A DNA stretch of 64,000 nucleotides from Candidatus Deferrimicrobiaceae bacterium (lineage in GTDB: Bacteria > Desulfobacterota > Deferrimicrobia > Deferrimicrobiales > Deferrimicrobiaceae): contig CAWBVY010000001.1 of NCBI GenBank assembly GCA_963792415.1, forward strand, positions 192,001 to 256,000. The letters run 5' to 3'. Positions within the stretch are counted from its first letter, which is position 1, and every line of letters starts with the position of its first letter. A program made the position numbers and the translations under genes. This document shows, in pieces, positions 1-64,000 of the stretch. The notes below the pieces were generated by a model. It was not told where the DNA came from. It saw nothing but the letters and a program-made list of their open reading frames with translations, and did no database searches.

Positions 1-352
1 CCCTCTGAACGAACTTCTCCAATTCCTCGATGTAATGACGCGACAAACTGATCAGGTCTTCAGAGTGTCGTTGCGACGAACCGGCCTGGTCTTCAGCTCC
101 GGGCCAGTCAGCGAACCGATGCCGAAACGCTGTCTGACTGGTATAACTCAATACAACATTCCCGGCGATGGTCTTTTCATACCATTGTTGCCCCCCCTTC
201 GACTTTGATTCCTCCCGGGCATATTGGGTTACAGACTGGGCCGCCGCCAGGAACGCGCTCAAGTAGTATCGGAACGTCCCGCGGTCGTGTAACGACTCTT
301 CCATCTTAGCCAGAAAGAACTTTGCCTCCCCAATCTTGTATCGCTCGTTCAT
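1..352 (-). CDS. Hypothetical protein, 3'-partial (runs off the window's left edge)
   Basis: Manual translation from ATG at 352: MNERYKIGEAKFFLAKMEESLHDRGTFRYYLSAFLAAAQSVTQYAREESKSKGGQQWYE..., open to position 1. Absent from the ORF track because it has no stop in the window. GC is lower than the core genes. Confidence 0.65.
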   Translation of the reverse strand, partial: MNERYKIGEAKFFLAKMEESLHDRGTFRYYLSAFLAAAQSVTQYAREESKSKGGQQWYEKTIAGNVVLSYTSQTAFRHRFADWPGAEDQAGSSQRHSEDLISLSRHYIEELEKFVQR

Positions 353-587
353 CTCAATTCACGCCCCCCTATCGAGATAATTCCAACATCCCAACCGCTT
401 CCTCCACGGCCTCGAGAATCTGCTCCCCCGACATCGGGAACCGATTCGTCGGCGCACCCTCTGAAACTTTACGGCAGAACCGGGTGGAATCTTCAGGATG
501 TAATTGTTACTTCACCCCCCTCGGCATGGCACTTTCTGGTCGGTGTAGTGTGGGATATTGCTTACAAACCGAGGGTCGAGGGCACGT

Positions 588-632
588 TTCGTAATCGGCG
601 GGTCGTCGGTTCCATCCCGACCGCCGGCTCCA
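588..632 (+). mobile_element. 3' half of tRNA-Thr(CGT), probable integrase attachment-site (att) remnant
   Basis: TT-CGT-AA anticodon loop (CGT at 590-592), then TCGGC, variable loop GGGTC, T-arm GTCGG-TTCCATC-CCGAC, acceptor 3' strand CGCCGGC-T-CCA. No D-arm or 5' anticodon stem at the proper spacing. The T-loop reads TTCC instead of TTCG. Confidence 0.7.
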
Positions 633-829
633 TTCAGGCATGTTATTGCGTACGTAAAGGCGATCCCTTGGAAGGGATTGTTCCGGGAAAATTATTTCCC
701 ATTAAGGCTCTGCTTTTTCACGAATGACAACGACGGACCATATCATTCTTCTTTATAATGAACTACATGCATTCACACAGTCGATGGGTGCGAATATTGC
801 TGGAATGAACAGGATCGGGGGAGAGCGCG

Positions 830-1120
830 ATGAAAAAGATCCCGGACGACGATTGGTTGATGAAAGGATCTGCCTGGAACGAGGAGGAGTTGCTTCCAAT
901 AGCGTTGGGCAAGAAGCCGGAACAGGTACCGGTAAAAACCGTCATGGTCTACTGGATGGACAAGAAGAACATGCGGAAAGAGCCCATCGGGATCCTCATG
1001 GAGCGACGAAAATCAGAACGGGAAAACAACAACGCTATCGGCATGTTGCGCCTTGCTCGGAAATCATTCGCCAGAACGGAGGAAGAGGCTCAAAGGATTC
1101 TCATCGGAGATTTCGTTTGA
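830..1120 (+). CDS. Hypothetical protein (96 aa)
   Basis: ORF with GGGGAGAG RBS and protein-like composition; no family recognised. Confidence 0.6.
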   Translation: MKKIPDDDWLMKGSAWNEEELLPIALGKKPEQVPVKTVMVYWMDKKNMRKEPIGILMERRKSERENNNAIGMLRLARKSFARTEEEAQRILIGDFV

Positions 1121-1156
1121 TCTCCGCCCGTCGATCCGATCCCGCCCTCGGGCAGG

Positions 1157-1639
1157 TCAGATCGCCACCCGGACAGCGGTCGGCGAGAGGATCCGTGCCA
1201 GGTCCGAAGGGCGCATCCCCACAAGGAACCCGCGGCGCCCCCCATTGATGTAGATCTTCGACAGCCCGAGGATCGTCCCCTCCATGTAGATCGGCATCGG
1301 GTGCCTCGTCCCGAACGGCGAGATCCCCCCGACGATGTACCCCGAGTGCCTGTGCGCGGCCTCCGGAGAGCACGGCGTCACGCTCTTCGCGCCGATCGCA
1401 CGCGCGAGCTCCTTCGTCGACACCTCGCGGTCCCCGTGCATCAGGACGACCAGCGGCCTCTTCCGTTCGTCCTCCATGACGAGCGTCTTTACCACGCTGT
1501 GCTCGTCCACGCCGAGTTCCCGCGCGGAGACGGCCGTCCCGCCCTTCTCCTCGTAGTCGTACGGGTGCTCGGTGTACGAAACTCCGGCCGCCCGCAGGGC
1601 GCGGATCGCGGCAGTGACCGGCATCTTCTCCTTCGCCAC
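1157..1639 (-). CDS. ybaK: Cys-tRNA(Pro) deacylase, YbaK/EbsC family
   Basis: VVKTLV, GYIVGGISPFG and INGGRRG motifs. Confidence 0.9.
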   Translation of the reverse strand: MAKEKMPVTAAIRALRAAGVSYTEHPYDYEEKGGTAVSARELGVDEHSVVKTLVMEDERKRPLVVLMHGDREVSTKELARAIGAKSVTPCSPEAAHRHSGYIVGGISPFGTRHPMPIYMEGTILGLSKIYINGGRRGFLVGMRPSDLARILSPTAVRVAI

Positions 1640-1743
1640 CGTGCGCGATCCCCCTCTCTTCCCGGACCGTCCTGTTGCGATGCCCCTGGGTGCGATCCAT
1701 TGTATTATACGCGCGGAGGCGAAGACGGACGGGAGGGTTCCTC

Positions 1744-2562
1744 ATGGGCACGTTGAACGGGAAGACGCTCTTCATCACGGGGGCAAGCCGGGGGATCGGC
1801 CTGGCGATCGCGCTGCGGGCGGCGGCGGACGGCGCGAACGTCGTCGTCGCGGCCAAGACGGCGGAGGCGAACCCGAAACTTCCCGGCACCATCTACACGG
1901 CGGCCAGGGAGATCGAGCAGGCCGGCGGGAAAGCCCTCCCGCTCCAGGTCGACATCCGGTTCGAGGAGCAGCTCGCCGCGGCGGCGGCGAAGGCGGCGGA
2001 CACGTTCGGCGGCATCGACATCCTGGTGAACAACGCGAGCGCGATCAGCCTGACGGGAACGCTGCAGACCCCGATGAAGCGGTTCGACCTGATGTTCGGG
2101 GTGAATGTCCGGGGAACCTACGCCGCGTCGCAGGCGGTCCTGCCGTACCTCCTGAAGGCGAAAAACCCCCATATCCTCACCCTGAGCCCCCCCCTTTCCA
2201 TGGATCCGAAGTGGTTCGGGAACCATTGCGCCTACACGATGGCGAAGTACGGGATGAGCATGTGCGTCCTGGGGATGGCGGAAGAGTTCCGGGAGGCCGG
2301 CGTTGCGGTGAACGCCCTGTGGCCGAGGACGGTGATCGCCACCGCGGCACTGGCGATGATCCCCGGCGTCGAGTTCAGGAATTGCCGCAAGCCGGAGATC
2401 GTCGCCGACGCGGCGCACGGGATCCTCACGCGCGACAGCCGGGCGTGCACCGGCAACTTCTTCCTCGACGAGGAGGTGCTCGCCGCCGAGGGGGTGACGG
2501 ACCTCTCGGGCTACGCCGTCGAGCCGGGGGCTCCGCTCCTCCCCGACCTCTTCCTCGGCTGA
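1744..2562 (+). CDS. SDR family NAD(P)-dependent oxidoreductase (HSDL2/AtuG-like)
   Basis: TGASRGIG, NNASAI, YTMAK catalytic motif, NALWPRT. Start moved to ATG 1744 after the GGAGGG RBS. Confidence 0.9.
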   Translation: MGTLNGKTLFITGASRGIGLAIALRAAADGANVVVAAKTAEANPKLPGTIYTAAREIEQAGGKALPLQVDIRFEEQLAAAAAKAADTFGGIDILVNNASAISLTGTLQTPMKRFDLMFGVNVRGTYAASQAVLPYLLKAKNPHILTLSPPLSMDPKWFGNHCAYTMAKYGMSMCVLGMAEEFREAGVAVNALWPRTVIATAALAMIPGVEFRNCRKPEIVADAAHGILTRDSRACTGNFFLDEEVLAAEGVTDLSGYAVEPGAPLLPDLFLG

Positions 2563-2580
2563 AGGGAGGTCGGAGGCAGT

Positions 2581-2985
2581 TTACTTCCTCCCCTTCTCCT
2601 GCAGGAATTCGCCGAGCGCCTTGTCGACTTTCCCGATGTGGTTGACCAGCCAGTCGCCCATGTAGCGGCCCATCTTGTCGGCCAGTTCGGGGGTGGCGCC
2701 CTTGTCGTCGTACTCGTCCCTCAGGTCGTAGAAGTCGTTGATGAACGCCACGTGCGCCCCCTTGTGGGAAGGGAACCCCGGGTAGGAGAGGCGGCGCATG
2801 TAGATCTCTTCCAGCCCGAAATGGTTGGTGACGTAGTCCTCGAGGTAGTCCAGAACCTTCACCAGGTCGTGCGCGGCGGGTTTCCCTTCCTCCCGCAACA
2901 GCGAGTTGATCGCGGCGAAAAGTTCCCGGTGCTGGGCGTCGATGGTGTCCACCCCCACCGACCATCGTTCCGTCCACTCGAACAA
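2581..2985 (-). CDS. Bacteriohemerythrin (single-domain hemerythrin)
   Basis: IDAQH, HFGLEE, HKGAH and NHIGKVD di-iron ligand pattern. Confidence 0.9.
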   Translation of the reverse strand: MFEWTERWSVGVDTIDAQHRELFAAINSLLREEGKPAAHDLVKVLDYLEDYVTNHFGLEEIYMRRLSYPGFPSHKGAHVAFINDFYDLRDEYDDKGATPELADKMGRYMGDWLVNHIGKVDKALGEFLQEKGRK

Positions 2986-2997
2986 GATCGCCTCCGG

Positions 2998-3222
2998 TTA
3001 TCCGGCCGCCGGAGAGGAGGGGTATCCCTCCTCCGCGGTCGCCTTCAACAGCATCTCCACGGTCGTCCTCGAGGGATCGCAGGCGACCACCGCGCGCGGA
3101 GGGGACAGGGTCACCTCGACCGCCTCCACCCCGGGTACCGCTCCGAGCGCTTTCTTCACCGCGGCGACGCAATGGCCGCATGTCATCCCCGTGATCGCCA
3201 GCGCCACATGTCCTCTCTCCAT
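2998..3222 (-). CDS. Heavy-metal-associated (HMA/CopZ-like) metal chaperone
   Basis: GMTCGHC motif in a 74-aa protein. Confidence 0.88.
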   Translation of the reverse strand: MERGHVALAITGMTCGHCVAAVKKALGAVPGVEAVEVTLSPPRAVVACDPSRTTVEMLLKATAEEGYPSSPAAG

Positions 3223-3290
3223 CGCCTCTCACCTTCCCTGTCCGCCGGTGATGTCCGGATATCCGGACATTATATAGTAGACTGCTGACG

Positions 3291-4784
3291 ATGATGGAGA
3301 ACGGGACGATACTTGTAACCGGGGCCACCGGCTACGTGGGAGCGCGCCTGGTGACCCGCCTGCTCGCGAAAGGATACCGGGTTCGCGCCACCGGCCGTTC
3401 CCTCGCCCGCCTGCGGAAGCGCCCCTGGGCGGACCATTCCGCCGTGGAACTCCTCCCGGCCGACGTGACCGACGCCGCGTCGATCGCGAAGGCGTGCGAG
3501 GGGTGCGCGGCGGCGTACTACCTCGTCCACTCCATGATGCCGGGGGAGGGGAAATTCGAGGAGGTGGACCGGGAAGCGGCGCGAAACATGGCGCGGGCCG
3601 CCGGGGAGGCAGGCCTTTCGCGGCTGATCTACCTGGGCGGACTGGGGGAGGAGAACCCGTCCCTGAGCCGCCACCTCCGTTCCCGCGCGGAGGTCGCGGA
3701 GATTCTCGCCGCGGGGAAGACCCCCGTCACGATCCTGCGCGCCGCCATGATCCTCGGGGCGGGCTCCGCATCCTTCGAAATCCTGCGCTACCTGGTGGAC
3801 CGTCTCCCCGTGATGATCACCCCGAAATGGGTGCACACCGAGTGCCAGCCGATCGGCATCCGGAACGTCCTCGACTACCTCGTCGGTTGCCTGGAGACGC
3901 CCGCCACGGCCGGCGGCACCTTCGACATCGGGGGCCCGGAGGTCGTCACCTACCGGGAGCTGATGCGCATCTATGCGGAGGAGGCCGGGCTTCCGTCCCG
4001 TCTCGTGATCCCGGTCCCGGTCCTGTCCCCCCGCCTTAGCTCCTACTGGATCCACCTCGTCACTCCCGTGCACGCGGAGGTCGCCCGGCCCCTGGCCGAG
4101 GGGCTTTCCAACCGTGTGGTCTGCCGGGACAACCGTATACTGGACCTGATCCCCGTGGAACGCTCCACATGCCGGGAGGCGATTCACGGGGCACGGGGGC
4201 CGAGGAACTTCCGGTTCCTGGAGGCGGAACAGCCCCCGGGGTGGGTCCCCTGGGAGACGTACCGGTACCCCGACGATCCGCCGTGGGCGGGGGGGACGTT
4301 CTACCGGGACACCCGACGGCTCTCCGTCCGCGCGACGCCGGCGGAGGTCTGGGAGCAGATCGAGGCCCTGGGCGGACAGAACGGCTGGTACAGCGCGGAC
4401 TGGCTCTGGTCCCTGCGCGGCACCCTGGACCGGCTGTGCGGCGGGATCGGCATGCGAAGGGGAAACCGGAAAGGGGAACCTCTCTCCCGCGGCGCGGAGG
4501 TCGACTTCTGGCGCGTGGTCTCGGTGACGCCGCGACGGGAGTTGCGGCTGCTGGCGGAGATGAAACTTCCGGGAGAGGGAGTTCTTTCCTTCCGGCTGCG
4601 GGAGACGGACCCCGGAACCACCCAGCTGACCCAGACCGCCCAGTTCCTTCCCCGCGGCCTTGGGGGGATCGTGTACTGGAGGCTCGTCGCCCCCTTCCAC
4701 CGGTTCGTCTTCCCCGGCCTCATCCGCGAGATCGCCCGGCGCACGGGGAAGCGGATCGTCTCCGGGCCGGAGCAGGTCCGATGA
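3291..4784 (+). CDS. Atypical SDR/NAD(P)-binding protein with C-terminal DUF2867 (YbjT-like)
   Basis: TGATGYVG, YYLVHSM, SASFEILRYL; C-terminal GGQNGWY, DFWRV and AEMKLPG. Confidence 0.88.
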   Translation: MMENGTILVTGATGYVGARLVTRLLAKGYRVRATGRSLARLRKRPWADHSAVELLPADVTDAASIAKACEGCAAAYYLVHSMMPGEGKFEEVDREAARNMARAAGEAGLSRLIYLGGLGEENPSLSRHLRSRAEVAEILAAGKTPVTILRAAMILGAGSASFEILRYLVDRLPVMITPKWVHTECQPIGIRNVLDYLVGCLETPATAGGTFDIGGPEVVTYRELMRIYAEEAGLPSRLVIPVPVLSPRLSSYWIHLVTPVHAEVARPLAEGLSNRVVCRDNRILDLIPVERSTCREAIHGARGPRNFRFLEAEQPPGWVPWETYRYPDDPPWAGGTFYRDTRRLSVRATPAEVWEQIEALGGQNGWYSADWLWSLRGTLDRLCGGIGMRRGNRKGEPLSRGAEVDFWRVVSVTPRRELRLLAEMKLPGEGVLSFRLRETDPGTTQLTQTAQFLPRGLGGIVYWRLVAPFHRFVFPGLIREIARRTGKRIVSGPEQVR

Positions 4785-4830
4785 TTGCTGTTTTCACAAC
4801 TCCATTCCTGGGATACGATATGGACCGGAA

Positions 4831-4845
4831 GGCACCCGGGGTGCC
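4831..4845 (+). promoter_or_regulatory. Palindrome GGCACC-CGG-GGTGCC, also fits a weak GG-N10-GC sigma54-like pattern
   Basis: Seen directly, 27 nt upstream of the GTG at 4872. It departs from the TGGCAC-N5-TTGC consensus. Confidence 0.2.
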
Positions 4846-4871
4846 CCTATAAGTCGGATTTGGGAGGCCGC

Positions 4872-6641
4872 GTGAGTTCGAATCCCCCCAGCATCTCTCC
4901 CCACGCACCCGAAAAGAACGGCTTGTTCCTCGACGACGGTTCCCGTGTCGCCGTGATCGGCGGCGGACCCGCGGGCTCCCTCTTCACCTATTTCCTCTTC
5001 GAGATGGCGGAGCGGATCGGGATGGAACTGGCCGTGGACATCTACGAACCCAGGGACTTCACGAAAAACGCCCCGAGCGGGTGCAACATGTGCGGGGGCA
5101 TCGTCTCCGAATCGCTCGTCCAGTTGCTGGCCACCGAGGGGATCAACCTCCCTTCCAGCGTCGTGCAGCGGGGGATCGACTCGTACGTCCTCCACATGGA
5201 CGTGGGGACCGTGCGGATCGAGCCGACGCGCCGGGAAAAACGGATCGCCGCCGTCTACCGCGGCGGGGGCCCGCGCGGAGTCGTCGAGTCCCGCTGGGAC
5301 AGCTTCGATGCGCACCTCCTCAAACTTGCGAAGGAGCGGGGGGCGCACGTTTATCAGGAACGCGTTGAGGGGATCGACCGGAACGGCGGGAAGCCGCGCA
5401 TCACGACGAAAAAGGGGACCTCCCCGGAATACGAGCTCCTCGTCGGCGCGGTGGGCGTGAACACGGGCGCCCTCAAACTCTTCGAAGAGATGGGCGCGGG
5501 CTATCGGGCTCCCGGGCTGACGAAGACGTACATCTGCGAGTTGTTTCTCGGAGAGAGGACGATCAAGACGTACTTCGGAAACGCGATGCACATGTTCCTC
5601 CTCAACCTCCCCCGCCTCGAATTCGCCGCGCTGATCCCGAAGGGGGATTACGTGACGATGGTGATGCTGGGCACCGGGATCGACAAATCCCTCGTCGATG
5701 CGTTTTTCTCGGCCCCGGAAGTGCGCAAGTGCTTCCCCTCCGACTGGTCCCCGCCGGCTGATTTCTGCCGCTGCTCCCCCGCCATCAACATCTCGGCGGC
5801 GGTCAAGCCGTTCGCCGACCGGATGGTGCTCATCGGCGACAGCGGCGTGAGCCGTCTCTACAAGGACGGGATCGGCGGGGCGTACCGGACCGCGAAGGCG
5901 GCCGCGAGAACGGCGGTGTTCGAAGGGGTGGCGGAGGAGGATTTCCGGAAAGGCTACCTCCCCGTCTGCCGGTCGCTCTCGGTGGACAACGGGATCGGGA
6001 AGGTCGTCTTCGGGATCACGACCCTGATCCAGAAAACGACCGTGCTCCGGAAGGGGCTGTTGCGGATGACCGCGGCGGAACAGGATGGAAGCCAGTGGAA
6101 ACCACGGATGAGCGACGTCCTGTGGGACACCTTCACGGGGAGCGCCCCGTACAAGGATGTCTTCCGCCGGTCGCTCCACCCCGTTTTTCTCGGACACCTT
6201 TTCTACGAAACGTTGACGGGAATGCTCCCCGCGGGCCGGGAGGGCGGGAAGAAGGAGGACAAGGTGCCATTCGGAAAGACGGGCGAACTGGGCAAGATCT
6301 ACAATTCGGGGGAAATCATCGTCCGGCAGGGGGACGCCGGCGAGTGCATGTACTTCATCCAGTCCGGCAACGTCGAAGTGATCCACGAGAGCGACGGAAA
6401 GGAAGTGAAGCTCGCCGAGCTGGGGCACGGGGAGTTCTTCGGGGAGATGGCCCTCTTCGAGAAGGGGGTCCGCTCCGCCACCGTCCGCCCGCTGGGCGAA
6501 GTGCGGGTCCTCTCCGTCGACAAGCGGCTGTTCCTCCGGAAGATCCACGAGGACCCTGCGCTGGCCTTCCGCATCATGCAGAAGATGTCCCGCCGGATCC
6601 GGGACCTCGACAAGGAACTGGGGAATCTGCGTTCGGAGTGA
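4872..6641 (+). CDS. FAD-dependent oxidoreductase (geranylgeranyl reductase-like) fused to a C-terminal cyclic-nucleotide-binding domain
   Basis: VAVIGGGPAG, CNMCGG and LIGDSG flavin motifs; C-terminal FFGEMAL...RSATV phosphate-binding cassette. GTG start after a GGAGG RBS. Confidence 0.85.
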   Translation: MSSNPPSISPHAPEKNGLFLDDGSRVAVIGGGPAGSLFTYFLFEMAERIGMELAVDIYEPRDFTKNAPSGCNMCGGIVSESLVQLLATEGINLPSSVVQRGIDSYVLHMDVGTVRIEPTRREKRIAAVYRGGGPRGVVESRWDSFDAHLLKLAKERGAHVYQERVEGIDRNGGKPRITTKKGTSPEYELLVGAVGVNTGALKLFEEMGAGYRAPGLTKTYICELFLGERTIKTYFGNAMHMFLLNLPRLEFAALIPKGDYVTMVMLGTGIDKSLVDAFFSAPEVRKCFPSDWSPPADFCRCSPAINISAAVKPFADRMVLIGDSGVSRLYKDGIGGAYRTAKAAARTAVFEGVAEEDFRKGYLPVCRSLSVDNGIGKVVFGITTLIQKTTVLRKGLLRMTAAEQDGSQWKPRMSDVLWDTFTGSAPYKDVFRRSLHPVFLGHLFYETLTGMLPAGREGGKKEDKVPFGKTGELGKIYNSGEIIVRQGDAGECMYFIQSGNVEVIHESDGKEVKLAELGHGEFFGEMALFEKGVRSATVRPLGEVRVLSVDKRLFLRKIHEDPALAFRIMQKMSRRIRDLDKELGNLRSE

Positions 6642-6683
6642 TCCACCCGCTCGAGCGACGGACAGGAAAGGAGGGTCTCGAAG

Positions 6684-7451
6684 TTGAGATTAAAGGTATT
6701 GGGCGCCGCCGGTTCCGAGGTCCCCGGGCACAACTGCCCGGCGTTCCTGATCGACGAGAAGATCCTCCTGGACGCGGGGACGATCGCCCTGTCCCTGAAC
6801 ATCCGCGAGGAGCACAGCCTGGGGTGGATCCTCCTCACGCACGCCCACCTCGACCACATCAAGGGGATCCCGTTCCTGCTCGACAACCTGGTGACCCGCA
6901 GCACCGGGAACACCATCACCGTCGCCAGCGGGAAGGACGTCCTGAACGACCTGAAGAAGAACATCTTCAACGACAGGATCTGGCCCGACTTCTCCCGGAT
7001 CCCGACGCGCGCACACCCGGTGCTGCGGTACAAGAACATCGGTACCACGCGGCCCTTCCAGATCGACGGGTACCGGATCACGATGGAGAAGGTCCACCAC
7101 ACCGTCCCGGCGTACGGGTACATCGTAGAGAAGCCGGGGAACAAGGCAATCGCCTACACGGGCGACACGGGGCCGACCGACCGCTTCTGGGAGAGGATGG
7201 CCGCCCACGACGTGAAGTACCTCATCACGGAGACCTCCTTCCCCAACCGGCTGGAGAAGCTCGCCCTGACGACCGGCCACCTGACCCCCTCCCTGCTTAA
7301 GGGGGAGATCGCGAAGATGTCCCCGCCGCCGGAGAAGATCTTCATCATGCACCTGAAGCCGCAGTTCCTGAATGAGATCGAGATGGAGATCCGGGCGCTC
7401 GATCACGACAACATCGAGTTCCTGAAGGACGGAGAAGTGATCCTGGCCTAG
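6684..7451 (+). CDS. Class II 3',5'-cyclic-nucleotide phosphodiesterase (metallo-beta-lactamase fold)
   Basis: THAHLDH, NIFNDRIWPDF, HHTVP, YTGDTG, GHLTP and MHLKP motifs; TTG start after an AGGAGG RBS. Confidence 0.88.
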   Translation: MRLKVLGAAGSEVPGHNCPAFLIDEKILLDAGTIALSLNIREEHSLGWILLTHAHLDHIKGIPFLLDNLVTRSTGNTITVASGKDVLNDLKKNIFNDRIWPDFSRIPTRAHPVLRYKNIGTTRPFQIDGYRITMEKVHHTVPAYGYIVEKPGNKAIAYTGDTGPTDRFWERMAAHDVKYLITETSFPNRLEKLALTTGHLTPSLLKGEIAKMSPPPEKIFIMHLKPQFLNEIEMEIRALDHDNIEFLKDGEVILA

Positions 7452-7458
7452 CCCGCCG

Positions 7459-8943
7459 TCAGGAGATCCCGAAGAATCTCATCAACTTCCGGAGGAGCGC
7501 GTCGTGGAGGGACGACGCTTCGTCGGCAACCTTGCGGACCTGCTGCACGGTCAGGATCTTCTGGAGGCGGTCCCCCAGCGCGGAACTCAAGCCCTCCAGG
7601 ACGGACGGGTGCGAACGGATGATCGGAGCGATGGCACCCTTCGAAATCTCGGCGAGCCAGACCTCGTCGACCGCGGCGACCGTCGCGCGGCGCTTCTCCC
7701 CGGTGAGGAGCGACATCTCCCCGAAGAAATCGCCCCCGGACAACGATCCGACCGTCTGCCCGTCCACGGAAACCTCGAGGTTCCCGCACAGGTTGATGAA
7801 GAGGGAGTCCCCCTCCTCGCCCTGGCGCACGACGATCTCCCTGTTTCCGTAGACGCGCAGCCGGACGTGCGGCAAGAGGGCGTCCAGTTCCTCCTCGCCC
7901 AGGGGGGAAAGGATCTCGGCCCGGCGGAGGCTCCCGCGGATCGCGGCGGCGTCCATCCGGAACGGCGGGGCCGGCTCCTTCCGCACGATCTCCCGGTGCG
8001 GGTACGGGAACGTCTGCCCCTCGCGCGTGACGGCGTACCAGACGCGCCGCAGGACCTTGTCGCGGGCCTCGAGGAGGTTCGCGTACTCCTCGAGGTAGAA
8101 GCGCAGGTTGTAGTGGATGCCGCTGTCCATGAACCCGTCGACCTTCACCCAGGGCGCCGGCGTCGACAGGATCCCCGGCTCGTCCCGGAGGGCGTCGAGC
8201 AGGATCGCCTTCGCCCGTTCGGGGGGGAACGCGTAATCGAGGAGGACCGTGAGGGTGACCGGCGGAGGCGCACCCGGACGGCTCCCGATGGAGTGCACCA
8301 CGTTCTGCGTCATGTAAAGGTTCGGGACGTGGACCAGGTGACCCTCCAGGGTCCGGACCGTGGAGTACCGGAACCCCACGTTGACGATCTCGCCCGTGAT
8401 GTCCTTTTCCTTGATCCAGACCCACGTGCCGCGCCGGAACGCTTCGTCGGCCTGGATCTGGAAGCCGGAGACGATGTTGGCCAGCGAGGTCTGCATCGCG
8501 AACGCGAGGGCGGCGGTGAGCACCGTGGTCGTCGTGAGGATCGACGTCATGTTGATTTCGAAGATCACGCGCAGGGCGGTCGCGCCGAAAAACAGGTACA
8601 CGCCCAGCAGGAGAATGTCCCGGAGGAACGACGGGACATTCCCCTTCATCCGGCGGTGAAGATAGGTGTCCACGAGCAGGTAGGCGACCAGGTTCGCCCA
8701 GCAGAAGAGCATGATCAGCCCGTGAATCTCCAGTATGTAGGGGGTGTATTCCACCGGGACCTTGAAGGGTCCCACGACGTACGCAAGAAAGATCCCGAAA
8801 AGGGCCGCCTTGATCGTCAACCAGACCTTGGACATGGAAAGGTCCATCCGCGTCACGGCGCGGACGGCGGCGATCAGGAGGAAGAACGCGAGGGGGACCA
8901 GCAGCAGGAGGGTCTCGTTGGACAGTAGGAATTTGAACGTCAT
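7459..8943 (-). CDS. MscS-family mechanosensitive channel with C-terminal cNMP-binding domain
   Basis: N-terminal TM helices, AFAMQTSLANIVSG, GEIVNVGFRYSTVRT, VPN, FPYPHR, then FFGEMSLLTGEKRRATV. Start taken at ATG 8943. Confidence 0.88.
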   Translation of the reverse strand: MTFKFLLSNETLLLLVPLAFFLLIAAVRAVTRMDLSMSKVWLTIKAALFGIFLAYVVGPFKVPVEYTPYILEIHGLIMLFCWANLVAYLLVDTYLHRRMKGNVPSFLRDILLLGVYLFFGATALRVIFEINMTSILTTTTVLTAALAFAMQTSLANIVSGFQIQADEAFRRGTWVWIKEKDITGEIVNVGFRYSTVRTLEGHLVHVPNLYMTQNVVHSIGSRPGAPPPVTLTVLLDYAFPPERAKAILLDALRDEPGILSTPAPWVKVDGFMDSGIHYNLRFYLEEYANLLEARDKVLRRVWYAVTREGQTFPYPHREIVRKEPAPPFRMDAAAIRGSLRRAEILSPLGEEELDALLPHVRLRVYGNREIVVRQGEEGDSLFINLCGNLEVSVDGQTVGSLSGGDFFGEMSLLTGEKRRATVAAVDEVWLAEISKGAIAPIIRSHPSVLEGLSSALGDRLQKILTVQQVRKVADEASSLHDALLRKLMRFFGIS

Positions 8944-9009
8944 GGCCCGATCCGCTTCTCCAGGGGTGGTGCAGGAATTGTCCGTCATCCGGATGGAGGA
9001 AAGCAAGGC

Positions 9010-9057
9010 CACGACAACAAAGAGTTCCCGATGGACGGCGAGGTGATCCTGATCTAG
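9010..9057 (+). repeat. Diverged direct-repeat copy of the last 16 codons of the phosphodiesterase gene (7404-7451)
   Basis: Encodes HDNKEFPMDGEVILI* versus HDNIEFLKDGEVILA*; 40/48 nt identical by manual alignment. Confidence 0.8.
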
Positions 9058-9185
9058 GGAGGTTGTATCGCCGGAGTCGCAATGTCCGGCGCAGCGCACT
9101 TGAATGACTCGTCAAACAGGTTGATCGCACCGGTCGAAATGAATCCGTACCGTTGTGGCAGATGTCAGCTGACGTCGGCAAACGA

Positions 9186-9225
9186 ATCCCGGTACGCCGC
9201 CATCCATTCCGCGGCGTACCGGGAT
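9186..9225 (-). terminator. Strong hairpin, probable terminator of the cyclase-barrel-secreted protein operon
   Basis: Perfect 15-bp stem ATCCCGGTACGCCGC / GCGGCGTACCGGGAT with a 10-nt loop, about 40 nt after the stop at 9267. The U-tail is weak (TCGTTT). Confidence 0.6.
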
Positions 9226-9266
9226 CGGTGTCCCGCTCGTGTTGACAAAGAGAAATTCTTATAATG

Positions 9267-9986
9267 CTACCATGGGACCTCGCATTGATCATCAAACTGT
9301 GCATTACACGTTGGATATGTCTTTGAATACTCCCACTGCAAATCAGTTGTACAAGTATAAGAACTCCCTACACCAATTGGAGCCGACCCGAGGTCACAAG
9401 AACCCTTAATGTGTACCACCTCTTCTGCGGTATAATCCCCTGTTGGAGAACCATCGGGATTGAAAGCCGTAGTGTAACATAGCCCGTAATCATTTGGGTC
9501 AAGAACAGGGCATGTCAAGTTAATATCTTCATACGCTTGTATATACACATCAAACGTCTTGACAACAATACCATAAGCCGTCCAATTCGGATTTACGCAA
9601 TACGAATTCGGATCACCAAGATTGGCAAGGAGGTCTTCATCGGTAAAAGTTATAAATGAATCCCATCGTCCATTTCTTGTTGGCGCATCAGGCGAAGCTT
9701 GACTTCCTGTCACAGTTGTTGGGTAAATAAAAGGATTCCCGACCCCTCCGTCATTGCCTCCAGGGTTTTTACATAAAACCATCACCTCGTTCGGGAACAA
9801 TGTTACCTTGACACTCGTAGGTCTTAGATCTTTATTCGCTATTCCCCTCCAACCTGAATAGATCACTACGGTATTTTGGTATGCAGCCCATCCACTGGAT
9901 GAGGCCGGCCACGCATGGGCGTCCGTGCCTCCAAGCGCCATGATGCCGATACAGAGTGTCCCGATAATCAATAATCTCTTCAACAT
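9267..9986 (-). CDS. Secreted Cys-rich hypothetical protein (low GC)
   Basis: Sec signal peptide ending AHA, 8 Cys in the mature part, AGAGGAG RBS. A sampled line (9481-9540) is 42% GC. Confidence 0.8.
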   Translation of the reverse strand: MLKRLLIIGTLCIGIMALGGTDAHAWPASSSGWAAYQNTVVIYSGWRGIANKDLRPTSVKVTLFPNEVMVLCKNPGGNDGGVGNPFIYPTTVTGSQASPDAPTRNGRWDSFITFTDEDLLANLGDPNSYCVNPNWTAYGIVVKTFDVYIQAYEDINLTCPVLDPNDYGLCYTTAFNPDGSPTGDYTAEEVVHIKGSCDLGSAPIGVGSSYTCTTDLQWEYSKTYPTCNAQFDDQCEVPW

Positions 9987-10105
9987 TGTCTTCTCCTCTC
10001 GTCGTTGTATTCAACCGGGAATGATTGTCAGAATCACTCCCAACGGCGCACTCCATTTCCATCGTGACCATCCCCTCCTTCCCTAATAATAAGGATCCTT
10101 CGGTA

Positions 10106-13100
10106 TCACGGAAGCGCCAACGTCACCTTGCAATAGAAATTTCTGCCGGGCTGTATCCTCGGGTTGTTCACGTCCGTGTCGGCGTAGTCGAATTGCTCGT
10201 CAAAAAGATTCGTGGCCCCCACGGAAACGAACCCGTAGCGCTTGGGCAGACGGTAGCTGATGGCGGCATCGACGACCCAGAAGGTGTCGCTGCCGGAATC
10301 GAAGCTAAAACCGTTCTTATCCTGGAATACGCCCTCCTGATCATAATAGGTCGCGTTCATGCCTGCGCTCCACCCGGAGGGGTGGAAGAAGCTGATCCCT
10401 ATCGGTAAGGATTGGGTTTTCACGTCCTGTATCCCCGCGTTGTATTGATCACCCCTCTCGAATTTCTCGTATACGTACCCCCCCCGGAGAGCCAGCATCG
10501 GATGAGGAGCCCAGTTCAGGTAGAGACGGCCGATGTGTTCCGTCCAGTCGGCATTCTGGAAAACAAAGGATGCCGAACCTTCCGGTTGGGTTAGGTAAGG
10601 CACTTGCATGTCCCTGTAGAAATATTCCGCTCCTCCGAACAGGCTTTTAGAAAATTTCTGGTCGACAGCGCCACCGTAGACCCACGCCTCCGTCGCATTA
10701 AAATCGTCGAAAAACTGATTGAAGCCGGCCACCTGGGTCGGCTCGAGGGTCTGGTCCGTAACCAGCGTCCTCTTCATCGTTCGGAACACGGCGCCACGAA
10801 GAGTCGTTTGAGTAGGAAGGTCCCATGTAATGCCGAGTTTCGGATTGAACTGATTTTTTTCCACATCCCGGTCGTCCCGATTGTTCTCGTCACTCTTGAA
10901 GAAGTCGCCGCTGGCGCCAGCGGTGATCGTCACGGTCGGAACGAGCTTGATGTAGGCGTAGAGATACACGTTGATATGGGAAATATCCAGAGCGATGCTG
11001 TCGGTGCTCTCGAATAGAACCAAAGGAGGAACTTCCCCCGGCCAGGTGACATTTTCACTGAACCCGAGGTCCTGATTTATCTTGAAGTATCCCGCGCCGA
11101 CGACGGTGTTGATGTAATTGGACCGGTAAATGTGCTGCAACTCCCCGGTGTAAGCCTTTTCATCGGTAGTGTTACCCAAAGCATCCCGTATATCCGGGGG
11201 AGGGGCCCCTATGATTGCGGGGTCGAAAAACAAGGTGTAGGCCACGCTGGCATCACGCTTGGTGTACGAAAAGTTCCCGATGAGATTGGACTGCGGTGAA
11301 AAGGACTGAAGGAATCCCAGGCGGAAATGATCTCGGTTTTCCTCCTGATTAAGTTCTTTGGAAATGTTGTCTTTCCAGAAAAGCAGTTCGGTATCCCCTC
11401 TCTTGTTATCCCTGTATCGGTATTCAGCCTGGATGCTCGTCCGGGGAAAGAGCTGGTACTGGGCATAGACGTCAAAGATGTTGTCCCTGAGGCCGTTGTT
11501 TTCGCGGACACCGTCGGTTTTAAAGTAGTTCTGGCCCATACTGAAGGAAGCCTTGTTGTAGATTCCGGAGACAACGACCTCCTCACCCAATGTGTCGTTG
11601 TTCCCGGCAATTCCACTTGCCTGGAGCGCTATCCGGTTCCGGTTGAACAATGGGTTGAATTCGTTGAAGGAAAGGGACGACGGGCCCTCCGCGCTCGAGA
11701 TGAACAGATTGCTCTCCGCCAGACGAGGTTGAATGGGGGTGATGTTGATGGGCTGAAGAAGCTGGGACACGAGCAACTCGCTCACCCTTGCGATCTGGTG
11801 GCGCGGCAAAGCGGCGTAGCTGTCGGCCAGGAACCGGTGGCCGGAAAAGTCGGACGGGTCCGTATTGACCGATTTCCAGCCTTCCACCAGCGCGCGCTGC
11901 TGGAAGCCCAGGTCCGAGTAGATCCGGGCGACGCTCGCGCTGCGTGCCGCAAGATCCGAATCGAGCAGGAGACGTGAGCGGTAGACGGCCCGGTTGTCGT
12001 TCAGCTCGATGGACTTTTCCAGGTCCTGCAATGCTTCCACGGGCCGGTTCGTGGTCTGCTTCTCTATCGCCTCGTAGAAATACGGCGTGGGGTCCGACGG
12101 ATCCAGGCTCTTGGCCATCCCGTACTGGCCGGTCGCCAGTTTGTCGCGCTTCTCTTCGTAGTAGGCCTTCCCAAGATAACTGCGTATCAGGGAATTGTTC
12201 GGATCGAGGCTCATGGCGATCTCGATCTCCCTTCTCCCCTCCTCCAGGTGGCCTTCACGGATCATCGCCAGGCCCAGGCCCAGCCGCGGGAGCGGATCCG
12301 AATCATCGAGCTTGATCGCTTTTTCGAAAGCTCCCTTCGCTTCCACTGTTTCGACCCGGGTCAGGTGGGAGAACCCCAGGACCGTCTGCGTCCTCGAGAG
12401 GTCGGGCCGCAGCGCCGCCGCCTTCTTCGCCGAATCCAGGGACATGTCGAGGTTGCCGAACGATTGCTGCAACTCGGCCAGCCGGGCCCAGGCGAGGGCG
12501 TTTTCGGGCGCCAGCTTCACGGCTTCCTCCAGGCTGCCCAGCGCTCCCGGCAGGTCGAATTGGGCCTGCTGCGCATAGGAAAGGGCGATCCGCGCCGTCG
12601 CGGATTTCGGGTCCGACTCCACCGCCTTCCGGGCAAGCTCGAGGGCCTTCCCCTTCTCGTTCTGCGTGACGGCGATCATCGCCTGGAGCGCGAAGGCGTC
12701 GCTGTTCTTCGGGTCGAGTTTCTGCGCCTTGTCGATGTCCGCCGTTGCCTCGTCGACCCGGCCGACGGTCAGCAGCTGCGACGCGCGTGCGGTGTAGAAG
12801 CGCGGATCGTTTCCGTCTTCCTTCAGATCCTGGGGAGGGGCATCGAGGACGGGCGGATAGTACAGCGCCCACTGGACCGCATCCCGCGGGCGCACGACGA
12901 CCCGGTACACCGGGGCATTCCCCGCCTCGGCCACCGCCGACTGCCCCGTGGCGACCGGGAGGCCGCCCGCCGCGTTCGATGCCAGCACCTTCCCCTCGAA
13001 GACGGTCAGGTCGGTCTTCCCTTCCTCGACCCGGAGGAAGAACTCCGTCCCTTCCACGCCGGCGTTCACGGTCGCGGTGCGCACCTCGAGGTTCCGCGTG

Positions 13101-13465
13101 ACGCGGCTGAAGAAGAGCGCGGCCCCGCCGATCATGTCGACCAGGGAGGTCCGCTCGTCTTTCATGCCCCCCAGAGTGACAGTGGTGTTCTGGTCGAGAC
13201 GGAGGACGGGGTGGTTGTACAGCGCGATGTCCGCCCGGCTTTTCCTGTCCGTCCGGACCGTGTCCCCCGGGCAGTACGTCTCGTTGAGTTTCGCCGGCTC
13301 CCACAGGGCCTGCCCTGCCCCCTTGACTTCCACGACCCCCTGGACCGAGACCACCTTTCCGGCCCATTTCTCGCACGTAGCCGCGTGTGCGATGCCGCTG
13401 CACAACATCATCGCGATGGCTGCACATGCCAGAAGACTCACAACGTACGGGTGCAGTCGTTTCAT
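10106..13465 (-). CDS. FecR-domain / TPR / TonB-dependent-receptor-like beta-barrel outer-membrane protein
   Basis: Signal peptide; FecR-like region (GDTVRT, LRLDQNT, AGVEGTEF, VFEGKV); multiple TPRs; C-terminal amphipathic strands (NPKLGITW, DAAISYRL, GATNLFD). Confidence 0.85.
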   Translation of the reverse strand: MKRLHPYVVSLLACAAIAMMLCSGIAHAATCEKWAGKVVSVQGVVEVKGAGQALWEPAKLNETYCPGDTVRTDRKSRADIALYNHPVLRLDQNTTVTLGGMKDERTSLVDMIGGAALFFSRVTRNLEVRTATVNAGVEGTEFFLRVEEGKTDLTVFEGKVLASNAAGGLPVATGQSAVAEAGNAPVYRVVVRPRDAVQWALYYPPVLDAPPQDLKEDGNDPRFYTARASQLLTVGRVDEATADIDKAQKLDPKNSDAFALQAMIAVTQNEKGKALELARKAVESDPKSATARIALSYAQQAQFDLPGALGSLEEAVKLAPENALAWARLAELQQSFGNLDMSLDSAKKAAALRPDLSRTQTVLGFSHLTRVETVEAKGAFEKAIKLDDSDPLPRLGLGLAMIREGHLEEGRREIEIAMSLDPNNSLIRSYLGKAYYEEKRDKLATGQYGMAKSLDPSDPTPYFYEAIEKQTTNRPVEALQDLEKSIELNDNRAVYRSRLLLDSDLAARSASVARIYSDLGFQQRALVEGWKSVNTDPSDFSGHRFLADSYAALPRHQIARVSELLVSQLLQPINITPIQPRLAESNLFISSAEGPSSLSFNEFNPLFNRNRIALQASGIAGNNDTLGEEVVVSGIYNKASFSMGQNYFKTDGVRENNGLRDNIFDVYAQYQLFPRTSIQAEYRYRDNKRGDTELLFWKDNISKELNQEENRDHFRLGFLQSFSPQSNLIGNFSYTKRDASVAYTLFFDPAIIGAPPPDIRDALGNTTDEKAYTGELQHIYRSNYINTVVGAGYFKINQDLGFSENVTWPGEVPPLVLFESTDSIALDISHINVYLYAYIKLVPTVTITAGASGDFFKSDENNRDDRDVEKNQFNPKLGITWDLPTQTTLRGAVFRTMKRTLVTDQTLEPTQVAGFNQFFDDFNATEAWVYGGAVDQKFSKSLFGGAEYFYRDMQVPYLTQPEGSASFVFQNADWTEHIGRLYLNWAPHPMLALRGGYVYEKFERGDQYNAGIQDVKTQSLPIGISFFHPSGWSAGMNATYYDQEGVFQDKNGFSFDSGSDTFWVVDAAISYRLPKRYGFVSVGATNLFDEQFDYADTDVNNPRIQPGRNFYCKVTLALP

Positions 13466-13522
13466 TGTCGGCTCCCTCCCCCTTTATCGTTTATCCTTGC
13501 CCTCCGGTTCTCAACCGTTTGG

Positions 13523-15781
13523 CTACTTCTTGTCCATGAGAACCACCCCGTCCCACGGTTCCGCGGGGGGGGTGGTGTTGTACACCTCGCACAGGCTTAA
13601 GTAATAACGTGAAGGCTCGTCCTCTCCCAGCGCTTCCAAAGCCCAGCGGAATTTTTCCTTTGCTTCCTCCCAGGATTTCTGCTTGAAGGCGGCAAGAGCC
13701 TCGGCGAATACCCGGCACCCCTCGCGCTGTTTCCCGTCCGCCTCTTCCAGGCGGCAGATCAGCTCGTGGATCGCGATCGGCATGCTCTTCCCTTTCAACC
13801 GGAACGACCCGAGCTCCCTCGTCAACAGGCCTTCCAGCTGGTCTATCACCTCGGAGGACACCAGGACGCGCGTTCCCAGGTGCTTGTTCATCCCCTCGAT
13901 CCGTGACGCCGTGTTGACGATGTCCCCCATGACGGAGTGCTGGTAATGGTCCCCGCCGCCGATGTTCCCGAGGAAGATGTCCCCGTAATGCAGGCCGATC
14001 CGGGTGTTGAGGCGGTGCGGATCGGATGGCCCGTACAGCCGGTGCACGGCCCGGTTGATGTCGATCGCCGCGAGGCACGCCTTGTCCCGAAGGGCCGCGT
14101 CGGGGGTCGCCGAGACCCAGATCGCCAGCATGGAGTCCCCGGCGAGGTTCGATACGACCCCGCCGTGCTCCTTCACCGGCCGGAACATCGTCTCGTAGTA
14201 CCGGTTCATGAACGCGCCGAGCTCCTTGGGGTCCAGGGTCTCCGACAACGTCGTGTAATGCTCCGCGTCCGTGAACAGGCAGACGCCGTAGACGGACTCG
14301 CTGACGGCGCCGAGCTCCCCGAGGTTCTCCACCAGCTGGTCGACGACGTTCTTGGGGAGGTAATGCTCGAAGGCCTTCCGGACCTTCTCCTGCTCCTTCT
14401 TCGTGTCGAGGTAGTTCCAGATCACCCCTCCGAAGAATGCCAGCGGAGCCTGGAAAAAGAGCGGGACCGCCACGGGGTACCAGAGGTTGGCCGTCTTGAA
14501 CTGAAACCACGCGAGGGCGAGATAGAGGCCGCTCAAGCCCACAATGCCCAGCGCCGCGATCCCGATATGGAAATACCTGCCGAGGAACCCCATGACCACG
14601 CCCCAGAGGACAACGATGAAGACCAGGGGAAGCAGCCCGAGCGGCTTCACCGATGTATCGTCCAGGATGTTGGAGAATGCGGTGGCGGAGATCTCCACCC
14701 CGCCGATGAAGATTCCGTTCGCCTGGGAGAACACCGTGTAGAAGCTGTCCTTCCGCTCCGCCAGCATCGCCTCCGACAGCCCCACGAAGACGGCCTTCTC
14801 CTTCAGGTCGATCTTCCGGTCCCCCGCCGCACCGTCGCGGATCTGGAGCGCCTGGTGATACGGAATCGTCGTGATTGTGCGAGGCCTGCCGTAGTAGTTG
14901 ATGAACCGGTTGTTCGACCCCTCGTACACGCGGATCAGCGCCTCGACCAGCCGTTGCCTGCCCGCATCGCCGGCGGGCGCCTTCGAACGTTCGAGCTCGC
15001 GCCGCATTCTCTCCGCGATCAACGGATCGGCCAGGAACACCTCCCGGATCTTTTTCATCAGGTCCCTGACGGTTCCCGTGGCGATGGCCGCCGACATGTC
15101 GCGGGGGAACTTCCTCGCCTGCGCCGGGCTCGCCTTCTCGAGCAGGCGGATGAAATCCCCGTAGGCCGTCGCCCCGTAGATCTGGAGCATCACCATCGGA
15201 ACGGAGGGAGAGTCCCCTGCGCCCGGCTCGAACGTGAAGAACTGGCTCACCCGGAAAGGGATCCGGGGAAGCGTGAACGGCGCCGTGGCCGCGGCGGCAT
15301 CGGAGAAGAGCTCGATCGGCGGCACCACCTTGACGACGTTGTGGCTCGAGGACTCGGAAGACCCGTCCACGTCCGGCAGAAGGATGTCCTTGGTCCGGAT
15401 CGGCTCGGTGAGGACGACGTTTCGCGCCTTTTTCATCGCGTTCGCAAACGCGATGTCGTCCTTCGCCACCCGCGGCTCGATGAAATGGAGGTCGAAGGAT
15501 ACGACCCTGGCGCCTTCCCGGGCCAGGATCTCCGTCAGGCGCGCATGGAGAGAGCGGGGCCACTTGTCGGGGTTGTCCGGGATGCCAAGCTGCTCGGACG
15601 ATTCCCGGTCAATGCTGATGACGACGGCTTCCGGAGGAGCCTGGCGCGCTCCCCTCAACCTGAACAGCAGGCCGAGACCGGTGTTTTCCTCGAGATCGAG
15701 CGCGAATCGGAAAGGGCTTGCGACCAGACCCGCGACCCCGACGAGGAAACCGAGGATGACTGCTTTCAACAAGCGGGACAT
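13523..15781 (-). CDS. CHASE2-domain class III adenylate/guanylate cyclase
   Basis: CHASE2 motifs (VISID, WPRSLHARL, FDLHF, GVEISA), three TM helices, catalytic LFTD, AGDSMLA, RIGLHYG and GDIVNTASRIE; C-terminal WDGV tail. Confidence 0.92.
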   Translation of the reverse strand: MSRLLKAVILGFLVGVAGLVASPFRFALDLEENTGLGLLFRLRGARQAPPEAVVISIDRESSEQLGIPDNPDKWPRSLHARLTEILAREGARVVSFDLHFIEPRVAKDDIAFANAMKKARNVVLTEPIRTKDILLPDVDGSSESSSHNVVKVVPPIELFSDAAAATAPFTLPRIPFRVSQFFTFEPGAGDSPSVPMVMLQIYGATAYGDFIRLLEKASPAQARKFPRDMSAAIATGTVRDLMKKIREVFLADPLIAERMRRELERSKAPAGDAGRQRLVEALIRVYEGSNNRFINYYGRPRTITTIPYHQALQIRDGAAGDRKIDLKEKAVFVGLSEAMLAERKDSFYTVFSQANGIFIGGVEISATAFSNILDDTSVKPLGLLPLVFIVVLWGVVMGFLGRYFHIGIAALGIVGLSGLYLALAWFQFKTANLWYPVAVPLFFQAPLAFFGGVIWNYLDTKKEQEKVRKAFEHYLPKNVVDQLVENLGELGAVSESVYGVCLFTDAEHYTTLSETLDPKELGAFMNRYYETMFRPVKEHGGVVSNLAGDSMLAIWVSATPDAALRDKACLAAIDINRAVHRLYGPSDPHRLNTRIGLHYGDIFLGNIGGGDHYQHSVMGDIVNTASRIEGMNKHLGTRVLVSSEVIDQLEGLLTRELGSFRLKGKSMPIAIHELICRLEEADGKQREGCRVFAEALAAFKQKSWEEAKEKFRWALEALGEDEPSRYYLSLCEVYNTTPPAEPWDGVVLMDKK

Positions 15782-15900
15782 CGTAACACATCATGAAATA
15801 TTGTGCGCATCGATTGCACCCCGGATAACAACAACGAATAATCCATATATTCAATATAGTAGCCTTTCATAAAATAGATAAAATTGAGCCAAACATAATA

Positions 15901-15917
15901 AGCAATTGCCGCGCCAA
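15901..15917 (-). promoter_or_regulatory. sigma54 (-24/-12) promoter upstream of the cyclase operon
   Basis: Minus strand reads TTGGCGCGGCAATTGCT (GG-N10-GC with TGGC and TTGC), about 120 nt upstream of the cyclase ATG in an AT-rich region. Confidence 0.65.
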
Positions 15918-16355
15918 CACGGAGAGCTCGCTTAACTCATTAAAAATAAACGATTTTACTTGGCATCACCAGAAGTGGAAGGAGGGCTCCACCTCGAAGT
16001 GGCTAAAATATTACCGAAACGATGCAAATCAATCCCGACGTGGCCGAGTGTAAAACGGTGAGGGCTTGGGATCAACCCCGCGAACCCAACCAGAAACCCA
16101 AACGAATCCCTTTCCACCCGCGGGTCATCAAAGTACTTCAGGAAACCTTATCGTGAGGCATCGAGCACCCTCGGTAACAACACGAATAATCATATTATTC
16201 AATAAGTTATTATTGATAAAAATTGTCCGCGTTTGAGGATGACATCGTCTAAACGACTCCATCAAGAGTTTTGGATATATAAACATAAATATTGTTAAAT
16301 TTAAAACGCAATCTCGGATGCTTAGGAAACCTAATTTCAAACTGTTTGTCAACAA

Positions 16356-16439
16356 TTAATTTGACTCGGTAAGCTGGAGGATCGTGCAGAGTTCCTCGAT
16401 GCAGATGACACGGAGAAGATCAGAATACCCTGTCTTCAT
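16356..16439 (-). pseudogene. Possible truncated excisionase-like HTH fragment (27 aa)
   Basis: GGAAGAGG RBS followed by MKTGYSDLLRVICIEELCTILQLTESN*. It resembles the start of HTH_17 proteins and ends where the AT-rich tract begins. Confidence 0.2.
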
Positions 16440-16674
16440 CCTCTTCCCCCGGGGTGTCCAATCGGAGGTTTGCACGGGCTAATCCGTGTGAAAGATTCCA
16501 GCAGGATGTCGGGCAGTCTGCGTTCGAGGGCACCATCCGGTCGGATCAGGAATTCATCGGAGCTGTGGAATTCCACGACGACACGCTTCTTTCACCACGC
16601 CGGACGTGGGAGAATATTCCTGTACGCGGATAACGCCGGGGGAGGTCCCCGCAGGATTCGCTGGAGGCGCGCCG

Positions 16675-17766
16675 ATGCCGGAACTTTCGAAGGAGCGGCT
16701 GGAGCGGTACCTGACCACGTTGTTCCATGCGCCGGTGGCAATCACCGCGCTGGTCCCGCTCCGTGAATCGAAGGCGTCGGGCGCGGCCAAGGAGTACGGG
16801 TACGGCCACCCGGTGAAGGTCGAGTTCACCGTCGGCGCTTCGCGGCGCGCCGCCGTGCTCGAAACGACGAGCCCCGGTCCCTTCGGGCACGAGCACATGG
16901 CGGACCGCGCCCGGATGATGCTGTGGGACCACGGGGCGTACAACGCCCTCCCGAAGCATGTCCGCTCCCTCGACGTGGGCGCGTTCGACCGCGAGGGGAA
17001 CCTCCGCTCCGTCGCGGACGCCGAGGAGTTCTTCCTCCTGGTCGAGCACGTCGAAGGAGCGGCATACATCCGGGACATCGCGCGGCTCCAGGAGGGGGGG
17101 GCGCTGCGCGACCTGGACCTCGCGAGAGCGGACGCCCTGTGCGACTACCTCGCCGGGATCCACTCCGTCCGGGGGCCGGACCCGGGACTCTACGTCCGCA
17201 GGATCCGCGAGCTGCTGGGGGACGGCGAGTGCATCATGGGCGTGTGCGACGGCTATCCCCTCCCCCGCGGGTTCCTCACCGCCCCGCTGCTCGAGGAGAT
17301 CGAGCGGCGTTGCGTGGCCTGGCGCTGGCGCCTGAAAGACCGCGCCGACCGGCTGCGCCAGGTGCACGGGGACTACCACCCCTTCAACATCCTCTTCCGG
17401 GAAGGGACCGACTTCACCGTGCTGGACCGGTCGCGCGGCGAGTGGGGGGAACCCGCGGACGACGTGACCGCCCTCACGGGGAACTACCTGTTCGCGTCCC
17501 TGCAGGCGACGGGCCGGCTCGAAGGTCCCTTCGAAACGTTGTTCCGGCGGTTCTGGGACCGGTACATCGAGCGGACGGGGGACGGGGGGATCCTCGAGAC
17601 CGCCGCGCCGTTCTTCGCGTTTCGCTGCCTCGTCATGGCTTCCCCCGTCTGGTACCCGTCCCTCGACGAGTCGGTTCGCCGGAAACTCTTCTCCTTCCTC
17701 CTCTCGATCCTGGACGCCCCGCGCTTCGAGCCGGAGAAGGTCAACGGGTGGCTCGATGCCCTCTGA
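16675..17766 (+). CDS. Aminoglycoside phosphotransferase / choline kinase-like family kinase
   Basis: HGDYHPFNILF Brenner motif and VLDRSRGEWGEPADD; GGAGG RBS before ATG 16675. Confidence 0.8.
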   Translation: MPELSKERLERYLTTLFHAPVAITALVPLRESKASGAAKEYGYGHPVKVEFTVGASRRAAVLETTSPGPFGHEHMADRARMMLWDHGAYNALPKHVRSLDVGAFDREGNLRSVADAEEFFLLVEHVEGAAYIRDIARLQEGGALRDLDLARADALCDYLAGIHSVRGPDPGLYVRRIRELLGDGECIMGVCDGYPLPRGFLTAPLLEEIERRCVAWRWRLKDRADRLRQVHGDYHPFNILFREGTDFTVLDRSRGEWGEPADDVTALTGNYLFASLQATGRLEGPFETLFRRFWDRYIERTGDGGILETAAPFFAFRCLVMASPVWYPSLDESVRRKLFSFLLSILDAPRFEPEKVNGWLDAL

Positions 17767-18325
17767 TCGCGCGCCCGCCTTCGCGGTCTGGCTCACGGGA
17801 CTGCCCGCTTCGGGAAAGTCGACCGTCGCGCGGGCGCTCGAGGCGGAACTGGCGGGGAAGGGGATCCGGGCGGCGGTCCTCGAGTCCGACGCCCTTCGCC
17901 GCGAGATCGCACCGAACGCGGGCTACGGAGAGTCGGAGCGGGACGCGTTTTACGCCACCGTGGCGTACCTCGCGAGGATGCTCGCCCTGCACGGGGTCCC
18001 CGTGATCGTCGACGCGACGGCGAACCGCAGGGCGCACCGTGACCGCGCCCGGGAGGCGATCCCCTGTTTCCTCGAGGTCCACGTCCGCTGCCCGCTCGCG
18101 GTGTGCCAGGCGCGGGACCCGAAGGGGATCTACCGGCGCGGGGCGGAAGGAACGGCGAAAGACGTGCCGGGCGTGTCGGCGCCGTACGAACCGCCGTTGC
18201 TGCCGGAGGTGGTCGTCGACGGAGAAAGAGACGATCCCGCTGCCGCCGCCCGTCGCATCGTGTCGGCGCTCGAGGAGAAGGGGTTCCTCGCGCGCTGTCC
18301 GGGGGACGCGACGGGAACCGAGTGA
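17756..18325 (+). CDS. Adenylyl-sulfate kinase-like P-loop kinase
   Basis: VWLTGLPASGKST, RDPKGIY and PGVSAPYEPP motifs; overlaps the upstream gene's stop. Confidence 0.8.
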   Translation: MPSDRAPAFAVWLTGLPASGKSTVARALEAELAGKGIRAAVLESDALRREIAPNAGYGESERDAFYATVAYLARMLALHGVPVIVDATANRRAHRDRAREAIPCFLEVHVRCPLAVCQARDPKGIYRRGAEGTAKDVPGVSAPYEPPLLPEVVVDGERDDPAAAARRIVSALEEKGFLARCPGDATGTE

Positions 18326-18326
18326 G

Positions 18327-18869
18327 CTACAGCTCGTCGAGCGCTCCCGCGTAGGTAGCGAACGTCATGGCGTCGAAGAGGACGAAGCGAACGAGGGAGG
18401 GGGACGCGGGCTCCGAGGAGAGGAACGACGCGACCGTGACCAGCGCCTTCGTGGCCGCGAGCGGAACCGGGTAGCCGTAGATCCCGGTGCTGATGGAGGG
18501 GAAGGCGACCGACCGGAAGCCGTGCTCCGCGGCGATCCGCAGGGCGTTGCGGTAGCAGGAGACGAGCTGCTCCGGCTCCCCCTGGTCTCCGCCGCGCCAC
18601 ACCGGCCCGACCGCGTGGATCACGTACCGCGCGGGCAGGTTCCCGCCGCCGGTCAGGACCGCCTCGCCGGCCGGGCACTCTCCCCGCTCGGCGCGGATCG
18701 CGATGCACTCCTCGTGGATCGCCGGCCCGCCGGCGCGGTGGATCGCGCCGTCGACCCCTCCGCCGCCGAGGAGCGTCGAGTTCGCCGCGTTCACGATCGC
18801 GTCGACCGCCTGGCGCGTGATGTCGCCGAGGACCAGCTCGATGACTCTTCCGGAGAAGGTTTTTTCCAT
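18327..18869 (-). CDS. Macro-domain O-acetyl-ADP-ribose deacetylase (YmdB-like)
   Basis: GDIT, IVNAAN, GGGGVDGAIH, VIHAVGP and AFPSISTGIYGYP motifs. Confidence 0.92.
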   Translation of the reverse strand: MEKTFSGRVIELVLGDITRQAVDAIVNAANSTLLGGGGVDGAIHRAGGPAIHEECIAIRAERGECPAGEAVLTGGGNLPARYVIHAVGPVWRGGDQGEPEQLVSCYRNALRIAAEHGFRSVAFPSISTGIYGYPVPLAATKALVTVASFLSSEPASPSLVRFVLFDAMTFATYAGALDEL

Positions 18870-18903
18870 GGGGCACATTATACGATCAAATCGGACCGAT
18901 TGG

Positions 18904-20269
18904 ATGCGGGAAGCGTTGCGCGTCGCGCTGCGCCGCCGGCCTCCCCTGCGTCGGCTTCTCCGGGGACTCGCACAGGCGATCCCGGCCGCCGGGGGAACGA
19001 TGTATCTCGTCGGGGGGTTCCTGCGGAACATCGTCGAAGGGAGGGAGCCGGGGGACGTGGACCTTCTCGTCACCGGGCTTTCGTACCGGCGGACCGGAGA
19101 CGTTCTCCGCGCGCTTTCCGTCAAGGTGCCGGGCATTCGAAAGGTCGTGGCGGCGGGCAGGCATTTCCCGGTGCATCGGATCGCGGTCGATTGGGGGAAG
19201 GAGTACATCGACGTCTCCAATGCGCGCCCCGGCGGACTCCCTCGCCGGCGGAAACCCGGTTCCGGACGCGACGACGGCCATGGAGGGCCTGAGTGCCGGG
19301 CCAGGCACGGATGCCTCGGGGTCCGTCGTCCCGGCCGACGATCGGGAGGCCGTCGACGACGCATCGCGGAGAGACTTCACCATCAACGCTCTCCTCTTCC
19401 GCCTCGTCCCCGGCTGCTCCATCGAGGACGGTCGCCTGCTCGATCCCTTCGGCGGCTTCGAAGACGTGCGGAGGAGACGGATCCGTTGCGTGGGGGAAGC
19501 GTCGGACCGGTTCCGGGAGGATCCGCTCCGGATCGTTCGCGCGATCCGGCTGAAGAACGAGCGGCACGGTTTCGTTCTCGACCCGGCCACGTCGTCCGCG
19601 ATCCGTCGCCTCGGGCCGACTCTCCTCCCTGCCGCATCGCCGGACCGCATCTCGGTCGAACTGGTCCGCGCCCTTTCCGCCGATCCCGCCGGGACCATGG
19701 ACGATCTTCGGCGGCACGGCCTGCTGAAGGTCCTCCTGCCGGAATCGCGGAAATCCACGGACCGATCGGCGGAACGGACCGCGAACCGATACCGGTTTCT
19801 CCGGCGGTCGCTCGGCGCTCCCCTGCCGATCCACCTGCTCCTCGGAAACCTCCTCGCGGATCTTCCGCCGGATTCGGCGTTGGCGGCCGCGCGTCGCCTG
19901 CGACTGCCGGACCTGCGGTCCGTCGCATCGACATTGCGGTGCCTGCACCTCCTGATGCACCCGGAAACGTTGCGATTCCCCCGGGCGGAAACCGAGGCGG
20001 CGCTCCTCGCCACGGACGACATGCGGGGAGCGATCGCCCTCTACCGCGCGGTGCAGCGCTCCAGGCAACGTCCCGCAAGAAATATCAACCGATTCATGAG
20101 TATGTGTCGCGCAAGATCATTTCTAATAAACGGAATCGGTCTTGAAGAAAACGGATTTCCCGAGGGGCCCGGAAGGAGGAGGATTCTCCTCGCGACCCGC
20201 GAGGCAACGCTTTCGGGGAAGATCAGGACCCGGGATCAAGCCTTGAAAATGGCGGAGAAGTTGACCTGA
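18904..20269 (+). pseudogene. CCA tRNA nucleotidyltransferase / poly(A) polymerase family protein with a frameshift (possibly a sequencing error)
   Basis: YLVGGFLRN...DVDL lies in one frame; RRDFTINAL, LDPFGG and EDPLRIVRAIR lie in the +1 frame. The shift follows IDVSNAR, probably near 19220-19235. Confidence 0.75.
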
Positions 20270-20334
20270 TTCCTGCCTCCGAAAGGGAATACAATGATGG
20301 CAGGTACCGACGAAGGACGAGGCAAGGAGGCGTC

Positions 20335-20640
20335 GTGGGCGCCGTGAGCTTGAAGCGGAAGACCGCCGCGGCCCTGCTCGGGCTTGTTCTGTCCTGCGGG
20401 TGCGCGGTACCGCAACAGGAGACCCGTCCGACGGAAGAACCCCCCGGCGTCGGGGTCCGCCTCCCCGGCACGCATCCCATGGACATCGACGTCCGGACGC
20501 AGGAGACGGCCGCCCAGCCGGAGCTCCCCCCCAACGATCCCGAAATGAACCGGCAATGGCTCCGCATTTTCGAGATGGAGCGCATCCCCGGAAAGAGCCC
20601 CCCCCGGGCCCCCGAGGAAGAAACGATCGACAGCCCGTAA
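20335..20640 (+). CDS. Hypothetical lipoprotein
   Basis: Basic N-terminus, hydrophobic stretch and an LSCGC lipobox-like motif. Confidence 0.6.
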   Translation: MGAVSLKRKTAAALLGLVLSCGCAVPQQETRPTEEPPGVGVRLPGTHPMDIDVRTQETAAQPELPPNDPEMNRQWLRIFEMERIPGKSPPRAPEEETIDSP

Positions 20641-20651
20641 GGTCCGCGGCT

Positions 20652-22226
20652 TCAGCGCGACCTGCCACCTCCTCCTCTCTCTTCTCCGCCTGCTCCGCCT
20701 CGGCGGCCCCCGTCGTCTCCACCGCGATCGACGCGGATCTCCTGGCCGCGCGACCCGGGGTCCGCACTCCGCCCGGCCGGCGGTCCGCCCGATCGGTCCT
20801 CCTTCGGCTCGAGCTCCCGAATGATTTCACGCGCCGGTGGACGAATCACAGGAACGCTGCGAGGCGGAGGCGCCGGCTTCTCCACCTTCCCCGCCTTGGG
20901 TACGGCCTCCCTCGGAGTTCCGGTCCGCCGCTCTTCTCCAGGCGCGGGGCGAGGCGCCGGTTGCCCGGCGGGAGGGCGAACCGCCCGCCCCTCCGGACGC
21001 ACCGTGCGGGTGTCCGGCCGCGGCTGCGCTGCGCGGATCTTCCGGCTCTCCACCTGCCGCTCGGCCCGCACGACGCTATAGTCGCGCCATTCACGGCGAT
21101 CCGTCCCCCCTCGAACGAAGACCCGGCCGCTGTCGAGCGGGCGGTTCCACCCCGCGAGCCGGGCATCGCCGCGAGCGTATCCGGCCGGGCGGTACCGCTC
21201 CCCCGGCCGCAACGGCACCCAGTAGACATTCCTCCCCTCGGGGACGAAGCGGACCGTCGCGGGCCGGAAGTAGACATTGTGGTGGCGATATCGGTTCGCG
21301 CCGAAGACGAAGTTGACGGAAACGAACGCGTTGTAGGGGGACCAGATCCACCCGTAGGCCGGGTCGGCCACCCAGTACCCGCACCGGTACGGATACCACC
21401 CCCACGGCTCGTAGGAAACCCAGGTCCAGCCGTACGGCGAGATCCACGTCCAGTGACCGTACACGTAGGGGGACCACCCCGACGCCACGCGCGGCCGCCA
21501 CACGGTTCCGTACGCAGGCACGTTGACCCATTCGCCGTACTCCACGAGCTCGCTCACCACCACCGGCGGCGCGGCGCCCGGCGCCTGCCCCACGGACTGC
21601 GGCGGCGGCTCGACGGATTCATCGGCCCCTCCCCGGTACCTGCCGACGGTGACATCCCGGCCGATCACCGCCTCGTCGCCGGCGCGAAGGCGATGCTCGT
21701 CGCCGTCCACGGTGACCACCGCCCTGCCGCGGCGCACGACCAGCCGCGTCTCGTCGCTGTCCGTCACGGTCAGCCATTGCCTCCCGGGCTCGGGGAACTG
21801 CGCAACCGCCCCCCCGGGAACCCGGACGGAAACCGGGGCGAAGTCATCCGGCGGGAGGTCGAACCGGATCTCCCCCGCGCGCAGGCGGAAAACGGACTTC
21901 CCCTCCTGAAGGTCGCGAACTTCGAGATCGGTCCCGGAGGTCAGCAGGACGAACTGCCCGCCGTGGAACTGCAGCTCCGCCTCCGACCCGTCCGGGACGC
22001 TCAGGCGGCTGCGCGGTGGAACAGGGGTGTTGCTCGAGATCTCCTCCCAGTCCCCCCCGTCCGACGGGCGGACCCACACGGAGCCGTCCAGCACCTTGAC
22101 CCGGGCGACCGCGTACACGGAGAAACCCCCTTCGGGACCTTCCCCTTCCTGGGCAAGCGCGGGCGGGACCCCGGCGAGAATGAACGCGGCGATCGATGCG
22201 GCGATGATCCAGGCGGCTCGCTTCAT
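20652..22226 (-). CDS. FecR-domain / DUF6600 exported protein with a Pro/Arg-rich tail
   Basis: Signal peptide, FecR-like N-domain, YGEW...WSPYVYGHW.W...YGWTWVSYEPWGW.PY motif; start at ATG 22226 after the GAAGG RBS. Confidence 0.82.
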   Translation of the reverse strand: MKRAAWIIAASIAAFILAGVPPALAQEGEGPEGGFSVYAVARVKVLDGSVWVRPSDGGDWEEISSNTPVPPRSRLSVPDGSEAELQFHGGQFVLLTSGTDLEVRDLQEGKSVFRLRAGEIRFDLPPDDFAPVSVRVPGGAVAQFPEPGRQWLTVTDSDETRLVVRRGRAVVTVDGDEHRLRAGDEAVIGRDVTVGRYRGGADESVEPPPQSVGQAPGAAPPVVVSELVEYGEWVNVPAYGTVWRPRVASGWSPYVYGHWTWISPYGWTWVSYEPWGWYPYRCGYWVADPAYGWIWSPYNAFVSVNFVFGANRYRHHNVYFRPATVRFVPEGRNVYWVPLRPGERYRPAGYARGDARLAGWNRPLDSGRVFVRGGTDRREWRDYSVVRAERQVESRKIRAAQPRPDTRTVRPEGRAVRPPAGQPAPRPAPGEERRTGTPREAVPKAGKVEKPAPPPRSVPVIRPPAREIIRELEPKEDRSGGPPAGRSADPGSRGQEIRVDRGGDDGGRRGGAGGEERGGGGRSR

Positions 22227-22363
22227 GGCACCTTCCCTCCCTTTCCTCATGCCCGTTAGACGGGTCGACGCGTGGAGAATATTCATCCTTTTCCTCGCCG
22301 ATTCGCTGAAATACCAGGCCTGCTATACTTGAAACCCTTATACCACGACGGAGTTTCATCGAA

Positions 22364-23071
22364 TTGTATCGACTCACCGACCGGAACCGGCACATCGGGG
22401 AGATGTTCTCCTCCATCGCTCCCCGGTACGATTTCCTCAACCGGCTGCTGTCGCTGGGGGTGGACCGGCGTTGGCGCCGCCTCGCCGTTGCGGAAACCGT
22501 CCCGGCGACCGGTGGAAGATTCCTGGACGTCGCCACCGGCACGGCCGACATGGCGCTGGAGATCTCGCGCCAGAAAGGCGCGGAAGCTTCCGTCGCCGGC
22601 GTCGACCTCTCCGTGGAGATGATGCGGGTGGGGCAGGAGAAGTGCGCGCGGGCGGGGCGATCCCGAAGCGTCGCGTTCCTCCGGGCGCCGGGGGAGTGCC
22701 TCCCGTTCCGGGACGCCTCCTTCGACTCGGCCTGCGTCGCCTTCGGGATCCGGAACGTGGCCGACCGGGAGCGGGGCCTTCGGGAGATGTGCCGGGCGGT
22801 CCGACCCGGCGGGCGCGTGGTCGTTCTCGAATTCTCCTCGCCGCCGGGGACGTTCTTCGGGGCCCTGTACCGGTTCTACTTCAGGAGCGTCCTGCCGCGG
22901 ATCGGCGGGATCTTCTCGCGGGGATCCGCCTACGCGTACCTGCCCGAGTCGGTGCTCGCGTTCCCCGAGCCTCCCGCCTTCGCCGAAATGATGAGGACGG
23001 CGGGCTGCGCGTCCGTGACCCATCGCCCGCTGACATTCGGGATCGTCACCCTGTACGTCGGGGTGCGGTAA
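22364..23071 (+). CDS. ubiE: Demethylmenaquinone / ubiquinone C-methyltransferase (UbiE/MenG)
   Basis: MFSSIAPRYDFLNRLLSLG, LDVATGTAD, FGIRNV and AYAYLPES motifs. Confidence 0.88.
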   Translation: MYRLTDRNRHIGEMFSSIAPRYDFLNRLLSLGVDRRWRRLAVAETVPATGGRFLDVATGTADMALEISRQKGAEASVAGVDLSVEMMRVGQEKCARAGRSRSVAFLRAPGECLPFRDASFDSACVAFGIRNVADRERGLREMCRAVRPGGRVVVLEFSSPPGTFFGALYRFYFRSVLPRIGGIFSRGSAYAYLPESVLAFPEPPAFAEMMRTAGCASVTHRPLTFGIVTLYVGVR

Positions 23072-23075
23072 GGCG

Positions 23076-24056
23076 TTACATCGCGGAGGCGCTTTCCGCG
23101 TCGAACCACCCCTCGAACAGGGCGGTGGTGAGATACCGCTCCCCGGCGTCGGGGAGGAGCGCCACGATCGTCTTCCCGGCGAACTCCGGAAGCTTCGCGA
23201 GACGCACCGCGACCGCCGCCGCCGCCCCGCACGAGATCCCCGAGAGCAACCCCTCCTCCCGCGCCAGTCGGCGGGCATAGGCGATCGCCTCGTCGTTGGA
23301 GACGGTCTCCACGCGGTCGATCAGCGACAGGTCGAGGACGTCGGGGAGGAACCCCGCTCCGATCCCCTGGATCTTGTGCGGCCCGGGGGCCAGCGGCTTT
23401 CCGTTCCGCGTCTGCGTGATCACCGGGCTGTCGACCGGTTCGACCGCCACCGAGAGGATCTTCTTCCCCTTCGTGCCCTTGAGGAACCGGGTGATCCCGG
23501 TGATCGTCCCGCCGGTGCCGACCCCGCACACGAGAACGTCGACGGCGCCGTCGGTCGCCTCCCAGATCTCCGGTCCCGTGGTCGTCTCGTGCACCAGCGG
23601 GTTGGCGGGATTCTTGAATTGCTGCGGCATGAAGTGCCGCGACGGATCCGAGGCGACGATCTCCTCCGCCTTCGCGATCGCCCCCTTCATCCCCTTCGCC
23701 CCCTCGGTGAGCACGAGCTTCGCGCCGAATGCCTTCAGCACCTGCCGCCGCTCGACGCTCATCGTCTCGGGCATCGTCAGGACGATCCCGTAGCCGCGAG
23801 CGGCCGCGACGAAGGCGAGGGCGATCCCGGTGTTTCCGGAGGTGGGCTCGACGATCGTCTTCCCCGGCCCGAGCAACCCCTTCTTCTCGGCGTCCCAGAC
23901 CATCGCTGCGCCGATGCGGCATTTCACGGAGTAGGCGGGGTTCCGCCCCTCCACCTTGGCGAGCACGGTCGCACCGGCTCCGTCGGTGATCCGGTTGAGC
24001 TTCACGAGGGGAGTCTTTCCGATCGAAAGCGAATTGTCCGGGAACCAGGTGCCCAT
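23076..24056 (-). CDS. cysK: Cysteine synthase A
   Basis: NPAYSVKCR (PLP lysine), [15 protein letters not shown] and PHKIQGIG motifs. Confidence 0.95.
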
Positions 24057-24070
24057 CGCGCAACCCCCTT

Positions 24071-24095
24071 AATGTCTATAGTCTATATAGTATTT
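24071..24095. promoter_or_regulatory. AT-rich imperfect inverted repeat upstream of cysK, candidate Rrf2-family (CymR/IscR-like) operator
   Basis: AATGTCTATA-GTCTA-TATAGTATTT (7/10 arm match) in an otherwise GC-rich context, just upstream of the RBS. Confidence 0.4.
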
Positions 24096-24145
24096 ATTCC
24101 GCGCCGACTGTCAACAGGAAATACCGCACCGGACATCCCATCGGG

Positions 24146-24961
24146 CTATCTCTTCAGGTAGACGATCAGCGAGGAGGCGAAGACGACGAGGAAATGGGCT
24201 TCGCGCGAATCGACCGGCCCCTCGCCGGAAGGTGAATCCACCCCGTCGATCGGCAGTCCGCTCAGCACGTGCGCCCGGCGCAGGAGGAGATCGATCCCCC
24301 TCGACAGTTCCGGCGGGATCCGTGCCGCCGCCGCCGCGTGCGCCACCGACCCCACGACGAGGGGGGCTTCCTCCTCCCCCTTCCGGACCTCCCGCGCCGC
24401 CACTTCCCTGGCAACGGCCGCCACCGCGAGGACCGATTCGCGGATCGCATCCCGGAACGAAGGTTCGGGACGCCGCGAAAGGTACGCCACGGCGGTTTCC
24501 ATGTGGCGCTGCGCCGCGGCCATGTCGAACAGCCGCACCGTCTCCACGGCCTGCGCCACCTCGTCGAAACCGAGGACATCCTGAAAGGGGCGAAACCGGT
24601 CGTGGTACAGGCGCACGTCCGCCCCTTCCCGCTCGAGCAGGTCGTTCAATCCCCTGCGGATCAGTTTCCGGTCCATCTCCTTCAGCCCGGCGTGGTCGTC
24701 CTGAAGGAAAAATTCGAACAGGTCGTAGAGGCGGTGGTCCGGGAGGTCGAAGAACAGGTTCTTCAGGGCGAGACGCGAGGCGTCGTTGTCGGAAAGGGGA
24801 AGCTCGTCGATCGGTTCCCTGAAGAAGGAGAGGCAGGCGCCCCGCAGAACGGTCGTCCAGGCGATGTGGGCGAAATCGGTCGAGGACACCACCCGGAACA
24901 GGAGGTTCCAGAGGGAGTTCCGCAGCGGTGTCCCCGATTTCCCGCGCTCGCCGGTTTCCAC
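24146..24961 (-). CDS. AbiJ-NTD4-like protein with a degenerate HEPN-like C-terminus
   Basis: LRNSLWN, FFREPIDELP, LYDLFEF and DAIRESVLAV patterns, plus an EAHFLVVFASSLIVYL terminal helix. Confidence 0.6.
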   Translation of the reverse strand: METGERGKSGTPLRNSLWNLLFRVVSSTDFAHIAWTTVLRGACLSFFREPIDELPLSDNDASRLALKNLFFDLPDHRLYDLFEFFLQDDHAGLKEMDRKLIRRGLNDLLEREGADVRLYHDRFRPFQDVLGFDEVAQAVETVRLFDMAAAQRHMETAVAYLSRRPEPSFRDAIRESVLAVAAVAREVAAREVRKGEEEAPLVVGSVAHAAAAARIPPELSRGIDLLLRRAHVLSGLPIDGVDSPSGEGPVDSREAHFLVVFASSLIVYLKR

Positions 24962-24979
24962 GAAGGGGATTATACCCCC

Positions 24980-25315
24980 CTACCGCTGCGCCTCCCAGTG
25001 CCCGGGAACCCACTGCCGTTCATACCGTCCTTCGTAGTGGCCCGGCACCCAGACCGGCTCCGGCGGAGGCGCGTAGTAGACGCGCGGCGCGGGAGCGTAG
25101 GCCGGCTCGTAGGAGTGCGAGAGGACGGTGCCGAGAATGGCCCCTCCCACAAGTCCGACGAAGAATGCCCCGGCACTGTTGCCAGCGTAGGCGTAACGCC
25201 CGCCGTGGCCGTGGTAGCCACCGTAAACCGGGTAGCCGCCGCGTCCGCCCGCCGACGCTGCCATCGGAGCCGCGATAAACCCCACCGTAAGTATTATGGC
25301 GATCAGTTTCCTCAT
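24980..25315 (-). CDS. Small exported Gly/Tyr/Pro-rich protein with WVPGH[YW] repeats
   Basis: Signal peptide, AGGAG RBS and two WVPGH motifs (YXWGXW-like). Confidence 0.7.
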   Translation of the reverse strand: MRKLIAIILTVGFIAAPMAASAGGRGGYPVYGGYHGHGGRYAYAGNSAGAFFVGLVGGAILGTVLSHSYEPAYAPAPRVYYAPPPEPVWVPGHYEGRYERQWVPGHWEAQR

Positions 25316-25374
25316 GGTCGTCTCCTTCCTTCCCGTTCGTGATCCTCAGACGAGGGAGGGAAGGGAGATATTCA

Positions 25375-25839
25375 CTACTCCGCGGAGATGAGGAGGATCA
25401 GGACGCCGGACTGGTGGGAGGGCCCGCCGACGAGGACCATGCCGCCCCGGCGGAGCCCGAGGGTGGTGGTGAGGAGATTCCTCGGCCCCTCGGAGATCCG
25501 TATGGAGAGGCGAACCTTGTTCCCCCGGGCCGGCAAAGGGGTCGCCTGCAACGTGCGCCGGTCGGGAAGCTCGAACTCCCCGGTCTCCCCGACGGACAGG
25601 GAGCGACGCTTGCGGTCGAGCATCCGGTAGGAGGTGTAGTTGAACATCGACTGAAGCTTCTCCCGGATCGTCCCGAGGGCCGGGTCGATCGAGGTCCCCT
25701 CGTTGGAGGCGTAGACCGCCCCGACGTCGACGGTAACCGTATCGGCGGCTTCGGACGGACCGGCGGCGAGCAGCGCCAGGAGCAGGAGGAAGAAAAGGGC
25801 CGGCGCGCCCGCCCGGCCGCGCGGGTCAGGACTTGGCAT
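25375..25839 (-). CDS. Exported hypothetical protein (third gene of the ECF operon)
   Basis: Signal peptide; overlaps the anti-sigma stop. Confidence 0.75.
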   Translation of the reverse strand: MPSPDPRGRAGAPALFFLLLLALLAAGPSEAADTVTVDVGAVYASNEGTSIDPALGTIREKLQSMFNYTSYRMLDRKRRSLSVGETGEFELPDRRTLQATPLPARGNKVRLSIRISEGPRNLLTTTLGLRRGGMVLVGGPSHQSGVLILLISAE

Positions 25840-26302
25840 CTTCGATGATCCAGATCACCCTCGGAAGGTCCTCTCCCTTGTCGACGAGCGCCACCGTGGC
25901 GACATCGGATTCGACGTCCTCGACCGCGACGTCGAACGAGCTCGGATGAAACGGCGATCGGTCCGTCCGGGCAGGATAGAACAGGAGCGCCAGCATCGCA
26001 ACGGCGACGGCCGCCGGGATCCACATCCACCGCGCGATCCACGAGGAGCGCCGCCGCGCCTCCCGGCCCTCCCCGATCCCGGCGCGCACCCGCGTCCACA
26101 TCGCGTCGAGAGCGGGAGCCTTCTCCATCGCCCGGATCCCGGTCAATGCGCGCAGCAAGGGTCCCGTCGCGGAGAGCGCCGCATCCTCCGCGGCGCACGC
26201 GGGGCACCCGGCCAGGTGGCCGGCAAGCTCCGCCGCCTCCTCCCGCGGGAGGAGACCGTCGGCCTTCGCAAGGATCTTTCCCAGAGCCGTCCCGCAATCC
26301 AT
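25826..26302 (-). CDS. Zinc-finger (zf-HC2) membrane anti-sigma factor
   Basis: HLAGCPAC motif and a single TM helix; directly downstream of the ECF sigma. Confidence 0.85.
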   Translation of the reverse strand: MDCGTALGKILAKADGLLPREEAAELAGHLAGCPACAAEDAALSATGPLLRALTGIRAMEKAPALDAMWTRVRAGIGEGREARRRSSWIARWMWIPAAVAVAMLALLFYPARTDRSPFHPSSFDVAVEDVESDVATVALVDKGEDLPRVIWIIEDAKS

Positions 26303-26310
26303 CGTCGTCC

Positions 26311-26901
26311 CTACCCTTCCCTGTGCGACTTCAGGGACTCTTTCAGTTTACCGCGCGCGTAGTGCAGCCGCGACATCACCGTTCCCACCGAACACCCGAG
26401 GACCTTGGCGATCTCGTCGTACGCCATGCCGTCGACCTCCCGAAGGACGATCACCGCCCGGTGATACTCCGGGAGGGCGTCGACGGCGCGCTGCAGGGCG
26501 TCCCCCAGTTCCCGGTCCCGGGCCAGGTCCTCAGGGGTCCGCGGGTACGCGAAGCTGTCCGGCGGCGACGCATCCTCGGAAAGCCAGCTCTCGTCAAAGG
26601 GCACCTCCGCCGACCGCGCCGACTTCCGCCACCGGTCGATCGCCTGGTTCACCAGGAGGCGGTAGAACCAGGTGTAGAAGTTCGAGCCGAACCGGAACTC
26701 CTTCAACTTGTAGTACGCCTTGATGAAGGAGTCCTGGACGACGTCGAGCGCGTCGTCCCCGTCGCCCACGATCCCGACCGCCACGGCGAACGCCCGGCCC
26801 TTGTACCGTTCCACGAGCTCGCCGAACGCCGCGTCGTCACCCGCGAGGGTCGTCCGGATCAGCGCGTCGTCCGGAACCCCGCCCTTCTCTCGCTCACTCA
26901 T
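26311..26901 (-). CDS. ECF RNA polymerase sigma factor
   Basis: DVVQDSFIKAY, FYTWFYR and YDEIAKVLGCSVGTVMSRLHYAR motifs. Confidence 0.93.
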   Translation of the reverse strand: MSEREKGGVPDDALIRTTLAGDDAAFGELVERYKGRAFAVAVGIVGDGDDALDVVQDSFIKAYYKLKEFRFGSNFYTWFYRLLVNQAIDRWRKSARSAEVPFDESWLSEDASPPDSFAYPRTPEDLARDRELGDALQRAVDALPEYHRAVIVLREVDGMAYDEIAKVLGCSVGTVMSRLHYARGKLKESLKSHREG

Positions 26902-26947
26902 GGGACGGTTGCGCCCGGCGGAGTATTCACCGTGTCGAACAGAAAAA

Positions 26948-29521
26948 TCAGTGGATTTCCCCCCAGTTCTTCCCCCGGCTCACCGAGACGGTCAGCGGAA
27001 CCGACAGCTTCGCCGCACCCTCCATCGCCTGCTGCAGGATTCGCTCGGCCCCTGCGGCCTCCGGCGAAGGCGCCTCGACGATCAATTCGTCGTGAACCTG
27101 GAGGATCAGCCGCGCTTCCATCCCGGCCTCGCGGAACTCCCGGTCGACCCGGATCATCGCCATCTTGATCAGGTCGGCGGCGCTCCCCTGGATCGGCGTG
27201 TTGATCGCCATCCGTTCCGCGGCCTCCCGAAGCACCTTGTTCCGTGAATCGATGTCCTTGAGGATGCGGCGCCGCCCCATTATAGTAAAAACATGTCCAT
27301 CTTTTCGGGCAGTTGTCTTCAATCCCTCAATGTATTCCTTCACGCCAGGGTACCGGTCGAAATAGTGGTCGATGTACGTCTTCGCCTCCTTCCCGCCGAT
27401 CCCAAGCTCGCGCGACAGGCCGAAGGGACTCATGCCGTAGAGGATGCCGAAGTTGATCGCCTTCGCCCGGCGTCGCAATTCCGGGGTGACGCCGGACGGG
27501 TCGACGCCGAAGACGGCGGCCGCCGTCGCGGCATGGATGTCGTCCCCCTGCCGGAACCGGCGGATCAGCTCCGCGTCCCCGGACAGGTGCGCGAGCAGGC
27601 GCAGTTCCACCTGGGAGTAGTCCGCCCCGACGAAGAGGTTTCCCTCCTCCGCGACGAACCCGGCCCGGATCCGGCGGCCGAGTTCCGTGCGGATCGGGAT
27701 GTTCTGCAGGTTCGGGTCGGAGGAGGAGAGCCGCCCGGTGGCCGTCTGCGTCTGGTGGAGCGTCGTGTGGATCCGCCCGTCCCGCGGGTCGATCTTCCCC
27801 GGCAGGACATCGACGTAGGTGGAGCGGATCTTCGCGACGGTTCGATATTCGAGCACCAGGGACGGGATCTCGTGGAGGTCTTTCAGCCGCTCAAGGACTT
27901 CCACGTCCGTGGAGTAGCCCGTCTTCGTCTTCTTGACGGGGGGAAGCCCCAGCTTTTCGAAGAGGAGGAACGCCAGCTGCTTCGGGGAATTGATGTTGAA
28001 ATCGGTCCCCGCGACCGCCGCGACCTTCCGCTCGATGGCCGAGATGTCCCGGGCAAGTCCCTCGGAAAGTTCCGCGAAGATCCCGGGATCGATCCGGATC
28101 CCCTTCTCCTCGATCCGGTGGAGGACGGGAAGGAGCGGCATGTCGATCCTCCGGAACACGTCGAGCAGGGCCGCCTCCGCGAGCCGCTCCTCGAGCGCCT
28201 TCCCGAGGGCGAGCGTCGCGGCCGCCCGCTCGGCCGCCCGTGCCGAAGGGGACTCCCCTTCCGGGGCGGCGAGGGACCCCGGGAGGAACCGCGCCCGCAG
28301 CTTCCCGAAGGAGGGGGTCCCCTCCTCGGGCTCCAGCAGGTATCCCGCCACCTGCGTGTCGAAGAGCCGGGGGTCTTCCCCCGTCCCCGCCCCCGCGTCC
28401 CGGCGGTAGAGCGCTTTCCCGTCATGGAGGTAGATGGTGGCCCCGCGGGCGGAGAGGGCCCGGGCGGCGCGCGCCGAAGCGTCCGCCGGGAGAAGGTGGA
28501 CACCCTTCCCCTCGAAGGCGACCCCGACTACCGTCTCCCGGTCCCCGTCGTACGCCAGCCCCGCGGAGTCCAGCTTGCCGGGGCCCAGCGCGTGGAGGAG
28601 CCCCTCGACCGAATCCGCGCGTTTCCACGCCACGCCCTTCGGGGCATCCCCTTCTCTTTCCGGAGGCGTTTCCTTGCCGAGATCGAGCTCCTCGAGAAGT
28701 TTCCGGAAACCGAGCCGCCGGAAAAGAGGCGCGACCCGCGAGGCGTCGATCCCGCGGGGGGTGAACCCGGACCAATCCTCCCGGATCGGGAGGTCCCGGT
28801 CGATCGTGACCAGGCGCAACGCGAGACGCGCGGCGTCGGCGCCCTTCTCGATCTTCCCCCTCCGCGCCCCTTTCAACCGCTCGGGGTGGGCGAGCACCGC
28901 GTCGAGGGAACCGAACTCCCGGATCAGTTCGGATGCCGTCTTCTCCCCGATCCCGGGAACGCCGGGGACGTTGTCCGACGGGTCCCCCGCCAGCGCGAGG
29001 AGGTCGGCCACCTTCCCGGGCGGAACGCCGAAGACCTCCTCGACCTGCGCCTCCCCCACGGTGTGCTCCTTCAACCCGTCCCGAACCTTCACGCGCTTTG
29101 ATACGAGCTGGTACATGTCCTTGTCGGAGGAGACGATGACGACGTCCATCCCCCGCTCCTCCGCGAGGCGCGACAAGGTGCCGATGATGTCGTCCGCCTC
29201 GGCGCCGGCAACTTCGATGCGACGCACCCCGAGGGCGTCGATCATCTCGTCGACCACGGGGATCTGCGCGGCGAGGTCCTCGGGGGTCTTCAGGCGGTTC
29301 GCCTTGTATTCGGGGTAGATCGCGTGGCGAGGGGTCGGTTCGCGCGAGTCGAAGACGGCGACGACCGCGGCGGGGCGCTCCTCCCGCAGGATCTTCAGGA
29401 GAATGCGGGCCACCCCGAGGACGACGTTGGTCGGAGTGCCGTCCGGCGCGGTGAGGCGCGGGACGCCGAAGAAGGTCCGGTAGAGGACGTTATGCCCGTC
29501 GATCAGATAGAGGGACGCCAT
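26948..29521 (-). CDS. polA: DNA polymerase I
   Basis: 5'-3' exonuclease motifs (LIDG, EADD, GDPSDNVPGVPGIG) and polymerase motifs (DYSQVELR, KAINFGILYG, QVHDEL). Confidence 0.97.
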   Translation of the reverse strand: MASLYLIDGHNVLYRTFFGVPRLTAPDGTPTNVVLGVARILLKILREERPAAVVAVFDSREPTPRHAIYPEYKANRLKTPEDLAAQIPVVDEMIDALGVRRIEVAGAEADDIIGTLSRLAEERGMDVVIVSSDKDMYQLVSKRVKVRDGLKEHTVGEAQVEEVFGVPPGKVADLLALAGDPSDNVPGVPGIGEKTASELIREFGSLDAVLAHPERLKGARRGKIEKGADAARLALRLVTIDRDLPIREDWSGFTPRGIDASRVAPLFRRLGFRKLLEELDLGKETPPEREGDAPKGVAWKRADSVEGLLHALGPGKLDSAGLAYDGDRETVVGVAFEGKGVHLLPADASARAARALSARGATIYLHDGKALYRRDAGAGTGEDPRLFDTQVAGYLLEPEEGTPSFGKLRARFLPGSLAAPEGESPSARAAERAAATLALGKALEERLAEAALLDVFRRIDMPLLPVLHRIEEKGIRIDPGIFAELSEGLARDISAIERKVAAVAGTDFNINSPKQLAFLLFEKLGLPPVKKTKTGYSTDVEVLERLKDLHEIPSLVLEYRTVAKIRSTYVDVLPGKIDPRDGRIHTTLHQTQTATGRLSSSDPNLQNIPIRTELGRRIRAGFVAEEGNLFVGADYSQVELRLLAHLSGDAELIRRFRQGDDIHAATAAAVFGVDPSGVTPELRRRAKAINFGILYGMSPFGLSRELGIGGKEAKTYIDHYFDRYPGVKEYIEGLKTTARKDGHVFTIMGRRRILKDIDSRNKVLREAAERMAINTPIQGSAADLIKMAMIRVDREFREAGMEARLILQVHDELIVEAPSPEAAGAERILQQAMEGAAKLSVPLTVSVSRGKNWGEIH

Positions 29522-29975
29522 CGGACCCCTGCCGTTGCTCCACGACGAGCGTCTCGGCGAAGGTGTCGCCCGCCCGTTGCCCGTCGGGGTCGTAGAATCC
29601 GAGGTACGTCTCGATCAGCAGGATCGCGATCCCGACGGTGTAGGCGAGGAACGGGCCGATCACGGGGAAGAGGTAAAGGAGGAAGGGCGCGGCGACGGGG
29701 AGGTTGCGCATCATCGACGCCGTGAAATCCATCCCGTCCCGGTCGATCCGGACCACCTTGAGGTCGGTGAGCCCCTTCCCGAGGCTGCGCCCGCCGGGGA
29801 AGCCGTCGCACATCAGGATGTAGAAGAGGGCGGCGAACACCCCCGCGGCGCCGGGGATGTGCCAGAGGGACATCGCCACGATCAGGTCGGCCGCCTTCCC
29901 GACGAGCCGCGCCAGGTACCGCGCCCGCCGGGCATCCCGGAAGAACTCCCGCTGCTCTTCCCAGGGCAGCGACAC
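29490..29975 (-). CDS. RDD family membrane protein
   Basis: R..GKAAD, SLGK, RN and QRAGD.FAET.VV pattern. Confidence 0.8.
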   Translation of the reverse strand: MSLPWEEQREFFRDARRARYLARLVGKAADLIVAMSLWHIPGAAGVFAALFYILMCDGFPGGRSLGKGLTDLKVVRIDRDGMDFTASMMRNLPVAAPFLLYLFPVIGPFLAYTVGIAILLIETYLGFYDPDGQRAGDTFAETLVVEQRQGSDGVPLSDRRA

Positions 29976-29978
29976 CGG

Positions 29979-30185
29979 TCAGACCCCCTGCGGGAGCGCG
30001 TCCCGGGTGAAAAACAGGAACGCCATCGCGGGACGCCGGTTCCCGGGCTGCGTGACGAAGTGGACGGACTCGAACCGCAACCCGTCCCCCGTGGCCGCGT
30101 TCAACGCCTCCTCGATCGTCCGGTCGCAGACGTCCGTCAGTTCGACCACACGCCAGGGGGCCTTTCCGGTCGCCGGATCGGACAC
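29979..30185 (-). CDS. Small conserved hypothetical protein (DUF4177-like)
   Basis: 68-aa ORF tightly packed in the hem-polA operon; VVEL...IEEALN...G.RFESVHF pattern. Confidence 0.7.
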   Translation of the reverse strand: MSDPATGKAPWRVVELTDVCDRTIEEALNAATGDGLRFESVHFVTQPGNRRPAMAFLFFTRDALPQGV

Positions 30186-30189
30186 GGCG

Positions 30190-31164
30190 TCAGCCCGCGA
30201 GGGCGCGGGCCGCTTCCTTGGCGGCGTAGGTGATGATCAGGTCGGCGCCGGCCCGCTTGATCGAAACGAGAATCTCCATCGTGACGCGGTCCCCGTCGAT
30301 CCACCCGAGTTTCGCCGCCGCCTTCACCATCGCGTACTCCCCGCTGACGTTGTACGCCGCGACCGGCAGGTTGAAGGACTGACGGACGCGGTGGATGATG
30401 TCCAGGTACGCAAGGGCGGGCTTGACCATCACGATGTCGGCTCCCTCCGCCACGTCGAGGGCGACTTCCCGCAGCGCTTCCCGCGCGTTCGGCGGGTCCA
30501 TCTGGTAGGAGCGCCGGTCCCCGAAGCTGGGGGCGCTTTCCGCGGCGTCCCGGAACGGGCCGTAGAATCCCCCGGCGTACTTCGCCGCGTACGACATGAT
30601 GGGGATCTGCGAAAACCCGCCGCGATCCAGCGCCTTCCGGATCGCCCCGACGCGTCCGTCCATCATGTCCGAGGGGGCGACGATGTCCGCCCCCGCCTTC
30701 GCGTGGGAAACGGCGCTCTTCGCGAGGATCTCGAGCGTCGCGTCGTTGTCGACCTCGGTCCCCTTCAGGATCCCGCAGTGGCCGTGGTCGGTGTACTCGC
30801 AGAAGCAGACGTCGGTGACCACCATGAGGCCCGGGACCGCGTCCTTGATCGCCCGGACCGCGGTCTGGATGATCCCCCGGTCCGAATAGGCGTCCTTCCC
30901 GAGAGGGTCCTTCTTCGCCGGGAGGCCGAACAGCAGGACCGCGGGGATCCCGAGCGCGGCGACTTCCCGCGCCTCCTTCGCGAGGTTCTCGACGGAGAGC
31001 TGGAAGACCCCCGGCATCGAGGAGACTTCCTTGCGGATCCCCTTCCCGGCGGCGGCGAAGAGCGGGTAGATCAGGTCGTCCACGGAGAGCTTCGTCTCGC
31101 GGACCATCCGGCGCAGCGTCTCGTTCCGCCGCAGGCGGCGGGGCCGGTATTCGGGGAATTGCAT
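30190..31164 (-). CDS. hemB: Porphobilinogen synthase
   Basis: [22 protein letters not shown] and MVKPAL motifs. Confidence 0.97.
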
Positions 31165-31195
31165 CGGATCCCTCCCAGTGAGGCGCGGCCGCCGG

Positions 31196-31984
31196 TTACC
31201 CCGGCTCGGCCGATCGGTGGGCGGCGTAGAACGCCTTGATGGCGTCCACCATCCCTTTCAGCGTATACGTTTCGGGCACGATGTCCACCCGGAAATCCCT
31301 CCGTTCCACGGCCCGCGCGGTCGTTTCGCCGATCACCGCGATGCGCGTCCGGGAGAGCATGCTCCTCGCCGTCGCGGTCCCGAGGAGAAGGAAGAGGTTC
31401 CGGAACGCGGAGGGCGAGGCGAAGGTGCAGACGTCGGGCGGGCGGGACACGATCTCCCCGGCCACCGCCTCGTCCTTCTCCGCGAGGCCGTTCCGGTAGG
31501 CGACGACGCTCACCACCTCTCCGCCCTCCTGTGCGATCAAGGCGGAAAGGATCTCCCTGCCCTCCTCGGCGCGCGGGAGGAGGAACCGCTTCCCCCGGAT
31601 CCCCTCGGGAGGGAGCGCCTCGAAGAGTCCCTCGGCGATATGTTTTTCCGCCGTCCGGTCCACGATGACGGACCTCGCCGCGAGCTCCTTCGTCGTCCCC
31701 GGCCCCACGCTGGCCACGCGAAGGGTCCCCGGCCAGGAGCCGATCCCGAGACGGGACGCCCGCTCGCAGAAGAACCGGGCCGCGTTGGCGCTCGCGAAGA
31801 GGATCCAGTCGAAGGAGGAGAGGCGCCCGATCTCCCGGTCGAGGGGGCCGCAATCCTCGGGGAGCGTCAGCCGGATCGTGGGAAAGAGGATCGGTATGCC
31901 GCCCGCGCGACGGACCAGTGCGGCCAGTTCGCCGGCCTGCTCCGCGCTGCGTGTGACGAGGATCCGTTTTCCCAGGAGCGTCAT
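31196..31984 (-). CDS. hemD: Uroporphyrinogen-III synthase
   Basis: ILVTR, FASANA, SVGPGT and TFASPSA motifs; hem operon context. Confidence 0.9.
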
Positions 31985-31988
31985 CGCT

Positions 31989-32927
31989 TCACGAACCGGA
32001 CTGCCGGTACACCTCGTCGAGGATCTCCCTGCCGCCTTGCGACAGGAGCTCCCCGGCCAGCGCGACCCCGACCGCCTCGGGATCGGAGATGGGGCCTTTC
32101 CGGCTTCCCCGCAGGATCCGCGACCCGTCGGGCTTCCCGATCAGCCCCGAGAGGGCGACCGTGTCCCCGACAACCGTTCCGTGCGCCGCGATGGGGACCT
32201 GGCAGCCGCCTTCCAGCCGCTTCAGGAAACCGCGCTCCGCCCGGACCGCCACGGACGTCTCCCGGTCGTCCAGGAACGCCACGGCCTCACGGGTTCTCGC
32301 GTCCTCGCTCCGGATCTCGATCCCGAGCGCCCCCTGCCCGATCGCCGGGATGGAAACGTCGACGGGGATATACTGGCGGATCTTGCCGTCCCACCCGAGC
32401 CGGCGAAGCCCCGCGGCGGCGAGGAGGATGGCGTCGTACTGCCCCTCCTCCATCTTCCGGATGCGCGAATCGAGGTTCCCCCGCAGCTGCCCGATCGAAA
32501 GGTCGGGGCGCAGGCTCAACAGCTGGGTCTGCCGGCGCAGGGAGCTCGTTCCCACCCTGGCGCCGACCGGAAGGTCCTCGAACCGCGCGTGCTTCACGGA
32601 AAGGAAGGCGTCGCGCGGGTCCTCCCTCCGCGTGATGCAGGAGATCTCGAGCCCGTCGGGAAGATCGGTGGGGACGTCCTTCATGGAGTGGACGGCGAGG
32701 TCGATCCGGTTCGACAGCAGCGCCTCCTCGATCTCCTTGACGAAGAGCCCCTTCCCGCCCACCTTCGAGAGCGGGACGTCGAGGATCACGTCGCCGGTCG
32801 TCTTGATCTTCGTGATCTCCACCGTTCGCCCGGTGCGCCGCTCGACTTCCGCCCGCACGTGTTCCGCCTGCCAGAGGGCGAGGGTGCTCCCCCGGCTCCC
32901 GAGCCGGATGACGTCACTGCCTGCCAA
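31989..32927 (-). CDS. hemC: Hydroxymethylbilane synthase
   Basis: GSRGSTLALWQ, GGKGLFVKE, VHSMKD and LEGGCQVP motifs; TTG start after the GGAGG RBS. Confidence 0.95.
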   Translation of the reverse strand: MAGSDVIRLGSRGSTLALWQAEHVRAEVERRTGRTVEITKIKTTGDVILDVPLSKVGGKGLFVKEIEEALLSNRIDLAVHSMKDVPTDLPDGLEISCITRREDPRDAFLSVKHARFEDLPVGARVGTSSLRRQTQLLSLRPDLSIGQLRGNLDSRIRKMEEGQYDAILLAAAGLRRLGWDGKIRQYIPVDVSIPAIGQGALGIEIRSEDARTREAVAFLDDRETSVAVRAERGFLKRLEGGCQVPIAAHGTVVGDTVALSGLIGKPDGSRILRGSRKGPISDPEAVGVALAGELLSQGGREILDEVYRQSGS

Positions 32928-34251
32928 CGTTTCCTCCTTGTTCGGGGGGTCGCTCCGCCGCATCCGGCGCCCCTTCCGCTTCCTCTTCCGGGAGGTTGAA
33001 GATCTCCCGCACCGCCGTCACCATCTCCATCGGGCTCCGGCCGTCGACATCGCGCTTCATCGAGGAGATCGGGGAGTGGAGCACCTTGTTGAGGATCGAG
33101 GCGGCGAGGGACTCCACCACCTTCCGCGTCTTCGGGTCGGCCGTCCCCAGCGCGGAGAGCGCCTTGGCCACCTCCGCCTGGCGCACCTCGTCGAACTTCC
33201 GCCGCAGGGAGACGATCGTCGGGGTCACCTGCTGCGCATCGAGCCAGCGGCGGAAGGCCGCCACCTCGGCGACGACGATCTCCTCGGCCAGCGAAGCCTC
33301 GCGCTGCCGCTCCTCGAGGTTCGTCTCGATCACGTTGTTCAGGTCGTCGATGTCGTAGACGTAGACGTTGTCGATCTGGTTGGCGTCCGGGTCGATGTCG
33401 CGCGGCACCGCCATGTCGATGAAGAACATCGGCCGGTTCCTGCGGATCCGGATGACCGCCTCCACGTCTTCCTTCTTCAGGACGAAGTGGGGGGCGCCGG
33501 TCGAGGAGAGGATGATGTCCGCGCGCTTCAGGTGGGTGGCCAGCTCCTCGAAGCGCACGGCCGTGCCGTCGAACTCCTCGGCGAGGTGAACGGCGCGCTC
33601 GAAGGTCCGGTTCGTCACGAGGATCCCCTTGGCGCCGGCGGAGAGCAGGTGCCGCGCCGCCAGCTCGCACATCTCCCCCGCCCCGATCAGCATCACCACC
33701 TTGTCCGGGAGGTCGCCCAGGATCTTCTTCGCGAGCTCCACGGCCGCGTACGAGACCGAGACGGCGCTGTTCGCGACCCGCGTTTCCGTGCGGACCCGCT
33801 TTGCAACCGAGAACGACTTCGTGAAGAACTTGTCGAGGACCGGCCCGATCGTCTTGAACTCGCAGGCGTACCCGTAGGCGTCCTTCACCTGTCCGAGGAT
33901 CTGCGGCTCCCCGAGCACCATCGAGTCGAGGCTGCTGGATACCCGGAACAGGTGCCGCACCGCGTCTTCCCCCAGGTAATGGTAGAGGTGGTCCGACAGC
34001 TCGCCGACCGGGATGCCGTGGAAGCCGGCGAGGAATTCCTTCACGAGCTCCACGCCCTTGTATCCGACATCCGAGAGAACGCAGGCCTCGACGCGGTTGC
34101 AGGTGGAGAGGATCACTCCTTCGGAGATCCCGTCCCGCTCCCGCAGTCCCCGGAGCGCGTGCCCCACCGTGTCCGCCGGGAACGCCAGGCGCTCCCGGAC
34201 CTCCACCGGCGCGGTCCGGTGGTTCAATCCGACGATGACGATCTCGCTCAT
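32914..34251 (-). CDS. hemA: Glutamyl-tRNA reductase
   Basis: GLNHRTAPVEVRE, STCNRVE, LDSMVLGEPQILGQ and GAGEM motifs. Confidence 0.97.
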   Translation of the reverse strand: MSEIVIVGLNHRTAPVEVRERLAFPADTVGHALRGLRERDGISEGVILSTCNRVEACVLSDVGYKGVELVKEFLAGFHGIPVGELSDHLYHYLGEDAVRHLFRVSSSLDSMVLGEPQILGQVKDAYGYACEFKTIGPVLDKFFTKSFSVAKRVRTETRVANSAVSVSYAAVELAKKILGDLPDKVVMLIGAGEMCELAARHLLSAGAKGILVTNRTFERAVHLAEEFDGTAVRFEELATHLKRADIILSSTGAPHFVLKKEDVEAVIRIRRNRPMFFIDMAVPRDIDPDANQIDNVYVYDIDDLNNVIETNLEERQREASLAEEIVVAEVAAFRRWLDAQQVTPTIVSLRRKFDEVRQAEVAKALSALGTADPKTRKVVESLAASILNKVLHSPISSMKRDVDGRSPMEMVTAVREIFNLPEEEAEGAPDAAERPPEQGGNVGRQ

Positions 34252-34270
34252 GCGGTGTTTCGCCGTTCCA

Positions 34271-35098
34271 TCAGCCGGAAAGGTTCGTGTAGGTGTGCAG
34301 GCCCGGCAGGAGAAGGTTCACGCCGAGGAAGGTGAACAGGATCGCGCAGAACCCGACGATGGCGAGGATCGCCGCCTTGCGGCCGCGCCAGCCGACGGTC
34401 ATCCGTCCGTGGAGCAGCGCGGCGTAGAGCAGCCACGTGATGAGGGACCAGACCTCTTTCGGGTCCCAGCTCCAGTAGGAGCCCCAGGCGAACGAAGCCC
34501 AGATCGACCCCGTGATGATCCCCAGGGTGAGCAGCGGGAAACCGATCGTCAGGCAGCGGTAGTTGATGTCGTCGAGGACGTTGAGGGACGGGAGGCGCTT
34601 GAAGATCGCCCCCATTTTCTTGGTCTTCAGCTCCCTCTCCATCAGCAGGTACATGATCCCCGCGCCGAACGCCACGGCGAAGACGGCGTTGCCGAAGAAA
34701 AGGAGCATTACGTGGACGGGGAGCCAGTACGAGTTGAGCGCGGGGGCCAGCGCCCGGACCTCGCCGGGCAGGAAGGCCGCGGAGACGCTGAACGCGAAGG
34801 CCAGCGGCGCCACAAAGGCGCCGAGCACCCTGAGGTGGTACCTGAGCTCGAAGGCGAGAAAGACGCACACGATCGCGAAGGCGGAGAAGGAGAGCGACTC
34901 GAAGAGGCTCGTGATCGGGGTGTACCCGGCGACGAAGTAGCGCGCGACGAACCCCACCCCGTGGAGGAGCACGCCGATCAGCAGGAGCATCCGCCCGAGC
35001 TTCGCGCTTCGTTCGTTCAGCGTGAAGACGAAGTGGAGGTACGCAAGCGCCCCGACGAGGTAGAAGAGGGCCGTGCCCTTGAGCAGGACGGTGTGCAT
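34271..35098 (-). CDS. ccsA: Cytochrome c biogenesis protein CcsA/CcsB (HemX-like)
   Basis: WGSYWSWDPKE (WWD) motif, WLPVH and terminal GLHTY; start at ATG 35098. Confidence 0.9.
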   Translation of the reverse strand: MHTVLLKGTALFYLVGALAYLHFVFTLNERSAKLGRMLLLIGVLLHGVGFVARYFVAGYTPITSLFESLSFSAFAIVCVFLAFELRYHLRVLGAFVAPLAFAFSVSAAFLPGEVRALAPALNSYWLPVHVMLLFFGNAVFAVAFGAGIMYLLMERELKTKKMGAIFKRLPSLNVLDDINYRCLTIGFPLLTLGIITGSIWASFAWGSYWSWDPKEVWSLITWLLYAALLHGRMTVGWRGRKAAILAIVGFCAILFTFLGVNLLLPGLHTYTNLSG

Positions 35099-35202
35099 CC
35101 GGATATAGTAGACCACCCGCGTCGCCCGGAACAAGCGTGGATTCCCGAGGTGCCCGGGTTCGGGGAGGATTCCACACCCCCGCCATGAGATAATCCATCG
35201 GC

Positions 35203-36099
35203 ATGGACCTCTCAACCGGTCTCCACCCTTTCCGTGCCTCTGCTCCCGCCCTCGCCGCCGCGCTGCTGCTCTCCCTTGCCTTGGGAGGGTGCGCCTCCAT
35301 GTTCTTCCATCCCACCCGGGAGCTCGCCGGTCCGCCGGAGCCCGCGGGGGGATCGCTGGAAGAGGTCTTCTTCCCCTCGACGGACGGCGTCCGGCTCCAC
35401 GGTTGGATCCTTCGCCCCTCCGCCCCTCCAAAGGGGACCGTCCTCTTCCTCCACGGGAACGCGGAAAACATGAGCACCCACGTGAACGCGGTCCTGTGGC
35501 TCGTCGAGGCGGGGTACCTGGTGTTCGCCTTCGACTACCGCGGGTACGGAACGTCCGACGGGACACCGGATATCCCCGGGGTGAACCGGGACGGCGTCGC
35601 CGCCCTGGATCTGGCGTTTCGCATCCGGAGCGGGGAAGGAGGCGGGGTCGTCGTGTTCGGGCAGTCCCTCGGGGGCGCGATTGCCGCATACGCCGTCGCC
35701 AACTCGCCGCGCAGGGGGGAGATCAAGGCGCTTATTCTCGACAGCGTCTTCGCCGGATACAGGCGGATCGTCCGGGACAAGCTCATCGCGGGGATCGTCA
35801 CCCTGCCGCTGGCGTGGCCCGCGAGCTGGACGGTCGAGGACGGGTACAGCCCGGAGCGATGGATCGGATCCGTCGCCCCCGTCCCCGTCGTGGTGATCCA
35901 CGGGACGGAGGACCAGGTCGTCCCCTTCTCCCACGGCGAACGGCTGTACCGGCTCGCCGGGCAGCCGAAGGGGTTCTGGAAGGTCGATGGAGGCGGGCAC
36001 GCGACCGCCCTGCGCCTGCCGGACGTTCGGGCCCGATTGCTCGGGGTCCTCGATTCCGTCCTTGCGCCCCCCGTCAGGAATCCGCCGTCTCCCGATTGA
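35203..36099 (+). CDS. Alpha/beta hydrolase lipoprotein (YfhR-like)
   Basis: LGGC lipobox; HGNAEN, DYRGYG, GQSLG, HGTED and GH motifs. Confidence 0.88.
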   Translation: MDLSTGLHPFRASAPALAAALLLSLALGGCASMFFHPTRELAGPPEPAGGSLEEVFFPSTDGVRLHGWILRPSAPPKGTVLFLHGNAENMSTHVNAVLWLVEAGYLVFAFDYRGYGTSDGTPDIPGVNRDGVAALDLAFRIRSGEGGGVVVFGQSLGGAIAAYAVANSPRRGEIKALILDSVFAGYRRIVRDKLIAGIVTLPLAWPASWTVEDGYSPERWIGSVAPVPVVVIHGTEDQVVPFSHGERLYRLAGQPKGFWKVDGGGHATALRLPDVRARLLGVLDSVLAPPVRNPPSPD

Positions 36100-36163
36100 C
36101 CGGGTACCCGGGTGCGGGTAATATCAAATTATGTTTCAATTCCAATTCGCGAAGGAGACCGGG

Positions 36164-36628
36164 ATGAAAAAACTGTTGGTATTTGTTGCGGCCCTATCCC
36201 TGATCGCGGCGGGTACCGCGTTTGCCGCGGGGAATACGGGCTGCGGGCTGGGCACGACGATCTTCAAGGACACCCAGAACCAGTCGACACTCGTCCAGGT
36301 TGTCGCTGTAACCACGAACGGCACCCTCGGAAACCAGACCTTCGGCATCTCCTCGGGCACATCCGAATGCACCCAGCCGGCGAAGGTTGTGCGGAACGAG
36401 CGGCTGAACGAGTTCGTCCAGGCCAACCTGGATGAACTGGCCCGCGACATCTCGGCGGGGAAGGGCGAGACCCTCTCCACCGTCGCCGAGCTGATGGGCG
36501 TTCCGGCCGGGGATCGCGACGCGTTCAACGGCAAGTTGCAGGCGAACTTTCACCAGATCTTCCCGGCCCCCGGGGTCGAGTACGCGCACGTGGTGGACAC
36601 GATCGTCAGCGTGTCGAACCAGGGGTAA
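36164..36628 (+). CDS. DUF3015 family exported protein
   Basis: Signal peptide; GCGLG, TTNGT, NQTFGISSGTSEC and G.GETL motifs; AAGGAG RBS. Confidence 0.85.
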   Translation: MKKLLVFVAALSLIAAGTAFAAGNTGCGLGTTIFKDTQNQSTLVQVVAVTTNGTLGNQTFGISSGTSECTQPAKVVRNERLNEFVQANLDELARDISAGKGETLSTVAELMGVPAGDRDAFNGKLQANFHQIFPAPGVEYAHVVDTIVSVSNQG

Positions 36629-36661
36629 GAGACGCCCGGGCGTCCGGCAAACGGAAGGGGC

Positions 36662-38570
36662 GTGCGCCACCGCGGCGCGCGCCCCTTCTTCCTTTTCCCA
36701 CTTCTTTTCCTTTTCCTGCTCCCCTCCCCCGCGCGGTCGGAAAACGACGATTACCTCGCCGAACTGAAGAAATCCGCGGAGCAGCGCCTTTTACAGAATG
36801 ACCGGTACTGGGACATCCTCCTCTTTTATAAACCGGCGGCGGGAGGCCGGAAGAGCCTCGTCGACGACCCGAGATTCTTCCTGGCTCCCGGCGGGAAGCG
36901 GGATCCCGGCGCCGAGCTGTCCGCGACCCTCGGCGCCATGTTCGACAATTCCATTTCGCCTCCGATCCGTTGCCGCTTTCCCGCGCGGTACGAATGGCTG
37001 AGGGAGACACTGACGATCGATCCCCTGCGGCTCCCCGCGCCGGAATGCCCCGAACTCGACAACACCCTGCGCGCGATCAACCCGAAGTCCGCCTCCCTGA
37101 TCTTCGCCTCGGGGCACATGAACGCCCCGGCGTCGATGTTCGGGCACACGTTCCTGCGCCTGGACGGCGACTACGAGAGCCCCCTCCTGTCCTACGCGGT
37201 GAATTACGCGGCGACGATCAACCCGAAGGACGGCGGGATCGCCTACGCCTTCAAGGGGATCTTGGGGTATTACCCGGGGTACTACTCCCTCCTCCCCTAC
37301 TACGCGAAGGTCCGGGAGTACGCGAACATGGACCAGCGGGACCTTTGGGAGTACCGGACGAACCTCACGGAAACCGAGGTCCGGCGGATGACCCTTCACA
37401 TTCTGGAAATGGAGGGGATCTACGCGGACTACTACTTCCTCGACGAGAACTGTTCGTACGACCTCCTCTTTCTCCTCGAGGCCGCGCGCCCTTCCGTCAC
37501 CCTCACCGACCGGAACAAAGGATTCTTCGTCGCTCCGATCGACACACTGCGCAGCGTGCTGGCGGAAGGGCTGATCGACAACGTCGTCTTCCGCCCGTCG
37601 ACCGCCCGGACGATCCGTCACAAGGCCGGGGAGGCGGGCGAGGCGGAGGTCGCCATGGCGAAGTCGCTCGCGGCGGGCGATGTCTTGCCCTCGACCGTGG
37701 TCGAAGGGCCGCTGCCGCCGCAGGGGAAGGCGAGAGTGCTCGACCTCGCGGCGGATTTCACCCGTTATCTGTACCTGAAAAAGGAAATGCCGAAGGATGC
37801 CTATCAAGGGCGTTACCTGCGGATCCTCGCGGCCCGGAGCACGGTGGCGGAACCGCCGCCCGAATCCCGGCCGCTTCCCGTGCCCGCCCCACCCGGAGTC
37901 CGGGCACCTCGTCTCGAGGGCGTCCCTCGCGGGGGGAGCCCGCGAGGGACGCCCGTTTCTCGAGGTCGCCTACCGCCCCGCCTACCATTCCCTGGAAGAC
38001 CCCGCGGAGGGGTTCAACGACGGCTCCCAGATCGTCTTCGCGGAGGCGGCGGTCCGTTGGTACCCCCGGGACGAAAAGGTCCGCCTGCAGCGACTGGATC
38101 TCATCGACATCGTCTCCCTCGCCCCGCGGGACGCGCTGTTCCGCCCCGTCTCGTGGAAGGTGAAGACCGGTTTCGCAAGCCGGGATTTCGCCGGCGGCGC
38201 GGAAGCGATCGTGTACGAAATCGCCCCGGGGGGCGGGTTCGCGTGGAAGATCCCTTCCGTGGGGATCGCCTACCTCCTCCTGGAAACGGACCTCGCGGTT
38301 TCCGGCAGGTACGACCGTTCGTACGCGTTCGGGATGGGGGGCTCCACGGGGATCGCCCGGCAGGTTTCCGACAGGTGGGGTCTCCTCGCCCAGGCGAGGT
38401 ACATCTACGGCCTGCTCGGCGACCGGGAGCAGGGGCGGCGATTCACGGCGTCGTTGAAGGTACCGGTCCGCCTCTCCCGGAACCGGTCCCTCGTCCTGGA
38501 TGGGGAACACACGGAGGGCCCGTCGGTTCACGTGGGCACGATCCGGCTCACGTGGAACGCCTACTTCTGA
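36662..38570 (+). pseudogene. DUF4105 (Lnb-like) outer-membrane protein with a frameshift (possibly a sequencing error)
   Basis: CRFPAR, SMFGHTFLR and YYFLDENCSY in the first frame; PESGH...RPAYH.LED barrel ending in terminal F in the +1 frame. Shift near 37885-37897 in C/G runs. Confidence 0.8.
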
Positions 38571-39305
38571 CCGGTCGGACGCAGAACTACCAATCCCGTG
38601 ATCCCGAGAAAATAACGCCGTTCCGCCAGCACCTCGAACCGGTTCTCCCGGAAGATTCCCCGCAACCGGTTCCGGTCCGGGAAATCCCGCAGGCTCTCCG
38701 CGACATACCCGTGGATCTCCGGCGTCCCGTGGAGGAGGAGTCCCCAGAGACCGCACCAGCTCCGCAGAAGAAGGTACTGCAGATACCGCAGGGAGGGAAC
38801 GTTCCGGATTCGAAAAGTCGAGGAACGCCGCAACACCGCCGGGAGAAAGAACCCGGTGGACCTCGGCGACGGCTTTCCGAAGGTCGGGCGCGTTGCGAAG
38901 GGCGTAGCTTCCGGTCACGACGTCGGCGGAACCGTCGGGAAACGGGAGGTCGCACAGGTCGCCCCGCTCGAACCGGACGTTTGTGAACCGGTTGCGCTCC
39001 CGCGCGATCGCCAGCATGGGTGGCGAGAGATCCAGCCCTGTGACAACCCCGCCGGGGTAGCGTCCCGCGAGAAGGAAGGCCACGTCGCCGGTGCCGCACG
39101 CGAGGTCCACGCAAACGGGGGACGCGAAGTCCGGCAGGGCTGCGACAAACGCCCCCTTCCACGCCGCGTCCCGCCCGAGCGACATCATGCGTGTCGCGAA
39201 ATCGTACCGCGACGCGGCCTCGGCGAAGTGGAGTTCGTTGTAGGCCCGCTTCCGCTCGGGGACGTCGAGCCACTCCCGTGCCTTGAGGCGGAACCGTCCG
39301 CTCAT
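38561..39305 (-). pseudogene. UbiE/COQ5-type SAM methyltransferase with a frameshift (possibly a sequencing error)
   Basis: YDFATRMMSLGRD, DLACGTGD and YALRNAPD in one frame; C-terminus (YVAESLRDFPD) in another. Shift near 38785-38800. The start overlaps the PKS stop (ATGA). Confidence 0.78.
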
Positions 39306-40465
39306 CGCGTCGGGAAGGGCGGCAAAGAGAGGGCGCCGGGGAAGCAGGCGACCTCCCGTGCGCCGACCGCTTCCATGGTCGCCGTCTCGACGGTCAACCC
39401 CGGCCCGAACGCAACGGCGCAGACCCGCTCCCTCCCTCCCCCGGTGGAACGATTGAGGATCTCCTCGAGGACGAAGAGGATGGTGGCGCTGCTCATGTTC
39501 CCGCACCGGCGCAGCACCTCGCGGGATGCGGTCACCTGGTCGGCGGAAAGCCCGAGGGTCCTCTGCACCTGGTCGATGATCGACTTCCCCCCGGGGTGGA
39601 CCGCCCACGTATCGACGTCGGGCAGCGACAGCCCCCCGGCGGCGAGCGCGGGCCCGACCAATTCGCGGATGTTCGAGCCGATGAGTTTCGGCACGTAGCT
39701 CGACAGGGCGATGTCGAACCCCTGGTCGCCGATCCGCCACGTCATGTCCTGCTCGCCGGCGGGAACCAGGGCGGAGCGGAATCCGTCCAGCCGGTAGGCG
39801 GGCGCTCCCGGATCCGGCTCCCGGGCGGAAACGATCGCGGCCCCCGCCCCGTCGGCGAAGAGCGAGTTCGCCAGCAGGCTGTCCTCCGATCCGTTCAACT
39901 GGAGGTGCAGGCTGCACAGCTCGAGGCACATGACGAGGACCACGGCGGACGGATCCGCCGCGCAGAACTGGGAGGCCATCCGCAAGGCGGGGAAGGCGGC
40001 GTAACACCCCATGAAGCCGAGGTGGTACCGCTGCGTGGCGTCGGACATGCCCAGCTCGCGCACGATGTAGTAGTCGGGGCCGGGGTTGTAGAACCCGGTG
40101 CACGACACGGTCACGACGTGCGTCACGTCGGCGGGGGTGACACGGGGACAGTTCCCGATCACCTTCCGGGCCAACGCCACCGACATCGAACGGGACTCGG
40201 CCGAAAAGATGTCGTTGCGGGCGGCGGTCCCTGGCCCTCGAAGTGCACCACCTGCGTCGCGCCGGAAGAAGGCGCCCTCCCCCTCCCCGTCGTAGTTGCG
40301 AAGCACGGAGTGGCGCCGTTCGATCCCCGAGTGCAGGTAGACGGCCCGCACCATGCGCCTCTCCCGGTCGTCTCGGGCCCACTCCTGCATCTTCACCATC
40401 GCCTCTTCCTGGGCAAAGGAAAAGTCGGGGAGCAGCGTGTCGATCCGGTGGATCCAGGCGGTCAT
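39302..40465 (-). CDS. Type III polyketide synthase
   Basis: Cys-His-Asn triad in FMGCYAA, VHPGG and GNMSS; also ELCSLH, LFADGA and AFGPGL. Confidence 0.93.
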   Translation of the reverse strand: MTAWIHRIDTLLPDFSFAQEEAMVKMQEWARDDRERRMVRAVYLHSGIERRHSVLRNYDGEGEGAFFRRDAGGALRGPGTAARNDIFSAESRSMSVALARKVIGNCPRVTPADVTHVVTVSCTGFYNPGPDYYIVRELGMSDATQRYHLGFMGCYAAFPALRMASQFCAADPSAVVLVMCLELCSLHLQLNGSEDSLLANSLFADGAGAAIVSAREPDPGAPAYRLDGFRSALVPAGEQDMTWRIGDQGFDIALSSYVPKLIGSNIRELVGPALAAGGLSLPDVDTWAVHPGGKSIIDQVQRTLGLSADQVTASREVLRRCGNMSSATILFVLEEILNRSTGGGRERVCAVAFGPGLTVETATMEAVGAREVACFPGALSLPPFPTR

Positions 40466-40498
40466 CGGTTGCCTCCGTCCATTGCGGTTAGATGCGTC

Positions 40499-41116
40499 TC
40501 AACGGGATGGGGATACGGTCAGGGTGAAGGCGGCCTTGACGGAGATATTGTCCCCTACACGTATGATCCCGAGGACGGAGGGGGGGGTCAGGTCGAACTC
40601 CCCCAGCGGTACGGTGAACTCGAGGTCGAAGGTGACCTGTTCGCCGGATTCCTTCAGGTTGCTCGCCGTGGCGCGTACCTTCCGTTCCACGTCCCGGATC
40701 CGGAGGACCAGGTCGATGGAGGCATCCCCCTCGCGTCCTTTTCCAATTTCCGCACGGAGTCGCTCGACATCCACATCATGCGCCGCCGCGTGGATTCGCG
40801 GAAACCGCTCCGACAGGAATATCTCGCGCATCTTCCCGTCGCGGGTTGCGTTCCGCGTGTCCATCCCTGCCACCGGCACGTCCACTTCCACGTTCGGGAT
40901 GACCTGTCTGCCCGCGGCGTCGCGAGCAAGGACCGCTGTAAAGGGCAGGCAACGGGCGGAGCCGGGAACGTCGTGCAAGGTGGCCGTGACGAGGAAAGCG
41001 ACGTCGCACACACCCCGGATCGACGACGGAGACGGGTCCGCAGGAGCGGCCCCGGCGGGGGAGGATGAAAAGGCAGCAACCAGAATCGCCAGCAACATTC
41101 CCGCGCGGATGTTCAT
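40499..41116 (-). CDS. YceI-family lipid/polyisoprenoid-binding protein
   Basis: Signal peptide; ATLHDVPG, MDTRNATRD and PPSVLGIIRVGD motifs; AGGAG RBS. Confidence 0.8.
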   Translation of the reverse strand: MNIRAGMLLAILVAAFSSSPAGAAPADPSPSSIRGVCDVAFLVTATLHDVPGSARCLPFTAVLARDAAGRQVIPNVEVDVPVAGMDTRNATRDGKMREIFLSERFPRIHAAAHDVDVERLRAEIGKGREGDASIDLVLRIRDVERKVRATASNLKESGEQVTFDLEFTVPLGEFDLTPPSVLGIIRVGDNISVKAAFTLTVSPSR

Positions 41117-41180
41117 CCCGGTTCGCTCCTTCTCCATTATCATATTGGATGCGGAAATCACGGGAAGGAGTCCTGGATCG

Positions 41181-42755
41181 ATGACATCCCTCGCCAGGCA
41201 TCGCCTTCTCCCCTGGTTCTTCCTGCCGGTCGTACTGATCGCAGGGTGGGGTTGCGCGCAGAAGCTGCCGATCGACGAGGGGCGGATGGTGATCGCGCTG
41301 CCGGGTGCGCCGGTGAACATCGACCCGCGGGTGGCGACCGACGCCTACGGCGAACAGATCCTCCAGATGACGCACGCCTCCCTCGTCGGCCGCGACGGCG
41401 CCGGGGACCCTCTTCCCGACCTCGCGCAGCGATGGGAGTCGCCGGATCCCCTGACGTACGTATTCCACCTTCGGCCGGGGGTGCGGTTCCACGACGGGCG
41501 CCCGCTCACCTCCGCCGACGTGCGGTACACCTTCACGTGGATCCTCGACTCCTCGAACCGGTCCCCCCACCGGGGGCTGTACCGGCACCTTGCCGCGATC
41601 GAGACCCCCGATCCGGGGACCGTCGTCTTCCGTCTCTCCGAGCCGTTCTCCCCGTTCCTCTCAACGATGGTGCGCGGGATCGTCCCCGCGGGAAGTCCGG
41701 CGCGCGGCTACGCGCCGCCCGTCGGGGCGGGCCCCTACAGGATCGACGACCTCTCTCCCGACGGCGAGGCGGTCCTTTCCGCATACGACGGGTATTACGG
41801 CGGTCCGGCCGCGATCCGGTCGGTGACGGTCAAGTTCGTTCCCGACAGCAACGTCCGCTTTCTCGAACTGAAGATGGGAAGCGTGAACTTCAGCCTCAAC
41901 GGGGTCGACCCCGACCTGCTCCCGGCGGCTTCGCGGGCCGGACGGCTCGTCGTCGAGGAAGGTCCCGGCGGGAACGTCACCTATCTCGGCTACAATCTCC
42001 GGGACCGGGCGCTCTCCGACGCAAGGGTGCGGGGCGCGATCGCCCTCGCGATCGACCGGGAGACGATCGTCCGGACGATCTGGAAGGGGCGCGCCGACCT
42101 CGTCTCCTCGATCCTCCCCCCCGGATCATGGGCGCACGATCCGGATCTTCCCGCGGTCCCGTTCGATCCGGCACGGGCGCGGCGGCTCCTCGACGAAGCC
42201 GGGTTCCCCGATCCGGACGGCGAGGGCCCTCTCCCCCGCCTCCGGTTGACGTACAAGACGTCGCAGAACGAGGTGCGCCGACAGGTCGCCACCGTGATCC
42301 AGGAGCAGCTCCGCCAGGTAGGTATTTCCGTTGAAATCCAGTCTCTTGAGTGGGGAACCTTCTTCTCCGACATCAAGAAAGGAAATTTCCAGATCTACAG
42401 CCTCACCTGGGTCGGGATCTCGGACCCCGACATTTTCCACCACGCCTTCCATTCACGGAGCGCTCCCCCCGACGGCGCGAACCGCGGGGGGTACTCCGAC
42501 GCCGACGTGGACCGCCTGACGGAGTCGGCGAGGCGCGAGCCGTCCCGTTCGATCCGCCGGGAAATGTACCGGCGGGTGCAGCGGATCCTCGCGCGCGACC
42601 TGCCGGTGTTCCCGTTGTGGGCGGGCCGGAACCTGCTGGTCCGGGACCGGAGGTTGACGGGATTCCGGCTCACCCCGGACGAAAGCTACGCGCCCGTCCG
42701 CGCGATGCGGATCGTCCCGGACCCGGGGACTCCTTCGACCGGGGGACCCCGGTGA
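41181..42755 (+). CDS. Peptide ABC transporter substrate-binding lipoprotein (family 5)
   Basis: GWGC lipobox; PDLAQRW, LRPGVRFHDG.PLTSADV, GAGPY and RVRGAIALAIDR motifs. Confidence 0.9.
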   Translation: MTSLARHRLLPWFFLPVVLIAGWGCAQKLPIDEGRMVIALPGAPVNIDPRVATDAYGEQILQMTHASLVGRDGAGDPLPDLAQRWESPDPLTYVFHLRPGVRFHDGRPLTSADVRYTFTWILDSSNRSPHRGLYRHLAAIETPDPGTVVFRLSEPFSPFLSTMVRGIVPAGSPARGYAPPVGAGPYRIDDLSPDGEAVLSAYDGYYGGPAAIRSVTVKFVPDSNVRFLELKMGSVNFSLNGVDPDLLPAASRAGRLVVEEGPGGNVTYLGYNLRDRALSDARVRGAIALAIDRETIVRTIWKGRADLVSSILPPGSWAHDPDLPAVPFDPARARRLLDEAGFPDPDGEGPLPRLRLTYKTSQNEVRRQVATVIQEQLRQVGISVEIQSLEWGTFFSDIKKGNFQIYSLTWVGISDPDIFHHAFHSRSAPPDGANRGGYSDADVDRLTESARREPSRSIRREMYRRVQRILARDLPVFPLWAGRNLLVRDRRLTGFRLTPDESYAPVRAMRIVPDPGTPSTGGPR

Positions 42756-43672
42756 GGAGATATCTCCTCGGCCGCCTCCTCCGAACCATCCCCGTGGTGT
42801 TCGGGGTGGTGACCGTCGTCTTCCTTCTGATCCACCTTCTGCCGGGGGATCCCGTGGAGATCATGCTCGGGGAGAGCGCCGTCCCCGCGCAGAAGGAGGA
42901 ACTGCGCCGGGAGCTTCACCTCGACCGGCCGATCCTTTCGCAGTACGCCTCGTTTCTCGCCGGGATCCCGCGCGGGGACCTCGGGGTGTCGTTCCGCAGC
43001 CGGGAGCCGGTCCTCGGGGAGATCGCCCGACGGATCCCCGCCACCGTCCTCCTCGCGGCGACGTCCATCACCGTGGCGGTCCTCGTCGCAGTGCCGCTCG
43101 GGGCGCTGGCGGCGATGCGGCGTGGAAAGGCCGCGGACTACCTTTCGGGATTCGCCGCGATGCTCTCCCTGTCCATCCCGAACTTCCTCCTCGGTCCGTT
43201 GCTCGTGCTCCTCTTCTCCGTGCAGCTCGGGCTCCTCCCCGTGTCGGGGTACGGCGCGGGGCGTCCGCTGGCGCTGCCGGCCGTCACCCTCGGGACGGGG
43301 ATGGCCGCGCTGCTGACGCGGATGGTCCGGGCGACGCTGCTGGAGGAACTCCGGAAGGAGTACGTGACGGCCGCGATCGCGCGGGGCCTGCCGTACCGGT
43401 CCGCCGTCGCCCGCCACGCGTTGCGCAACGCGCTCGTCCCCGTCGTCACGGCGCTGGGGCTGTCGTTCGGCGCGGTGCTCGCCGGGAGCGTCATCACCGA
43501 GACGATCTTCTCGTGGCCCGGGATCGGCCGCCTGCTGATCCAGGCGATCGACGCGCGGGACTATCCCCTCGTCCAGGGGTGCGTCCTCGTCATCGCGCTC
43601 TCCACCGTGGCGGTGAACCTGGCGACGGACATCCTTTGCGCCCGCCTTGACCCGAGGATCCGCTATGAATGA
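42752..43672 (+). CDS. Peptide ABC transporter permease (DppB/OppB-like)
   Basis: PGDP, GDLGVSF, HALRNAL, ETIFSWPGIG and RDYPLVQG motifs; GTG overlaps the upstream stop. Confidence 0.92.
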   Translation: MRRYLLGRLLRTIPVVFGVVTVVFLLIHLLPGDPVEIMLGESAVPAQKEELRRELHLDRPILSQYASFLAGIPRGDLGVSFRSREPVLGEIARRIPATVLLAATSITVAVLVAVPLGALAAMRRGKAADYLSGFAAMLSLSIPNFLLGPLLVLLFSVQLGLLPVSGYGAGRPLALPAVTLGTGMAALLTRMVRATLLEELRKEYVTAAIARGLPYRSAVARHALRNALVPVVTALGLSFGAVLAGSVITETIFSWPGIGRLLIQAIDARDYPLVQGCVLVIALSTVAVNLATDILCARLDPRIRYE

Positions 43673-44516
43673 GGAATCCGGGTTCCTCGCCCTGATCCGC
43701 CGAACGGGCCGGCACCGGGGCGCCGCCGTCGGGATGGCCCTCCTCGTCCTGTTCCTCCTCGCCGCCGTCTTCGCGCCGGTGATCGCGCCGGGCGACCCGC
43801 TTGCCCAACAGCTCGACGAGGGACTGTCGGGACCTTCGGCTTCCCACTGGCTGGGGCAGGACAAGTTCGGGCGCGACGTTCTTTCCCGGCTGATCCACGG
43901 GGCCCGCCTCTCCCTCGCCGTCGGGTTGGGGACGGTCGGCATCTCGCTCCTCATCGGCCTTGCCGCCGGATCCCTCGCCGGCTTCCTCGGCGGCGCCGTC
44001 GACCGGGTCTTCACCGGCGCCTGCGACGTCCTGCTGGCGTTCCCGGGGATCCTGCTCGCCATCGGGATCGCCGCCGTGCGCGGTCCCTCGTTCGGGAACG
44101 TCCTGTTCGCCCTTTCGGTCCTCGGGTGGGTGGGGTACGCCCGGGTGATCCGCGCGCAGGTGCTCTCCGTGAAAACGAGGGAGTTCGTCGAGTCGGCCCG
44201 CGCCGTCGGCGGTTCCCCTGCGCGCCTGCTCCTGCGCCACATCCTCCCCAACGCGATCTCCCCGATCCTCGTCGAGGCGACCTTCGGGATCGCCCGCGCC
44301 ATCGTCGCGGAGGCGGGACTCTCCTTCCTGGGGCTGGGCGTCGCGCCGCCGGCGGCGTCGTGGGGGTCGATGATCGGCGAGGGCAGGCACTTCCTGTTCA
44401 TCGCGCCGCACCTCGTGACCGCACCCGGCGCCGCGATCCTTCTCACGGTGATGGCGTTCAACTTCGTGGGGGACGGGCTGCGCGACGCACTCGACGTGCG
44501 GGTCGAAACGGGGTAG
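43665..44516 (+). CDS. Peptide ABC transporter permease (DppC/OppC-like)
   Basis: HWLGQDKFGRDVLSR, HILPN, EAGLSFLGLG and GDGLRDALD motifs. Confidence 0.92.
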   Translation: MNEESGFLALIRRTGRHRGAAVGMALLVLFLLAAVFAPVIAPGDPLAQQLDEGLSGPSASHWLGQDKFGRDVLSRLIHGARLSLAVGLGTVGISLLIGLAAGSLAGFLGGAVDRVFTGACDVLLAFPGILLAIGIAAVRGPSFGNVLFALSVLGWVGYARVIRAQVLSVKTREFVESARAVGGSPARLLLRHILPNAISPILVEATFGIARAIVAEAGLSFLGLGVAPPAASWGSMIGEGRHFLFIAPHLVTAPGAAILLTVMAFNFVGDGLRDALDVRVETG

Positions 44517-44528
44517 ATTTTCGGGACG

Positions 44529-45668
44529 ATGAAGAATGGATCGGAAACCATCGCCTCCCCCCTGTGGGTCGGCTTCGACGGGAAGTCGCTCCCCGCCCCG
44601 CTGTCGGGATGGCTCGCGCGCGGGCAGGTCGGGGGCGTCGTCCTCTACTCCCGCAATATCGAGAGCCCCGACCAGGTGCGCGGATTGTGCAGAGAGATCC
44701 GATCCGCCGCGGGCCGCGGCAATCCCCCCCCGCTGATCGCCGTCGACCAGGAGGGAGGCCGCGTGGCGCGTTTCAAGGAGCCCCCGTTCACCTGGTTTCC
44801 GCCGGCCCGCGCCTGCTCCCTCTTCTGCTGCCGGAACGAGAGCCTGGCGGAAGCCGTGGGCGCCGCGACCGCCGCCGAACTCCGCGCGGTCGGGATCGAC
44901 GTGGACTTCGCCCCGGTCCTCGACGTGGACAGCAACCCGGCAAACCCGGTGATCGGCGACCGGGCCTTTTCCGGGGACCCGCACACCGCGGCCGCTCTCG
45001 GGATCTCGTTCGCGAAAGGTTTGCTCTCCCGTGGGATCCTCCCGGTCGGGAAACATTTCCCGGGGCACGGAGACACGTCCGCCGACTCCCATGAAGAGCT
45101 GCCGGTCGTCCGCGCGGGAATGCGGACGCTCCTTCGCCGCGAACTGCTCCCCTTCCGCCGCGCCGCGCGCGCGGGGATCCCGGCGCTCATGACCGCCCAC
45201 GTGGTGTATACCGCGCTCGACCGCGCCCTGCCGGCCACCCTGTCCCGGAAGATCCTTCACGACCTGTTGCGGGAACGCCTGCGGTTTCGCGGGGCGCTCT
45301 TTTCCGACGCGCTGGAGATGAAGGCGATCGCGGACCGGTACGGCCTCGGGGAGGCGGCGGCCCTCGCCGTGACGGCCGGGTGCGACGTCGTGCTCGTTTG
45401 CCGTGGAGAAAACGACCAGGCGGAGGCGATCGACCGCCTGGCCCGGGAGACTATTGACCGTCCGGCGTTCCGGCGGGCGGTGGCGGCGGCGGCGGTTCGA
45501 TCGGGGAGGCTTCGTGCGTGGGCGGCGGCGAAAGAACGTTGTCGCCCGGCACCCCGGGCGGTGGGAGCGGCGCGGCATCGGCTGCTTTCATCACTTCTGC
45601 GGGAGGCTTGGGAAAGTGCCGGGCAAACCTTTCCGGCCGGTAAATCCGGTAATATTGGAGAAGGTTGA
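44529..45668 (+). CDS. nagZ: Beta-N-acetylhexosaminidase (GH3)
   Basis: DQEGGRV, KHFPGHG, DSH and SDALEM motifs. Confidence 0.92.
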   Translation: MKNGSETIASPLWVGFDGKSLPAPLSGWLARGQVGGVVLYSRNIESPDQVRGLCREIRSAAGRGNPPPLIAVDQEGGRVARFKEPPFTWFPPARACSLFCCRNESLAEAVGAATAAELRAVGIDVDFAPVLDVDSNPANPVIGDRAFSGDPHTAAALGISFAKGLLSRGILPVGKHFPGHGDTSADSHEELPVVRAGMRTLLRRELLPFRRAARAGIPALMTAHVVYTALDRALPATLSRKILHDLLRERLRFRGALFSDALEMKAIADRYGLGEAAALAVTAGCDVVLVCRGENDQAEAIDRLARETIDRPAFRRAVAAAAVRSGRLRAWAAAKERCRPAPRAVGAARHRLLSSLLREAWESAGQTFPAGKSGNIGEG

Positions 45669-47718
45669 GGAAGACGTACCGCATGTAGGAGCGCGTCTCG
45701 CGGTAGGAGATCCGTTCGAGAAACGCCGCCGGATCGCCGTTCGACGGTTTCCACCACCGTTCCACCGCCGCCTCCCCCGCGTTGTACGCCGCCACCGCAC
45801 GGAAGTAGTCCCCCCCGTATCCCTTCATCAGGCCTGACAGGTACGCCGCGCCGAGACGGATGTTCACGTCCGGACGCAGCAGATCGTTCCTGTGGGGCTT
45901 CGGCATCTTCTCCTTCCGCGCCACCTCCGCCGCCGTCCGGGGCATCAGCTGCATCAGTCCCACGGCGCCGGCGGAGGAGAGGACGTCCGACTGGAAACGC
46001 GACTCCTGGCGGATGACCGCGTTGAGGAGGAACGGGTCGATCCCGGAGCGTCGGCGATCGCAATCCGGGAGGAACTCGGGGGCGATAGGATACTGGATCT
46101 GATCCGTGAGCCCCGGGCGCTCCGGGTCGAGGCGGACGTTCGCCGTTTCGCGGATCGCCCCTTTCAGGTCGCCGGCAAGGTACCGGAAGAGGCCCTGCGT
46201 CCCGCCGTCTCCCGTCCCGATCGCCTTCCGCGCCGCCGCGCGGTCGACCAGCGAAGCCTCGAGGACGGCGTAGTCGATCACCCCCAGGAGAGTGAGCCGT
46301 TCCGCCCGCCGGACCCTCTCGGCGTCGTCCGCTCCCCAGTCCGCCTGGTGGATCCGCTCCCAAAGCCGGGCCCGCTCCTCGCCGCACGCCTTCGTCTCCT
46401 CGCTGGAGGGAGCGTCGAGGAACCGGAACGCTTCCTCTCCCCGCTCCCTCGTTGCGAAGATCCCGTAGATTCCGGCGAACGCGTCTCCGCCGAGATCCGC
46501 GAAGATCGGCTCCGCCTCGGCTCCCCTGCCGGCGTCGCGAAGCGCCCTCGCCTTCCAGTACCGGTGCCGGGCGCGCTCCACCGTTCCGCCCCCCCCGGTC
46601 TCCCCGACTTCGAACGCAGCGATCGCCTCGGCGAGTCGTCCCGTCCGATACAACCCGTAGGCGTAGCGGAACCGCGCTTCCTGCCGGATCGAATCGTTCC
46701 CCGCGTTCCCCAGGCGCCCGAACGATTCGGTCGCCCCCGCGAGATCCCCCTCGTCCTCGGCAATCCACGCCGCAAAGTAGCGGGCCCGGTCCGCCGTCCC
46801 CGGAAGGGCATCCCCCTCCGCGATTTCGAGAAACTCCTTGCGCGCCTCGGCGAGGCGTCCGGCCTTCCAATCGACCCGTGCGCGGAGAAAGCGGGCCTCC
46901 GACCGGAACGCCGGGGGTGCGTCCGCCAGGTGCTTTTCCAGAAGCGCGGCCGCCGCCGTGGTATCCCCCTTCTTCCTGAGGAACTCGCCATAGTCGAGGA
47001 CCAGGGCGAAATACTCCTCCGAAGCGGGGAATCGGGCGACCGCCTCTTCGAAGAGCGCCCTCGCCCGTTCCGCTTCCCCGGCCAGTGCGGCCGCCTTGGC
47101 GAACTTCGCGTAGAACCCGGGCGACAGGCTCCATCCCGTCAGCAGGCCGTCGGCCCGCCACTCCCAAAGGCGATCGAAGGAGAGGATCCCGGCCTCCCGT
47201 GCCGCGTATGCCGAGAAATTCTCCAGGTGCAGCGCCGCCGCTTGCGGCGTGGGGGACCCGTCGCCCGAGAGAAACGCGGCGATATACCCTTCCTCCGCCT
47301 TTCGTCGACTGCCGCTCACCTTCCCGCGGGAGAGTCCGAACGCTTCGCGGGACCCGGCGACGTCGTTGTCGAGGACCGCCGCGTAGGCGACGTCGTGCCG
47401 GAGATACGGGAGCAGGGGGGACCCGGGGAACTTCTCCTGGAGCAGACGCAACGACTCTTCCGCTTCGGGCCGCTTCCCCTCGCGCGCGGCGGCCTCCCCG
47501 CCGAAGTACACCACGTAATCCCCGAGGTCGTATTCGAGGGGAGGAATCGTCGCGAATGCCGCGCGGGCCTCCGCGTTCTGTTCCTTCTGCAGAAGGGACC
47601 ACCCCTCCCGAAACGCGGCGTCGTGTCCCGGCACGGAAGCGGAGGCGACCGCGAAATCCGGGCACAGGGAGAGGAAGGCGAGAATCCAGAGCATGTGAAG
47701 TCGTTTCGGCAACGGCAC
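45451..47718 (-). CDS. Soluble lytic transglycosylase with TPR repeats (Slt70-like)
   Basis: IRQES, GAVGLMQLMP, AAYNAG and ETRSY motifs; signal peptide. The start could instead be ATG 47694. Confidence 0.9.
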   Translation of the reverse strand: MPLPKRLHMLWILAFLSLCPDFAVASASVPGHDAAFREGWSLLQKEQNAEARAAFATIPPLEYDLGDYVVYFGGEAAAREGKRPEAEESLRLLQEKFPGSPLLPYLRHDVAYAAVLDNDVAGSREAFGLSRGKVSGSRRKAEEGYIAAFLSGDGSPTPQAAALHLENFSAYAAREAGILSFDRLWEWRADGLLTGWSLSPGFYAKFAKAAALAGEAERARALFEEAVARFPASEEYFALVLDYGEFLRKKGDTTAAAALLEKHLADAPPAFRSEARFLRARVDWKAGRLAEARKEFLEIAEGDALPGTADRARYFAAWIAEDEGDLAGATESFGRLGNAGNDSIRQEARFRYAYGLYRTGRLAEAIAAFEVGETGGGGTVERARHRYWKARALRDAGRGAEAEPIFADLGGDAFAGIYGIFATRERGEEAFRFLDAPSSEETKACGEERARLWERIHQADWGADDAERVRRAERLTLLGVIDYAVLEASLVDRAAARKAIGTGDGGTQGLFRYLAGDLKGAIRETANVRLDPERPGLTDQIQYPIAPEFLPDCDRRRSGIDPFLLNAVIRQESRFQSDVLSSAGAVGLMQLMPRTAAEVARKEKMPKPHRNDLLRPDVNIRLGAAYLSGLMKGYGGDYFRAVAAYNAGEAAVERWWKPSNGDPAAFLERISYRETRSYMRYVFLNLLQYYRIYRPERFARHFPKPPAEVMKAADAAPLPPPGVPGDNVLSPPPTHEASPIEPPPPPPPAGTPDGQ

Positions 47719-47849
47719 CTCCAGGCGGCAACTGCCCGGAGGCAGACCGTCATGATATTATCGCGAAGTAGAGCGCAATAACACAAGGTTCGTGCAGCGT
47801 CTCGCACATATCAGGACATTTGCCGGCCGCTGCGCCCGGGAAGGACTCC

Positions 47850-48695
47850 TTGAACGTTTCCCTGTCGACGCACCTGTTCGCCTTCCACGACCTGGACGAG
47901 GCGATTTTTCCGCTCTTTCCCCGGTACGGTTTCTCCCTCGCGGAGATCTGGGCGATGCCGCCCCACTTCCCGTCCGGCGACTTCACGGCCGCCGACGCGG
48001 TCGCCCGGCGGATGGCTTCGCTCGGCATCCGTGTGGCGAGCGTCCATGCTCCCCTGTACCCGGACGTCCGGACGTACAAGAAGGACCGATGGTACTCCCT
48101 CTCCTCCGTGGACGAGGCGCACCGCCTCGAGTCCGTCGCGGTGACCGCACGGGTCGCCGGGTGGCTGGCGCGCAACGGCGGGGGAACGGTCGTCCTCCAC
48201 ACCTCGTTTCCTGCCGGACAGTGGTACCCGCACCGGTGGGGCGCCTTCCTCTCCTCGATGAACGAGCTCCTCGACGCCGTCCCCGCCGGCGTCCGCTTCG
48301 CGGTAGAGAACACCCCGGTCGACTCCGGCCAGGTGGGCGTCATCCTCGACATCGTGGAACGGTACCCGGCGGAGAGGGTGGGCGTCTGCCTGGACCTCGG
48401 CCATGCGCACATCGAGGAGAACGTGCTTTCCGCCGTGCGCGCGGCGGGTCCCCGCCTGATCCACGTCCACGCCTCGGACAACCGCGGGGAAAAGGACGAA
48501 CACCTCGTTCCGGGAAAGGGGGGGATCCCGTGGAACGGCGTCACGGCCGCGCTTCGGGAAGCCGGCTTCGGCGGTCCCTTCACCGTGGAGCTTCGGGACT
48601 ACACACGCGGGGAGAAGCCGGCGTACAAGGACTTCGACCGGATCCTCGCCGAGTGCCGCGCCTCCCTCGACCGGATGTTCCGGGAAACCCCGTGA
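47850..48695 (+). CDS. Sugar phosphate isomerase/epimerase (xylose isomerase-like TIM barrel)
   Basis: SVHAP, VEN, LDLGHA, HVHASDN, DEHL.PG.G and VE metal ligands; TTG start after AAGGA. Confidence 0.82.
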   Translation: MNVSLSTHLFAFHDLDEAIFPLFPRYGFSLAEIWAMPPHFPSGDFTAADAVARRMASLGIRVASVHAPLYPDVRTYKKDRWYSLSSVDEAHRLESVAVTARVAGWLARNGGGTVVLHTSFPAGQWYPHRWGAFLSSMNELLDAVPAGVRFAVENTPVDSGQVGVILDIVERYPAERVGVCLDLGHAHIEENVLSAVRAAGPRLIHVHASDNRGEKDEHLVPGKGGIPWNGVTAALREAGFGGPFTVELRDYTRGEKPAYKDFDRILAECRASLDRMFRETP

Positions 48696-49780
48696 CGGAG
48701 GGGGTCGACCTCGCGGCGCTGCGCGCCGGGCTCGCCGCCCTCTTCCCCGGCACGGACCCGATGTCGGCCAAGGTGTCCGAACTCGCGGGGGACGCATCCA
48801 CCCGCCGTTACTACCGCGTCGGGATCGCCCCCGGGGCCCCCGTCCCGTCCGTCGTCGTGATGCGGTACCCGGACGCGCCGCCGCCGGAGGAGGAGCTCCC
48901 CTTCCTGAACGTCCACCGCTACCTGGCGGCCGCCGGGGTCCCAGTCCCTGTCGTGTACCGTTCCGACCCGAAGGCGAACCTCCTTTTCCTCGAGGACGCG
49001 GGGGATACGATGCTGGAGGACGCGGTCCGCGACCTTGGCGTGAACGGCTCCCTGCCGCTCTACGAGCAGTGCGTGGAGATCCTGGTCCGGATCCAGTCCG
49101 AGGGTACCGCCGCGCTCGACGGAAAGGCGATCCCCGCGCGGCTCGCCTTCGACGTCGCGAAATTCACCGGGGAGATCGACTTCTTCTTCCGGCACGCCGT
49201 GCGGGAATTCGGCGGGATCCCGCTGTCCGATCGGGAAGAGCGGGCGATCGGGGACCTTTTCCACCCGTTCCTCGAGCAGCTGTCCGCCTTCCCGCGAGTG
49301 CTCTCCCACCGGGATTACCACAGCCGCAACGTGATGGTGATCGGCTCCGCGAAGGTCCCCGCACACCGGAACCTGCGGGTCCTCGACTTCCAGGACGCAC
49401 GGATGGGAAACGTCTTCTACGACCTCGCCTCGCTGCTGCGCGATTCCTACGTCACCTTGCCGGAGGGCGCGGTCGAGGACCTTCGCTACGCCTGGCGGCA
49501 CGCCGCCACGGCGGAGCTGCGAGGCGCCGCCGGGGACCCCGGCGCCTTCGCCTGGCGGTTCGATCTGGCCGCGCTTCAGCGCAACGTGAAGGCGATCGGG
49601 ACCTTCGGCAACCAGGCGCACAACCGCGGGAAGCGGATCTACCTTCGCTTCATCCCGCCCACGGTCGCCCACCTGCGGGGGAACTTCGAACGGAACCCGC
49701 CGATGCGCGCCCTCGCGGGAAGGCTCCTCCCGATCCTGTCGGCGCTTGCCGAAAAAGCCGCGGCGGGGAACCCGTCGTGA
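48692..49780 (+). CDS. amgK: MurNAc/GlcNAc anomeric kinase AmgK-like phosphotransferase
   Basis: LAGDASTRRYYR, LEDAGD, HRDYHSRN, LDFQDA and QRNVKAIGTF motifs; coupled to the nucleotidyltransferase. Confidence 0.82.
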   Translation: MTEGVDLAALRAGLAALFPGTDPMSAKVSELAGDASTRRYYRVGIAPGAPVPSVVVMRYPDAPPPEEELPFLNVHRYLAAAGVPVPVVYRSDPKANLLFLEDAGDTMLEDAVRDLGVNGSLPLYEQCVEILVRIQSEGTAALDGKAIPARLAFDVAKFTGEIDFFFRHAVREFGGIPLSDREERAIGDLFHPFLEQLSAFPRVLSHRDYHSRNVMVIGSAKVPAHRNLRVLDFQDARMGNVFYDLASLLRDSYVTLPEGAVEDLRYAWRHAATAELRGAAGDPGAFAWRFDLAALQRNVKAIGTFGNQAHNRGKRIYLRFIPPTVAHLRGNFERNPPMRALAGRLLPILSALAEKAAAGNPS

Positions 49781-50688
49781 AGGCGATGATCCTCGCCGCC
49801 GGGCTTGGAACGCGCCTTCGGCCCCTCTCCCTCGAGATCCCGAAGCCGGTCATCCCCGTGCTGGGCCGGCCGCTGTGCGGCCACGCGATGGCGTTCCTCC
49901 GCGGACACGGCGCCGAATCGTTCCTCCTCAACCTCCACCACGGGCCGGAGACGGTCCGGGAGAAGGTGACGGCGTGGGCGGCGAACCGGTTTCCGGTCGA
50001 ATTCACGCACGAGCCGGAGATCCTCGGGACCGGGGGCGGGATCGGAAACGCGAGGGAGTACCTGCGCGGCGAAACGTTCCTGACCGCCAACTCCGACGCG
50101 GTCGCGCGGTTCCCGCTCGGGAACGCCCTCGCCCGTCACCGTGCGAACGGCGCACTGGCCACCCTCGTCCTCCTTCCCGACCGATCGAAGCGGTACACCC
50201 CCGTCCGTGTTCGGGACGACGGGCGGATCGCCGGGTTCGGCACGGCCGCCCCCGCCGGGGCGTTCGAGGGGTTCTACACCGGGTACCTGATCGCGGAACC
50301 CGAGTTGCTCGACCGGATCCCGCGCGGCCGGCCGTCCTGCATCGTCCGGGACACGTTCCTCCCGCTGATCGCGACGGGGGCGCCGATATTCGCCTTCATG
50401 ACGGAGGGGACTTTCCTCGACTTCGGGACGCCGGCGGATTACCTGCGCGGAACGCTTGCCCTTCTCGCGGAGCGCGAGGCCGGCGAGGGACCGCACTTCC
50501 TCGCGCACCCGCGGGCGTCGATCGGAAAAGGCGCGACCGTCGGACCCGACGCGGTCGTCGAGGAGGGCGCCTCCGTGGGGGCCGGCGCCACCGTCCGCCG
50601 CGCGATCCTCTGGCCCGGCGCCGTCGTTCCGCCCGGTGCGCTCGTCGAGAACGGGATCCTCACGCCGCGCGGGTTCGTCCCGGCTTAG
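49777..50688 (+). CDS. murU: Sugar-1-phosphate nucleotidyltransferase, MurU-like
   Basis: KAMILAAGLGTRLRPL...PKP, LNLHH, LGTGGG and DFGTP motifs; follows amgK. Confidence 0.75.
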   Translation: MKAMILAAGLGTRLRPLSLEIPKPVIPVLGRPLCGHAMAFLRGHGAESFLLNLHHGPETVREKVTAWAANRFPVEFTHEPEILGTGGGIGNAREYLRGETFLTANSDAVARFPLGNALARHRANGALATLVLLPDRSKRYTPVRVRDDGRIAGFGTAAPAGAFEGFYTGYLIAEPELLDRIPRGRPSCIVRDTFLPLIATGAPIFAFMTEGTFLDFGTPADYLRGTLALLAEREAGEGPHFLAHPRASIGKGATVGPDAVVEEGASVGAGATVRRAILWPGAVVPPGALVENGILTPRGFVPA

Positions 50689-52254
50689 GCGCAGGCCGGG
50701 TCGCCGGGGAGGCACGCTTTTCCCGGGTTCCCCTTCGTGTAGAGGAGGAGTGCGCTGCCGTAAGAAGCGGCAAACGCGCCCCGCCGTTCGAACTCCGCCG
50801 ACAACCCGCACAGCGTCCGCACCCCGATGGCGAAGAGATCCTCCCTCCCCGTCGCCCGCGCGCAGCGCAGCAGGGCGGACGCGGTGTGCGCGTTGGGAGC
50901 GAACGGGTACAGCGGCTGCGAAAGTCCGCCGAAATCCCCCTCCGAGGGGAGGCGGTCGAGAAAACCGGCCGCTTCCGGCCGGTACAGAACCGGGATGGCA
51001 TCGGAGAGGGCCTCCTCCGCCCACCGCAGGTACTCTTCCTTCCCCGTGGCGTCGTGCAGGTCGAGATACGAGGTGGCCATGGCCGCGTGATCGGCGAGCC
51101 AACCGATGGGGAACCTTCCCCTCTTCCCCGGGAGGCGCAAGGAATCGCGCCACTCCCGCCTCCCGGGAGGTCATCCTCTCCCGGAGGAAACGGCCGAGCC
51201 GTTCCGCCCGGGCCAACAGGGAGTCTCCCCCCCCGGAGGCCGGGGCGCCGAACGCCCGGTGCGCCGCGACGAGGCCGGAAACCGCCTTCGCGTTGTACTC
51301 GGAGAAGATCGTCCGGTCGACCGACGGCGCCGTCCGGAGCGCCCGTTCCCCTTCCGGCAGGGGGTAATACGTCTCGTCCGCGTCCTGGCTTCCGAAGAAG
51401 GCGCCGGTGGAGGGATCGTACAGCCTCGTGAGGAGGAACCGGAGGACGTCGCGGACGGCGGCGGCGAACGACTCCTCCGCGGTCAACTCGTACGCGGAGG
51501 CAAACAGCCAAAGCAGTTCCGCGTTATCGGCCAGCATCTTCTCGTAGTGCGGGACGGTCCAGTCCCGGCGCGTTGCATACCGGAAAAATCCGCCTTCCAC
51601 CCGGTCCAGCAGTTCCGATCCCGCCATCCTCCGGAGCACCGCCAGCAGCGTCTCCCCCGCCTCGTGGTTCCCCTCGGCGATCCACGCGTCCCGGAGGAAG
51701 GCGAGGATCTCCGTGACGGGGAACTTCGGCTCCCGGAAGAACCCCGGGTGGGCCGGATCGTATTGCGACAGGACGGCGTGCTTGACGAGCGGAAGGTCTT
51801 CCGGCCGCGGCGCCTCCGGAGCCTCGGACCGCTCCGCGGCTCCCGCGGTCCCCGGGTTCCCCGCGTCCCGGAGGTAGGCATCGACCCGCTCACGGTCCCG
51901 ACGGTAGAAGTCCCGGCACTTCTCGAGCAGGCCGGCCAGCGCGTCCGGGGGAAGATACGTCGCGCCCGTCAGGAGCCTCCCGTCCGGCAGGAGCACCGCC
52001 GTGGTGGGCCACCCGCCCTGGTTGTACCGGTCGTTGATGTCCGGTCTCCGGTCGGTGTCCACACGGATGGCGATGTAATCGTCGTTCAGCATCCGGACCA
52101 CCCGCGGGTCGGCGAGGGAGGTCCGGTCCAGCACGTGGCACCAGTGGCACCACGTGGCGCCGATGTCGAGGAAGATCAGCTTCCCCTCGGTCCCCGCCCG
52201 CGCCAGCGCCCCGGGCTCCCACTCGTTCCAACGGATGTCCGCGGGTATCTTCAT
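50685..52254 (-). pseudogene. Thioredoxin-like DUF255 / YyaL (SSP411) family protein with a frameshift (possibly a sequencing error)
   Basis: WCHWCH, GGWPTT, GGFFRYAT and PHYEKMLADNA in one frame; LADHA...LDL and NAHTA in another. Shift near 51105-51135 in G/C runs. Confidence 0.8.
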
Positions 52255-52317
52255 GAAATTTATCCCCTCCCTGCTTCGATGTTCGGAACCGGCGGACGGT
52301 TCGCGGCAACGCGCGGA

Positions 52318-53115
52318 TCAGCCGTGAAATTGCAGGTAGAAGCAGAGGGCCGCGAGGCAGGCGGTGTACGGGGCGAAGCGATGGAAGCGCCCCTTCACGA
52401 CGAGGCGCTCGACCAGCAGGAGAGCGATGTACCCGACGACGAGGGCCACGAGAAACCCCGCGACGGACAGGGTGACGCCCGGCAGGTGGGAGACCCCTTT
52501 CATCATGGTGAAGAGGGCCCCGCCGAGGATCGCCGGGATGGAGATGAGAAAGGAGAACTTCGCCGCGCGGCGCGGGGCGATCCCCAGCATGAGGGCCAGG
52601 ACGATCGTGGAGCCGGAACGGGACAGTCCCGGGAAGACCGCCAGACCCTGGATGACGCCGATCGCGGCCGCCTCCCACCCGTCGATCCGCTCGGGGTTCT
52701 CCTTGTGGCGGAACCGCAGGTTCGTCAGGAGGAGCAGCGTGGTCAGGACGAGGTAGCGCGCGCCGACGCCCCCGAACGTGAGCCCCGTCTCGACGGTCCG
52801 GTGGAAGGCGACCCCGATGATGCCGGTGGGGATCGAGGCGGCGAGGACCAGCCAGATATCGCGGTGGCCCCACTCCGACGGCGCCGCCCACGGATCCCGC
52901 CGAAACAGGGACGCCACGATCGAGGCGATCTCGAAGCGCAGGAAGAAGAGGACGGCGACCAGCGTCCCGAGGTGGAGCAGCAGGTCGAACGCGAGTTCGG
53001 GCTCGCGGATCCCGAAGAGGCGCTGGGCAAGGAGCAGGTGCCCCGAGCTGCTGACGGGGAGGAACTCGGTCGCGCCCTGGAGCAGCCCGAGAAGGACCGA
53101 CTGGAGGAAGGTCAT
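52318..53115 (-). CDS. uppP: Undecaprenyl-diphosphatase
   Basis: QGATEFLPVSSSGH and PGLSRSGST motifs. Confidence 0.93.
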   Translation of the reverse strand: MTFLQSVLLGLLQGATEFLPVSSSGHLLLAQRLFGIREPELAFDLLLHLGTLVAVLFFLRFEIASIVASLFRRDPWAAPSEWGHRDIWLVLAASIPTGIIGVAFHRTVETGLTFGGVGARYLVLTTLLLLTNLRFRHKENPERIDGWEAAAIGVIQGLAVFPGLSRSGSTIVLALMLGIAPRRAAKFSFLISIPAILGGALFTMMKGVSHLPGVTLSVAGFLVALVVGYIALLLVERLVVKGRFHRFAPYTACLAALCFYLQFHG

Positions 53116-53125
53116 CGGGAGGGAA

Positions 53126-54496
53126 TCACGCGCGGACCGCCGCGCGGGCGCGCTCCACGGCTTTCTCCATCACGCCGCGGATCCGCCGCACGGCCGCCTC
53201 GTCCCGCCCCTCGAACCGCAGCACGAGCACCGGTTGGGTGTTGGAGGCCCGGACCAGTCCCCACCCTCCGTCGAAAAGGGCCCGGATCCCGTCGACGTCG
53301 ATCACCTCCCGCGCCTGCGGCGCGACGATCCGCGCCACCTCTTCCACCACCCGGAACTTGATCTCGTCGGGGCAATCGACGCGGATCTCGGGGGTGGACA
53401 CGACGGGCGGCAGGTCCGACAGGAGGGCGCTCAACGGACGCCGTTCCTTCGCGAGGATCTCGAACAGCCGCGCGGAGGCGTAGATGGCGTCGTCGAACCC
53501 GAGATACCGGTCCCGGAAGAAGACGTGCCCGCTCATCTCCCCCGCCAGTTCGGCGTTTTCCTCCTTCATCTTCGCCTTGATGAGGGAGTGCCCCGCCTTC
53601 CACATCACCGGGCGCCCGCCGTGCCGCGCGATGTCGTCGTAGAGGTTCTGCGACGACTTCACCTCGGAGATGATCGCCGCTCCCGGCTTGCGCGACAGGA
53701 TCTCCCGCGCGAACAGGACCAGCAGGTAATCCCCGTAGATCACGTTCCCCTTTTCGTCGACCGCCCCGATCCGGTCTGCGTCGCCGTCGTACCCGACCCC
53801 GACATCGGCCCCGACCTCCCTCACTTTTTCCACGAGGGACCGGAGGTTCTCCGGAACCGTCGGGTCCGGGAAGTGGTTGGGGAACCGGCCATCCGGGTCG
53901 CAGAACAGCTCGGTGACCTCCATCCCCATCTCCCGGAACAGGGCGGGGGCCACCGCTCCGCCCGTTCCGTTTCCCGCGTCGACGACCACCTTGAGCTTCC
54001 GCGGGATCGAAAGGTTCTCCGCGACGAACTTCATGTACGCGGGAATGATCTCCCGGGAGACGATTTCCCCCTTCCCTTCGCGGAACACACCCCTCTCGAT
54101 GACGCGCCGGAGCTCCTGGATCCGCTCCCCGTAAAGCGTGCCGGCCCCGACGCACAGCTTGAAGCCGTTGAACTCGGGGGGGTTGTGGCTCCCTGTTATC
54201 ATGACGCCTCCGTCGGCGCCGAAATGGTGGATGGCGAAATAAAGGAGGGGCGTCGGGCAGACGCCCACGTCGATCACCTTCAGTCCGGCGGAGAGGAGCC
54301 CCTCCGCGATCGCATCCCGGAACCCGGGCGACGAAAGGCGGATGTCGCGTCCGAGCGCCACCGTCCGGACGCCGACCAAAGCCGCGAGCGTGGCGTACCC
54401 CTTCCCGAGCAGGACGACCGCGTCCCGGTGAAGATCCCTCCCCACCAGGCCGCGGACGTCGTACTCGCGGAAGATCTGCGGATTGAGCGGCGCCAT
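53126..54496 (-). CDS. Phosphomannomutase/phosphoglucomutase (AlgC-like)
   Basis: IFREYDVRG, TGSHNP, DGDADR, GEMSGH and RASNT motifs. The true start is ATG 54496 (TGATG coupling). Confidence 0.93.
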   Translation of the reverse strand: MAPLNPQIFREYDVRGLVGRDLHRDAVVLLGKGYATLAALVGVRTVALGRDIRLSSPGFRDAIAEGLLSAGLKVIDVGVCPTPLLYFAIHHFGADGGVMITGSHNPPEFNGFKLCVGAGTLYGERIQELRRVIERGVFREGKGEIVSREIIPAYMKFVAENLSIPRKLKVVVDAGNGTGGAVAPALFREMGMEVTELFCDPDGRFPNHFPDPTVPENLRSLVEKVREVGADVGVGYDGDADRIGAVDEKGNVIYGDYLLVLFAREILSRKPGAAIISEVKSSQNLYDDIARHGGRPVMWKAGHSLIKAKMKEENAELAGEMSGHVFFRDRYLGFDDAIYASARLFEILAKERRPLSALLSDLPPVVSTPEIRVDCPDEIKFRVVEEVARIVAPQAREVIDVDGIRALFDGGWGLVRASNTQPVLVLRFEGRDEAAVRRIRGVMEKAVERARAAVRA

Positions 54497-55941
54497 CAGT
54501 CGATGTGGATTTCCATGTAGGCCTTCGCCACGCGGCGTGCGACCTTGGTCCGGTGGGCGGCGCGGGCGACCTCCTTGGCGACCATCACCGGGACTTTCCG
54601 GTTGAACATCGACGGGATGATGTAGTCCTCGGTGAGCTCCTCCTTCCCGACGCAGGAGGCGATGGCGTAGGCCGCCGCCAGCTTCATCTCCTCGTTGATG
54701 CAGGAGGCCCGCGAATCGAGCGCCCCGCGGAAGACCCCCGGGAAGACCAGGGAGTTGTTGATCTGGTTCGGATAGTCGGAGCGGCCCGTCGCCATGACCC
54801 GCACGTACGGCAACGCCTCCTCCGGATGGATCTCGGGATCGGGGTTCGCCATCGCGAAGACCAGCGGGTCCTTCGCCATCTTCTTCAGGTCGTCCACCGT
54901 GATGAGCCCGGGGCCGGCCAGCCCGAGGAACAGGTCCGCTCCCGCCATGATGTCCGACAGCTTCCCCTTCTCGTTGAACGGGTTGGTGTGCGCCGCGTAC
55001 CAGTCCTTCATGAAGTTCATATGCTGCTTGCGTCCCTTGTAGATCGCCCCGATGCGGTCCACGCCGATGATGTTCCGCGCCCCGGCGTTCAGGAAGATCT
55101 TGCTGCACGCCACGCCCGAGGCCCCCACGCCCGCCACCACGATCTTCATGTCCTCGATCCGCTTCTTGACGATCTTCAGGGAGTTCAGCAGCGCGGCCAG
55201 CACGACCACCGCCGTCCCGTGCTGGTCGTCGTGGAAGACCGGGATCCCCATCTCGGCCTTCAGGCGATCCTCGATCTCGAAGCAGCGCGGCGCGGAGATG
55301 TCCTCGAGGTTGATCGCCCCGAAGGTGGGCTCGAGCGCCTTGACGATCCGGATGATCTCCTCGGTGTCCTTTGTCTTGAGGCAGATCGGCCAGGCGTCGA
55401 TCCCGCCGAACTCCTTGAAGAGCATCGCCTTCCCTTCCATGACGGGCATCGCGGCCTCGGGACCGATGTCGCCCAGGCCCAGGACCGCCGTCCCGTCCGA
55501 AACGACCGCGACGGAGTTCCGGCGGGTGGTGAGGGAGAACGACTTCTTCACGTCCTTTGCGATCGCCATGCAGACGCGGGCCACCCCGGGGGTGTACGCC
55601 ATGGAAAGGTCGTTCCGGGTCTTGATCGGAACCTTGGGGTGGATCTCGATCTTCCCCCCCAGGTGCATCAGGAAGGTCCGGTCGGAGACGTTCACGATCT
55701 TTATCCCCGGGATCGCTTTCACGACGTTGATGATCTCCTGGGCATGGTCGAGACCGCGGGCCCGGGCCGTAACGTCCCGGATCACCGTCCCCTTTCCGTG
55801 GCCGGAGAGGTCGACGGCTCCGATGTCGCCGCCCACACTGCCGATCGCGGTGGTAACCAGGCCGAGCATGCCGACCTTGTTCTGGATCTCCAGCCGCATC
55901 GTGATGCTGTAGCTTTCGCTTGGGGCGAGCATTGGTGCCAT
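54496..55941 (-). CDS. NAD(P)-dependent malic enzyme with N-terminal ACT domain
   Basis: YTPGV, DGTAVLGLG, NLEDISAP, FHDDQHGT, ANPDPE and NQINN motifs; GGAGG RBS. Confidence 0.93.
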   Translation of the reverse strand: MAPMLAPSESYSITMRLEIQNKVGMLGLVTTAIGSVGGDIGAVDLSGHGKGTVIRDVTARARGLDHAQEIINVVKAIPGIKIVNVSDRTFLMHLGGKIEIHPKVPIKTRNDLSMAYTPGVARVCMAIAKDVKKSFSLTTRRNSVAVVSDGTAVLGLGDIGPEAAMPVMEGKAMLFKEFGGIDAWPICLKTKDTEEIIRIVKALEPTFGAINLEDISAPRCFEIEDRLKAEMGIPVFHDDQHGTAVVVLAALLNSLKIVKKRIEDMKIVVAGVGASGVACSKIFLNAGARNIIGVDRIGAIYKGRKQHMNFMKDWYAAHTNPFNEKGKLSDIMAGADLFLGLAGPGLITVDDLKKMAKDPLVFAMANPDPEIHPEEALPYVRVMATGRSDYPNQINNSLVFPGVFRGALDSRASCINEEMKLAAAYAIASCVGKEELTEDYIIPSMFNRKVPVMVAKEVARAAHRTKVARRVAKAYMEIHID

Positions 55942-56032
55942 GATTCCTCCCTCCGTGAGTTGGTAGTGCGGTATCAACCGGGTATTCTAGGCGGGCCGGA
56001 CCCCGCAATTCAAGGAAATTGCCCTCTCGGTG

Positions 56033-56287
56033 TCACCTCGCCATTTCGCGGCGGTAGACCATCACATCGAACCCCTGGACGTCAACCTCGAAGACGAATT
56101 CCTGAACGGCGCAGGTGAAGAGTTCCCCGTGCTCGTGCGCACCGGGACCGGCGGCGAACGCCCCCATGGCGACGAGCGCGTCGATCAGCCCGCGCACCTC
56201 GCGGAACGTCAAATCCATGGCGGTGATGATGTTGTAGACGCGCCCGTTGTGGTAGATCGGGTACACGTCGAAATCGTCCGATTCCAT
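56033..56287 (-). CDS. Hypothetical protein (84 aa)
   Basis: ORF with an RBS-like purine tract and GC-rich third codon positions. Confidence 0.65.
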   Translation of the reverse strand: MESDDFDVYPIYHNGRVYNIITAMDLTFREVRGLIDALVAMGAFAAGPGAHEHGELFTCAVQEFVFEVDVQGFDVMVYRREMAR

Positions 56288-56400
56288 CCCCTGCCTCTTT
56301 CCGCGCTTCGGTCGTGACAGTCTACCACGCGGGATTGAAAGAACCTTTCCCGTCTGCTACCTTCAATGCACCCGCGTTCCGCGAAAACCGGAGGGATCCC

Positions 56401-57929
56401 TTGCTCATCCAGGACGTCCTCGAGCACAACGCCCGCACCCATCCCTCCCGGCCCGCCCTCGTCTCGGCGAAGGAGGTGGTGACCTACCGGGAACTGCGCG
56501 ACCAGGTCGGAGGCTACGCCGCCGTTCTCCGTTCGGGGGGGATCGGCAAGGGGGACCGCGTCGCGATCCTCGCGCAGAACTCCATCCTCTACCTGGAAGC
56601 CCTTTTCGCGGTGACCCGGGCGGGCGCCGCCCTCGTTCCCCTGAACCACCTGCTGATCGGACGGGAACTTGTCGCCATCCTCGAGAACGCGGATGTGAAG
56701 GCGCTCCTGTTCACGGAGGAGTTCCGCGACCGGGTCGAAGAGATCCGCCCTTCCCTGCCGGGAATCGGCTGCTTCGTGCGCATCGACGATCCGGACCTGC
56801 CGAAGAAGAGAGCGGACGACGTGCCGGATCCGTCTCCCCCGTCCTCGAGACGGACATCGCGATGGTGATCTACGACGGCGGGATATCGAGCCGTCCGCGG
56901 GGAGCGATGCTCTCCCACCGGAACCTGCTGGCCGCCTCGGCCTCCTCGGCGCTCGAGCTTTCCCTGTCGCGGAACGACGTCTTCCTTTCGTGCGCCTACC
57001 TCCCCTTCCTCGGCGGGACGGGGCGGCTCCTGCGATTCCTCTACGTGGGTGCGACGATGGTCCTGCAGCCCGAGTTCGACCCCGAGGAGGCGCTGCGCGC
57101 GATCGAACGCCGGTCCGTGACGCGGGTGCTCCTCACCCCGACGATGATGGCGCAGATCCTCGCCCTCCCCTCCGCGGGGAAGTTCAACCTGTCCACCCTG
57201 AGGACCGTCCTGTACGGCGGCGCGGTGATCCCGCTGGACCTGCTCAAGCGCGCGATCCGGTTCTTCCCGTGCGGTCTCGTCCAGTCCCACGGCCAGGTGG
57301 AGTCCACCGGCATCCTGACGGTCCTTCATGCGGAGGACCACTCTCTGGACGAGGGCACCCCCTACATGCGGAAGCTCATGTCCATCGGGAAAGAGGCGAT
57401 CGGCGTCGAGGTCCGCGTGGTCGACGGGGACGGCATGGAGATCGCCCCGAACGAGGTGGGTGAGGTGGTGGCCCGCGGGCCGAACGTTTTCGAGGGGTAC
57501 CGGAACGACCCGGCCCTCACCGCGAAGGTTTTGCGGGACGGCTGGCTCCGGACGGGGGACGTGGCCTCCATCGACGAGGAGGGGTACATCTACGTCGTCG
57601 ACCGGAAACGGGACACGCTGACCGTCGAGGGGATCTCGATCTCCCCGCGGGAGATCGAGAACATCCTGTGCGAGCACCCCTCCGTGAAGGAGGCCGCCGT
57701 GGTGCCCCGGCCCGACTACGCGATGGGCGAAGTGCCCGTGGCCGTGATCGTGCTGCGGGAGGGAGCGAAGGAGGACCCCGAGGAGATCCTGCGCCACTGC
57801 CGGCGGAACATGGCCCCTTTCAAGGTACCGCGCGCGATCGAGTTCGTGCCCGTCCTTCCGAGGAACGCCCAGGGGAAAGTGCTCAAGGCGAGGCTTCGCG
57901 ACCGCCAGGCGGCCCTGCGGCGCAACTGA
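56401..57929 (+). pseudogene. Long-chain acyl-CoA ligase-like AMP-binding enzyme with a frameshift (possibly a sequencing error)
   Basis: KGDRVAIL, GWLRTGD, VDRKRD, PREIE and GKVLK motifs. One base is missing in the C run at 56836-56840. TTG start after GGAGG. Confidence 0.82.
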
Positions 57930-58511
57930 TCACGCCCCGTTCTTCTCCTCTCCGAACACTTCCGCGGTAAACGCCCGGAGCGTCGCCCCGTGCCTCCACG
58001 CGGAAGGGGGAAGGCCGGCCTTCACGCAGACCTGGTCGAGGAACATCTCCCGATCCCACCCCCACTCGACGGGGACCTGCGGCAGCAGCAGGCCCCGCAT
58101 CCCCTCCTTCGCGACCATCAACCCGTGCCTGCCGATCACGACCTCTTCGGGCCGGATGGGGAACAGGGGGGTGAGGACGGAGATCTCGACGCGCAGGGAG
58201 GGTAGTTCCTCCGGGGAGACGGGGGGAAAGCGCGGATCCTCGGTGGCCGCGGCCACCGCGCACTCCTGAACCACCTTGAAGAGCGGCGCCACCGCCTCGG
58301 TGTAGCCGATGCAGCCGCGCAGCCGCCCGTTCTTCGTGAGGGTCACGAAAGCGGCTCCGTGCGCGGCCAGCTTTCCCCGAACGCCTTCCTCGGGCGGGAT
58401 CTTCCCCGCGCCGAGGTACCCGTCCAACGCCCTCCGGGCGATCCCGAGCAGGCCTTTTCGCTGCGACGCGTCCAGGTACGTCCCGGGCACCGTTCCGACG
58501 GCCTCCGTCAT
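57930..58511 (-). CDS. AMMECR1-domain protein (AmmeMemoRadiSam system protein A)
   Basis: AFVTL...LRGCIG, EDPRFPP, EISVLT and GLLLPQV motifs. Confidence 0.92.
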   Translation of the reverse strand: MTEAVGTVPGTYLDASQRKGLLGIARRALDGYLGAGKIPPEEGVRGKLAAHGAAFVTLTKNGRLRGCIGYTEAVAPLFKVVQECAVAAATEDPRFPPVSPEELPSLRVEISVLTPLFPIRPEEVVIGRHGLMVAKEGMRGLLLPQVPVEWGWDREMFLDQVCVKAGLPPSAWRHGATLRAFTAEVFGEEKNGA

Positions 58512-58530
58512 GGGTTCCCCTCCGCCCGGG

Positions 58531-59652
58531 TCAGGGCTGGGGGCGATACTCCGCCGGAATCGCCTCCTCGTACCCCTCCGGCAGGCTCACGTCGCCCGGG
58601 ATGACGATCTTCGAATGGCAGGCGAGGAACGCGGGGACGATGTCGGGATCGAACTGGGTCCCGGAGCAGCGCCGGATCTCGGCGATTGCGTCGGCAACGG
58701 GGAGCGCCTTCCTGTACGCGCGGGTGGAGGTCATGGCGTCGAAGGTGTCGGCGATCGACATGATACGGGACGCGAGAGGGATGCGGCTCCCCGCCAGGCG
58801 CGAGGGGTACCCCTTCCCGTCGAACTGTTCGTGGTGGTGCAGGATGGCGGGGAGCAGGGGCCGGAAGAAGGGGATCGGTTCGAGGATCCGGACGGCCGTA
58901 TCGGGATGGCGGACGATATCCGCGAACTCCTCGTCCGAAAGCCTTCCGGGCTTGTTCAGGACCGCCTCCCGGACGCCGATCTTCCCGAGGTCGTGCAGCA
59001 TCGACGCCCGGCGAAGGTCTTCCAGCTCCTGCCCCGTCATCCCCAATTCCTCCGCGATGGCCAGGGAGAAGAGCGTCACACGCTGCGAGTGACCGCGGGT
59101 GTAGAAGTCCTTCGCCTCGAGCGCCTTGATCATCGCGTCGATGGACCGGACGTACATCGAGTTGATGGTGTCGGTCTGCTCTTTCACCTTTTCCTCGAGG
59201 TTCGCGCGGTAATCGTCGAGCTGCCGCTCGAGATCCTTCTTGCGCAGCGCATTCTCGATGGTGATCAGCAGGACGTCGAAGTTGAACGGTTTCGTGATGT
59301 AATCGCACGCCCCCATCTTGAGCGCCTGGACGGCGGTGTCGAGTTCGGTGTTGGCGGACATCACGATGCCGGCGGTCCTGGGCCATCTCCTCGCCCACTC
59401 GGAGAGGAGGGTGATCCCGTCCATGACGGGCATCCGGACGTCGGTGAGCAGGACGTCGTACGGGCCGTGGCCGTTTACCGCCATGGCGAGCGCCTCGCGC
59501 CCGTTGGACGCCTCTTCCACGAAATACCCAGCGATTTGGAGGCGTTCCCGGACGATGGCCCGGAGGAATTCCTCGTCATCGACCACGAGGATACTCGCTT
59601 TCGGGGGGCATTCCGTGGCTTCCGGAATGTCGGTTGCATGACCCATGGGCAT
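58531..59652 (-). CDS. Response regulator with HD-GYP cyclic-di-GMP phosphodiesterase domain
   Basis: REC domain (VVDDE, TDVRMP, KPF) plus GHSQRV, LHDLGKIG, HHEQFDGKGYP and GTQFDP. Confidence 0.92.
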   Translation of the reverse strand: MPMGHATDIPEATECPPKASILVVDDEEFLRAIVRERLQIAGYFVEEASNGREALAMAVNGHGPYDVLLTDVRMPVMDGITLLSEWARRWPRTAGIVMSANTELDTAVQALKMGACDYITKPFNFDVLLITIENALRKKDLERQLDDYRANLEEKVKEQTDTINSMYVRSIDAMIKALEAKDFYTRGHSQRVTLFSLAIAEELGMTGQELEDLRRASMLHDLGKIGVREAVLNKPGRLSDEEFADIVRHPDTAVRILEPIPFFRPLLPAILHHHEQFDGKGYPSRLAGSRIPLASRIMSIADTFDAMTSTRAYRKALPVADAIAEIRRCSGTQFDPDIVPAFLACHSKIVIPGDVSLPEGYEEAIPAEYRPQP

Positions 59653-59725
59653 CTTATCGTCACCGAATCCTGAAAACTTCACCGGAAAACCGCCGCCGGA
59701 AAAGGGATTCGTTCCGCCGACGAAT

Positions 59726-60766
59726 TCACACATTGAACCGGACGTGTACGATTTCCCCGTCCTTGACGACGTACTCCTTTCCCTCGAGCCGCAGCTTCCC
59801 TTCCGTCTTCGCCTTCGCCATCGAACCGCACCGGAGGAAATCGTCGGAGGAGATGACCTCCGCCCGGATGAACCCCTTTTCCAGGTCGGAGTGGATCTTC
59901 CCGGCCGCCGTCGGCGCGGTGCTCCCCTCCCGAACGTTCCAGGCGCGGACCTCGTCCTCCCCCACCGTGAGGAAGGAGATGTACCGCGTCGCCTCGAAGG
60001 CCCCGCGAACGAGCTGGTCCCGGGCGGACCGCGCGATTCCCATCTCCTTCAGGAAGTCGGCCTGCTCGGCCGGCGACAGCTGGGCGATCTCCTCCTCCAC
60101 CTTCGCGCACAGGCGCACCAGGGGGACCTTCGCCTTCTCCGCCTCCTTCGTCACCTCGGGGTACGTCTCCGCCGCCCCCTCCGCTTCGCCGACGTTCAGG
60201 ATCAGGAGCGTCGGGAGACGACTCACGAACCGGAACCCCGACAGGACCTTTTCCTCCTCGACCGACAGGTCGACGTTCCGAAGGGGAATCCCCCGCTCGA
60301 ACGCCGCGATCGCCTTGTGCAGCGAGGTCCACTCCGCGTCCCGCTTCGCCTCCTTCGTCATCCGCTCGATCCGCTTCTGCGCGACGAGGTAGTCGGAGAG
60401 GACGAGGGCGGAGGAGAGTTCGCGGAATTCCGCCACAGGGTCCAGGCCGCCGGGAGGCGCCGGGTGGAAGTCGTCGGCGAAGGCCCGGACGACCAGCGCG
60501 AGGACCTCGATGCTCCGAAGCTCCGTGAGGGCCTGCGGGGAGAGAAGATCCGTCTCGCCGGCATCGATGTCGTGGAACGCCATCGAGATGTAGGTGACCT
60601 TCTTCGGGTGGAAGATCTCCGCCAGCCGGTCGACCCGCTCGTCCGGGACCTTGATGGCGCACACCCCCGCGCCCTTCCCCTGGGCGCCCGCCTGCGCTGC
60701 GCCCGAAAGCGAACCGAACAGCGTGCTCTTCCCCGATCCCGTGTTTCCGAAGATCCCGACGTCCAC
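59726..60766 (-). CDS. YchF-like OBG-family ATPase (DUF933 C-terminus), divergent
   Basis: GSGKST, VPDERVD, AAGKIHSDLEKGFIRAEV and LEGKEYVVKDG motifs. Confidence 0.88.
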   Translation of the reverse strand: MDVGIFGNTGSGKSTLFGSLSGAAQAGAQGKGAGVCAIKVPDERVDRLAEIFHPKKVTYISMAFHDIDAGETDLLSPQALTELRSIEVLALVVRAFADDFHPAPPGGLDPVAEFRELSSALVLSDYLVAQKRIERMTKEAKRDAEWTSLHKAIAAFERGIPLRNVDLSVEEEKVLSGFRFVSRLPTLLILNVGEAEGAAETYPEVTKEAEKAKVPLVRLCAKVEEEIAQLSPAEQADFLKEMGIARSARDQLVRGAFEATRYISFLTVGEDEVRAWNVREGSTAPTAAGKIHSDLEKGFIRAEVISSDDFLRCGSMAKAKTEGKLRLEGKEYVVKDGEIVHVRFNV

Positions 60767-60794
60767 CGTGCTGCCCCCTCCTTAAAATAGCTGT

Positions 60795-60946
60795 GCCCCC
60801 CGTTCTTCCTACTGCGGGGGTACCCCAGGGAGCGCGAGCTCGTACTGGGGCGCCCCCCCTCCTGCGGCGACTCCGCCGGACCCCCCCGTTGCGACTGCCT
60901 TCCGAACTGTCTCCCCGATGCGTTAGCGTGTTTATGAAACGCTACA
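60795..60946. repeat. Highly structured intergenic element (REP/MITE-like or ncRNA)
   Basis: Long GC hairpin at 60816-60857 capped by GAGC-GCGA-GCTC, second hairpin GGCG-ACTC-CGCC, third TAGCG...CGCTA. Only one copy in this window. Confidence 0.35.
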
Positions 60947-60947
60947 C

Positions 60948-61706
60948 TTAGTGATCGTCGGGAATTCCCGCGAGCAGGTCATCCTCGGGCAAGGGTAGCC
61001 CGGGAAGCCGCGTCCTGGCAAGGACGTACGTTTCCTGCCGCGCGAACTCCCGGTAGCCGGGACGCTCGAGGAGCCGCCGCGTGTCCTTCTCCTGGGTCTT
61101 GTGGCAACCGAAGGCGCGGATCTTCGTCTCCACCTGCTCCGAGGTGTCGATGAAGGCGGTGAGCCTCGCCCGCGGAACCCCGGAAAGGGGGGCGTCCCAC
61201 CCCGCGAAGATCTCCTGCGCGATCTCGAATTGGTAGAGCTTGAAGGGCGGCCAGGGGGCGCCGTCTCCGGGATGCCACGTCGGATCGGCGGAGCGGTCGA
61301 AGGCGGACAGCGCCACCTCGCACATGACCTTGTGGTCGGGGTGTCGAGACACCCCGTCGGGGCCGAACCCGACGAGGACGTGGGGCCGAACCCGCCGGAT
61401 CAGCTCGACGGCGCGCTCCACCAGCTGCTCCCGGGGCACGCTCGCCAGCTGCCCGTCGATGAACCCGAGGAAGTGGACCTTCGCGATCCCGAGGATCTCC
61501 GCCGCCGCCATCAACTCCCCGGTGCGGACCTCCCCCAGGTGATCCCGGTCGGTCACGGGGGGATCGCCGACCATCCCGGCCTCCCCCCGCGTCGCCGTCG
61601 CCAGGTGCACCTCCGTCCCCGAACGGGCATACCGGGCGATCGTCCCTCCGGTGCCGAACGTCTCGTCGTCGGGATGGGCCAACAGGAACAGGATCCGTTT
61701 CCGCAT
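60948..61706 (-). CDS. PIG-L / LmbE family deacetylase
   Basis: AHPDDE, TRGEAG, HPDH and HKTQ motifs; start at ATG 61706. Confidence 0.9.
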   Translation of the reverse strand: MRKRILFLLAHPDDETFGTGGTIARYARSGTEVHLATATRGEAGMVGDPPVTDRDHLGEVRTGELMAAAEILGIAKVHFLGFIDGQLASVPREQLVERAVELIRRVRPHVLVGFGPDGVSRHPDHKVMCEVALSAFDRSADPTWHPGDGAPWPPFKLYQFEIAQEIFAGWDAPLSGVPRARLTAFIDTSEQVETKIRAFGCHKTQEKDTRRLLERPGYREFARQETYVLARTRLPGLPLPEDDLLAGIPDDH

Positions 61707-61770
61707 GATCTTCCCCTTTCCGCACAGACTCCTATGATACTTCAGGGCCCGGAAAAGGTTCCGACTCGAC

Positions 61771-61801
61771 AAAAACGAAGGGCGCCGCGGATGCGGCGCC
61801 C
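61771..61801 (-). terminator. Rho-independent terminator downstream of amtB
   Basis: 9-bp stem GGGCGCCGC/GCGGCGCCC with a 4-nt loop, followed on the minus strand by TTCGTTTTT. Confidence 0.7.
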
Positions 61802-61877
61802 CCCTCCTCCGTCAGGTGAGGTCGGCCCCATCACCCCTGGAGGATCCTGCATTCTTTCCGGCCGAAACCCGGCCGGG

Positions 61878-63098
61878 CTACCAGTTGTATCCGGCCTCGC
61901 CGTGCTCCGAGAGGTCCAGCCCCATCATCTCGTCTTCCCGCGATACGCGAAGCCCCATGAGCCTGTCGAGGATCTTGAGCAGCCCGTAGGTCACGGCGAA
62001 GGAGTAGATCAGCACGACCGCGACCGCCAGAAACTGGATCGCGAGCAGCTTCGCGTTCCCGTAAAAGAGGCCGTTCGCCCCGCCCGCGTTGACCACCGTG
62101 GTGGCGAGCAACCCCGTGGCCAGCGCGCCAAGGGTTCCGCCCACGCAGTGCACTCCGACGACGTCGAGGGCGTCGTCGTACCCGAGGCGGCCTTTCATCA
62201 TGACGGCCCCGTAGCAGACCGCCCCCGCCGCCAGCCCGATCGCGATCGCGGAAAGCGGCGTGACGAACCCGGAGGCCGGCGTGATCGCCACCAGCCCGGC
62301 GACGCATCCCGAGGCCGCCCCGAGGACGGTGGGCTTGCGCCGGTGGATCCACTCCGTGCCCAGCCATGAGAGCGTCGCGGACGCCGCCGCAAGATGGGTT
62401 GCCACGAAGGCACTCGTTGCGAGCTCGCCTGCCGCCAGGGCGGATCCGGCGTTGAAGCCGAACCACCCGAACCAGAGGATGGCGGCGCCGATCACCGTCA
62501 TCGGAAGGTTGTGCGGCGCCATGTTGTCCGACCCGAACCCCTTCCGTTTCCCGACGACGAGGGCCGCCGCAAGAGCCGAGACCCCGGACGTGATGTGGAC
62601 GACGGTCCCGCCTGCGAAATCGAGCGCACCGAGGTTCCGGATCCACCCGCCGATCCCCCAGACCCAGTGGGCCACGGGGTTGTACACCAGCAGGGCCCAG
62701 AGCAGGCTGAAGACGAGGAAGGCCGAGAAACGGAACCGCTCCGCGAACGCCCCGGTGATCAGCGCCGGGGTGATGACCGCGAACATCATCTGGTAGACCA
62801 TGAAGGCCTGGTGCGGAACCGTGGCGGCGTACTCCTTGTACGGGGCGAGCCCGACCCCGGAGAGACCGAACCAGGAGAGGTCCCCGATGATCCCCCAGTG
62901 GTCGGGCCCGAAGGCCATGCTGTAGCCGACCAGCGCCCACTCGACGCTGATGAGGCCGATGATGACGAGCGATTGGACGATCGTCCCCAGGATGTTCTTC
63001 CTGCGGACCATCCCCCCGTAGAACAGCGCGAGCCCCGGCGTCATGAACATGACCAGGGCCGCGGACACGAGCAGCCAGGCGGTATCTCCGGTGTTCAT
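61878..63098 (-). CDS. amtB: Ammonium transporter
   Basis: NTGDTAW, MTPGLALFYGG, DFAGGTVVH, WFGWFGFNAGS and DDALDV motifs; start at ATG 63098 after GGAGG. Confidence 0.96.
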   Translation of the reverse strand: MNTGDTAWLLVSAALVMFMTPGLALFYGGMVRRKNILGTIVQSLVIIGLISVEWALVGYSMAFGPDHWGIIGDLSWFGLSGVGLAPYKEYAATVPHQAFMVYQMMFAVITPALITGAFAERFRFSAFLVFSLLWALLVYNPVAHWVWGIGGWIRNLGALDFAGGTVVHITSGVSALAAALVVGKRKGFGSDNMAPHNLPMTVIGAAILWFGWFGFNAGSALAAGELATSAFVATHLAAASATLSWLGTEWIHRRKPTVLGAASGCVAGLVAITPASGFVTPLSAIAIGLAAGAVCYGAVMMKGRLGYDDALDVVGVHCVGGTLGALATGLLATTVVNAGGANGLFYGNAKLLAIQFLAVAVVLIYSFAVTYGLLKILDRLMGLRVSREDEMMGLDLSEHGEAGYNW

Positions 63099-63146
63099 CT
63101 TCGTTTCCTCCCGTTCGTGATGGGTGCCGACCCTCGCATGATGGAT

Positions 63147-63162
63147 AGCAACGGGCGTGCCA
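63147..63162 (-). promoter_or_regulatory. sigma54 promoter of amtB
   Basis: Minus strand TGGCACGCCCGTTGCT is a consensus -24/-12 element, about 50 nt upstream of the ATG. Confidence 0.85.
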
Positions 63163-63215
63163 CGGGCTGATTCGCCGGAATCCGTGGGATTTTTCCAGGA
63201 CCGCCGAAACAGGAC

Positions 63216-63229
63216 AGACAATTTTGTCT
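63216..63229. promoter_or_regulatory. Palindrome AGACAA-TT-TTGTCT, candidate enhancer-binding-protein site
   Basis: Perfect 6-bp inverted repeat about 55 nt upstream of the sigma54 -24 element. Confidence 0.35.
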
Positions 63230-63379
63230 TGTTTGCGACATTCATGGCCGACAGGAGACACTTATTTCCGTCATCACGAAGGACCGTTCCATGCAAAGAT
63301 AGCCATCATGCGCCTCCTTGATTCCTTCCGGCACCGCCGGCACCGTTAGCCGATTCGAATCGGATCAGGACCGAGAGCG

Positions 63380-63997
63380 ATGGGTCTCTACACGCGCTTC
63401 CTCCTCCCGAAAATCGTGGACTTCACCTGCCGCACGAAGCCGTGCATGCGGCAGCGCGCGAAAGTCGTTCCCTCCGCCCTGGGGTGCGTCCTCGAGGTGG
63501 GTTTCGGTTCGGGGCGGAACCTGCCCTTCTACGACACGGCGAAGGTACGGCACGTCTGGGCGCTCGATCCCTCCAGGGAGCTGTGGGCCATGGCCGGGGA
63601 GAGGGTCCGCGGCGCCGGCTTCCCCGTCGAGTTCCTGCAGGCCGGGGCCGAGGAGATCCCCCTGCCCGGCCGGAGCGCGGACACCGTTCTCGTGACATTC
63701 ACGCTGTGCACCGTTCCCGACGTCCCGCGGGCGCTTCGCGAGATGGCGCGGGTCCTCAAGCCGGGCGGGGAACTCGTCTTTTCCGAACACGGGCTGGCGC
63801 CGGACGAGAGTGTCCGGCGGTGGCAGAATCGCCTGAACCCGATCTGGAGCGCTTTCGGCGGCGGCTGCAACCTCAACCGGCACATCCCCTCTCTCCTGGA
63901 GGAGGGGGGCTTCCGATTGCACGAGATCTCCTCGATGTATCTCCCGGGGTGGAGACCCGCGAGCTTCACCTACTGGGGGCGCGCCTCGGCAATGTGA
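63380..63997 (+). CDS. Class I SAM-dependent methyltransferase
   Basis: VLEVGFGSG, FTLCTVPD, RVLKPGG, EHG and GGCNLNR motifs. Confidence 0.9.
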   Translation: MGLYTRFLLPKIVDFTCRTKPCMRQRAKVVPSALGCVLEVGFGSGRNLPFYDTAKVRHVWALDPSRELWAMAGERVRGAGFPVEFLQAGAEEIPLPGRSADTVLVTFTLCTVPDVPRALREMARVLKPGGELVFSEHGLAPDESVRRWQNRLNPIWSAFGGGCNLNRHIPSLLEEGGFRLHEISSMYLPGWRPASFTYWGRASAM

Positions 63998-64000
63998 CGG

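What the first reader, a model, noticed from the sequence alone, without database searches (positions are those of the whole stretch)
4872..15917. Self-contained trans-envelope cyclic-nucleotide signalling locus with non-transcriptional effectors
Seen: within 11 kb there is a sigma54-type promoter, a CHASE2 class III cyclase, a FecR-TPR-beta-barrel protein, a secreted Cys-rich protein, a cNMP-domain MscS, a class II phosphodiesterase and an FAD oxidoreductase-cNMP fusion. That is a receptor, writer, eraser and two readers together. Known (from memory): CHASE2 cyclases paired with a TPR/beta-barrel receptor are described for Sinorhizobium meliloti CyaK/NsrA, where the output is the CRP-like regulator Clr. 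Inference: this locus has no CRP/Clr gene, so an outer-membrane signal may be relayed through FecR and CHASE2 to cNMP, which then directly gates a channel and a flavoenzyme. I do not know this combination as a described system.
Basis: partly seen in the sequence, partly recalled or inferred. Interest (0 to 1): 0.85.

Follow-up and report, generated by a model that had tools for sequence, protein, structure and literature searches.

The report
Envelope-sensing cyclic-nucleotide locus with direct effectors
This sediment bacterium carries a relative of the rhizobial NsrA/CyaK outer-membrane-to-cyclase sensor next to a cyclic-nucleotide-binding ion channel, a flavoenzyme and a phosphodiesterase, and its outer-membrane barrel and a small secreted partner protein are swapped as a unit between strains.

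Summary
The sensor pair is a CHASE2 class III cyclase plus a FecR-TPR-barrel protein. It is a distant homologue of the S. meliloti pair encoded at cyaK (E=9e-23 and 4e-25). The pair is widespread: at least 673 genome loci, and 34 of 37 loci with full flanks carry a CHASE2 gene.

What sits next to the pair varies between genomes. The neighbours include CRP-type regulators, sigma54 activators, kinases, transporters and glutaminases, all with cNMP domains. An adjacent phosphodiesterase is already in print for Campylobacterota (PMC9239204). This is therefore a new variant of a known kind.

Two things looked new:
- The small secreted protein belongs to an unnamed family. It has 638 cluster representatives and always lies directly after the barrel gene.
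- The barrel and the secreted gene form a swapped cassette among three versions of the locus in this assembly.

The cyclase lacks the adenine-specifying lysine, which is Asn here, so its product is not known. The sigma54-like site is not conserved.

The parts
13523..15781 (-). CHASE2-domain class III nucleotidyl cyclase, 752 aa. Layout: TM1 (4-22), periplasmic CHASE2 (about 23-380), three TM segments (381-455), cytoplasmic cyclase (about 480-700).
   Evidence: Pfam; hydropathy; BLASTP to S. meliloti CyaK E=4e-25. Catalytic residues come from the alignments: both metal Asp, the Asn and the Arg are kept, and the substrate Lys is Asn.
10106..13465 (-). NsrA-like outer-membrane protein, 1119 aa. 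Layout: signal peptide, FecR domain (68-160), TPR array (about 210-600), C-terminal barrel of about 22 strands (about 610-1119).
   Evidence: Pfam. BLASTP to the pSymB protein upstream of cyaK gives E=9e-23 for FecR+TPR and 5e-6 for the barrel. The AF2 model has 22 strands, with barrel pLDDT about 60-80 and overall mean 57. Foldseek matches it to TonB-dependent transporter barrels at E about 1e-16.
9267..9986 (-). Small secreted protein, 239 aa, 8 Cys after the signal peptide. It belongs to an unnamed family that lies directly after the barrel gene.
   Evidence: No Pfam or NCBIfam hit. The iterated profile joins 17 ORFs in 16 loci, all directly downstream of the barrel gene. 638 cluster representatives at E<=1e-3. 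The AF2 model is a beta-sandwich, pLDDT 74.
7459..8988 (-). MscS-like channel with a C-terminal cNMP-binding domain (bCNG type). The longest frame runs to 9099.
   Evidence: Pfam; four hydrophobic segments and the motif FFGEMSLLTGEKRRATV; start judged from homologue lengths.
6684..7451 (+). Metallo-beta-lactamase-fold phosphodiesterase of class II type, 255 aa, with the motif THAHLDH.
   Evidence: Pfam PDEase_II 40.4 bits over its 23.7 cut-off. Best solved relative is yeast 3',5'-cyclic-nucleotide phosphodiesterase 1, 4ojv, E=6.9e-6. NCBIfam NF041851 matches end to end but at 48 bits against a cut-off of 400.
4785..6641 (+). FAD/NAD(P)-type oxidoreductase fused to a C-terminal cNMP-binding domain. 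The start codon is uncertain (4785 to about 4925).
   Evidence: Pfam; NCBIfam; GxGxxG and FFGEMALFEKGVRSATV; Atlas neighbours are uncharacterised NAD(P)/FAD oxidoreductases.
3291..4784 (+). NmrA-like NAD(P)-binding protein with DUF2867. It ends one base before the FADox frame and may be transcribed with it.
   Evidence: Pfam. It is directly upstream of FADox-cNMP also in G014, G005 and the C2 and C3 contigs.
15901..15916 (-). Sigma54-like -24/-12 motif, TGGCGCGGCAATTGCT.
   Evidence: It is not conserved: 1 of 24 related loci, and none in C2 or the paralogue.
9062..12400 (.). Variable cassette: the barrel-coding half of the NsrA-like gene plus the secreted-protein gene.
   Evidence: Between C1 and C2, identity falls from 97-100% to about 50-65% and the secreted gene is missing in C2. 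By domain, FecR is 97%, TPR 87% and barrel 50% identical.
15785..16222 (-). AT-rich leader holding two copies of an imperfect direct repeat of about 75 nt (15785-15875 and 16130-16222).
   Evidence: The proximal copy sits where C1/C2 similarity ends.

Best explanation
This is an NsrA/CyaK-type trans-envelope sensory module wired to locally encoded, non-transcriptional cyclic-nucleotide readers.

Proposed mechanism:
- An outer-membrane protein carries a TonB-dependent-transporter-like barrel without a recognisable plug, a periplasmic TPR array and an N-terminal FecR domain. It perceives an external, probably macromolecular, cue. In this barrel type it probably does so together with the small secreted beta-sandwich protein encoded right after it.
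- The periplasmic part passes the signal to the CHASE2 domain of the inner-membrane cyclase.
- The cyclase makes a 3',5'-cyclic nucleotide. Its identity is not predictable, because the adenine-specifying Lys is Asn.
- The nucleotide binds the cNMP domains of a bCNG-type MscS channel and of an FAD oxidoreductase. This changes ion flux and a redox reaction directly.
- The class II-type phosphodiesterase resets the signal.

Shown here: gene content, domain layouts, homology to the S. meliloti pair, conservation of the pair, recurrent linkage with FADox-cNMP, the phosphodiesterase and MscS-cNMP in relatives, and cassette-like exchange of the barrel and secreted gene.

Inferred: every physical interaction, the ligand, the nucleotide and the effect on the effectors.
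For: Homology to the known pair:
- It has the same architecture and neighbour as the pSymB FecR-TPR-barrel protein and CyaK.
- Papers state that the outer-membrane NsrA and the CHASE2 cyclases relay a protein signal to cAMP (PMC7529298 and PMC13001267, passages read).

Conservation of the pair:
- A CHASE2 gene lies within the flanks of 34 of 37 fully flanked loci. In 30 of 37 the CHASE2 and cyclase domains are in one gene, one of them split over two frames.

Linkage with the readers:
- Among same-genus genomes, FADox-cNMP plus the phosphodiesterase lie beside the sensor pair in G014 (with MscS-cNMP), in G042, and in G021 in a rearranged order.
- Metagenome contig L118 repeats barrel, secreted, MscS-cNMP, phosphodiesterase, FADox-cNMP. 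L120 repeats barrel, secreted, MscS.
- Both cNMP domains keep the Gly-Glu...Arg-x-Ala phosphate-binding motif.

Cyclase competence:
- Both metal Asp, the Asn and the Arg are kept.

No obvious transcriptional reader:
- The genome's single clear CRP/FNR-type protein lacks that motif.

The secreted gene follows the barrel type:
- All 17 family members, and 11 of 13 other Cys-rich downstream ORFs, sit in one supported clade (97) of 40 barrels. The C1 barrel is inside that clade and the C2 barrel outside.
- In 4 of 4 metagenome loci anchored on the secreted protein that have upstream DNA, the barrel gene is directly upstream.
Against: - The adenine-specifying Lys is Asn and the second specificity position is Ser. 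Both positions vary across this cyclase clade. The product, and even robust activity, are therefore unproven.
- In G002, FADox-cNMP plus the phosphodiesterase lie about 137 kb from the sensor pair. In G005 no sensor pair was seen within the 18 kb read, in a genome that is 81% complete.
- MscS-cNMP is beside the sensor pair in 0 of 70 genome loci.
- A phosphodiesterase is present in only 5 of 37 loci, and any cNMP ORF in 17 of 37.
- The genome has other cyclases (C7, C8, and a second CHASE2 cyclase plus barrel pair at C1:37-43 kb) and another reader, so cross-talk is possible.
- The two gene groups are convergent, so they are not one operon.
- The full-length model is of low confidence: mean pLDDT 57, and below 50 for the FecR part.
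Confidence: 0.6

Rival explanations
1. These are two independent units that happen to be neighbours. NmrA, FADox-cNMP and the phosphodiesterase, with or without MscS-cNMP, form a resident cNMP-responsive set that listens to any of the genome's cyclases. The cyclase, barrel and secreted genes are a patchy, laterally moving sensor island inserted beside it.
For: - The barrel gene is found in only 5 of 24 other genomes of the genus sampled. FADox-cNMP matches at E<=1e-30 occur in 14 of 27.
- The two units are separated in G002, and no sensor was seen beside the pair in G005.
- GC falls to 48-55% over 9-12 kb of the window against about 65% around it.
- The second sensor pair in this genome sits between ruvC and ruvA, with a sigma54 activator instead.
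Against: The units are adjacent in G000 (three versions), G014, G042, G021 (in a different order) and L118. Linkage that survives rearrangement suggests selection for it.
Confidence: 0.2
2. The barrel and the secreted protein are mainly a transport or surface-display pair. The model is a TPR-barrel translocon with its adjacent substrate, or a plug-less TonB-dependent-type pore with a separate plug. The cyclase reports on or regulates that process rather than sensing an outside cue.
For: - The barrel model matches 22-strand TonB-dependent transporters.
- No Plug family was listed by Pfam.
- The secreted gene co-varies with barrel type.
- TPR-plus-barrel exporters with neighbouring substrates exist (recalled: Slam, PgaA, BcsC).
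Against: - The FecR domain and the near-constant pairing with a CHASE2 sensor (34 of 37 loci) point to signalling.
- About half of the loci have no small downstream gene: 26 of 56.
- The S. meliloti homologue is reported as a signal receptor (PMC7529298).
Confidence: 0.1
3. This is an envelope-surveillance defence module. Attack at a variable surface receptor, by a phage, a bacteriocin or a predator, triggers a cyclic nucleotide that opens a channel, in the manner of Pycsar or CBASS abortive infection.
For: - Only domain-level PADLOC hits were found. The cyclase scores 71.7 bits against PycC model PDLC00734. The cNMP domains match the cNMP parts of Pycsar TIR effectors.
- The specificity residues are non-canonical.
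- The barrel cassette is hypervariable.
- A PycTM-domain gene lies beside the S. meliloti homologue.
Against: - No PADLOC system architecture is present.
- The locus carries a resetting phosphodiesterase and a metabolic flavoenzyme.
- The same sensor pair sits beside ordinary regulators in many genomes.
Confidence: 0.07

Closest known systems
S. meliloti NsrA (outer-membrane receptor) with the CHASE2 adenylate cyclases CyaK/CyaD1/CyaD2 and the regulator Clr
   Same: - The same two-gene core. A FecR domain at residues about 66-160, TPRs and a C-terminal barrel in a protein of about 1100-1200 aa sit beside a CHASE2 class III cyclase.
- Detectable sequence homology for both proteins.
   Different: - Identity is only about 26%.
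- Gene order is cyclase then barrel here, and barrel then cyclase there.
- There is no Clr/CRP output in the locus. The cNMP readers here are a channel and a flavoenzyme, and a phosphodiesterase is encoded alongside.
- A small secreted protein follows the barrel here, and none is annotated there.
- The cyclase has Asn where CyaK has Lys.
- That the pSymB ORF is NsrA itself rests on its position at cyaK, on the 'amino acids 600-1200' barrel note in PMC7529298, and on recall. The NsrA paper was not held.
Campylobacterota cAMP cluster (Mo et al., mBio 2022, PMC9239204)
   Same: [quoted passage not shown]
   Different: - There FecR and TPR are described as separate proteins, and no local reader or small secreted protein is mentioned in the section read.
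- The paper's figures and Mendeley tables were not seen.
bCNG channels (MscS-like channels with a C-terminal cNMP domain; Caldwell 2010 and Malcolm 2012, as cited in PMC13591265)
   Same: The same domain order: MscS beta and C-terminal domains followed by cNMP_binding.
   Different: The review says that the physiological role of these channels, and the part cyclic nucleotides play in gating, are not understood (passage read). Here the channel sits in a locus that also encodes a cyclase and a phosphodiesterase.
FecA/FecR ferric-citrate signalling
   Same: A TonB-dependent-type 22-strand barrel combined with a periplasmic FecR-family domain.
   Different: - The barrel and the FecR domain are in one polypeptide here.
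- No Plug domain was listed, no sigma or anti-sigma pair is present, and the output is a cyclase.

Membership tests
NsrA/CyaK-type sensor pair | Outer-membrane protein with an N-terminal FecR domain, TPRs and a C-terminal beta-barrel | tested here: met
   Pfam. The same layout is found in the pSymB protein. The model has 22 strands, at moderate to low confidence. Foldseek matches TonB-dependent transporter barrels at E about 1e-16.
NsrA/CyaK-type sensor pair | Adjacent CHASE2-domain class III cyclase | tested here: met
   57 nt between the two genes. The same adjacency exists on pSymB and in 34 of 37 related loci.
NsrA/CyaK-type sensor pair | Sequence homology to the S. meliloti proteins | tested here: met
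   BLASTP E=9e-23 and 5e-6 for the barrel protein, and E=4e-25 for the cyclase against CyaK. Identity is about 26%.
NsrA/CyaK-type sensor pair | Barrel-dependent, signal-induced cAMP synthesis | not testable with these tools
   Needs a bench assay.
NsrA/CyaK/Clr pathway | Output through a cNMP-binding CRP-type regulator | tested here: not met
   - No HTH_Crp gene lies in the locus.
- The genome has one clear CRP/FNR-type protein, and it lacks the Gly-Glu...Arg-Ser/Thr-Ala motif.
- 72 kb of the genome is withheld.
Class III adenylate cyclase | Two metal-binding Asp plus the transition-state Asn and Arg | tested here: met
   Alignments with CyaK and with the solved Beggiatoa photoactivated cyclase. 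Residue roles are recalled.
Class III adenylate cyclase | Adenine-specifying Lys, with Asp or Thr at the partner position | tested here: not met
   Asn aligns with the Lys of the KFIGD motif in the solved cyclase and with the Lys in CyaK. Ser is at the partner position. An Asn at this place in an active mycobacterial cyclase (Rv1900c) is recalled, not checked.
bCNG channel | MscS channel core followed by a C-terminal cNMP-binding domain | tested here: met
   Pfam; hydrophobic segments.
Class II 3',5'-cyclic-nucleotide phosphodiesterase | Match to PF02112 over its cut-off, and the His-x-His-Leu-Asp-His motif | tested here: met
   40.4 bits against 23.7, but only 58 residues are aligned. THAHLDH is in the sequence. 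The motif as a family signature is recalled. 4ojv gives E=6.9e-6.
NCBIfam NF041851 cyclic nucleotide-degrading phosphodiesterase (equivalog) | Score over the curated cut-off | tested here: not met
   48.3 bits against a cut-off of 400, although residues 1-230 align to profile positions 1-227 of 253.
Sigma54-dependent promoter | -24 GG and -12 GC consensus, conserved in relatives, in an organism with RpoN | tested here: inconclusive
   - The motif has 1 mismatch.
- It is conserved in 1 of 24 related loci.
- No RpoN DNA-binding or core-binding domain was found, with 72 kb withheld.
- At least 21 strong sigma54 activators are present.
TonB-dependent transporter | 22-strand barrel with an N-terminal plug domain | tested here: inconclusive
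   The model supports the barrel fold. No Plug family appears among the Pfam hits. The model is of low confidence.
Pycsar defence system | A two-gene cyclase plus effector system recognised by PADLOC models | tested here: not met
   Only domain-level hits to PycC and to the cNMP parts of effectors. The architecture differs.

The most novel reading that the evidence does not exclude
The TonB-dependent-type barrel and its Cys-rich beta-sandwich partner form an exchangeable surface-recognition cassette. It sits on a constant FecR/TPR/CHASE2 signalling chassis. Co-existing strains would then sense different macromolecular cues, such as kin, prey, phage or bacteriocin. They would convert the cue, without transcription, into a cyclic-nucleotide-gated ion flux through a bCNG channel and into a redox switch. 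This would give bCNG channels their first physiological input pathway. It would also define a three-part receptor for the NsrA family.
Probability: 0.15. Interest if true: 0.85.

Novelty: new variant of a known kind. Interest (0 to 1): 0.55.

Why it matters
- NsrA/CyaK is, in the papers found here, the experimentally studied case of an outer-membrane protein feeding a CHASE2 cyclase, and how the signal crosses the periplasm is unknown.
- This locus shows that the same sensor pair is widespread in sediment bacteria.
- The pair is combined, module-fashion, with very different cNMP readers.
- In one large barrel clade it comes with a third component, an unnamed secreted protein family whose presence follows the barrel type.
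- The locus also places a bCNG channel, whose physiological role is described as poorly explored (PMC13591265), beside a candidate writer and eraser. That makes the channel's input testable.

Tried and rejected
- Complex prediction of the CHASE2 periplasmic domain with the FecR domain (own alignments A3, A4): no verdict, score 0.00, controls not run. It counts neither for nor against binding.
- Fold search of the secreted-protein model: no Foldseek match at E<=1e-3. The best VIA-align Z is 6.8, to FN3- or Ig-like sandwiches, within the tool's stated background. The result is only 'beta-sandwich, no specific relative found'.
- Rfam on window 3000-18000 at E<=0.1: nothing.
- Sigma70 and terminator scans: 2 and 12 sites, not above the shuffles.
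- Secreted-family profile against 400 other genomes of the phylum: 0 matches at E<=1e-6. The reverse association could not be tested that way, so 6 metagenome loci were used instead.
- PDB sequence search with the FADox N-terminal part: no hit at E<=0.01.
- N-terminal 296 aa of the sigma54 activator beside the paralogous sensor pair: no Pfam hit at E<=1.
- Public runs: the stretch occurs in contigs of sediment, estuary and wetland metagenomes. Only contigs were available, so depth, expression and copy number cannot be read. The lower summed depth over 9.2-11.4 kb in run X2, and a 3.7 kb contig over 5467-9007 in an RNA library, are noted but not used.
- Earlier findings of this scan: none for this genome.
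- The NsrA paper (PMC5952392) is not held.
Full report
**What is there**

The window is high-GC, about 63-69%, with a dip to 48-55% between 9 and 12 kb.

On the minus strand, in order:
- A CHASE2 plus class III cyclase protein (13523-15781).
- A FecR-TPR-barrel protein (10106-13465).
- A 239-aa protein with a signal-like N-terminus and no family (9267-9986).
- An MscS-like channel with a C-terminal cNMP domain (7459 to about 8988).

Converging on these from the plus strand:
- An FAD-type oxidoreductase with a C-terminal cNMP domain (4785-6641).
- A metallo-beta-lactamase-fold protein that passes the class II phosphodiesterase model (6684-7451).

Hydropathy gives the cyclase one N-terminal and three central membrane segments around a periplasmic part of about 360 residues. 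It gives both the barrel protein and the small protein an N-terminal signal-like segment.

A sigma54-like motif with one mismatch lies about 120 nt before the cyclase start.

**Relation to the known system**

A tblastn of the barrel protein against plasmids hit S. meliloti pSymB. The annotated region shows a 1190-aa 'FecR domain-containing protein' immediately upstream of 'adenylate cyclase CyaK'.
- That protein has the same FecR, TPR and weak-barrel layout. It aligns to the window protein at E=9e-23 over FecR and TPR, and at E=5e-6 over the barrel.
- CyaK aligns to the window cyclase at E=4e-25.

Passages read in PMC7529298 and PMC13001267 describe NsrA as the outer-membrane receptor that, with the CHASE2 cyclases, turns a protein signal into cAMP read by Clr. 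The first paper places the NsrA barrel at residues 600-1200. I take the pSymB ORF to be NsrA, from its position and from recall. The NsrA paper itself was not held.

Section 9 of PMC9239204 reports that in Campylobacterota all adenylate cyclases carry CHASE2. [quoted passage not shown] The receptor, writer and eraser cluster is therefore in print as a genomic observation.

**How conserved the combination is**

The barrel protein has very many full-length relatives: 5975 with E<=1e-3 among the 8000 candidates scored. It is patchy at close range, present in 5 of 24 other genomes of the genus sampled.

The 70 distinct loci kept come from many phyla, and the best named one is a Candidatus Deferrimicrobium MAG at 70% identity.

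I searched all six-frame ORFs of those 70 loci with the window's domains. Among the 37 loci with at least 6 kb on both sides:
- 34 hold a CHASE2 gene.
- 30 hold CHASE2 and cyclase in one gene, one of them split over two frames.
- 17 hold at least one cNMP-domain ORF.
- 5 hold the phosphodiesterase.
- 2 hold the FADox part.
- None holds an MscS homologue.

Pfam on the 33 neighbouring cNMP, phosphodiesterase and FADox ORFs shows how varied the readers are:
- CRP-type regulators (6 loci).
- cNMP-sigma54 activators with 4Fe-4S motifs.
- A cNMP-Ser/Thr kinase.
- SulP-STAS-cNMP and cNMP-Na/sulfate-symporter transporters.
- Glutaminase-STAS-cNMP (3 loci).
- cNMP-GAF, STAS-cNMP, cyclase-cNMP, and single-domain proteins.

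The general rule is a constant sensor pair with a variable reader. Non-transcriptional readers are common, not special to this window.

- FADox-cNMP orthologues at 85-91% identity occur in six genomes of the genus.
- G014 has NmrA, FADox-cNMP, phosphodiesterase, MscS-cNMP and the barrel gene, without the secreted gene.
- G042 has FADox-cNMP, phosphodiesterase, the secreted gene, the barrel gene and the cyclase, without MscS.
- G021 has the barrel gene and the cyclase next to FADox-cNMP and the phosphodiesterase, in a different order.
- In G002 the two groups are about 137 kb apart. In G005 no sensor pair was seen in the 18 kb read.
- Six metagenome loci were found with the secreted protein as query. 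L118 shows barrel, secreted, MscS-cNMP, phosphodiesterase and FADox-cNMP. L120 shows barrel, secreted and MscS.

Linkage that survives rearrangement argues that these genes work together. The two separated cases keep the 'mere neighbours' reading alive.

**The cyclase**

I aligned 24 'clade A' cyclases (the gene upstream of the barrel gene, as here), 11 'clade B' cyclases, CyaK and the genome's other cyclases. I also aligned the window's cyclase to the solved Beggiatoa photoactivated cyclase.
- Both metal-binding Asp and the Asn and Arg of the GDxVNxAxR stretch are kept.
- The Lys that specifies adenine is Asn, and the partner position is Ser. Both positions vary across clade A.
- Clade B has Glu and Gly there, a guanylate-cyclase-like pair. 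That reading is recalled.

The product of the window's enzyme cannot be read from the sequence. Both reader domains keep the phosphate-binding motif, FFGEMALFEKGVRSATV and FFGEMSLLTGEKRRATV.

**Is the system closed and non-transcriptional?**

The genome (2.84 Mb, 11 contigs, 72 kb withheld) holds:
- Further class III cyclases on C7 and C8.
- A second CHASE2 cyclase plus barrel pair at C1:37-43 kb. This pair is inserted between ruvC and ruvA, together with a sigma54 activator.
- A patatin/NTE-type cNMP protein.
- One clear CRP/FNR-type protein. Its sequence lacks the Gly-Glu...Arg-Ser/Thr-Ala motif.

'No CRP output' is plausible. 'Self-contained' is not shown.

**The sigma54 site**

The same scan finds a site before the cyclase gene in 1 of 24 related loci, and none in the C2 version or the paralogue. 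The background is 0.027 per 380 nt. No RpoN domain was found, yet at least 21 strong sigma54 activators are present. RpoN probably lies in withheld or unassembled DNA. The site is possible but not supported by conservation.

**The secreted protein**

A word-based search found only 11 relatives.

An iterated profile run over all ORFs of the 70 loci converged on 17 ORFs in 16 loci. Every one is on the barrel gene's strand and directly after it. The shared motifs are CxNxGGN, CxNPNW and a C-terminal CTL...YxC.

The profile finds 638 cluster representatives at E<=1e-3, and 265 at E<=1e-10, in 1.84 billion. Of 28 of these that were scanned, none has a Pfam family above threshold.

The AlphaFold model, with a mean pLDDT of 74, is a beta-sandwich with no specific solved relative.

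The papers found with the terms CHASE2+FecR, NsrA+CHASE2+adenylate cyclase and CHASE2+outer membrane+cAMP+TPR do not mention such a gene in the passages I read. Figures, supplements and the NsrA paper were not seen.

**The cassette**

Two short contigs of the same assembly, C2 (20.5 kb) and C3 (19.7 kb, full of frame breaks), carry versions of this locus.

Between C1 and C2:
- The NmrA to MscS stretch is 99.7% identical, and most of the cyclase gene is 98-100% identical.
- Identity then falls along the barrel gene from about 97% to about 50-65%.
- The secreted gene is absent from C2.
- By domain, FecR is 97% identical, TPR 87% and barrel 50%.

The same split is seen in many metagenome relatives: FecR at 90% or more, with the barrel at either 83-91% or about 50%.

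I built a FastTree tree of 61 barrel domains. I left out duplicates L102 and L109, the frameshifted C3, the partial L099, L105 and L107, the copies L110-L112, and hits covering fewer than 430 of the 519 query positions.
- One clade of 40, with support 97, holds all 17 family members and 11 of the 13 other signal-bearing Cys-rich downstream ORFs.
- The C1 barrel lies inside that clade and the C2 barrel outside it.
- Of 56 loci with at least 900 nt downstream, 17 have the family, 13 have another Cys-rich ORF and 26 have none. L088 was added to the family by hand.
- Relatives share labels, so the clustering alone does not prove co-evolution. The C1/C2 contrast on an otherwise near-identical chassis is the stronger point.

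Public-run look-ups place the sequence in sediment, estuary and wetland metagenomes. C1, C2 and C3 are therefore more likely co-assembled strain variants than three copies in one cell. This was not settled.

**The barrel**

The full-length model is weak overall, with a mean pLDDT of 57. The FecR part is below 50, the TPR part about 80, and the barrel about 60-80. It shows 22 strands. Foldseek aligns about 560-600 columns to TonB-dependent transporters such as FptA, FpvA, OprC and FecA, at E about 1e-16. Pfam lists no Plug domain. A plug-less transporter-type barrel joined to a FecR domain, with a small partner that tracks the barrel type, fits a receptor complex. It also fits a translocon with its substrate.

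**Verdict**

This is an NsrA/CyaK-type sensor with local, direct cNMP effectors. The class is known, its reader set is variable by nature, and the nucleotide is unknown. The points worth following up are the unnamed secreted partner family, the exchange of the barrel-plus-partner cassette, and a bCNG channel with a candidate input pathway.

Noticed in passing
G000 contigs C2 (1-20463) and C3 (1-19733) against window about 1-15800: The assembly holds three versions of the 20-kb region. C2 has unique flanks of about 1.8 kb at each end and a cyclase gene split over two frames (695 and 337 aa). C3 is riddled with frame breaks, which looks like a low-quality or minor-variant contig.
   Followed up: partly
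G000:C1:35283-43350 (L112 5283-13350): A second CHASE2 cyclase (about 757-797 aa) plus FecR-TPR-barrel (1187 aa) pair is followed by a sigma54 activator. The activator's first 296 residues match no Pfam family. The whole set is inserted between ruvC and ruvA-ruvB. This may be a transcriptional output for the paralogous sensor.
   Followed up: partly
L098 5169-5714 (S. meliloti pSymB, divergent from the FecR-TPR-barrel gene at cyaK): The annotated DUF5706 gene next to the NsrA-position gene matches the Pfam PycTM (Pycsar effector transmembrane) domain at E=9.4e-12.
   Followed up: no
window 15785-15875 and 16130-16222 (minus strand): An imperfect direct repeat of about 75 nt lies in the AT-rich leader before the cyclase gene. 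The proximal copy lies where similarity between the C1 and C2 versions ends.
   Followed up: partly
loci L055, L056, L059, L063, L067, L072, L074, L079, L087, L088, L090: CHASE2 cyclases encoded downstream of the barrel gene form a separate clade. They have Glu and Gly at the two base-specifying positions, a guanylate-cyclase-like pair by recall. Sensor pairs of this family may therefore differ in the nucleotide they make.
   Followed up: no
window 20652-22286 (minus strand): Another FecR-domain protein, FecR plus DUF6600 (544 aa), lies about 5 kb beyond the cyclase gene.
   Followed up: no
G000:C6:260654-262561: A cNMP-binding patatin/NTE-type phospholipase with an intact Gly-Glu...Arg-Ser-Ala motif. 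It is a further non-transcriptional cNMP reader in this genome.
   Followed up: no
window 63147-63162 (minus strand): A perfect match to TGGCAC-N5-TTGCW, the only one in the window.
   Followed up: no

Follow-up and report, generated by a model that had tools for sequence, protein, structure and literature searches.

A receptor beta-barrel and the small gene beside it are exchanged as one cassette on a conserved CHASE2-cyclase and FecR/TPR chassis

Results

The stretch of DNA analysed here (the window, 64,000 nt from a Candidatus Deferrimicrobiaceae bacterium) carries on its minus strand a gene for an NsrA-like outer-membrane receptor of 1,119 amino acids (10106–13465). Pfam, a structural model, Foldseek and hhalign assign to it a signal peptide, a FecR domain, a TPR array, a helical linker and a 22-strand barrel. 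The FecR domain is periplasmic and spans about residues 36–188 (12902–13360; Pfam FecR, 2.8e-14), followed by the conserved TPR array at about residues 221–495 (11981–12805; Pfam TPR families and the model). The linker (residues 496–610, 11636–11980), helical in the model, lies at the site of the plug in TonB receptors and is highly conserved (column conservation 0.78, compared with 0.45 for the barrel). The barrel (residues 611–1119, 10106–11635) resembles TonB-dependent receptors: the model (pLDDT 88) has 22 strand elements, the best Foldseek matches are FpvA, FptA and FhuE (E about 1e-17), and PirA aligns to the receptor model with Z 19.7 and an rmsd of 3.0 over 404 residues. Helices precede barrel strand 1 in the model, structural alignments begin at model residues 459–528, and no plug domain was matched by Pfam in the receptor. 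The long hairpins L4–L5 (residues 735–830, 10976–11263), assigned to the extracellular side from strand alternation rather than from coordinates, are a candidate specificity surface, judging by how the identity of L5 follows partner similarity and by where L013 and L016 differ. NsrA of Sinorhizobium is homologous to the receptor over its full length (hhalign 99.9%, 963 columns, 25% identity); among the 60 of 103 matches listed, its only solved sequence relatives are TPR proteins.

Downstream of the receptor, across a gap of 119 nt and on the same strand, lies a gene that we call the partner (9267–9986). It encodes 239 amino acids with a signal peptide, 9 cysteines and a pI of 4.3, and is modelled (pLDDT 89) as an Ig/FnIII-like beta-sandwich. 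Its best fold matches are Ig/FnIII sandwiches at a generic level (Z 7.4, rmsd 3.0, 96 aligned), and TbpB-like cargo, with its C-terminal eight-strand barrel, is absent from its fold lists. It matched no Pfam or NCBIfam family, nothing in Foldseek at E 0.001 and nothing usable in the Atlas, where the partner from another locus (L005) matched only unnamed clusters under 0.9.

Upstream of the receptor is a CHASE2-domain class III nucleotide cyclase of 752 amino acids (13523–15781, minus strand; Pfam CHASE2 1.2e-26, Guanylate_cyc 1.3e-12), a putative inner-membrane transducer that belongs to the conserved chassis. The residues that we take to be catalytic, D505, D549, N623 and R627, are all present. 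The lysine of CyaK that presumably specifies adenine is replaced by Asn545, and by N, D, E, G or A in all 44 cyclases of the locus family, so that the output may not be cAMP. Beyond the partner, on the minus strand, lies a fusion of an MscS channel with a cNMP-binding domain (7459–9099; Pfam), which is missing at this place in a Deferrimicrobium relative (L001). It is followed, on the plus strand, by a class II/metallo-beta-lactamase-fold cyclic-nucleotide phosphodiesterase (6684–7451), a putative off-switch by domain match, where DNA homology to L001 resumes at 90.8%, and by a geranylgeranyl-reductase-like FAD oxidoreductase fused to a cNMP-binding domain (4785–6641; domain match). The MscS fusion and the FAD enzyme are the cNMP-binding proteins near this receptor and are candidate effectors; in L007, L021 and L028, Crp proteins are encoded close to the receptor. 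We scanned 89 of the 102 neighbouring ORFs listed for 14 loci and found no TonB/ExbBD family there, and no ECF sigma/anti-sigma pair either there or among the scanned flanking proteins of the window. A CHASE2 cyclase is directly upstream of the receptor in 43 of the 61 loci with enough flank. Its CHASE2 domain co-varies with FecR (partial r 0.58 given the barrel) and not with the barrel (−0.01 given FecR; 38 loci).

The original prediction of a low-GC cassette, covering the barrel and the secreted gene, drew on three 60-nt lines whose values are exact: 70.0% GC at 12841–12900, 43.3% at 11341–11400 and 41.7% at 9481–9540. These lines are extremes and not typical of their segments, which have 65.2% (11751–13465), 53.6% (10106–11750) and 45.7% (secreted gene) in a window of 66.2% overall. 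The transition was placed near 11.75 kb within an intact frame, and the best GC3 change point does fall at receptor codon 568 (11,761) of the unbroken 1,119-residue ORF, from 0.85 before to 0.69 after, with a likelihood ratio of 41.5 that none of 2,000 permutations reached (maximum 18.0). With residue 611 (11,635) as the predicted start of the barrel, the step sits in the linker, just before it. Roughly half of the overall fall in GC from the N-half to the barrel is due to amino-acid composition; with host codon usage, the two would have 66.6% and 61.0% GC, respectively. The synonymous drop is nevertheless real (barrel GC3 0.69 observed vs 0.90 expected; N-half vs barrel, Fisher p 9e-12). Barrel GC3 is lower than that of the N-half in 59 of the 66 receptors of the family (mean −0.066), and the drop of −0.17 in the window is the 7th largest. 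Both the barrel and the secreted gene thus lie below the N-half, as had been claimed, but their compositions differ (GC3 0.69 vs 0.41, p 4e-13). Composition therefore gives no support to a one-step acquisition of the pair from a single low-GC donor.

The other part of that claim, joint exchange on a conserved signalling chassis, stands: the cassette of barrel and partner is real and is swapped on a conserved cyclase and FecR/TPR chassis. Between the window and L001, the flanks are 82–91% identical, whereas the barrel is only 48% identical and the downstream gene only distantly related. Relatives do not carry the barrel at uniform identity, since 20 database homologues with a TPR/linker at least 85% identical to that of the window have barrels of 45–57% identity in 16 cases and 74–90% in 4. 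The closest alleles (P0001–P0005 and P0122–P0132) are from metagenome records; P0003 and P0128 each list a contig of 12,325 nt and may be neighbours. Divergence between loci begins at residues 573–692, many of these crossover points falling in the linker, and homology is often back just past the partner. The expected incongruence between trees of the two halves was found in part. In AU tests of clades chosen after the trees had been seen, N-half clades were rejected on barrel data (p 2e-19, 1e-46, 1e-70, 1e-61 and 2e-4), whereas no rejection was obtained for the window and L001 as a barrel clade (p 0.09) or for two barrel clades tested with N-half data (p 0.06 and 0.09).

Variation in the downstream gene is not independent of the barrel. 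Across 51 loci, whose pairs are not independent of one another, partner similarity correlated with barrel similarity given the N-half (partial r 0.55, with none of 2,000 permutations as high) and not with the N-half given the barrel (−0.15). All 21 pairs with a barrel identity of at least 0.65 have homologous partners (scores 0.10–0.91, the two lowest beating 300 shuffles), and all 17 pairs with an N-half identity of at least 0.85 and a barrel identity of at most 0.60 have partner scores of at most 0.17. Among 31 discordant cases, the partner was nearer to that of the N-half neighbour in 8. L5 was the best of 12 regions at tracking partner similarity (rho 0.59 over 21 non-independent close pairs). 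In the loci L013 and L016, the barrels are 83% identical and L5 only 35%, the difference lying mainly in L4–L5, and the partners have diverged. A linkage-free comparison of the terminal peptides of unrelated scaffolds with barrel identity (13 × 40 pairs) was not significant (r 0.07, p 0.064) and not specific to the barrel (N-half r 0.075, p 0.056; L4–L5 −0.02; without near-copies, barrel 0.109 vs N-half 0.119). The N-terminal GWA segment of the partner in the window resembles the C-terminal GGWA of the partner in L006, which has the nearest barrel (rank 1 of 40); given the non-significant test, this match is an anecdote. Co-folding of receptor residues 470–1119 with partner residues 26–239 returned 'no answer' (score 0.00 twice) and counts neither way.

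In 58 of the 65 loci that could be assessed, from several phyla according to record titles, a small gene of a partner family lies directly 3′ of the receptor; 4 of the 65 have none. These partners form three uncharacterised families with unrelated scaffolds of 60–360 amino acids: class A, to which the partner in the window belongs, class B and class C. At curated cut-offs, Pfam had no match for 34 partners. Each of the 22 partners in classes A and B has a signal peptide and, by a hydrophobicity rule, 22 of 33 class C partners lack one. Unlike the partner families, the wider neighbours of the receptors are unrelated between loci. In three loci, and probably a fourth, the partner is convergent on the opposite strand, so that adjacency to the receptor survives inversion. 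Close pairs indicate purifying selection on partners (for example, pN/pS 0.05/0.20 and 0.11/0.61). Class C partners also accompany barrels that branch in the class A region of the tree; neither a longer nor a fused version of class C was found, which is weak evidence. We rejected class C as RiPP precursors, as the 89 neighbouring ORFs from 14 loci hold no shared modifying enzyme or exporter.

The gap between receptor and partner contains an extra Shine-Dalgarno-like run of 7 nt (10074–10080, minus strand), about 88 nt 5′ of the partner start and followed by an out-of-frame ORF of 76–79 codons. Runs of at least 8 occur in 27 of 47 family gaps, compared with a mean of 2.7 and a maximum of 8 in shuffles; the run in the window is below this threshold. 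Crp boxes are not enriched in these gaps (16 gaps vs 16.6 in shuffles), and there is thus no sign of autoinduction; neither is a conserved hairpin enriched. Promoter and terminator counts were no higher than in shuffles, and Rfam matched nothing across 8,900–16,700. An inverted repeat with 25-nt arms (84%) just past the partner gene (9176–9235) is predicted as a possible transcript end.

Discussion

The receptor and cyclase described here resemble the NsrA system of S. meliloti. According to two reports, NsrA works with the CHASE2 cyclases CyaK, CyaD1 and CyaD2 and with Clr, and is needed for sensing a protein signal, uL2 (PMC7529298; PMC13001267). In both systems, a FecR-TPR-barrel receptor, homologous from end to end, lies beside a CHASE2 class III cyclase, and the protein signal is sensed at the barrel in NsrA. 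However, NsrA senses a foreign plant protein, no small partner gene is annotated after nsrA, and CyaK has the substrate lysine that the locus family lacks. Co-swapping of a barrel and a partner is not mentioned in the available parts of PMC7529298 and PMC13001267. The same set of chassis genes, whose horizontal transfer has been noted, is found in a Campylobacterota cluster of a CHASE2 cyclase, a phosphodiesterase, a FecR protein of the outer membrane and a TPR protein (PMC9239204); there, the FecR and TPR proteins are separate genes, and the part of that report available to us mentions neither a variable partner nor barrel mosaicism. TonB-dependent cell-surface signalling (FecA-FecR-FecI, FpvA) shares the 22-strand barrel fold and the use of a FecR domain across the envelope. 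In our loci, by contrast, FecR is fused to the receptor, a cyclase replaces the ECF sigma factor as output, Pfam finds no plug and a protein from the adjacent gene is the putative ligand. In the staphylococcal agr and streptococcal com pherotypes, a hypervariable cassette comprises the sensing half of the receptor and the signal gene, with a conserved chassis around it. The likeness is one of organisation, as here too the sensing half of a receptor and a putative signal gene co-vary as one cassette. The differences are an outer-membrane barrel, folded partners of 60–360 amino acids, a cyclic-nucleotide output, and no linked processing or export gene among 89 neighbours from 14 loci.

Our leading interpretation, to which we give somewhat less than an even chance, is trans-envelope signalling of the NsrA type, in which a protein partner, self-encoded and allele-specific, acts through the barrel, most likely as its ligand. 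The barrel would bind the small protein encoded next door, probably through the L4–L5 hairpins and the terminal glycine-turn segment of the partner. The change would be relayed from the linker through TPR and FecR to CHASE2 of the adjacent cyclase, as suggested by NsrA/CyaK and by the co-variation of FecR with CHASE2. From the gene content, the cyclic nucleotide may then act on the cNMP-binding effectors and be removed by the neighbouring phosphodiesterase. Comparison of loci shows the barrel and partner moving together as a single cassette, whose crossovers lie at the linker or the first strands of the barrel on one side and just past the partner on the other, so that lineages with the same chassis would carry private lock-and-key pairs. 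The partner would most likely be a kin- or density-specific protein signal, and the cassette is possibly a self-recognition signal. Class C partners without a signal peptide, two thirds of the class, would have to exit by lysis or an unknown route. These class C partners count against this interpretation, as do the 4 of 65 loci without a partner, the lack of one annotated after nsrA in S. meliloti, the cross-scaffold test and the 8 of 31 discordant cases. The AU non-rejections, the pairing of class C with class A-type barrels and the lack of Crp-box enrichment count against it as well.

The same co-variation of barrel and partner would also be expected if the partner were a cognate accessory subunit and not a signal, either a lid or co-receptor that selects a foreign ligand, or a plug or inhibitor that holds the receptor inactive or protects it against phages and bacteriocins. 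SusD-like logic is a precedent for a lid that sets the sensed ligand. A barrel without a Pfam plug match and with helices ahead of strand 1 would suit such a subunit, as would the non-enzymatic Ig-like sandwich of class A and the signal peptides of all class A and B partners. FhuA-Llp (8a60), among the fold matches, is a small protein blocking a 22-strand receptor, and NsrA itself senses a foreign protein (PMC7529298). Nevertheless, we find this rather unlikely: class C partners without a signal peptide (22 of 33) would hardly reach the surface of their own producer, three unrelated scaffolds fill the same slot, and some partners are transcribed separately from the opposite strand.

Adjacency, together with a conserved linker as a natural crossover anchor, could yield co-transfer from linkage alone. 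The barrel would then diversify under phage, predator or ligand pressure while the downstream gene hitchhikes without functional coupling, crossovers being confined to the linker and the downstream flank. Homology-limited recombination predicts both the conservation of the linker and the change points at residues 573–692, and the non-significant cross-scaffold test, the unequal GC3 of barrel and partner in the window and the four loci without a partner are in line with it. It leaves unexplained, however, why the same three families lie 3′ of the receptor in 58 of 65 loci amid unrelated wider neighbours, why the partner stays beside the receptor when inverted, and why in L013/L016 it is only L5 that diverges along with the partner, and we regard it as improbable. 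Very doubtful is transport of the partner as dedicated cargo coupled to signalling, by TonB-type uptake or by the Slam/type XI-like export once proposed for this locus: TPR ahead of a transporter-fold barrel and an adjoining secreted protein that tracks it do recall Slam, but the barrel is TonB-receptor-like with 22 predicted strands instead of the 14 of DUF560 proteins (PMC8406197), DUF560 (PF04575) had no match at E 0.01 (16 Pfam families found), FecR and a cyclase are present, the 89 neighbours include no TonB/ExbBD family, and PMC7529298 describes the homologue NsrA as a receptor. On the Pfam result and the strand count, we rejected Slam/type XI.

If the partner is a signal, polymorphic protein pheromones would be in use in uncultured Deferrimicrobium, Nitrospirota, Desulfobacterota and Gammaproteobacteria, and the pairs would serve as orthogonal sensor-signal modules. 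More tentatively, we propose an undescribed, widespread protein-pheromone system of diderms, in which a 22-strand receptor would read a private self-encoded key, built on at least three scaffolds, into a cyclic nucleotide that is maybe not cAMP. Secreted keys would report kin density and keys without a signal peptide kin lysis, and the NsrA of S. meliloti would be an orphan within this system that was rewired to a plant protein. No description of such receptor-partner pairs was found in the literature search, which lay outside the primary NsrA paper. The ligands of CHASE2-cyclase/FecR-TPR-barrel systems are almost unknown, the one reported in the sources available being a plant ribosomal protein for NsrA, and each receptor of the locus family comes with a candidate ligand or co-factor. 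As the cyclases of the family lack the usual adenine-specifying residue, the second messenger, too, may be something other than cAMP. On chassis that are nearly identical, the family also offers natural pairs, both cognate and non-cognate (window/L001, L036/L052, L050/L075 and L013/L016), which make specificity directly testable by gene swaps in a reporter strain.

Results

In the window, a 752-aa CHASE2 class III cyclase (13523-15781, minus strand) is followed by the 1,119-aa receptor (10106-13465, minus), its 239-aa partner (9267-9986, minus) and an MscS-cNMP fusion (7459-9099, minus), which lies between the partner and a phosphodiesterase (6684-7451, plus); the phosphodiesterase and a FAD-enzyme-cNMP fusion (4785-6641, plus) converge on the minus-strand genes. 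The MscS-cNMP fusion has a host-like GC3 (0.90) and is missing from the corresponding place in L001 (Candidatus Deferrimicrobium), the closest to the window of the 80 genome loci kept from 220 found with the receptor's FecR/TPR/linker part (N-half) as query. A degenerate direct repeat (15697-15856 and 16045-16204, spacing 348 nt) spans the cyclase start and the AT-rich region upstream and resembles the remnant of a duplication that involved the 5′ end of the cyclase gene. Another FecR protein (20652-22286, minus), encoded 5 kb upstream of the cyclase, is a fusion with DUF6600 and has a proline-rich tail.

The receptor model (pLDDT 88, pTM 0.84, alignment of 148 rows) comprises a signal peptide, a FecR beta domain (residues 36-188), TPRs (221-495), helices up to residue 583, and a 22-stranded barrel (611-1118). 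Its top Foldseek matches are the TonB-dependent receptors FpvA, FptA, and FhuE (E about 1e-17), and comparison with PirA gives Z 19.7 and rmsd 3.0 over 404 aligned residues. Slam/type XI-like export had been proposed for this protein. The Pfam scan of the receptor gave neither a DUF560 nor a plug match, and DUF560 barrels have 14 strands according to PMC8406197, so the 22-stranded receptor does not fit the Slam/type XI class. A tblastn search of plasmids matched Sinorhizobium meliloti nsrA, and the receptor family profile aligned with NsrA over 963 columns (probability 99.9%). The chassis of CHASE2 cyclase and FecR/TPR is already known from NsrA/CyaK, but nsrA, which adjoins cyaK, has no small gene annotated downstream. 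In that locus (L081), a PycTM gene (Pycsar effector, DUF5706; 6169-6714, minus) is divergent from nsrA-cyaK.

The three GC values behind the original prediction of a low-GC cassette were reproduced exactly, although they are extremes; segment GC is 65.2% in the N-half, 53.6% in the barrel, and 45.7% in the partner gene. The composition step within the receptor gene was borne out by a GC3 change point at codon 568 (window 11,761), from 0.85 to 0.69 (LR 41.5, reached by 0 of 2,000 permutations). Barrel amino acids account for about half of the GC drop, and the synonymous drop is real (GC3 0.69 observed vs 0.90 expected). Partner GC3 (0.41) is far below that of the barrel (p 4e-13), and composition therefore lends no support to their proposed arrival in one joint acquisition. 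The declining gradient is a trait of the whole family, with GC3 falling from N-half to barrel in 59 of 66 receptors and from barrel to partner in 43 of 53 cases. Over receptor residues 1011-1119 (window 10106-10435), GC3 is partly back up to 0.76 (p 0.06 vs 611-1010), and in close homologues divergence grows towards the C-terminus; the window barrel may itself be mosaic.

Window and L001 DNA is 82-91% identical over two stretches, one that begins with the cyclase and extends into the receptor, the other starting at the phosphodiesterase. Protein identity drops from 0.88 to 0.48 at receptor residue 610, and the L001 downstream gene is a distant relative within the family of the window partner. 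The expected relatives with a conserved N-half and a variable barrel were found: of 120 protein matches, 20 share at least 85% TPR/linker identity with the window, and 16 of these have barrels only 45-57% identical (74-90% in the other 4), with change points at residues 573-639 for the 16. In 16 discordant locus pairs, the change points fall at residues 578-692. In the four pairs with sufficient flank to judge (window/L001, L006/L054, L036/L052, L049/L066), DNA homology is back within a few hundred bases past the partner for at least one member; in a Binatia-like group, it resumes farther out. The anticipated incongruence of trees held in part: barrel data reject N-half clades, picked after inspection of the trees, in 5 of 6 tests (p 2e-4 to 1e-70), but not window+L001 (p 0.09), and of four barrel groupings chosen likewise, N-half data reject two (p 0.0005, 0.024) and not the others (0.06, 0.09). 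Judged from sequence, the cassette, a barrel and downstream gene swapped on a conserved chassis, is real.

A small same-strand gene of one of three types follows the receptor in 54 of the 65 loci where the receptor end is complete and 300 nt of downstream sequence are available: class A, the window's family (14 loci); class B, about 300 aa with an end resembling class C (7); and class C, 60-150 aa and bearing a Pro-x-Cys ... Gly-turn ... Cys hairpin at the C-terminus (33, of which 16 built the profile, 4 more matched at E 0.013 or better, and the remainder were assigned by eye). A class C gene is also present in four further loci, in one with a frameshift and in three encoded on the opposite strand (E 1e-6 or better), which brings the total to 58 of 65; a partner is probable in L060, L051, and L055 and absent in 4 of the 65. 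Class C genes convergent to the receptor lie at L065:6348-6575, L068:13427-13903, L078:13464-13697, and probably L060:13430-13774 (all minus), and a tandem second partner-like or secreted gene occurs at L080:13324-15031 (two class A copies), L075:14622-15380, and L006:11966-12460. Two near-duplicate pairs, L016/L024 (on separate contigs of a single Deferrimicrobiaceae assembly) and L043/L045 (two assemblies with different phylum labels), are probably assembly or binning duplicates. By a hydrophobicity rule, signal peptides are present in 15/15 class A (window included), 7/7 class B, and 11/33 class C partners. The CHASE2 cyclase is immediately upstream of the receptor in 43 of 61 loci with sufficient flank, and wider neighbours differ, frequently with cNMP-binding domains.

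The window partner carries a signal peptide and matches no family; it has 11 close relatives, with 125 representatives at the 50% level. Its predicted fold, of high confidence (pLDDT 89), is an Ig/FnIII-like sandwich with only generic structural matches (best Z 7.4), and sequence-family and fold comparisons gave no sign of enzymatic character.

In a set of 51 loci, from which two duplicates and all unassigned loci had been removed, partner similarity correlates with barrel identity once the N-half is controlled for (partial r 0.55, equalled in 0 of 2,000 permutations); with the barrel controlled for, it does not track the N-half (-0.15). Partners are homologous in 21/21 pairs with barrels of at least 0.65, so the independent variation that would have spoken against the original prediction was not found. 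The partner score is at most 0.17 in 17/17 pairs with N-halves of at least 0.85 and barrels of at most 0.60. Where nearest neighbours are discordant, the partner lies closer to the barrel neighbour 23 times, against 8 for the N-half neighbour. In 38 loci, by contrast, the CHASE2 domain of the cyclase varies with FecR (0.58) rather than with the barrel (-0.01). Within the 21 close pairs, which are non-independent, the region that best matches partner similarity is the long barrel loop L5 (rho 0.59, against 0.21 for the N-half); L013 and L016 have barrels 83% identical, L5 35% identical, and diverged partners.

Discussion

Full-text searches of a limited set of open-access papers, not including the original NsrA study, returned no description of a co-swapped, self-encoded partner or of the three families. 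The agr/com pherotypes offer a comparison system for a receptor-signal cassette. According to PMC7529298 and PMC13001267, NsrA is reportedly required, with CHASE2 cyclases, for sensing a protein signal, ribosomal uL2; other papers record the same chassis in Campylobacterota (PMC9239204) and FecR and TPR as separate proteins of the Clr regulon (PMC5498481).

We infer that partner and barrel are in physical contact. The partner has somewhat less than an even chance of being a ligand, which would bind the barrel in an allele-specific way; the signal would then be relayed through linker, TPR, FecR, and CHASE2, and the cNMP would act on effectors encoded nearby. Counting against a ligand, adjacency and a highly conserved linker (0.78) would yield co-transfer without binding, and a linkage-free comparison of terminal peptides across unrelated scaffolds gave no significant or barrel-specific signal. 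In addition, class C genes are found with some barrels that fall in the class A region of the tree, and no Crp-box enrichment was found. A pheromone or lysis-alarm role for the receptor-partner system is a tentative proposal. The partner could instead be a lid or blocker, which we consider rather unlikely. It is improbable that the downstream gene hitchhikes with no function for the barrel. Transport of the partner as cargo of the barrel is more doubtful still.

The cyclases retain their catalytic residues. The CyaK Lys, which we take to specify adenine, is replaced in all 44 compared (D 17, N 16, E 6, G 4, A 1; Asn at cyclase residue 545 in the window), and therefore the family product may not be cAMP, but cGMP or another cNMP.

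Of 47 receptor-partner gaps, 27 carry an extra strong Shine-Dalgarno run of at least 8 nt, located 40-238 nt ahead of where the partner starts (shuffled gaps, mean 2.7, maximum 8); behind other long ORFs, the count is 21 of 273. These runs mostly lack a useful start codon and resemble the STAB-SD mRNA stabiliser described in PMC12970973; they could lead to overproduction of the partner, which a ligand would require. The window's run (10074-10080) has 7 nt and so falls below the threshold. A 79-codon ORF (9832-10071, minus) begins at it and runs into the partner gene in a different frame; in the relatives P0122, P0124, and P0129, the matching sequence is read in frame as an N-terminal extension.
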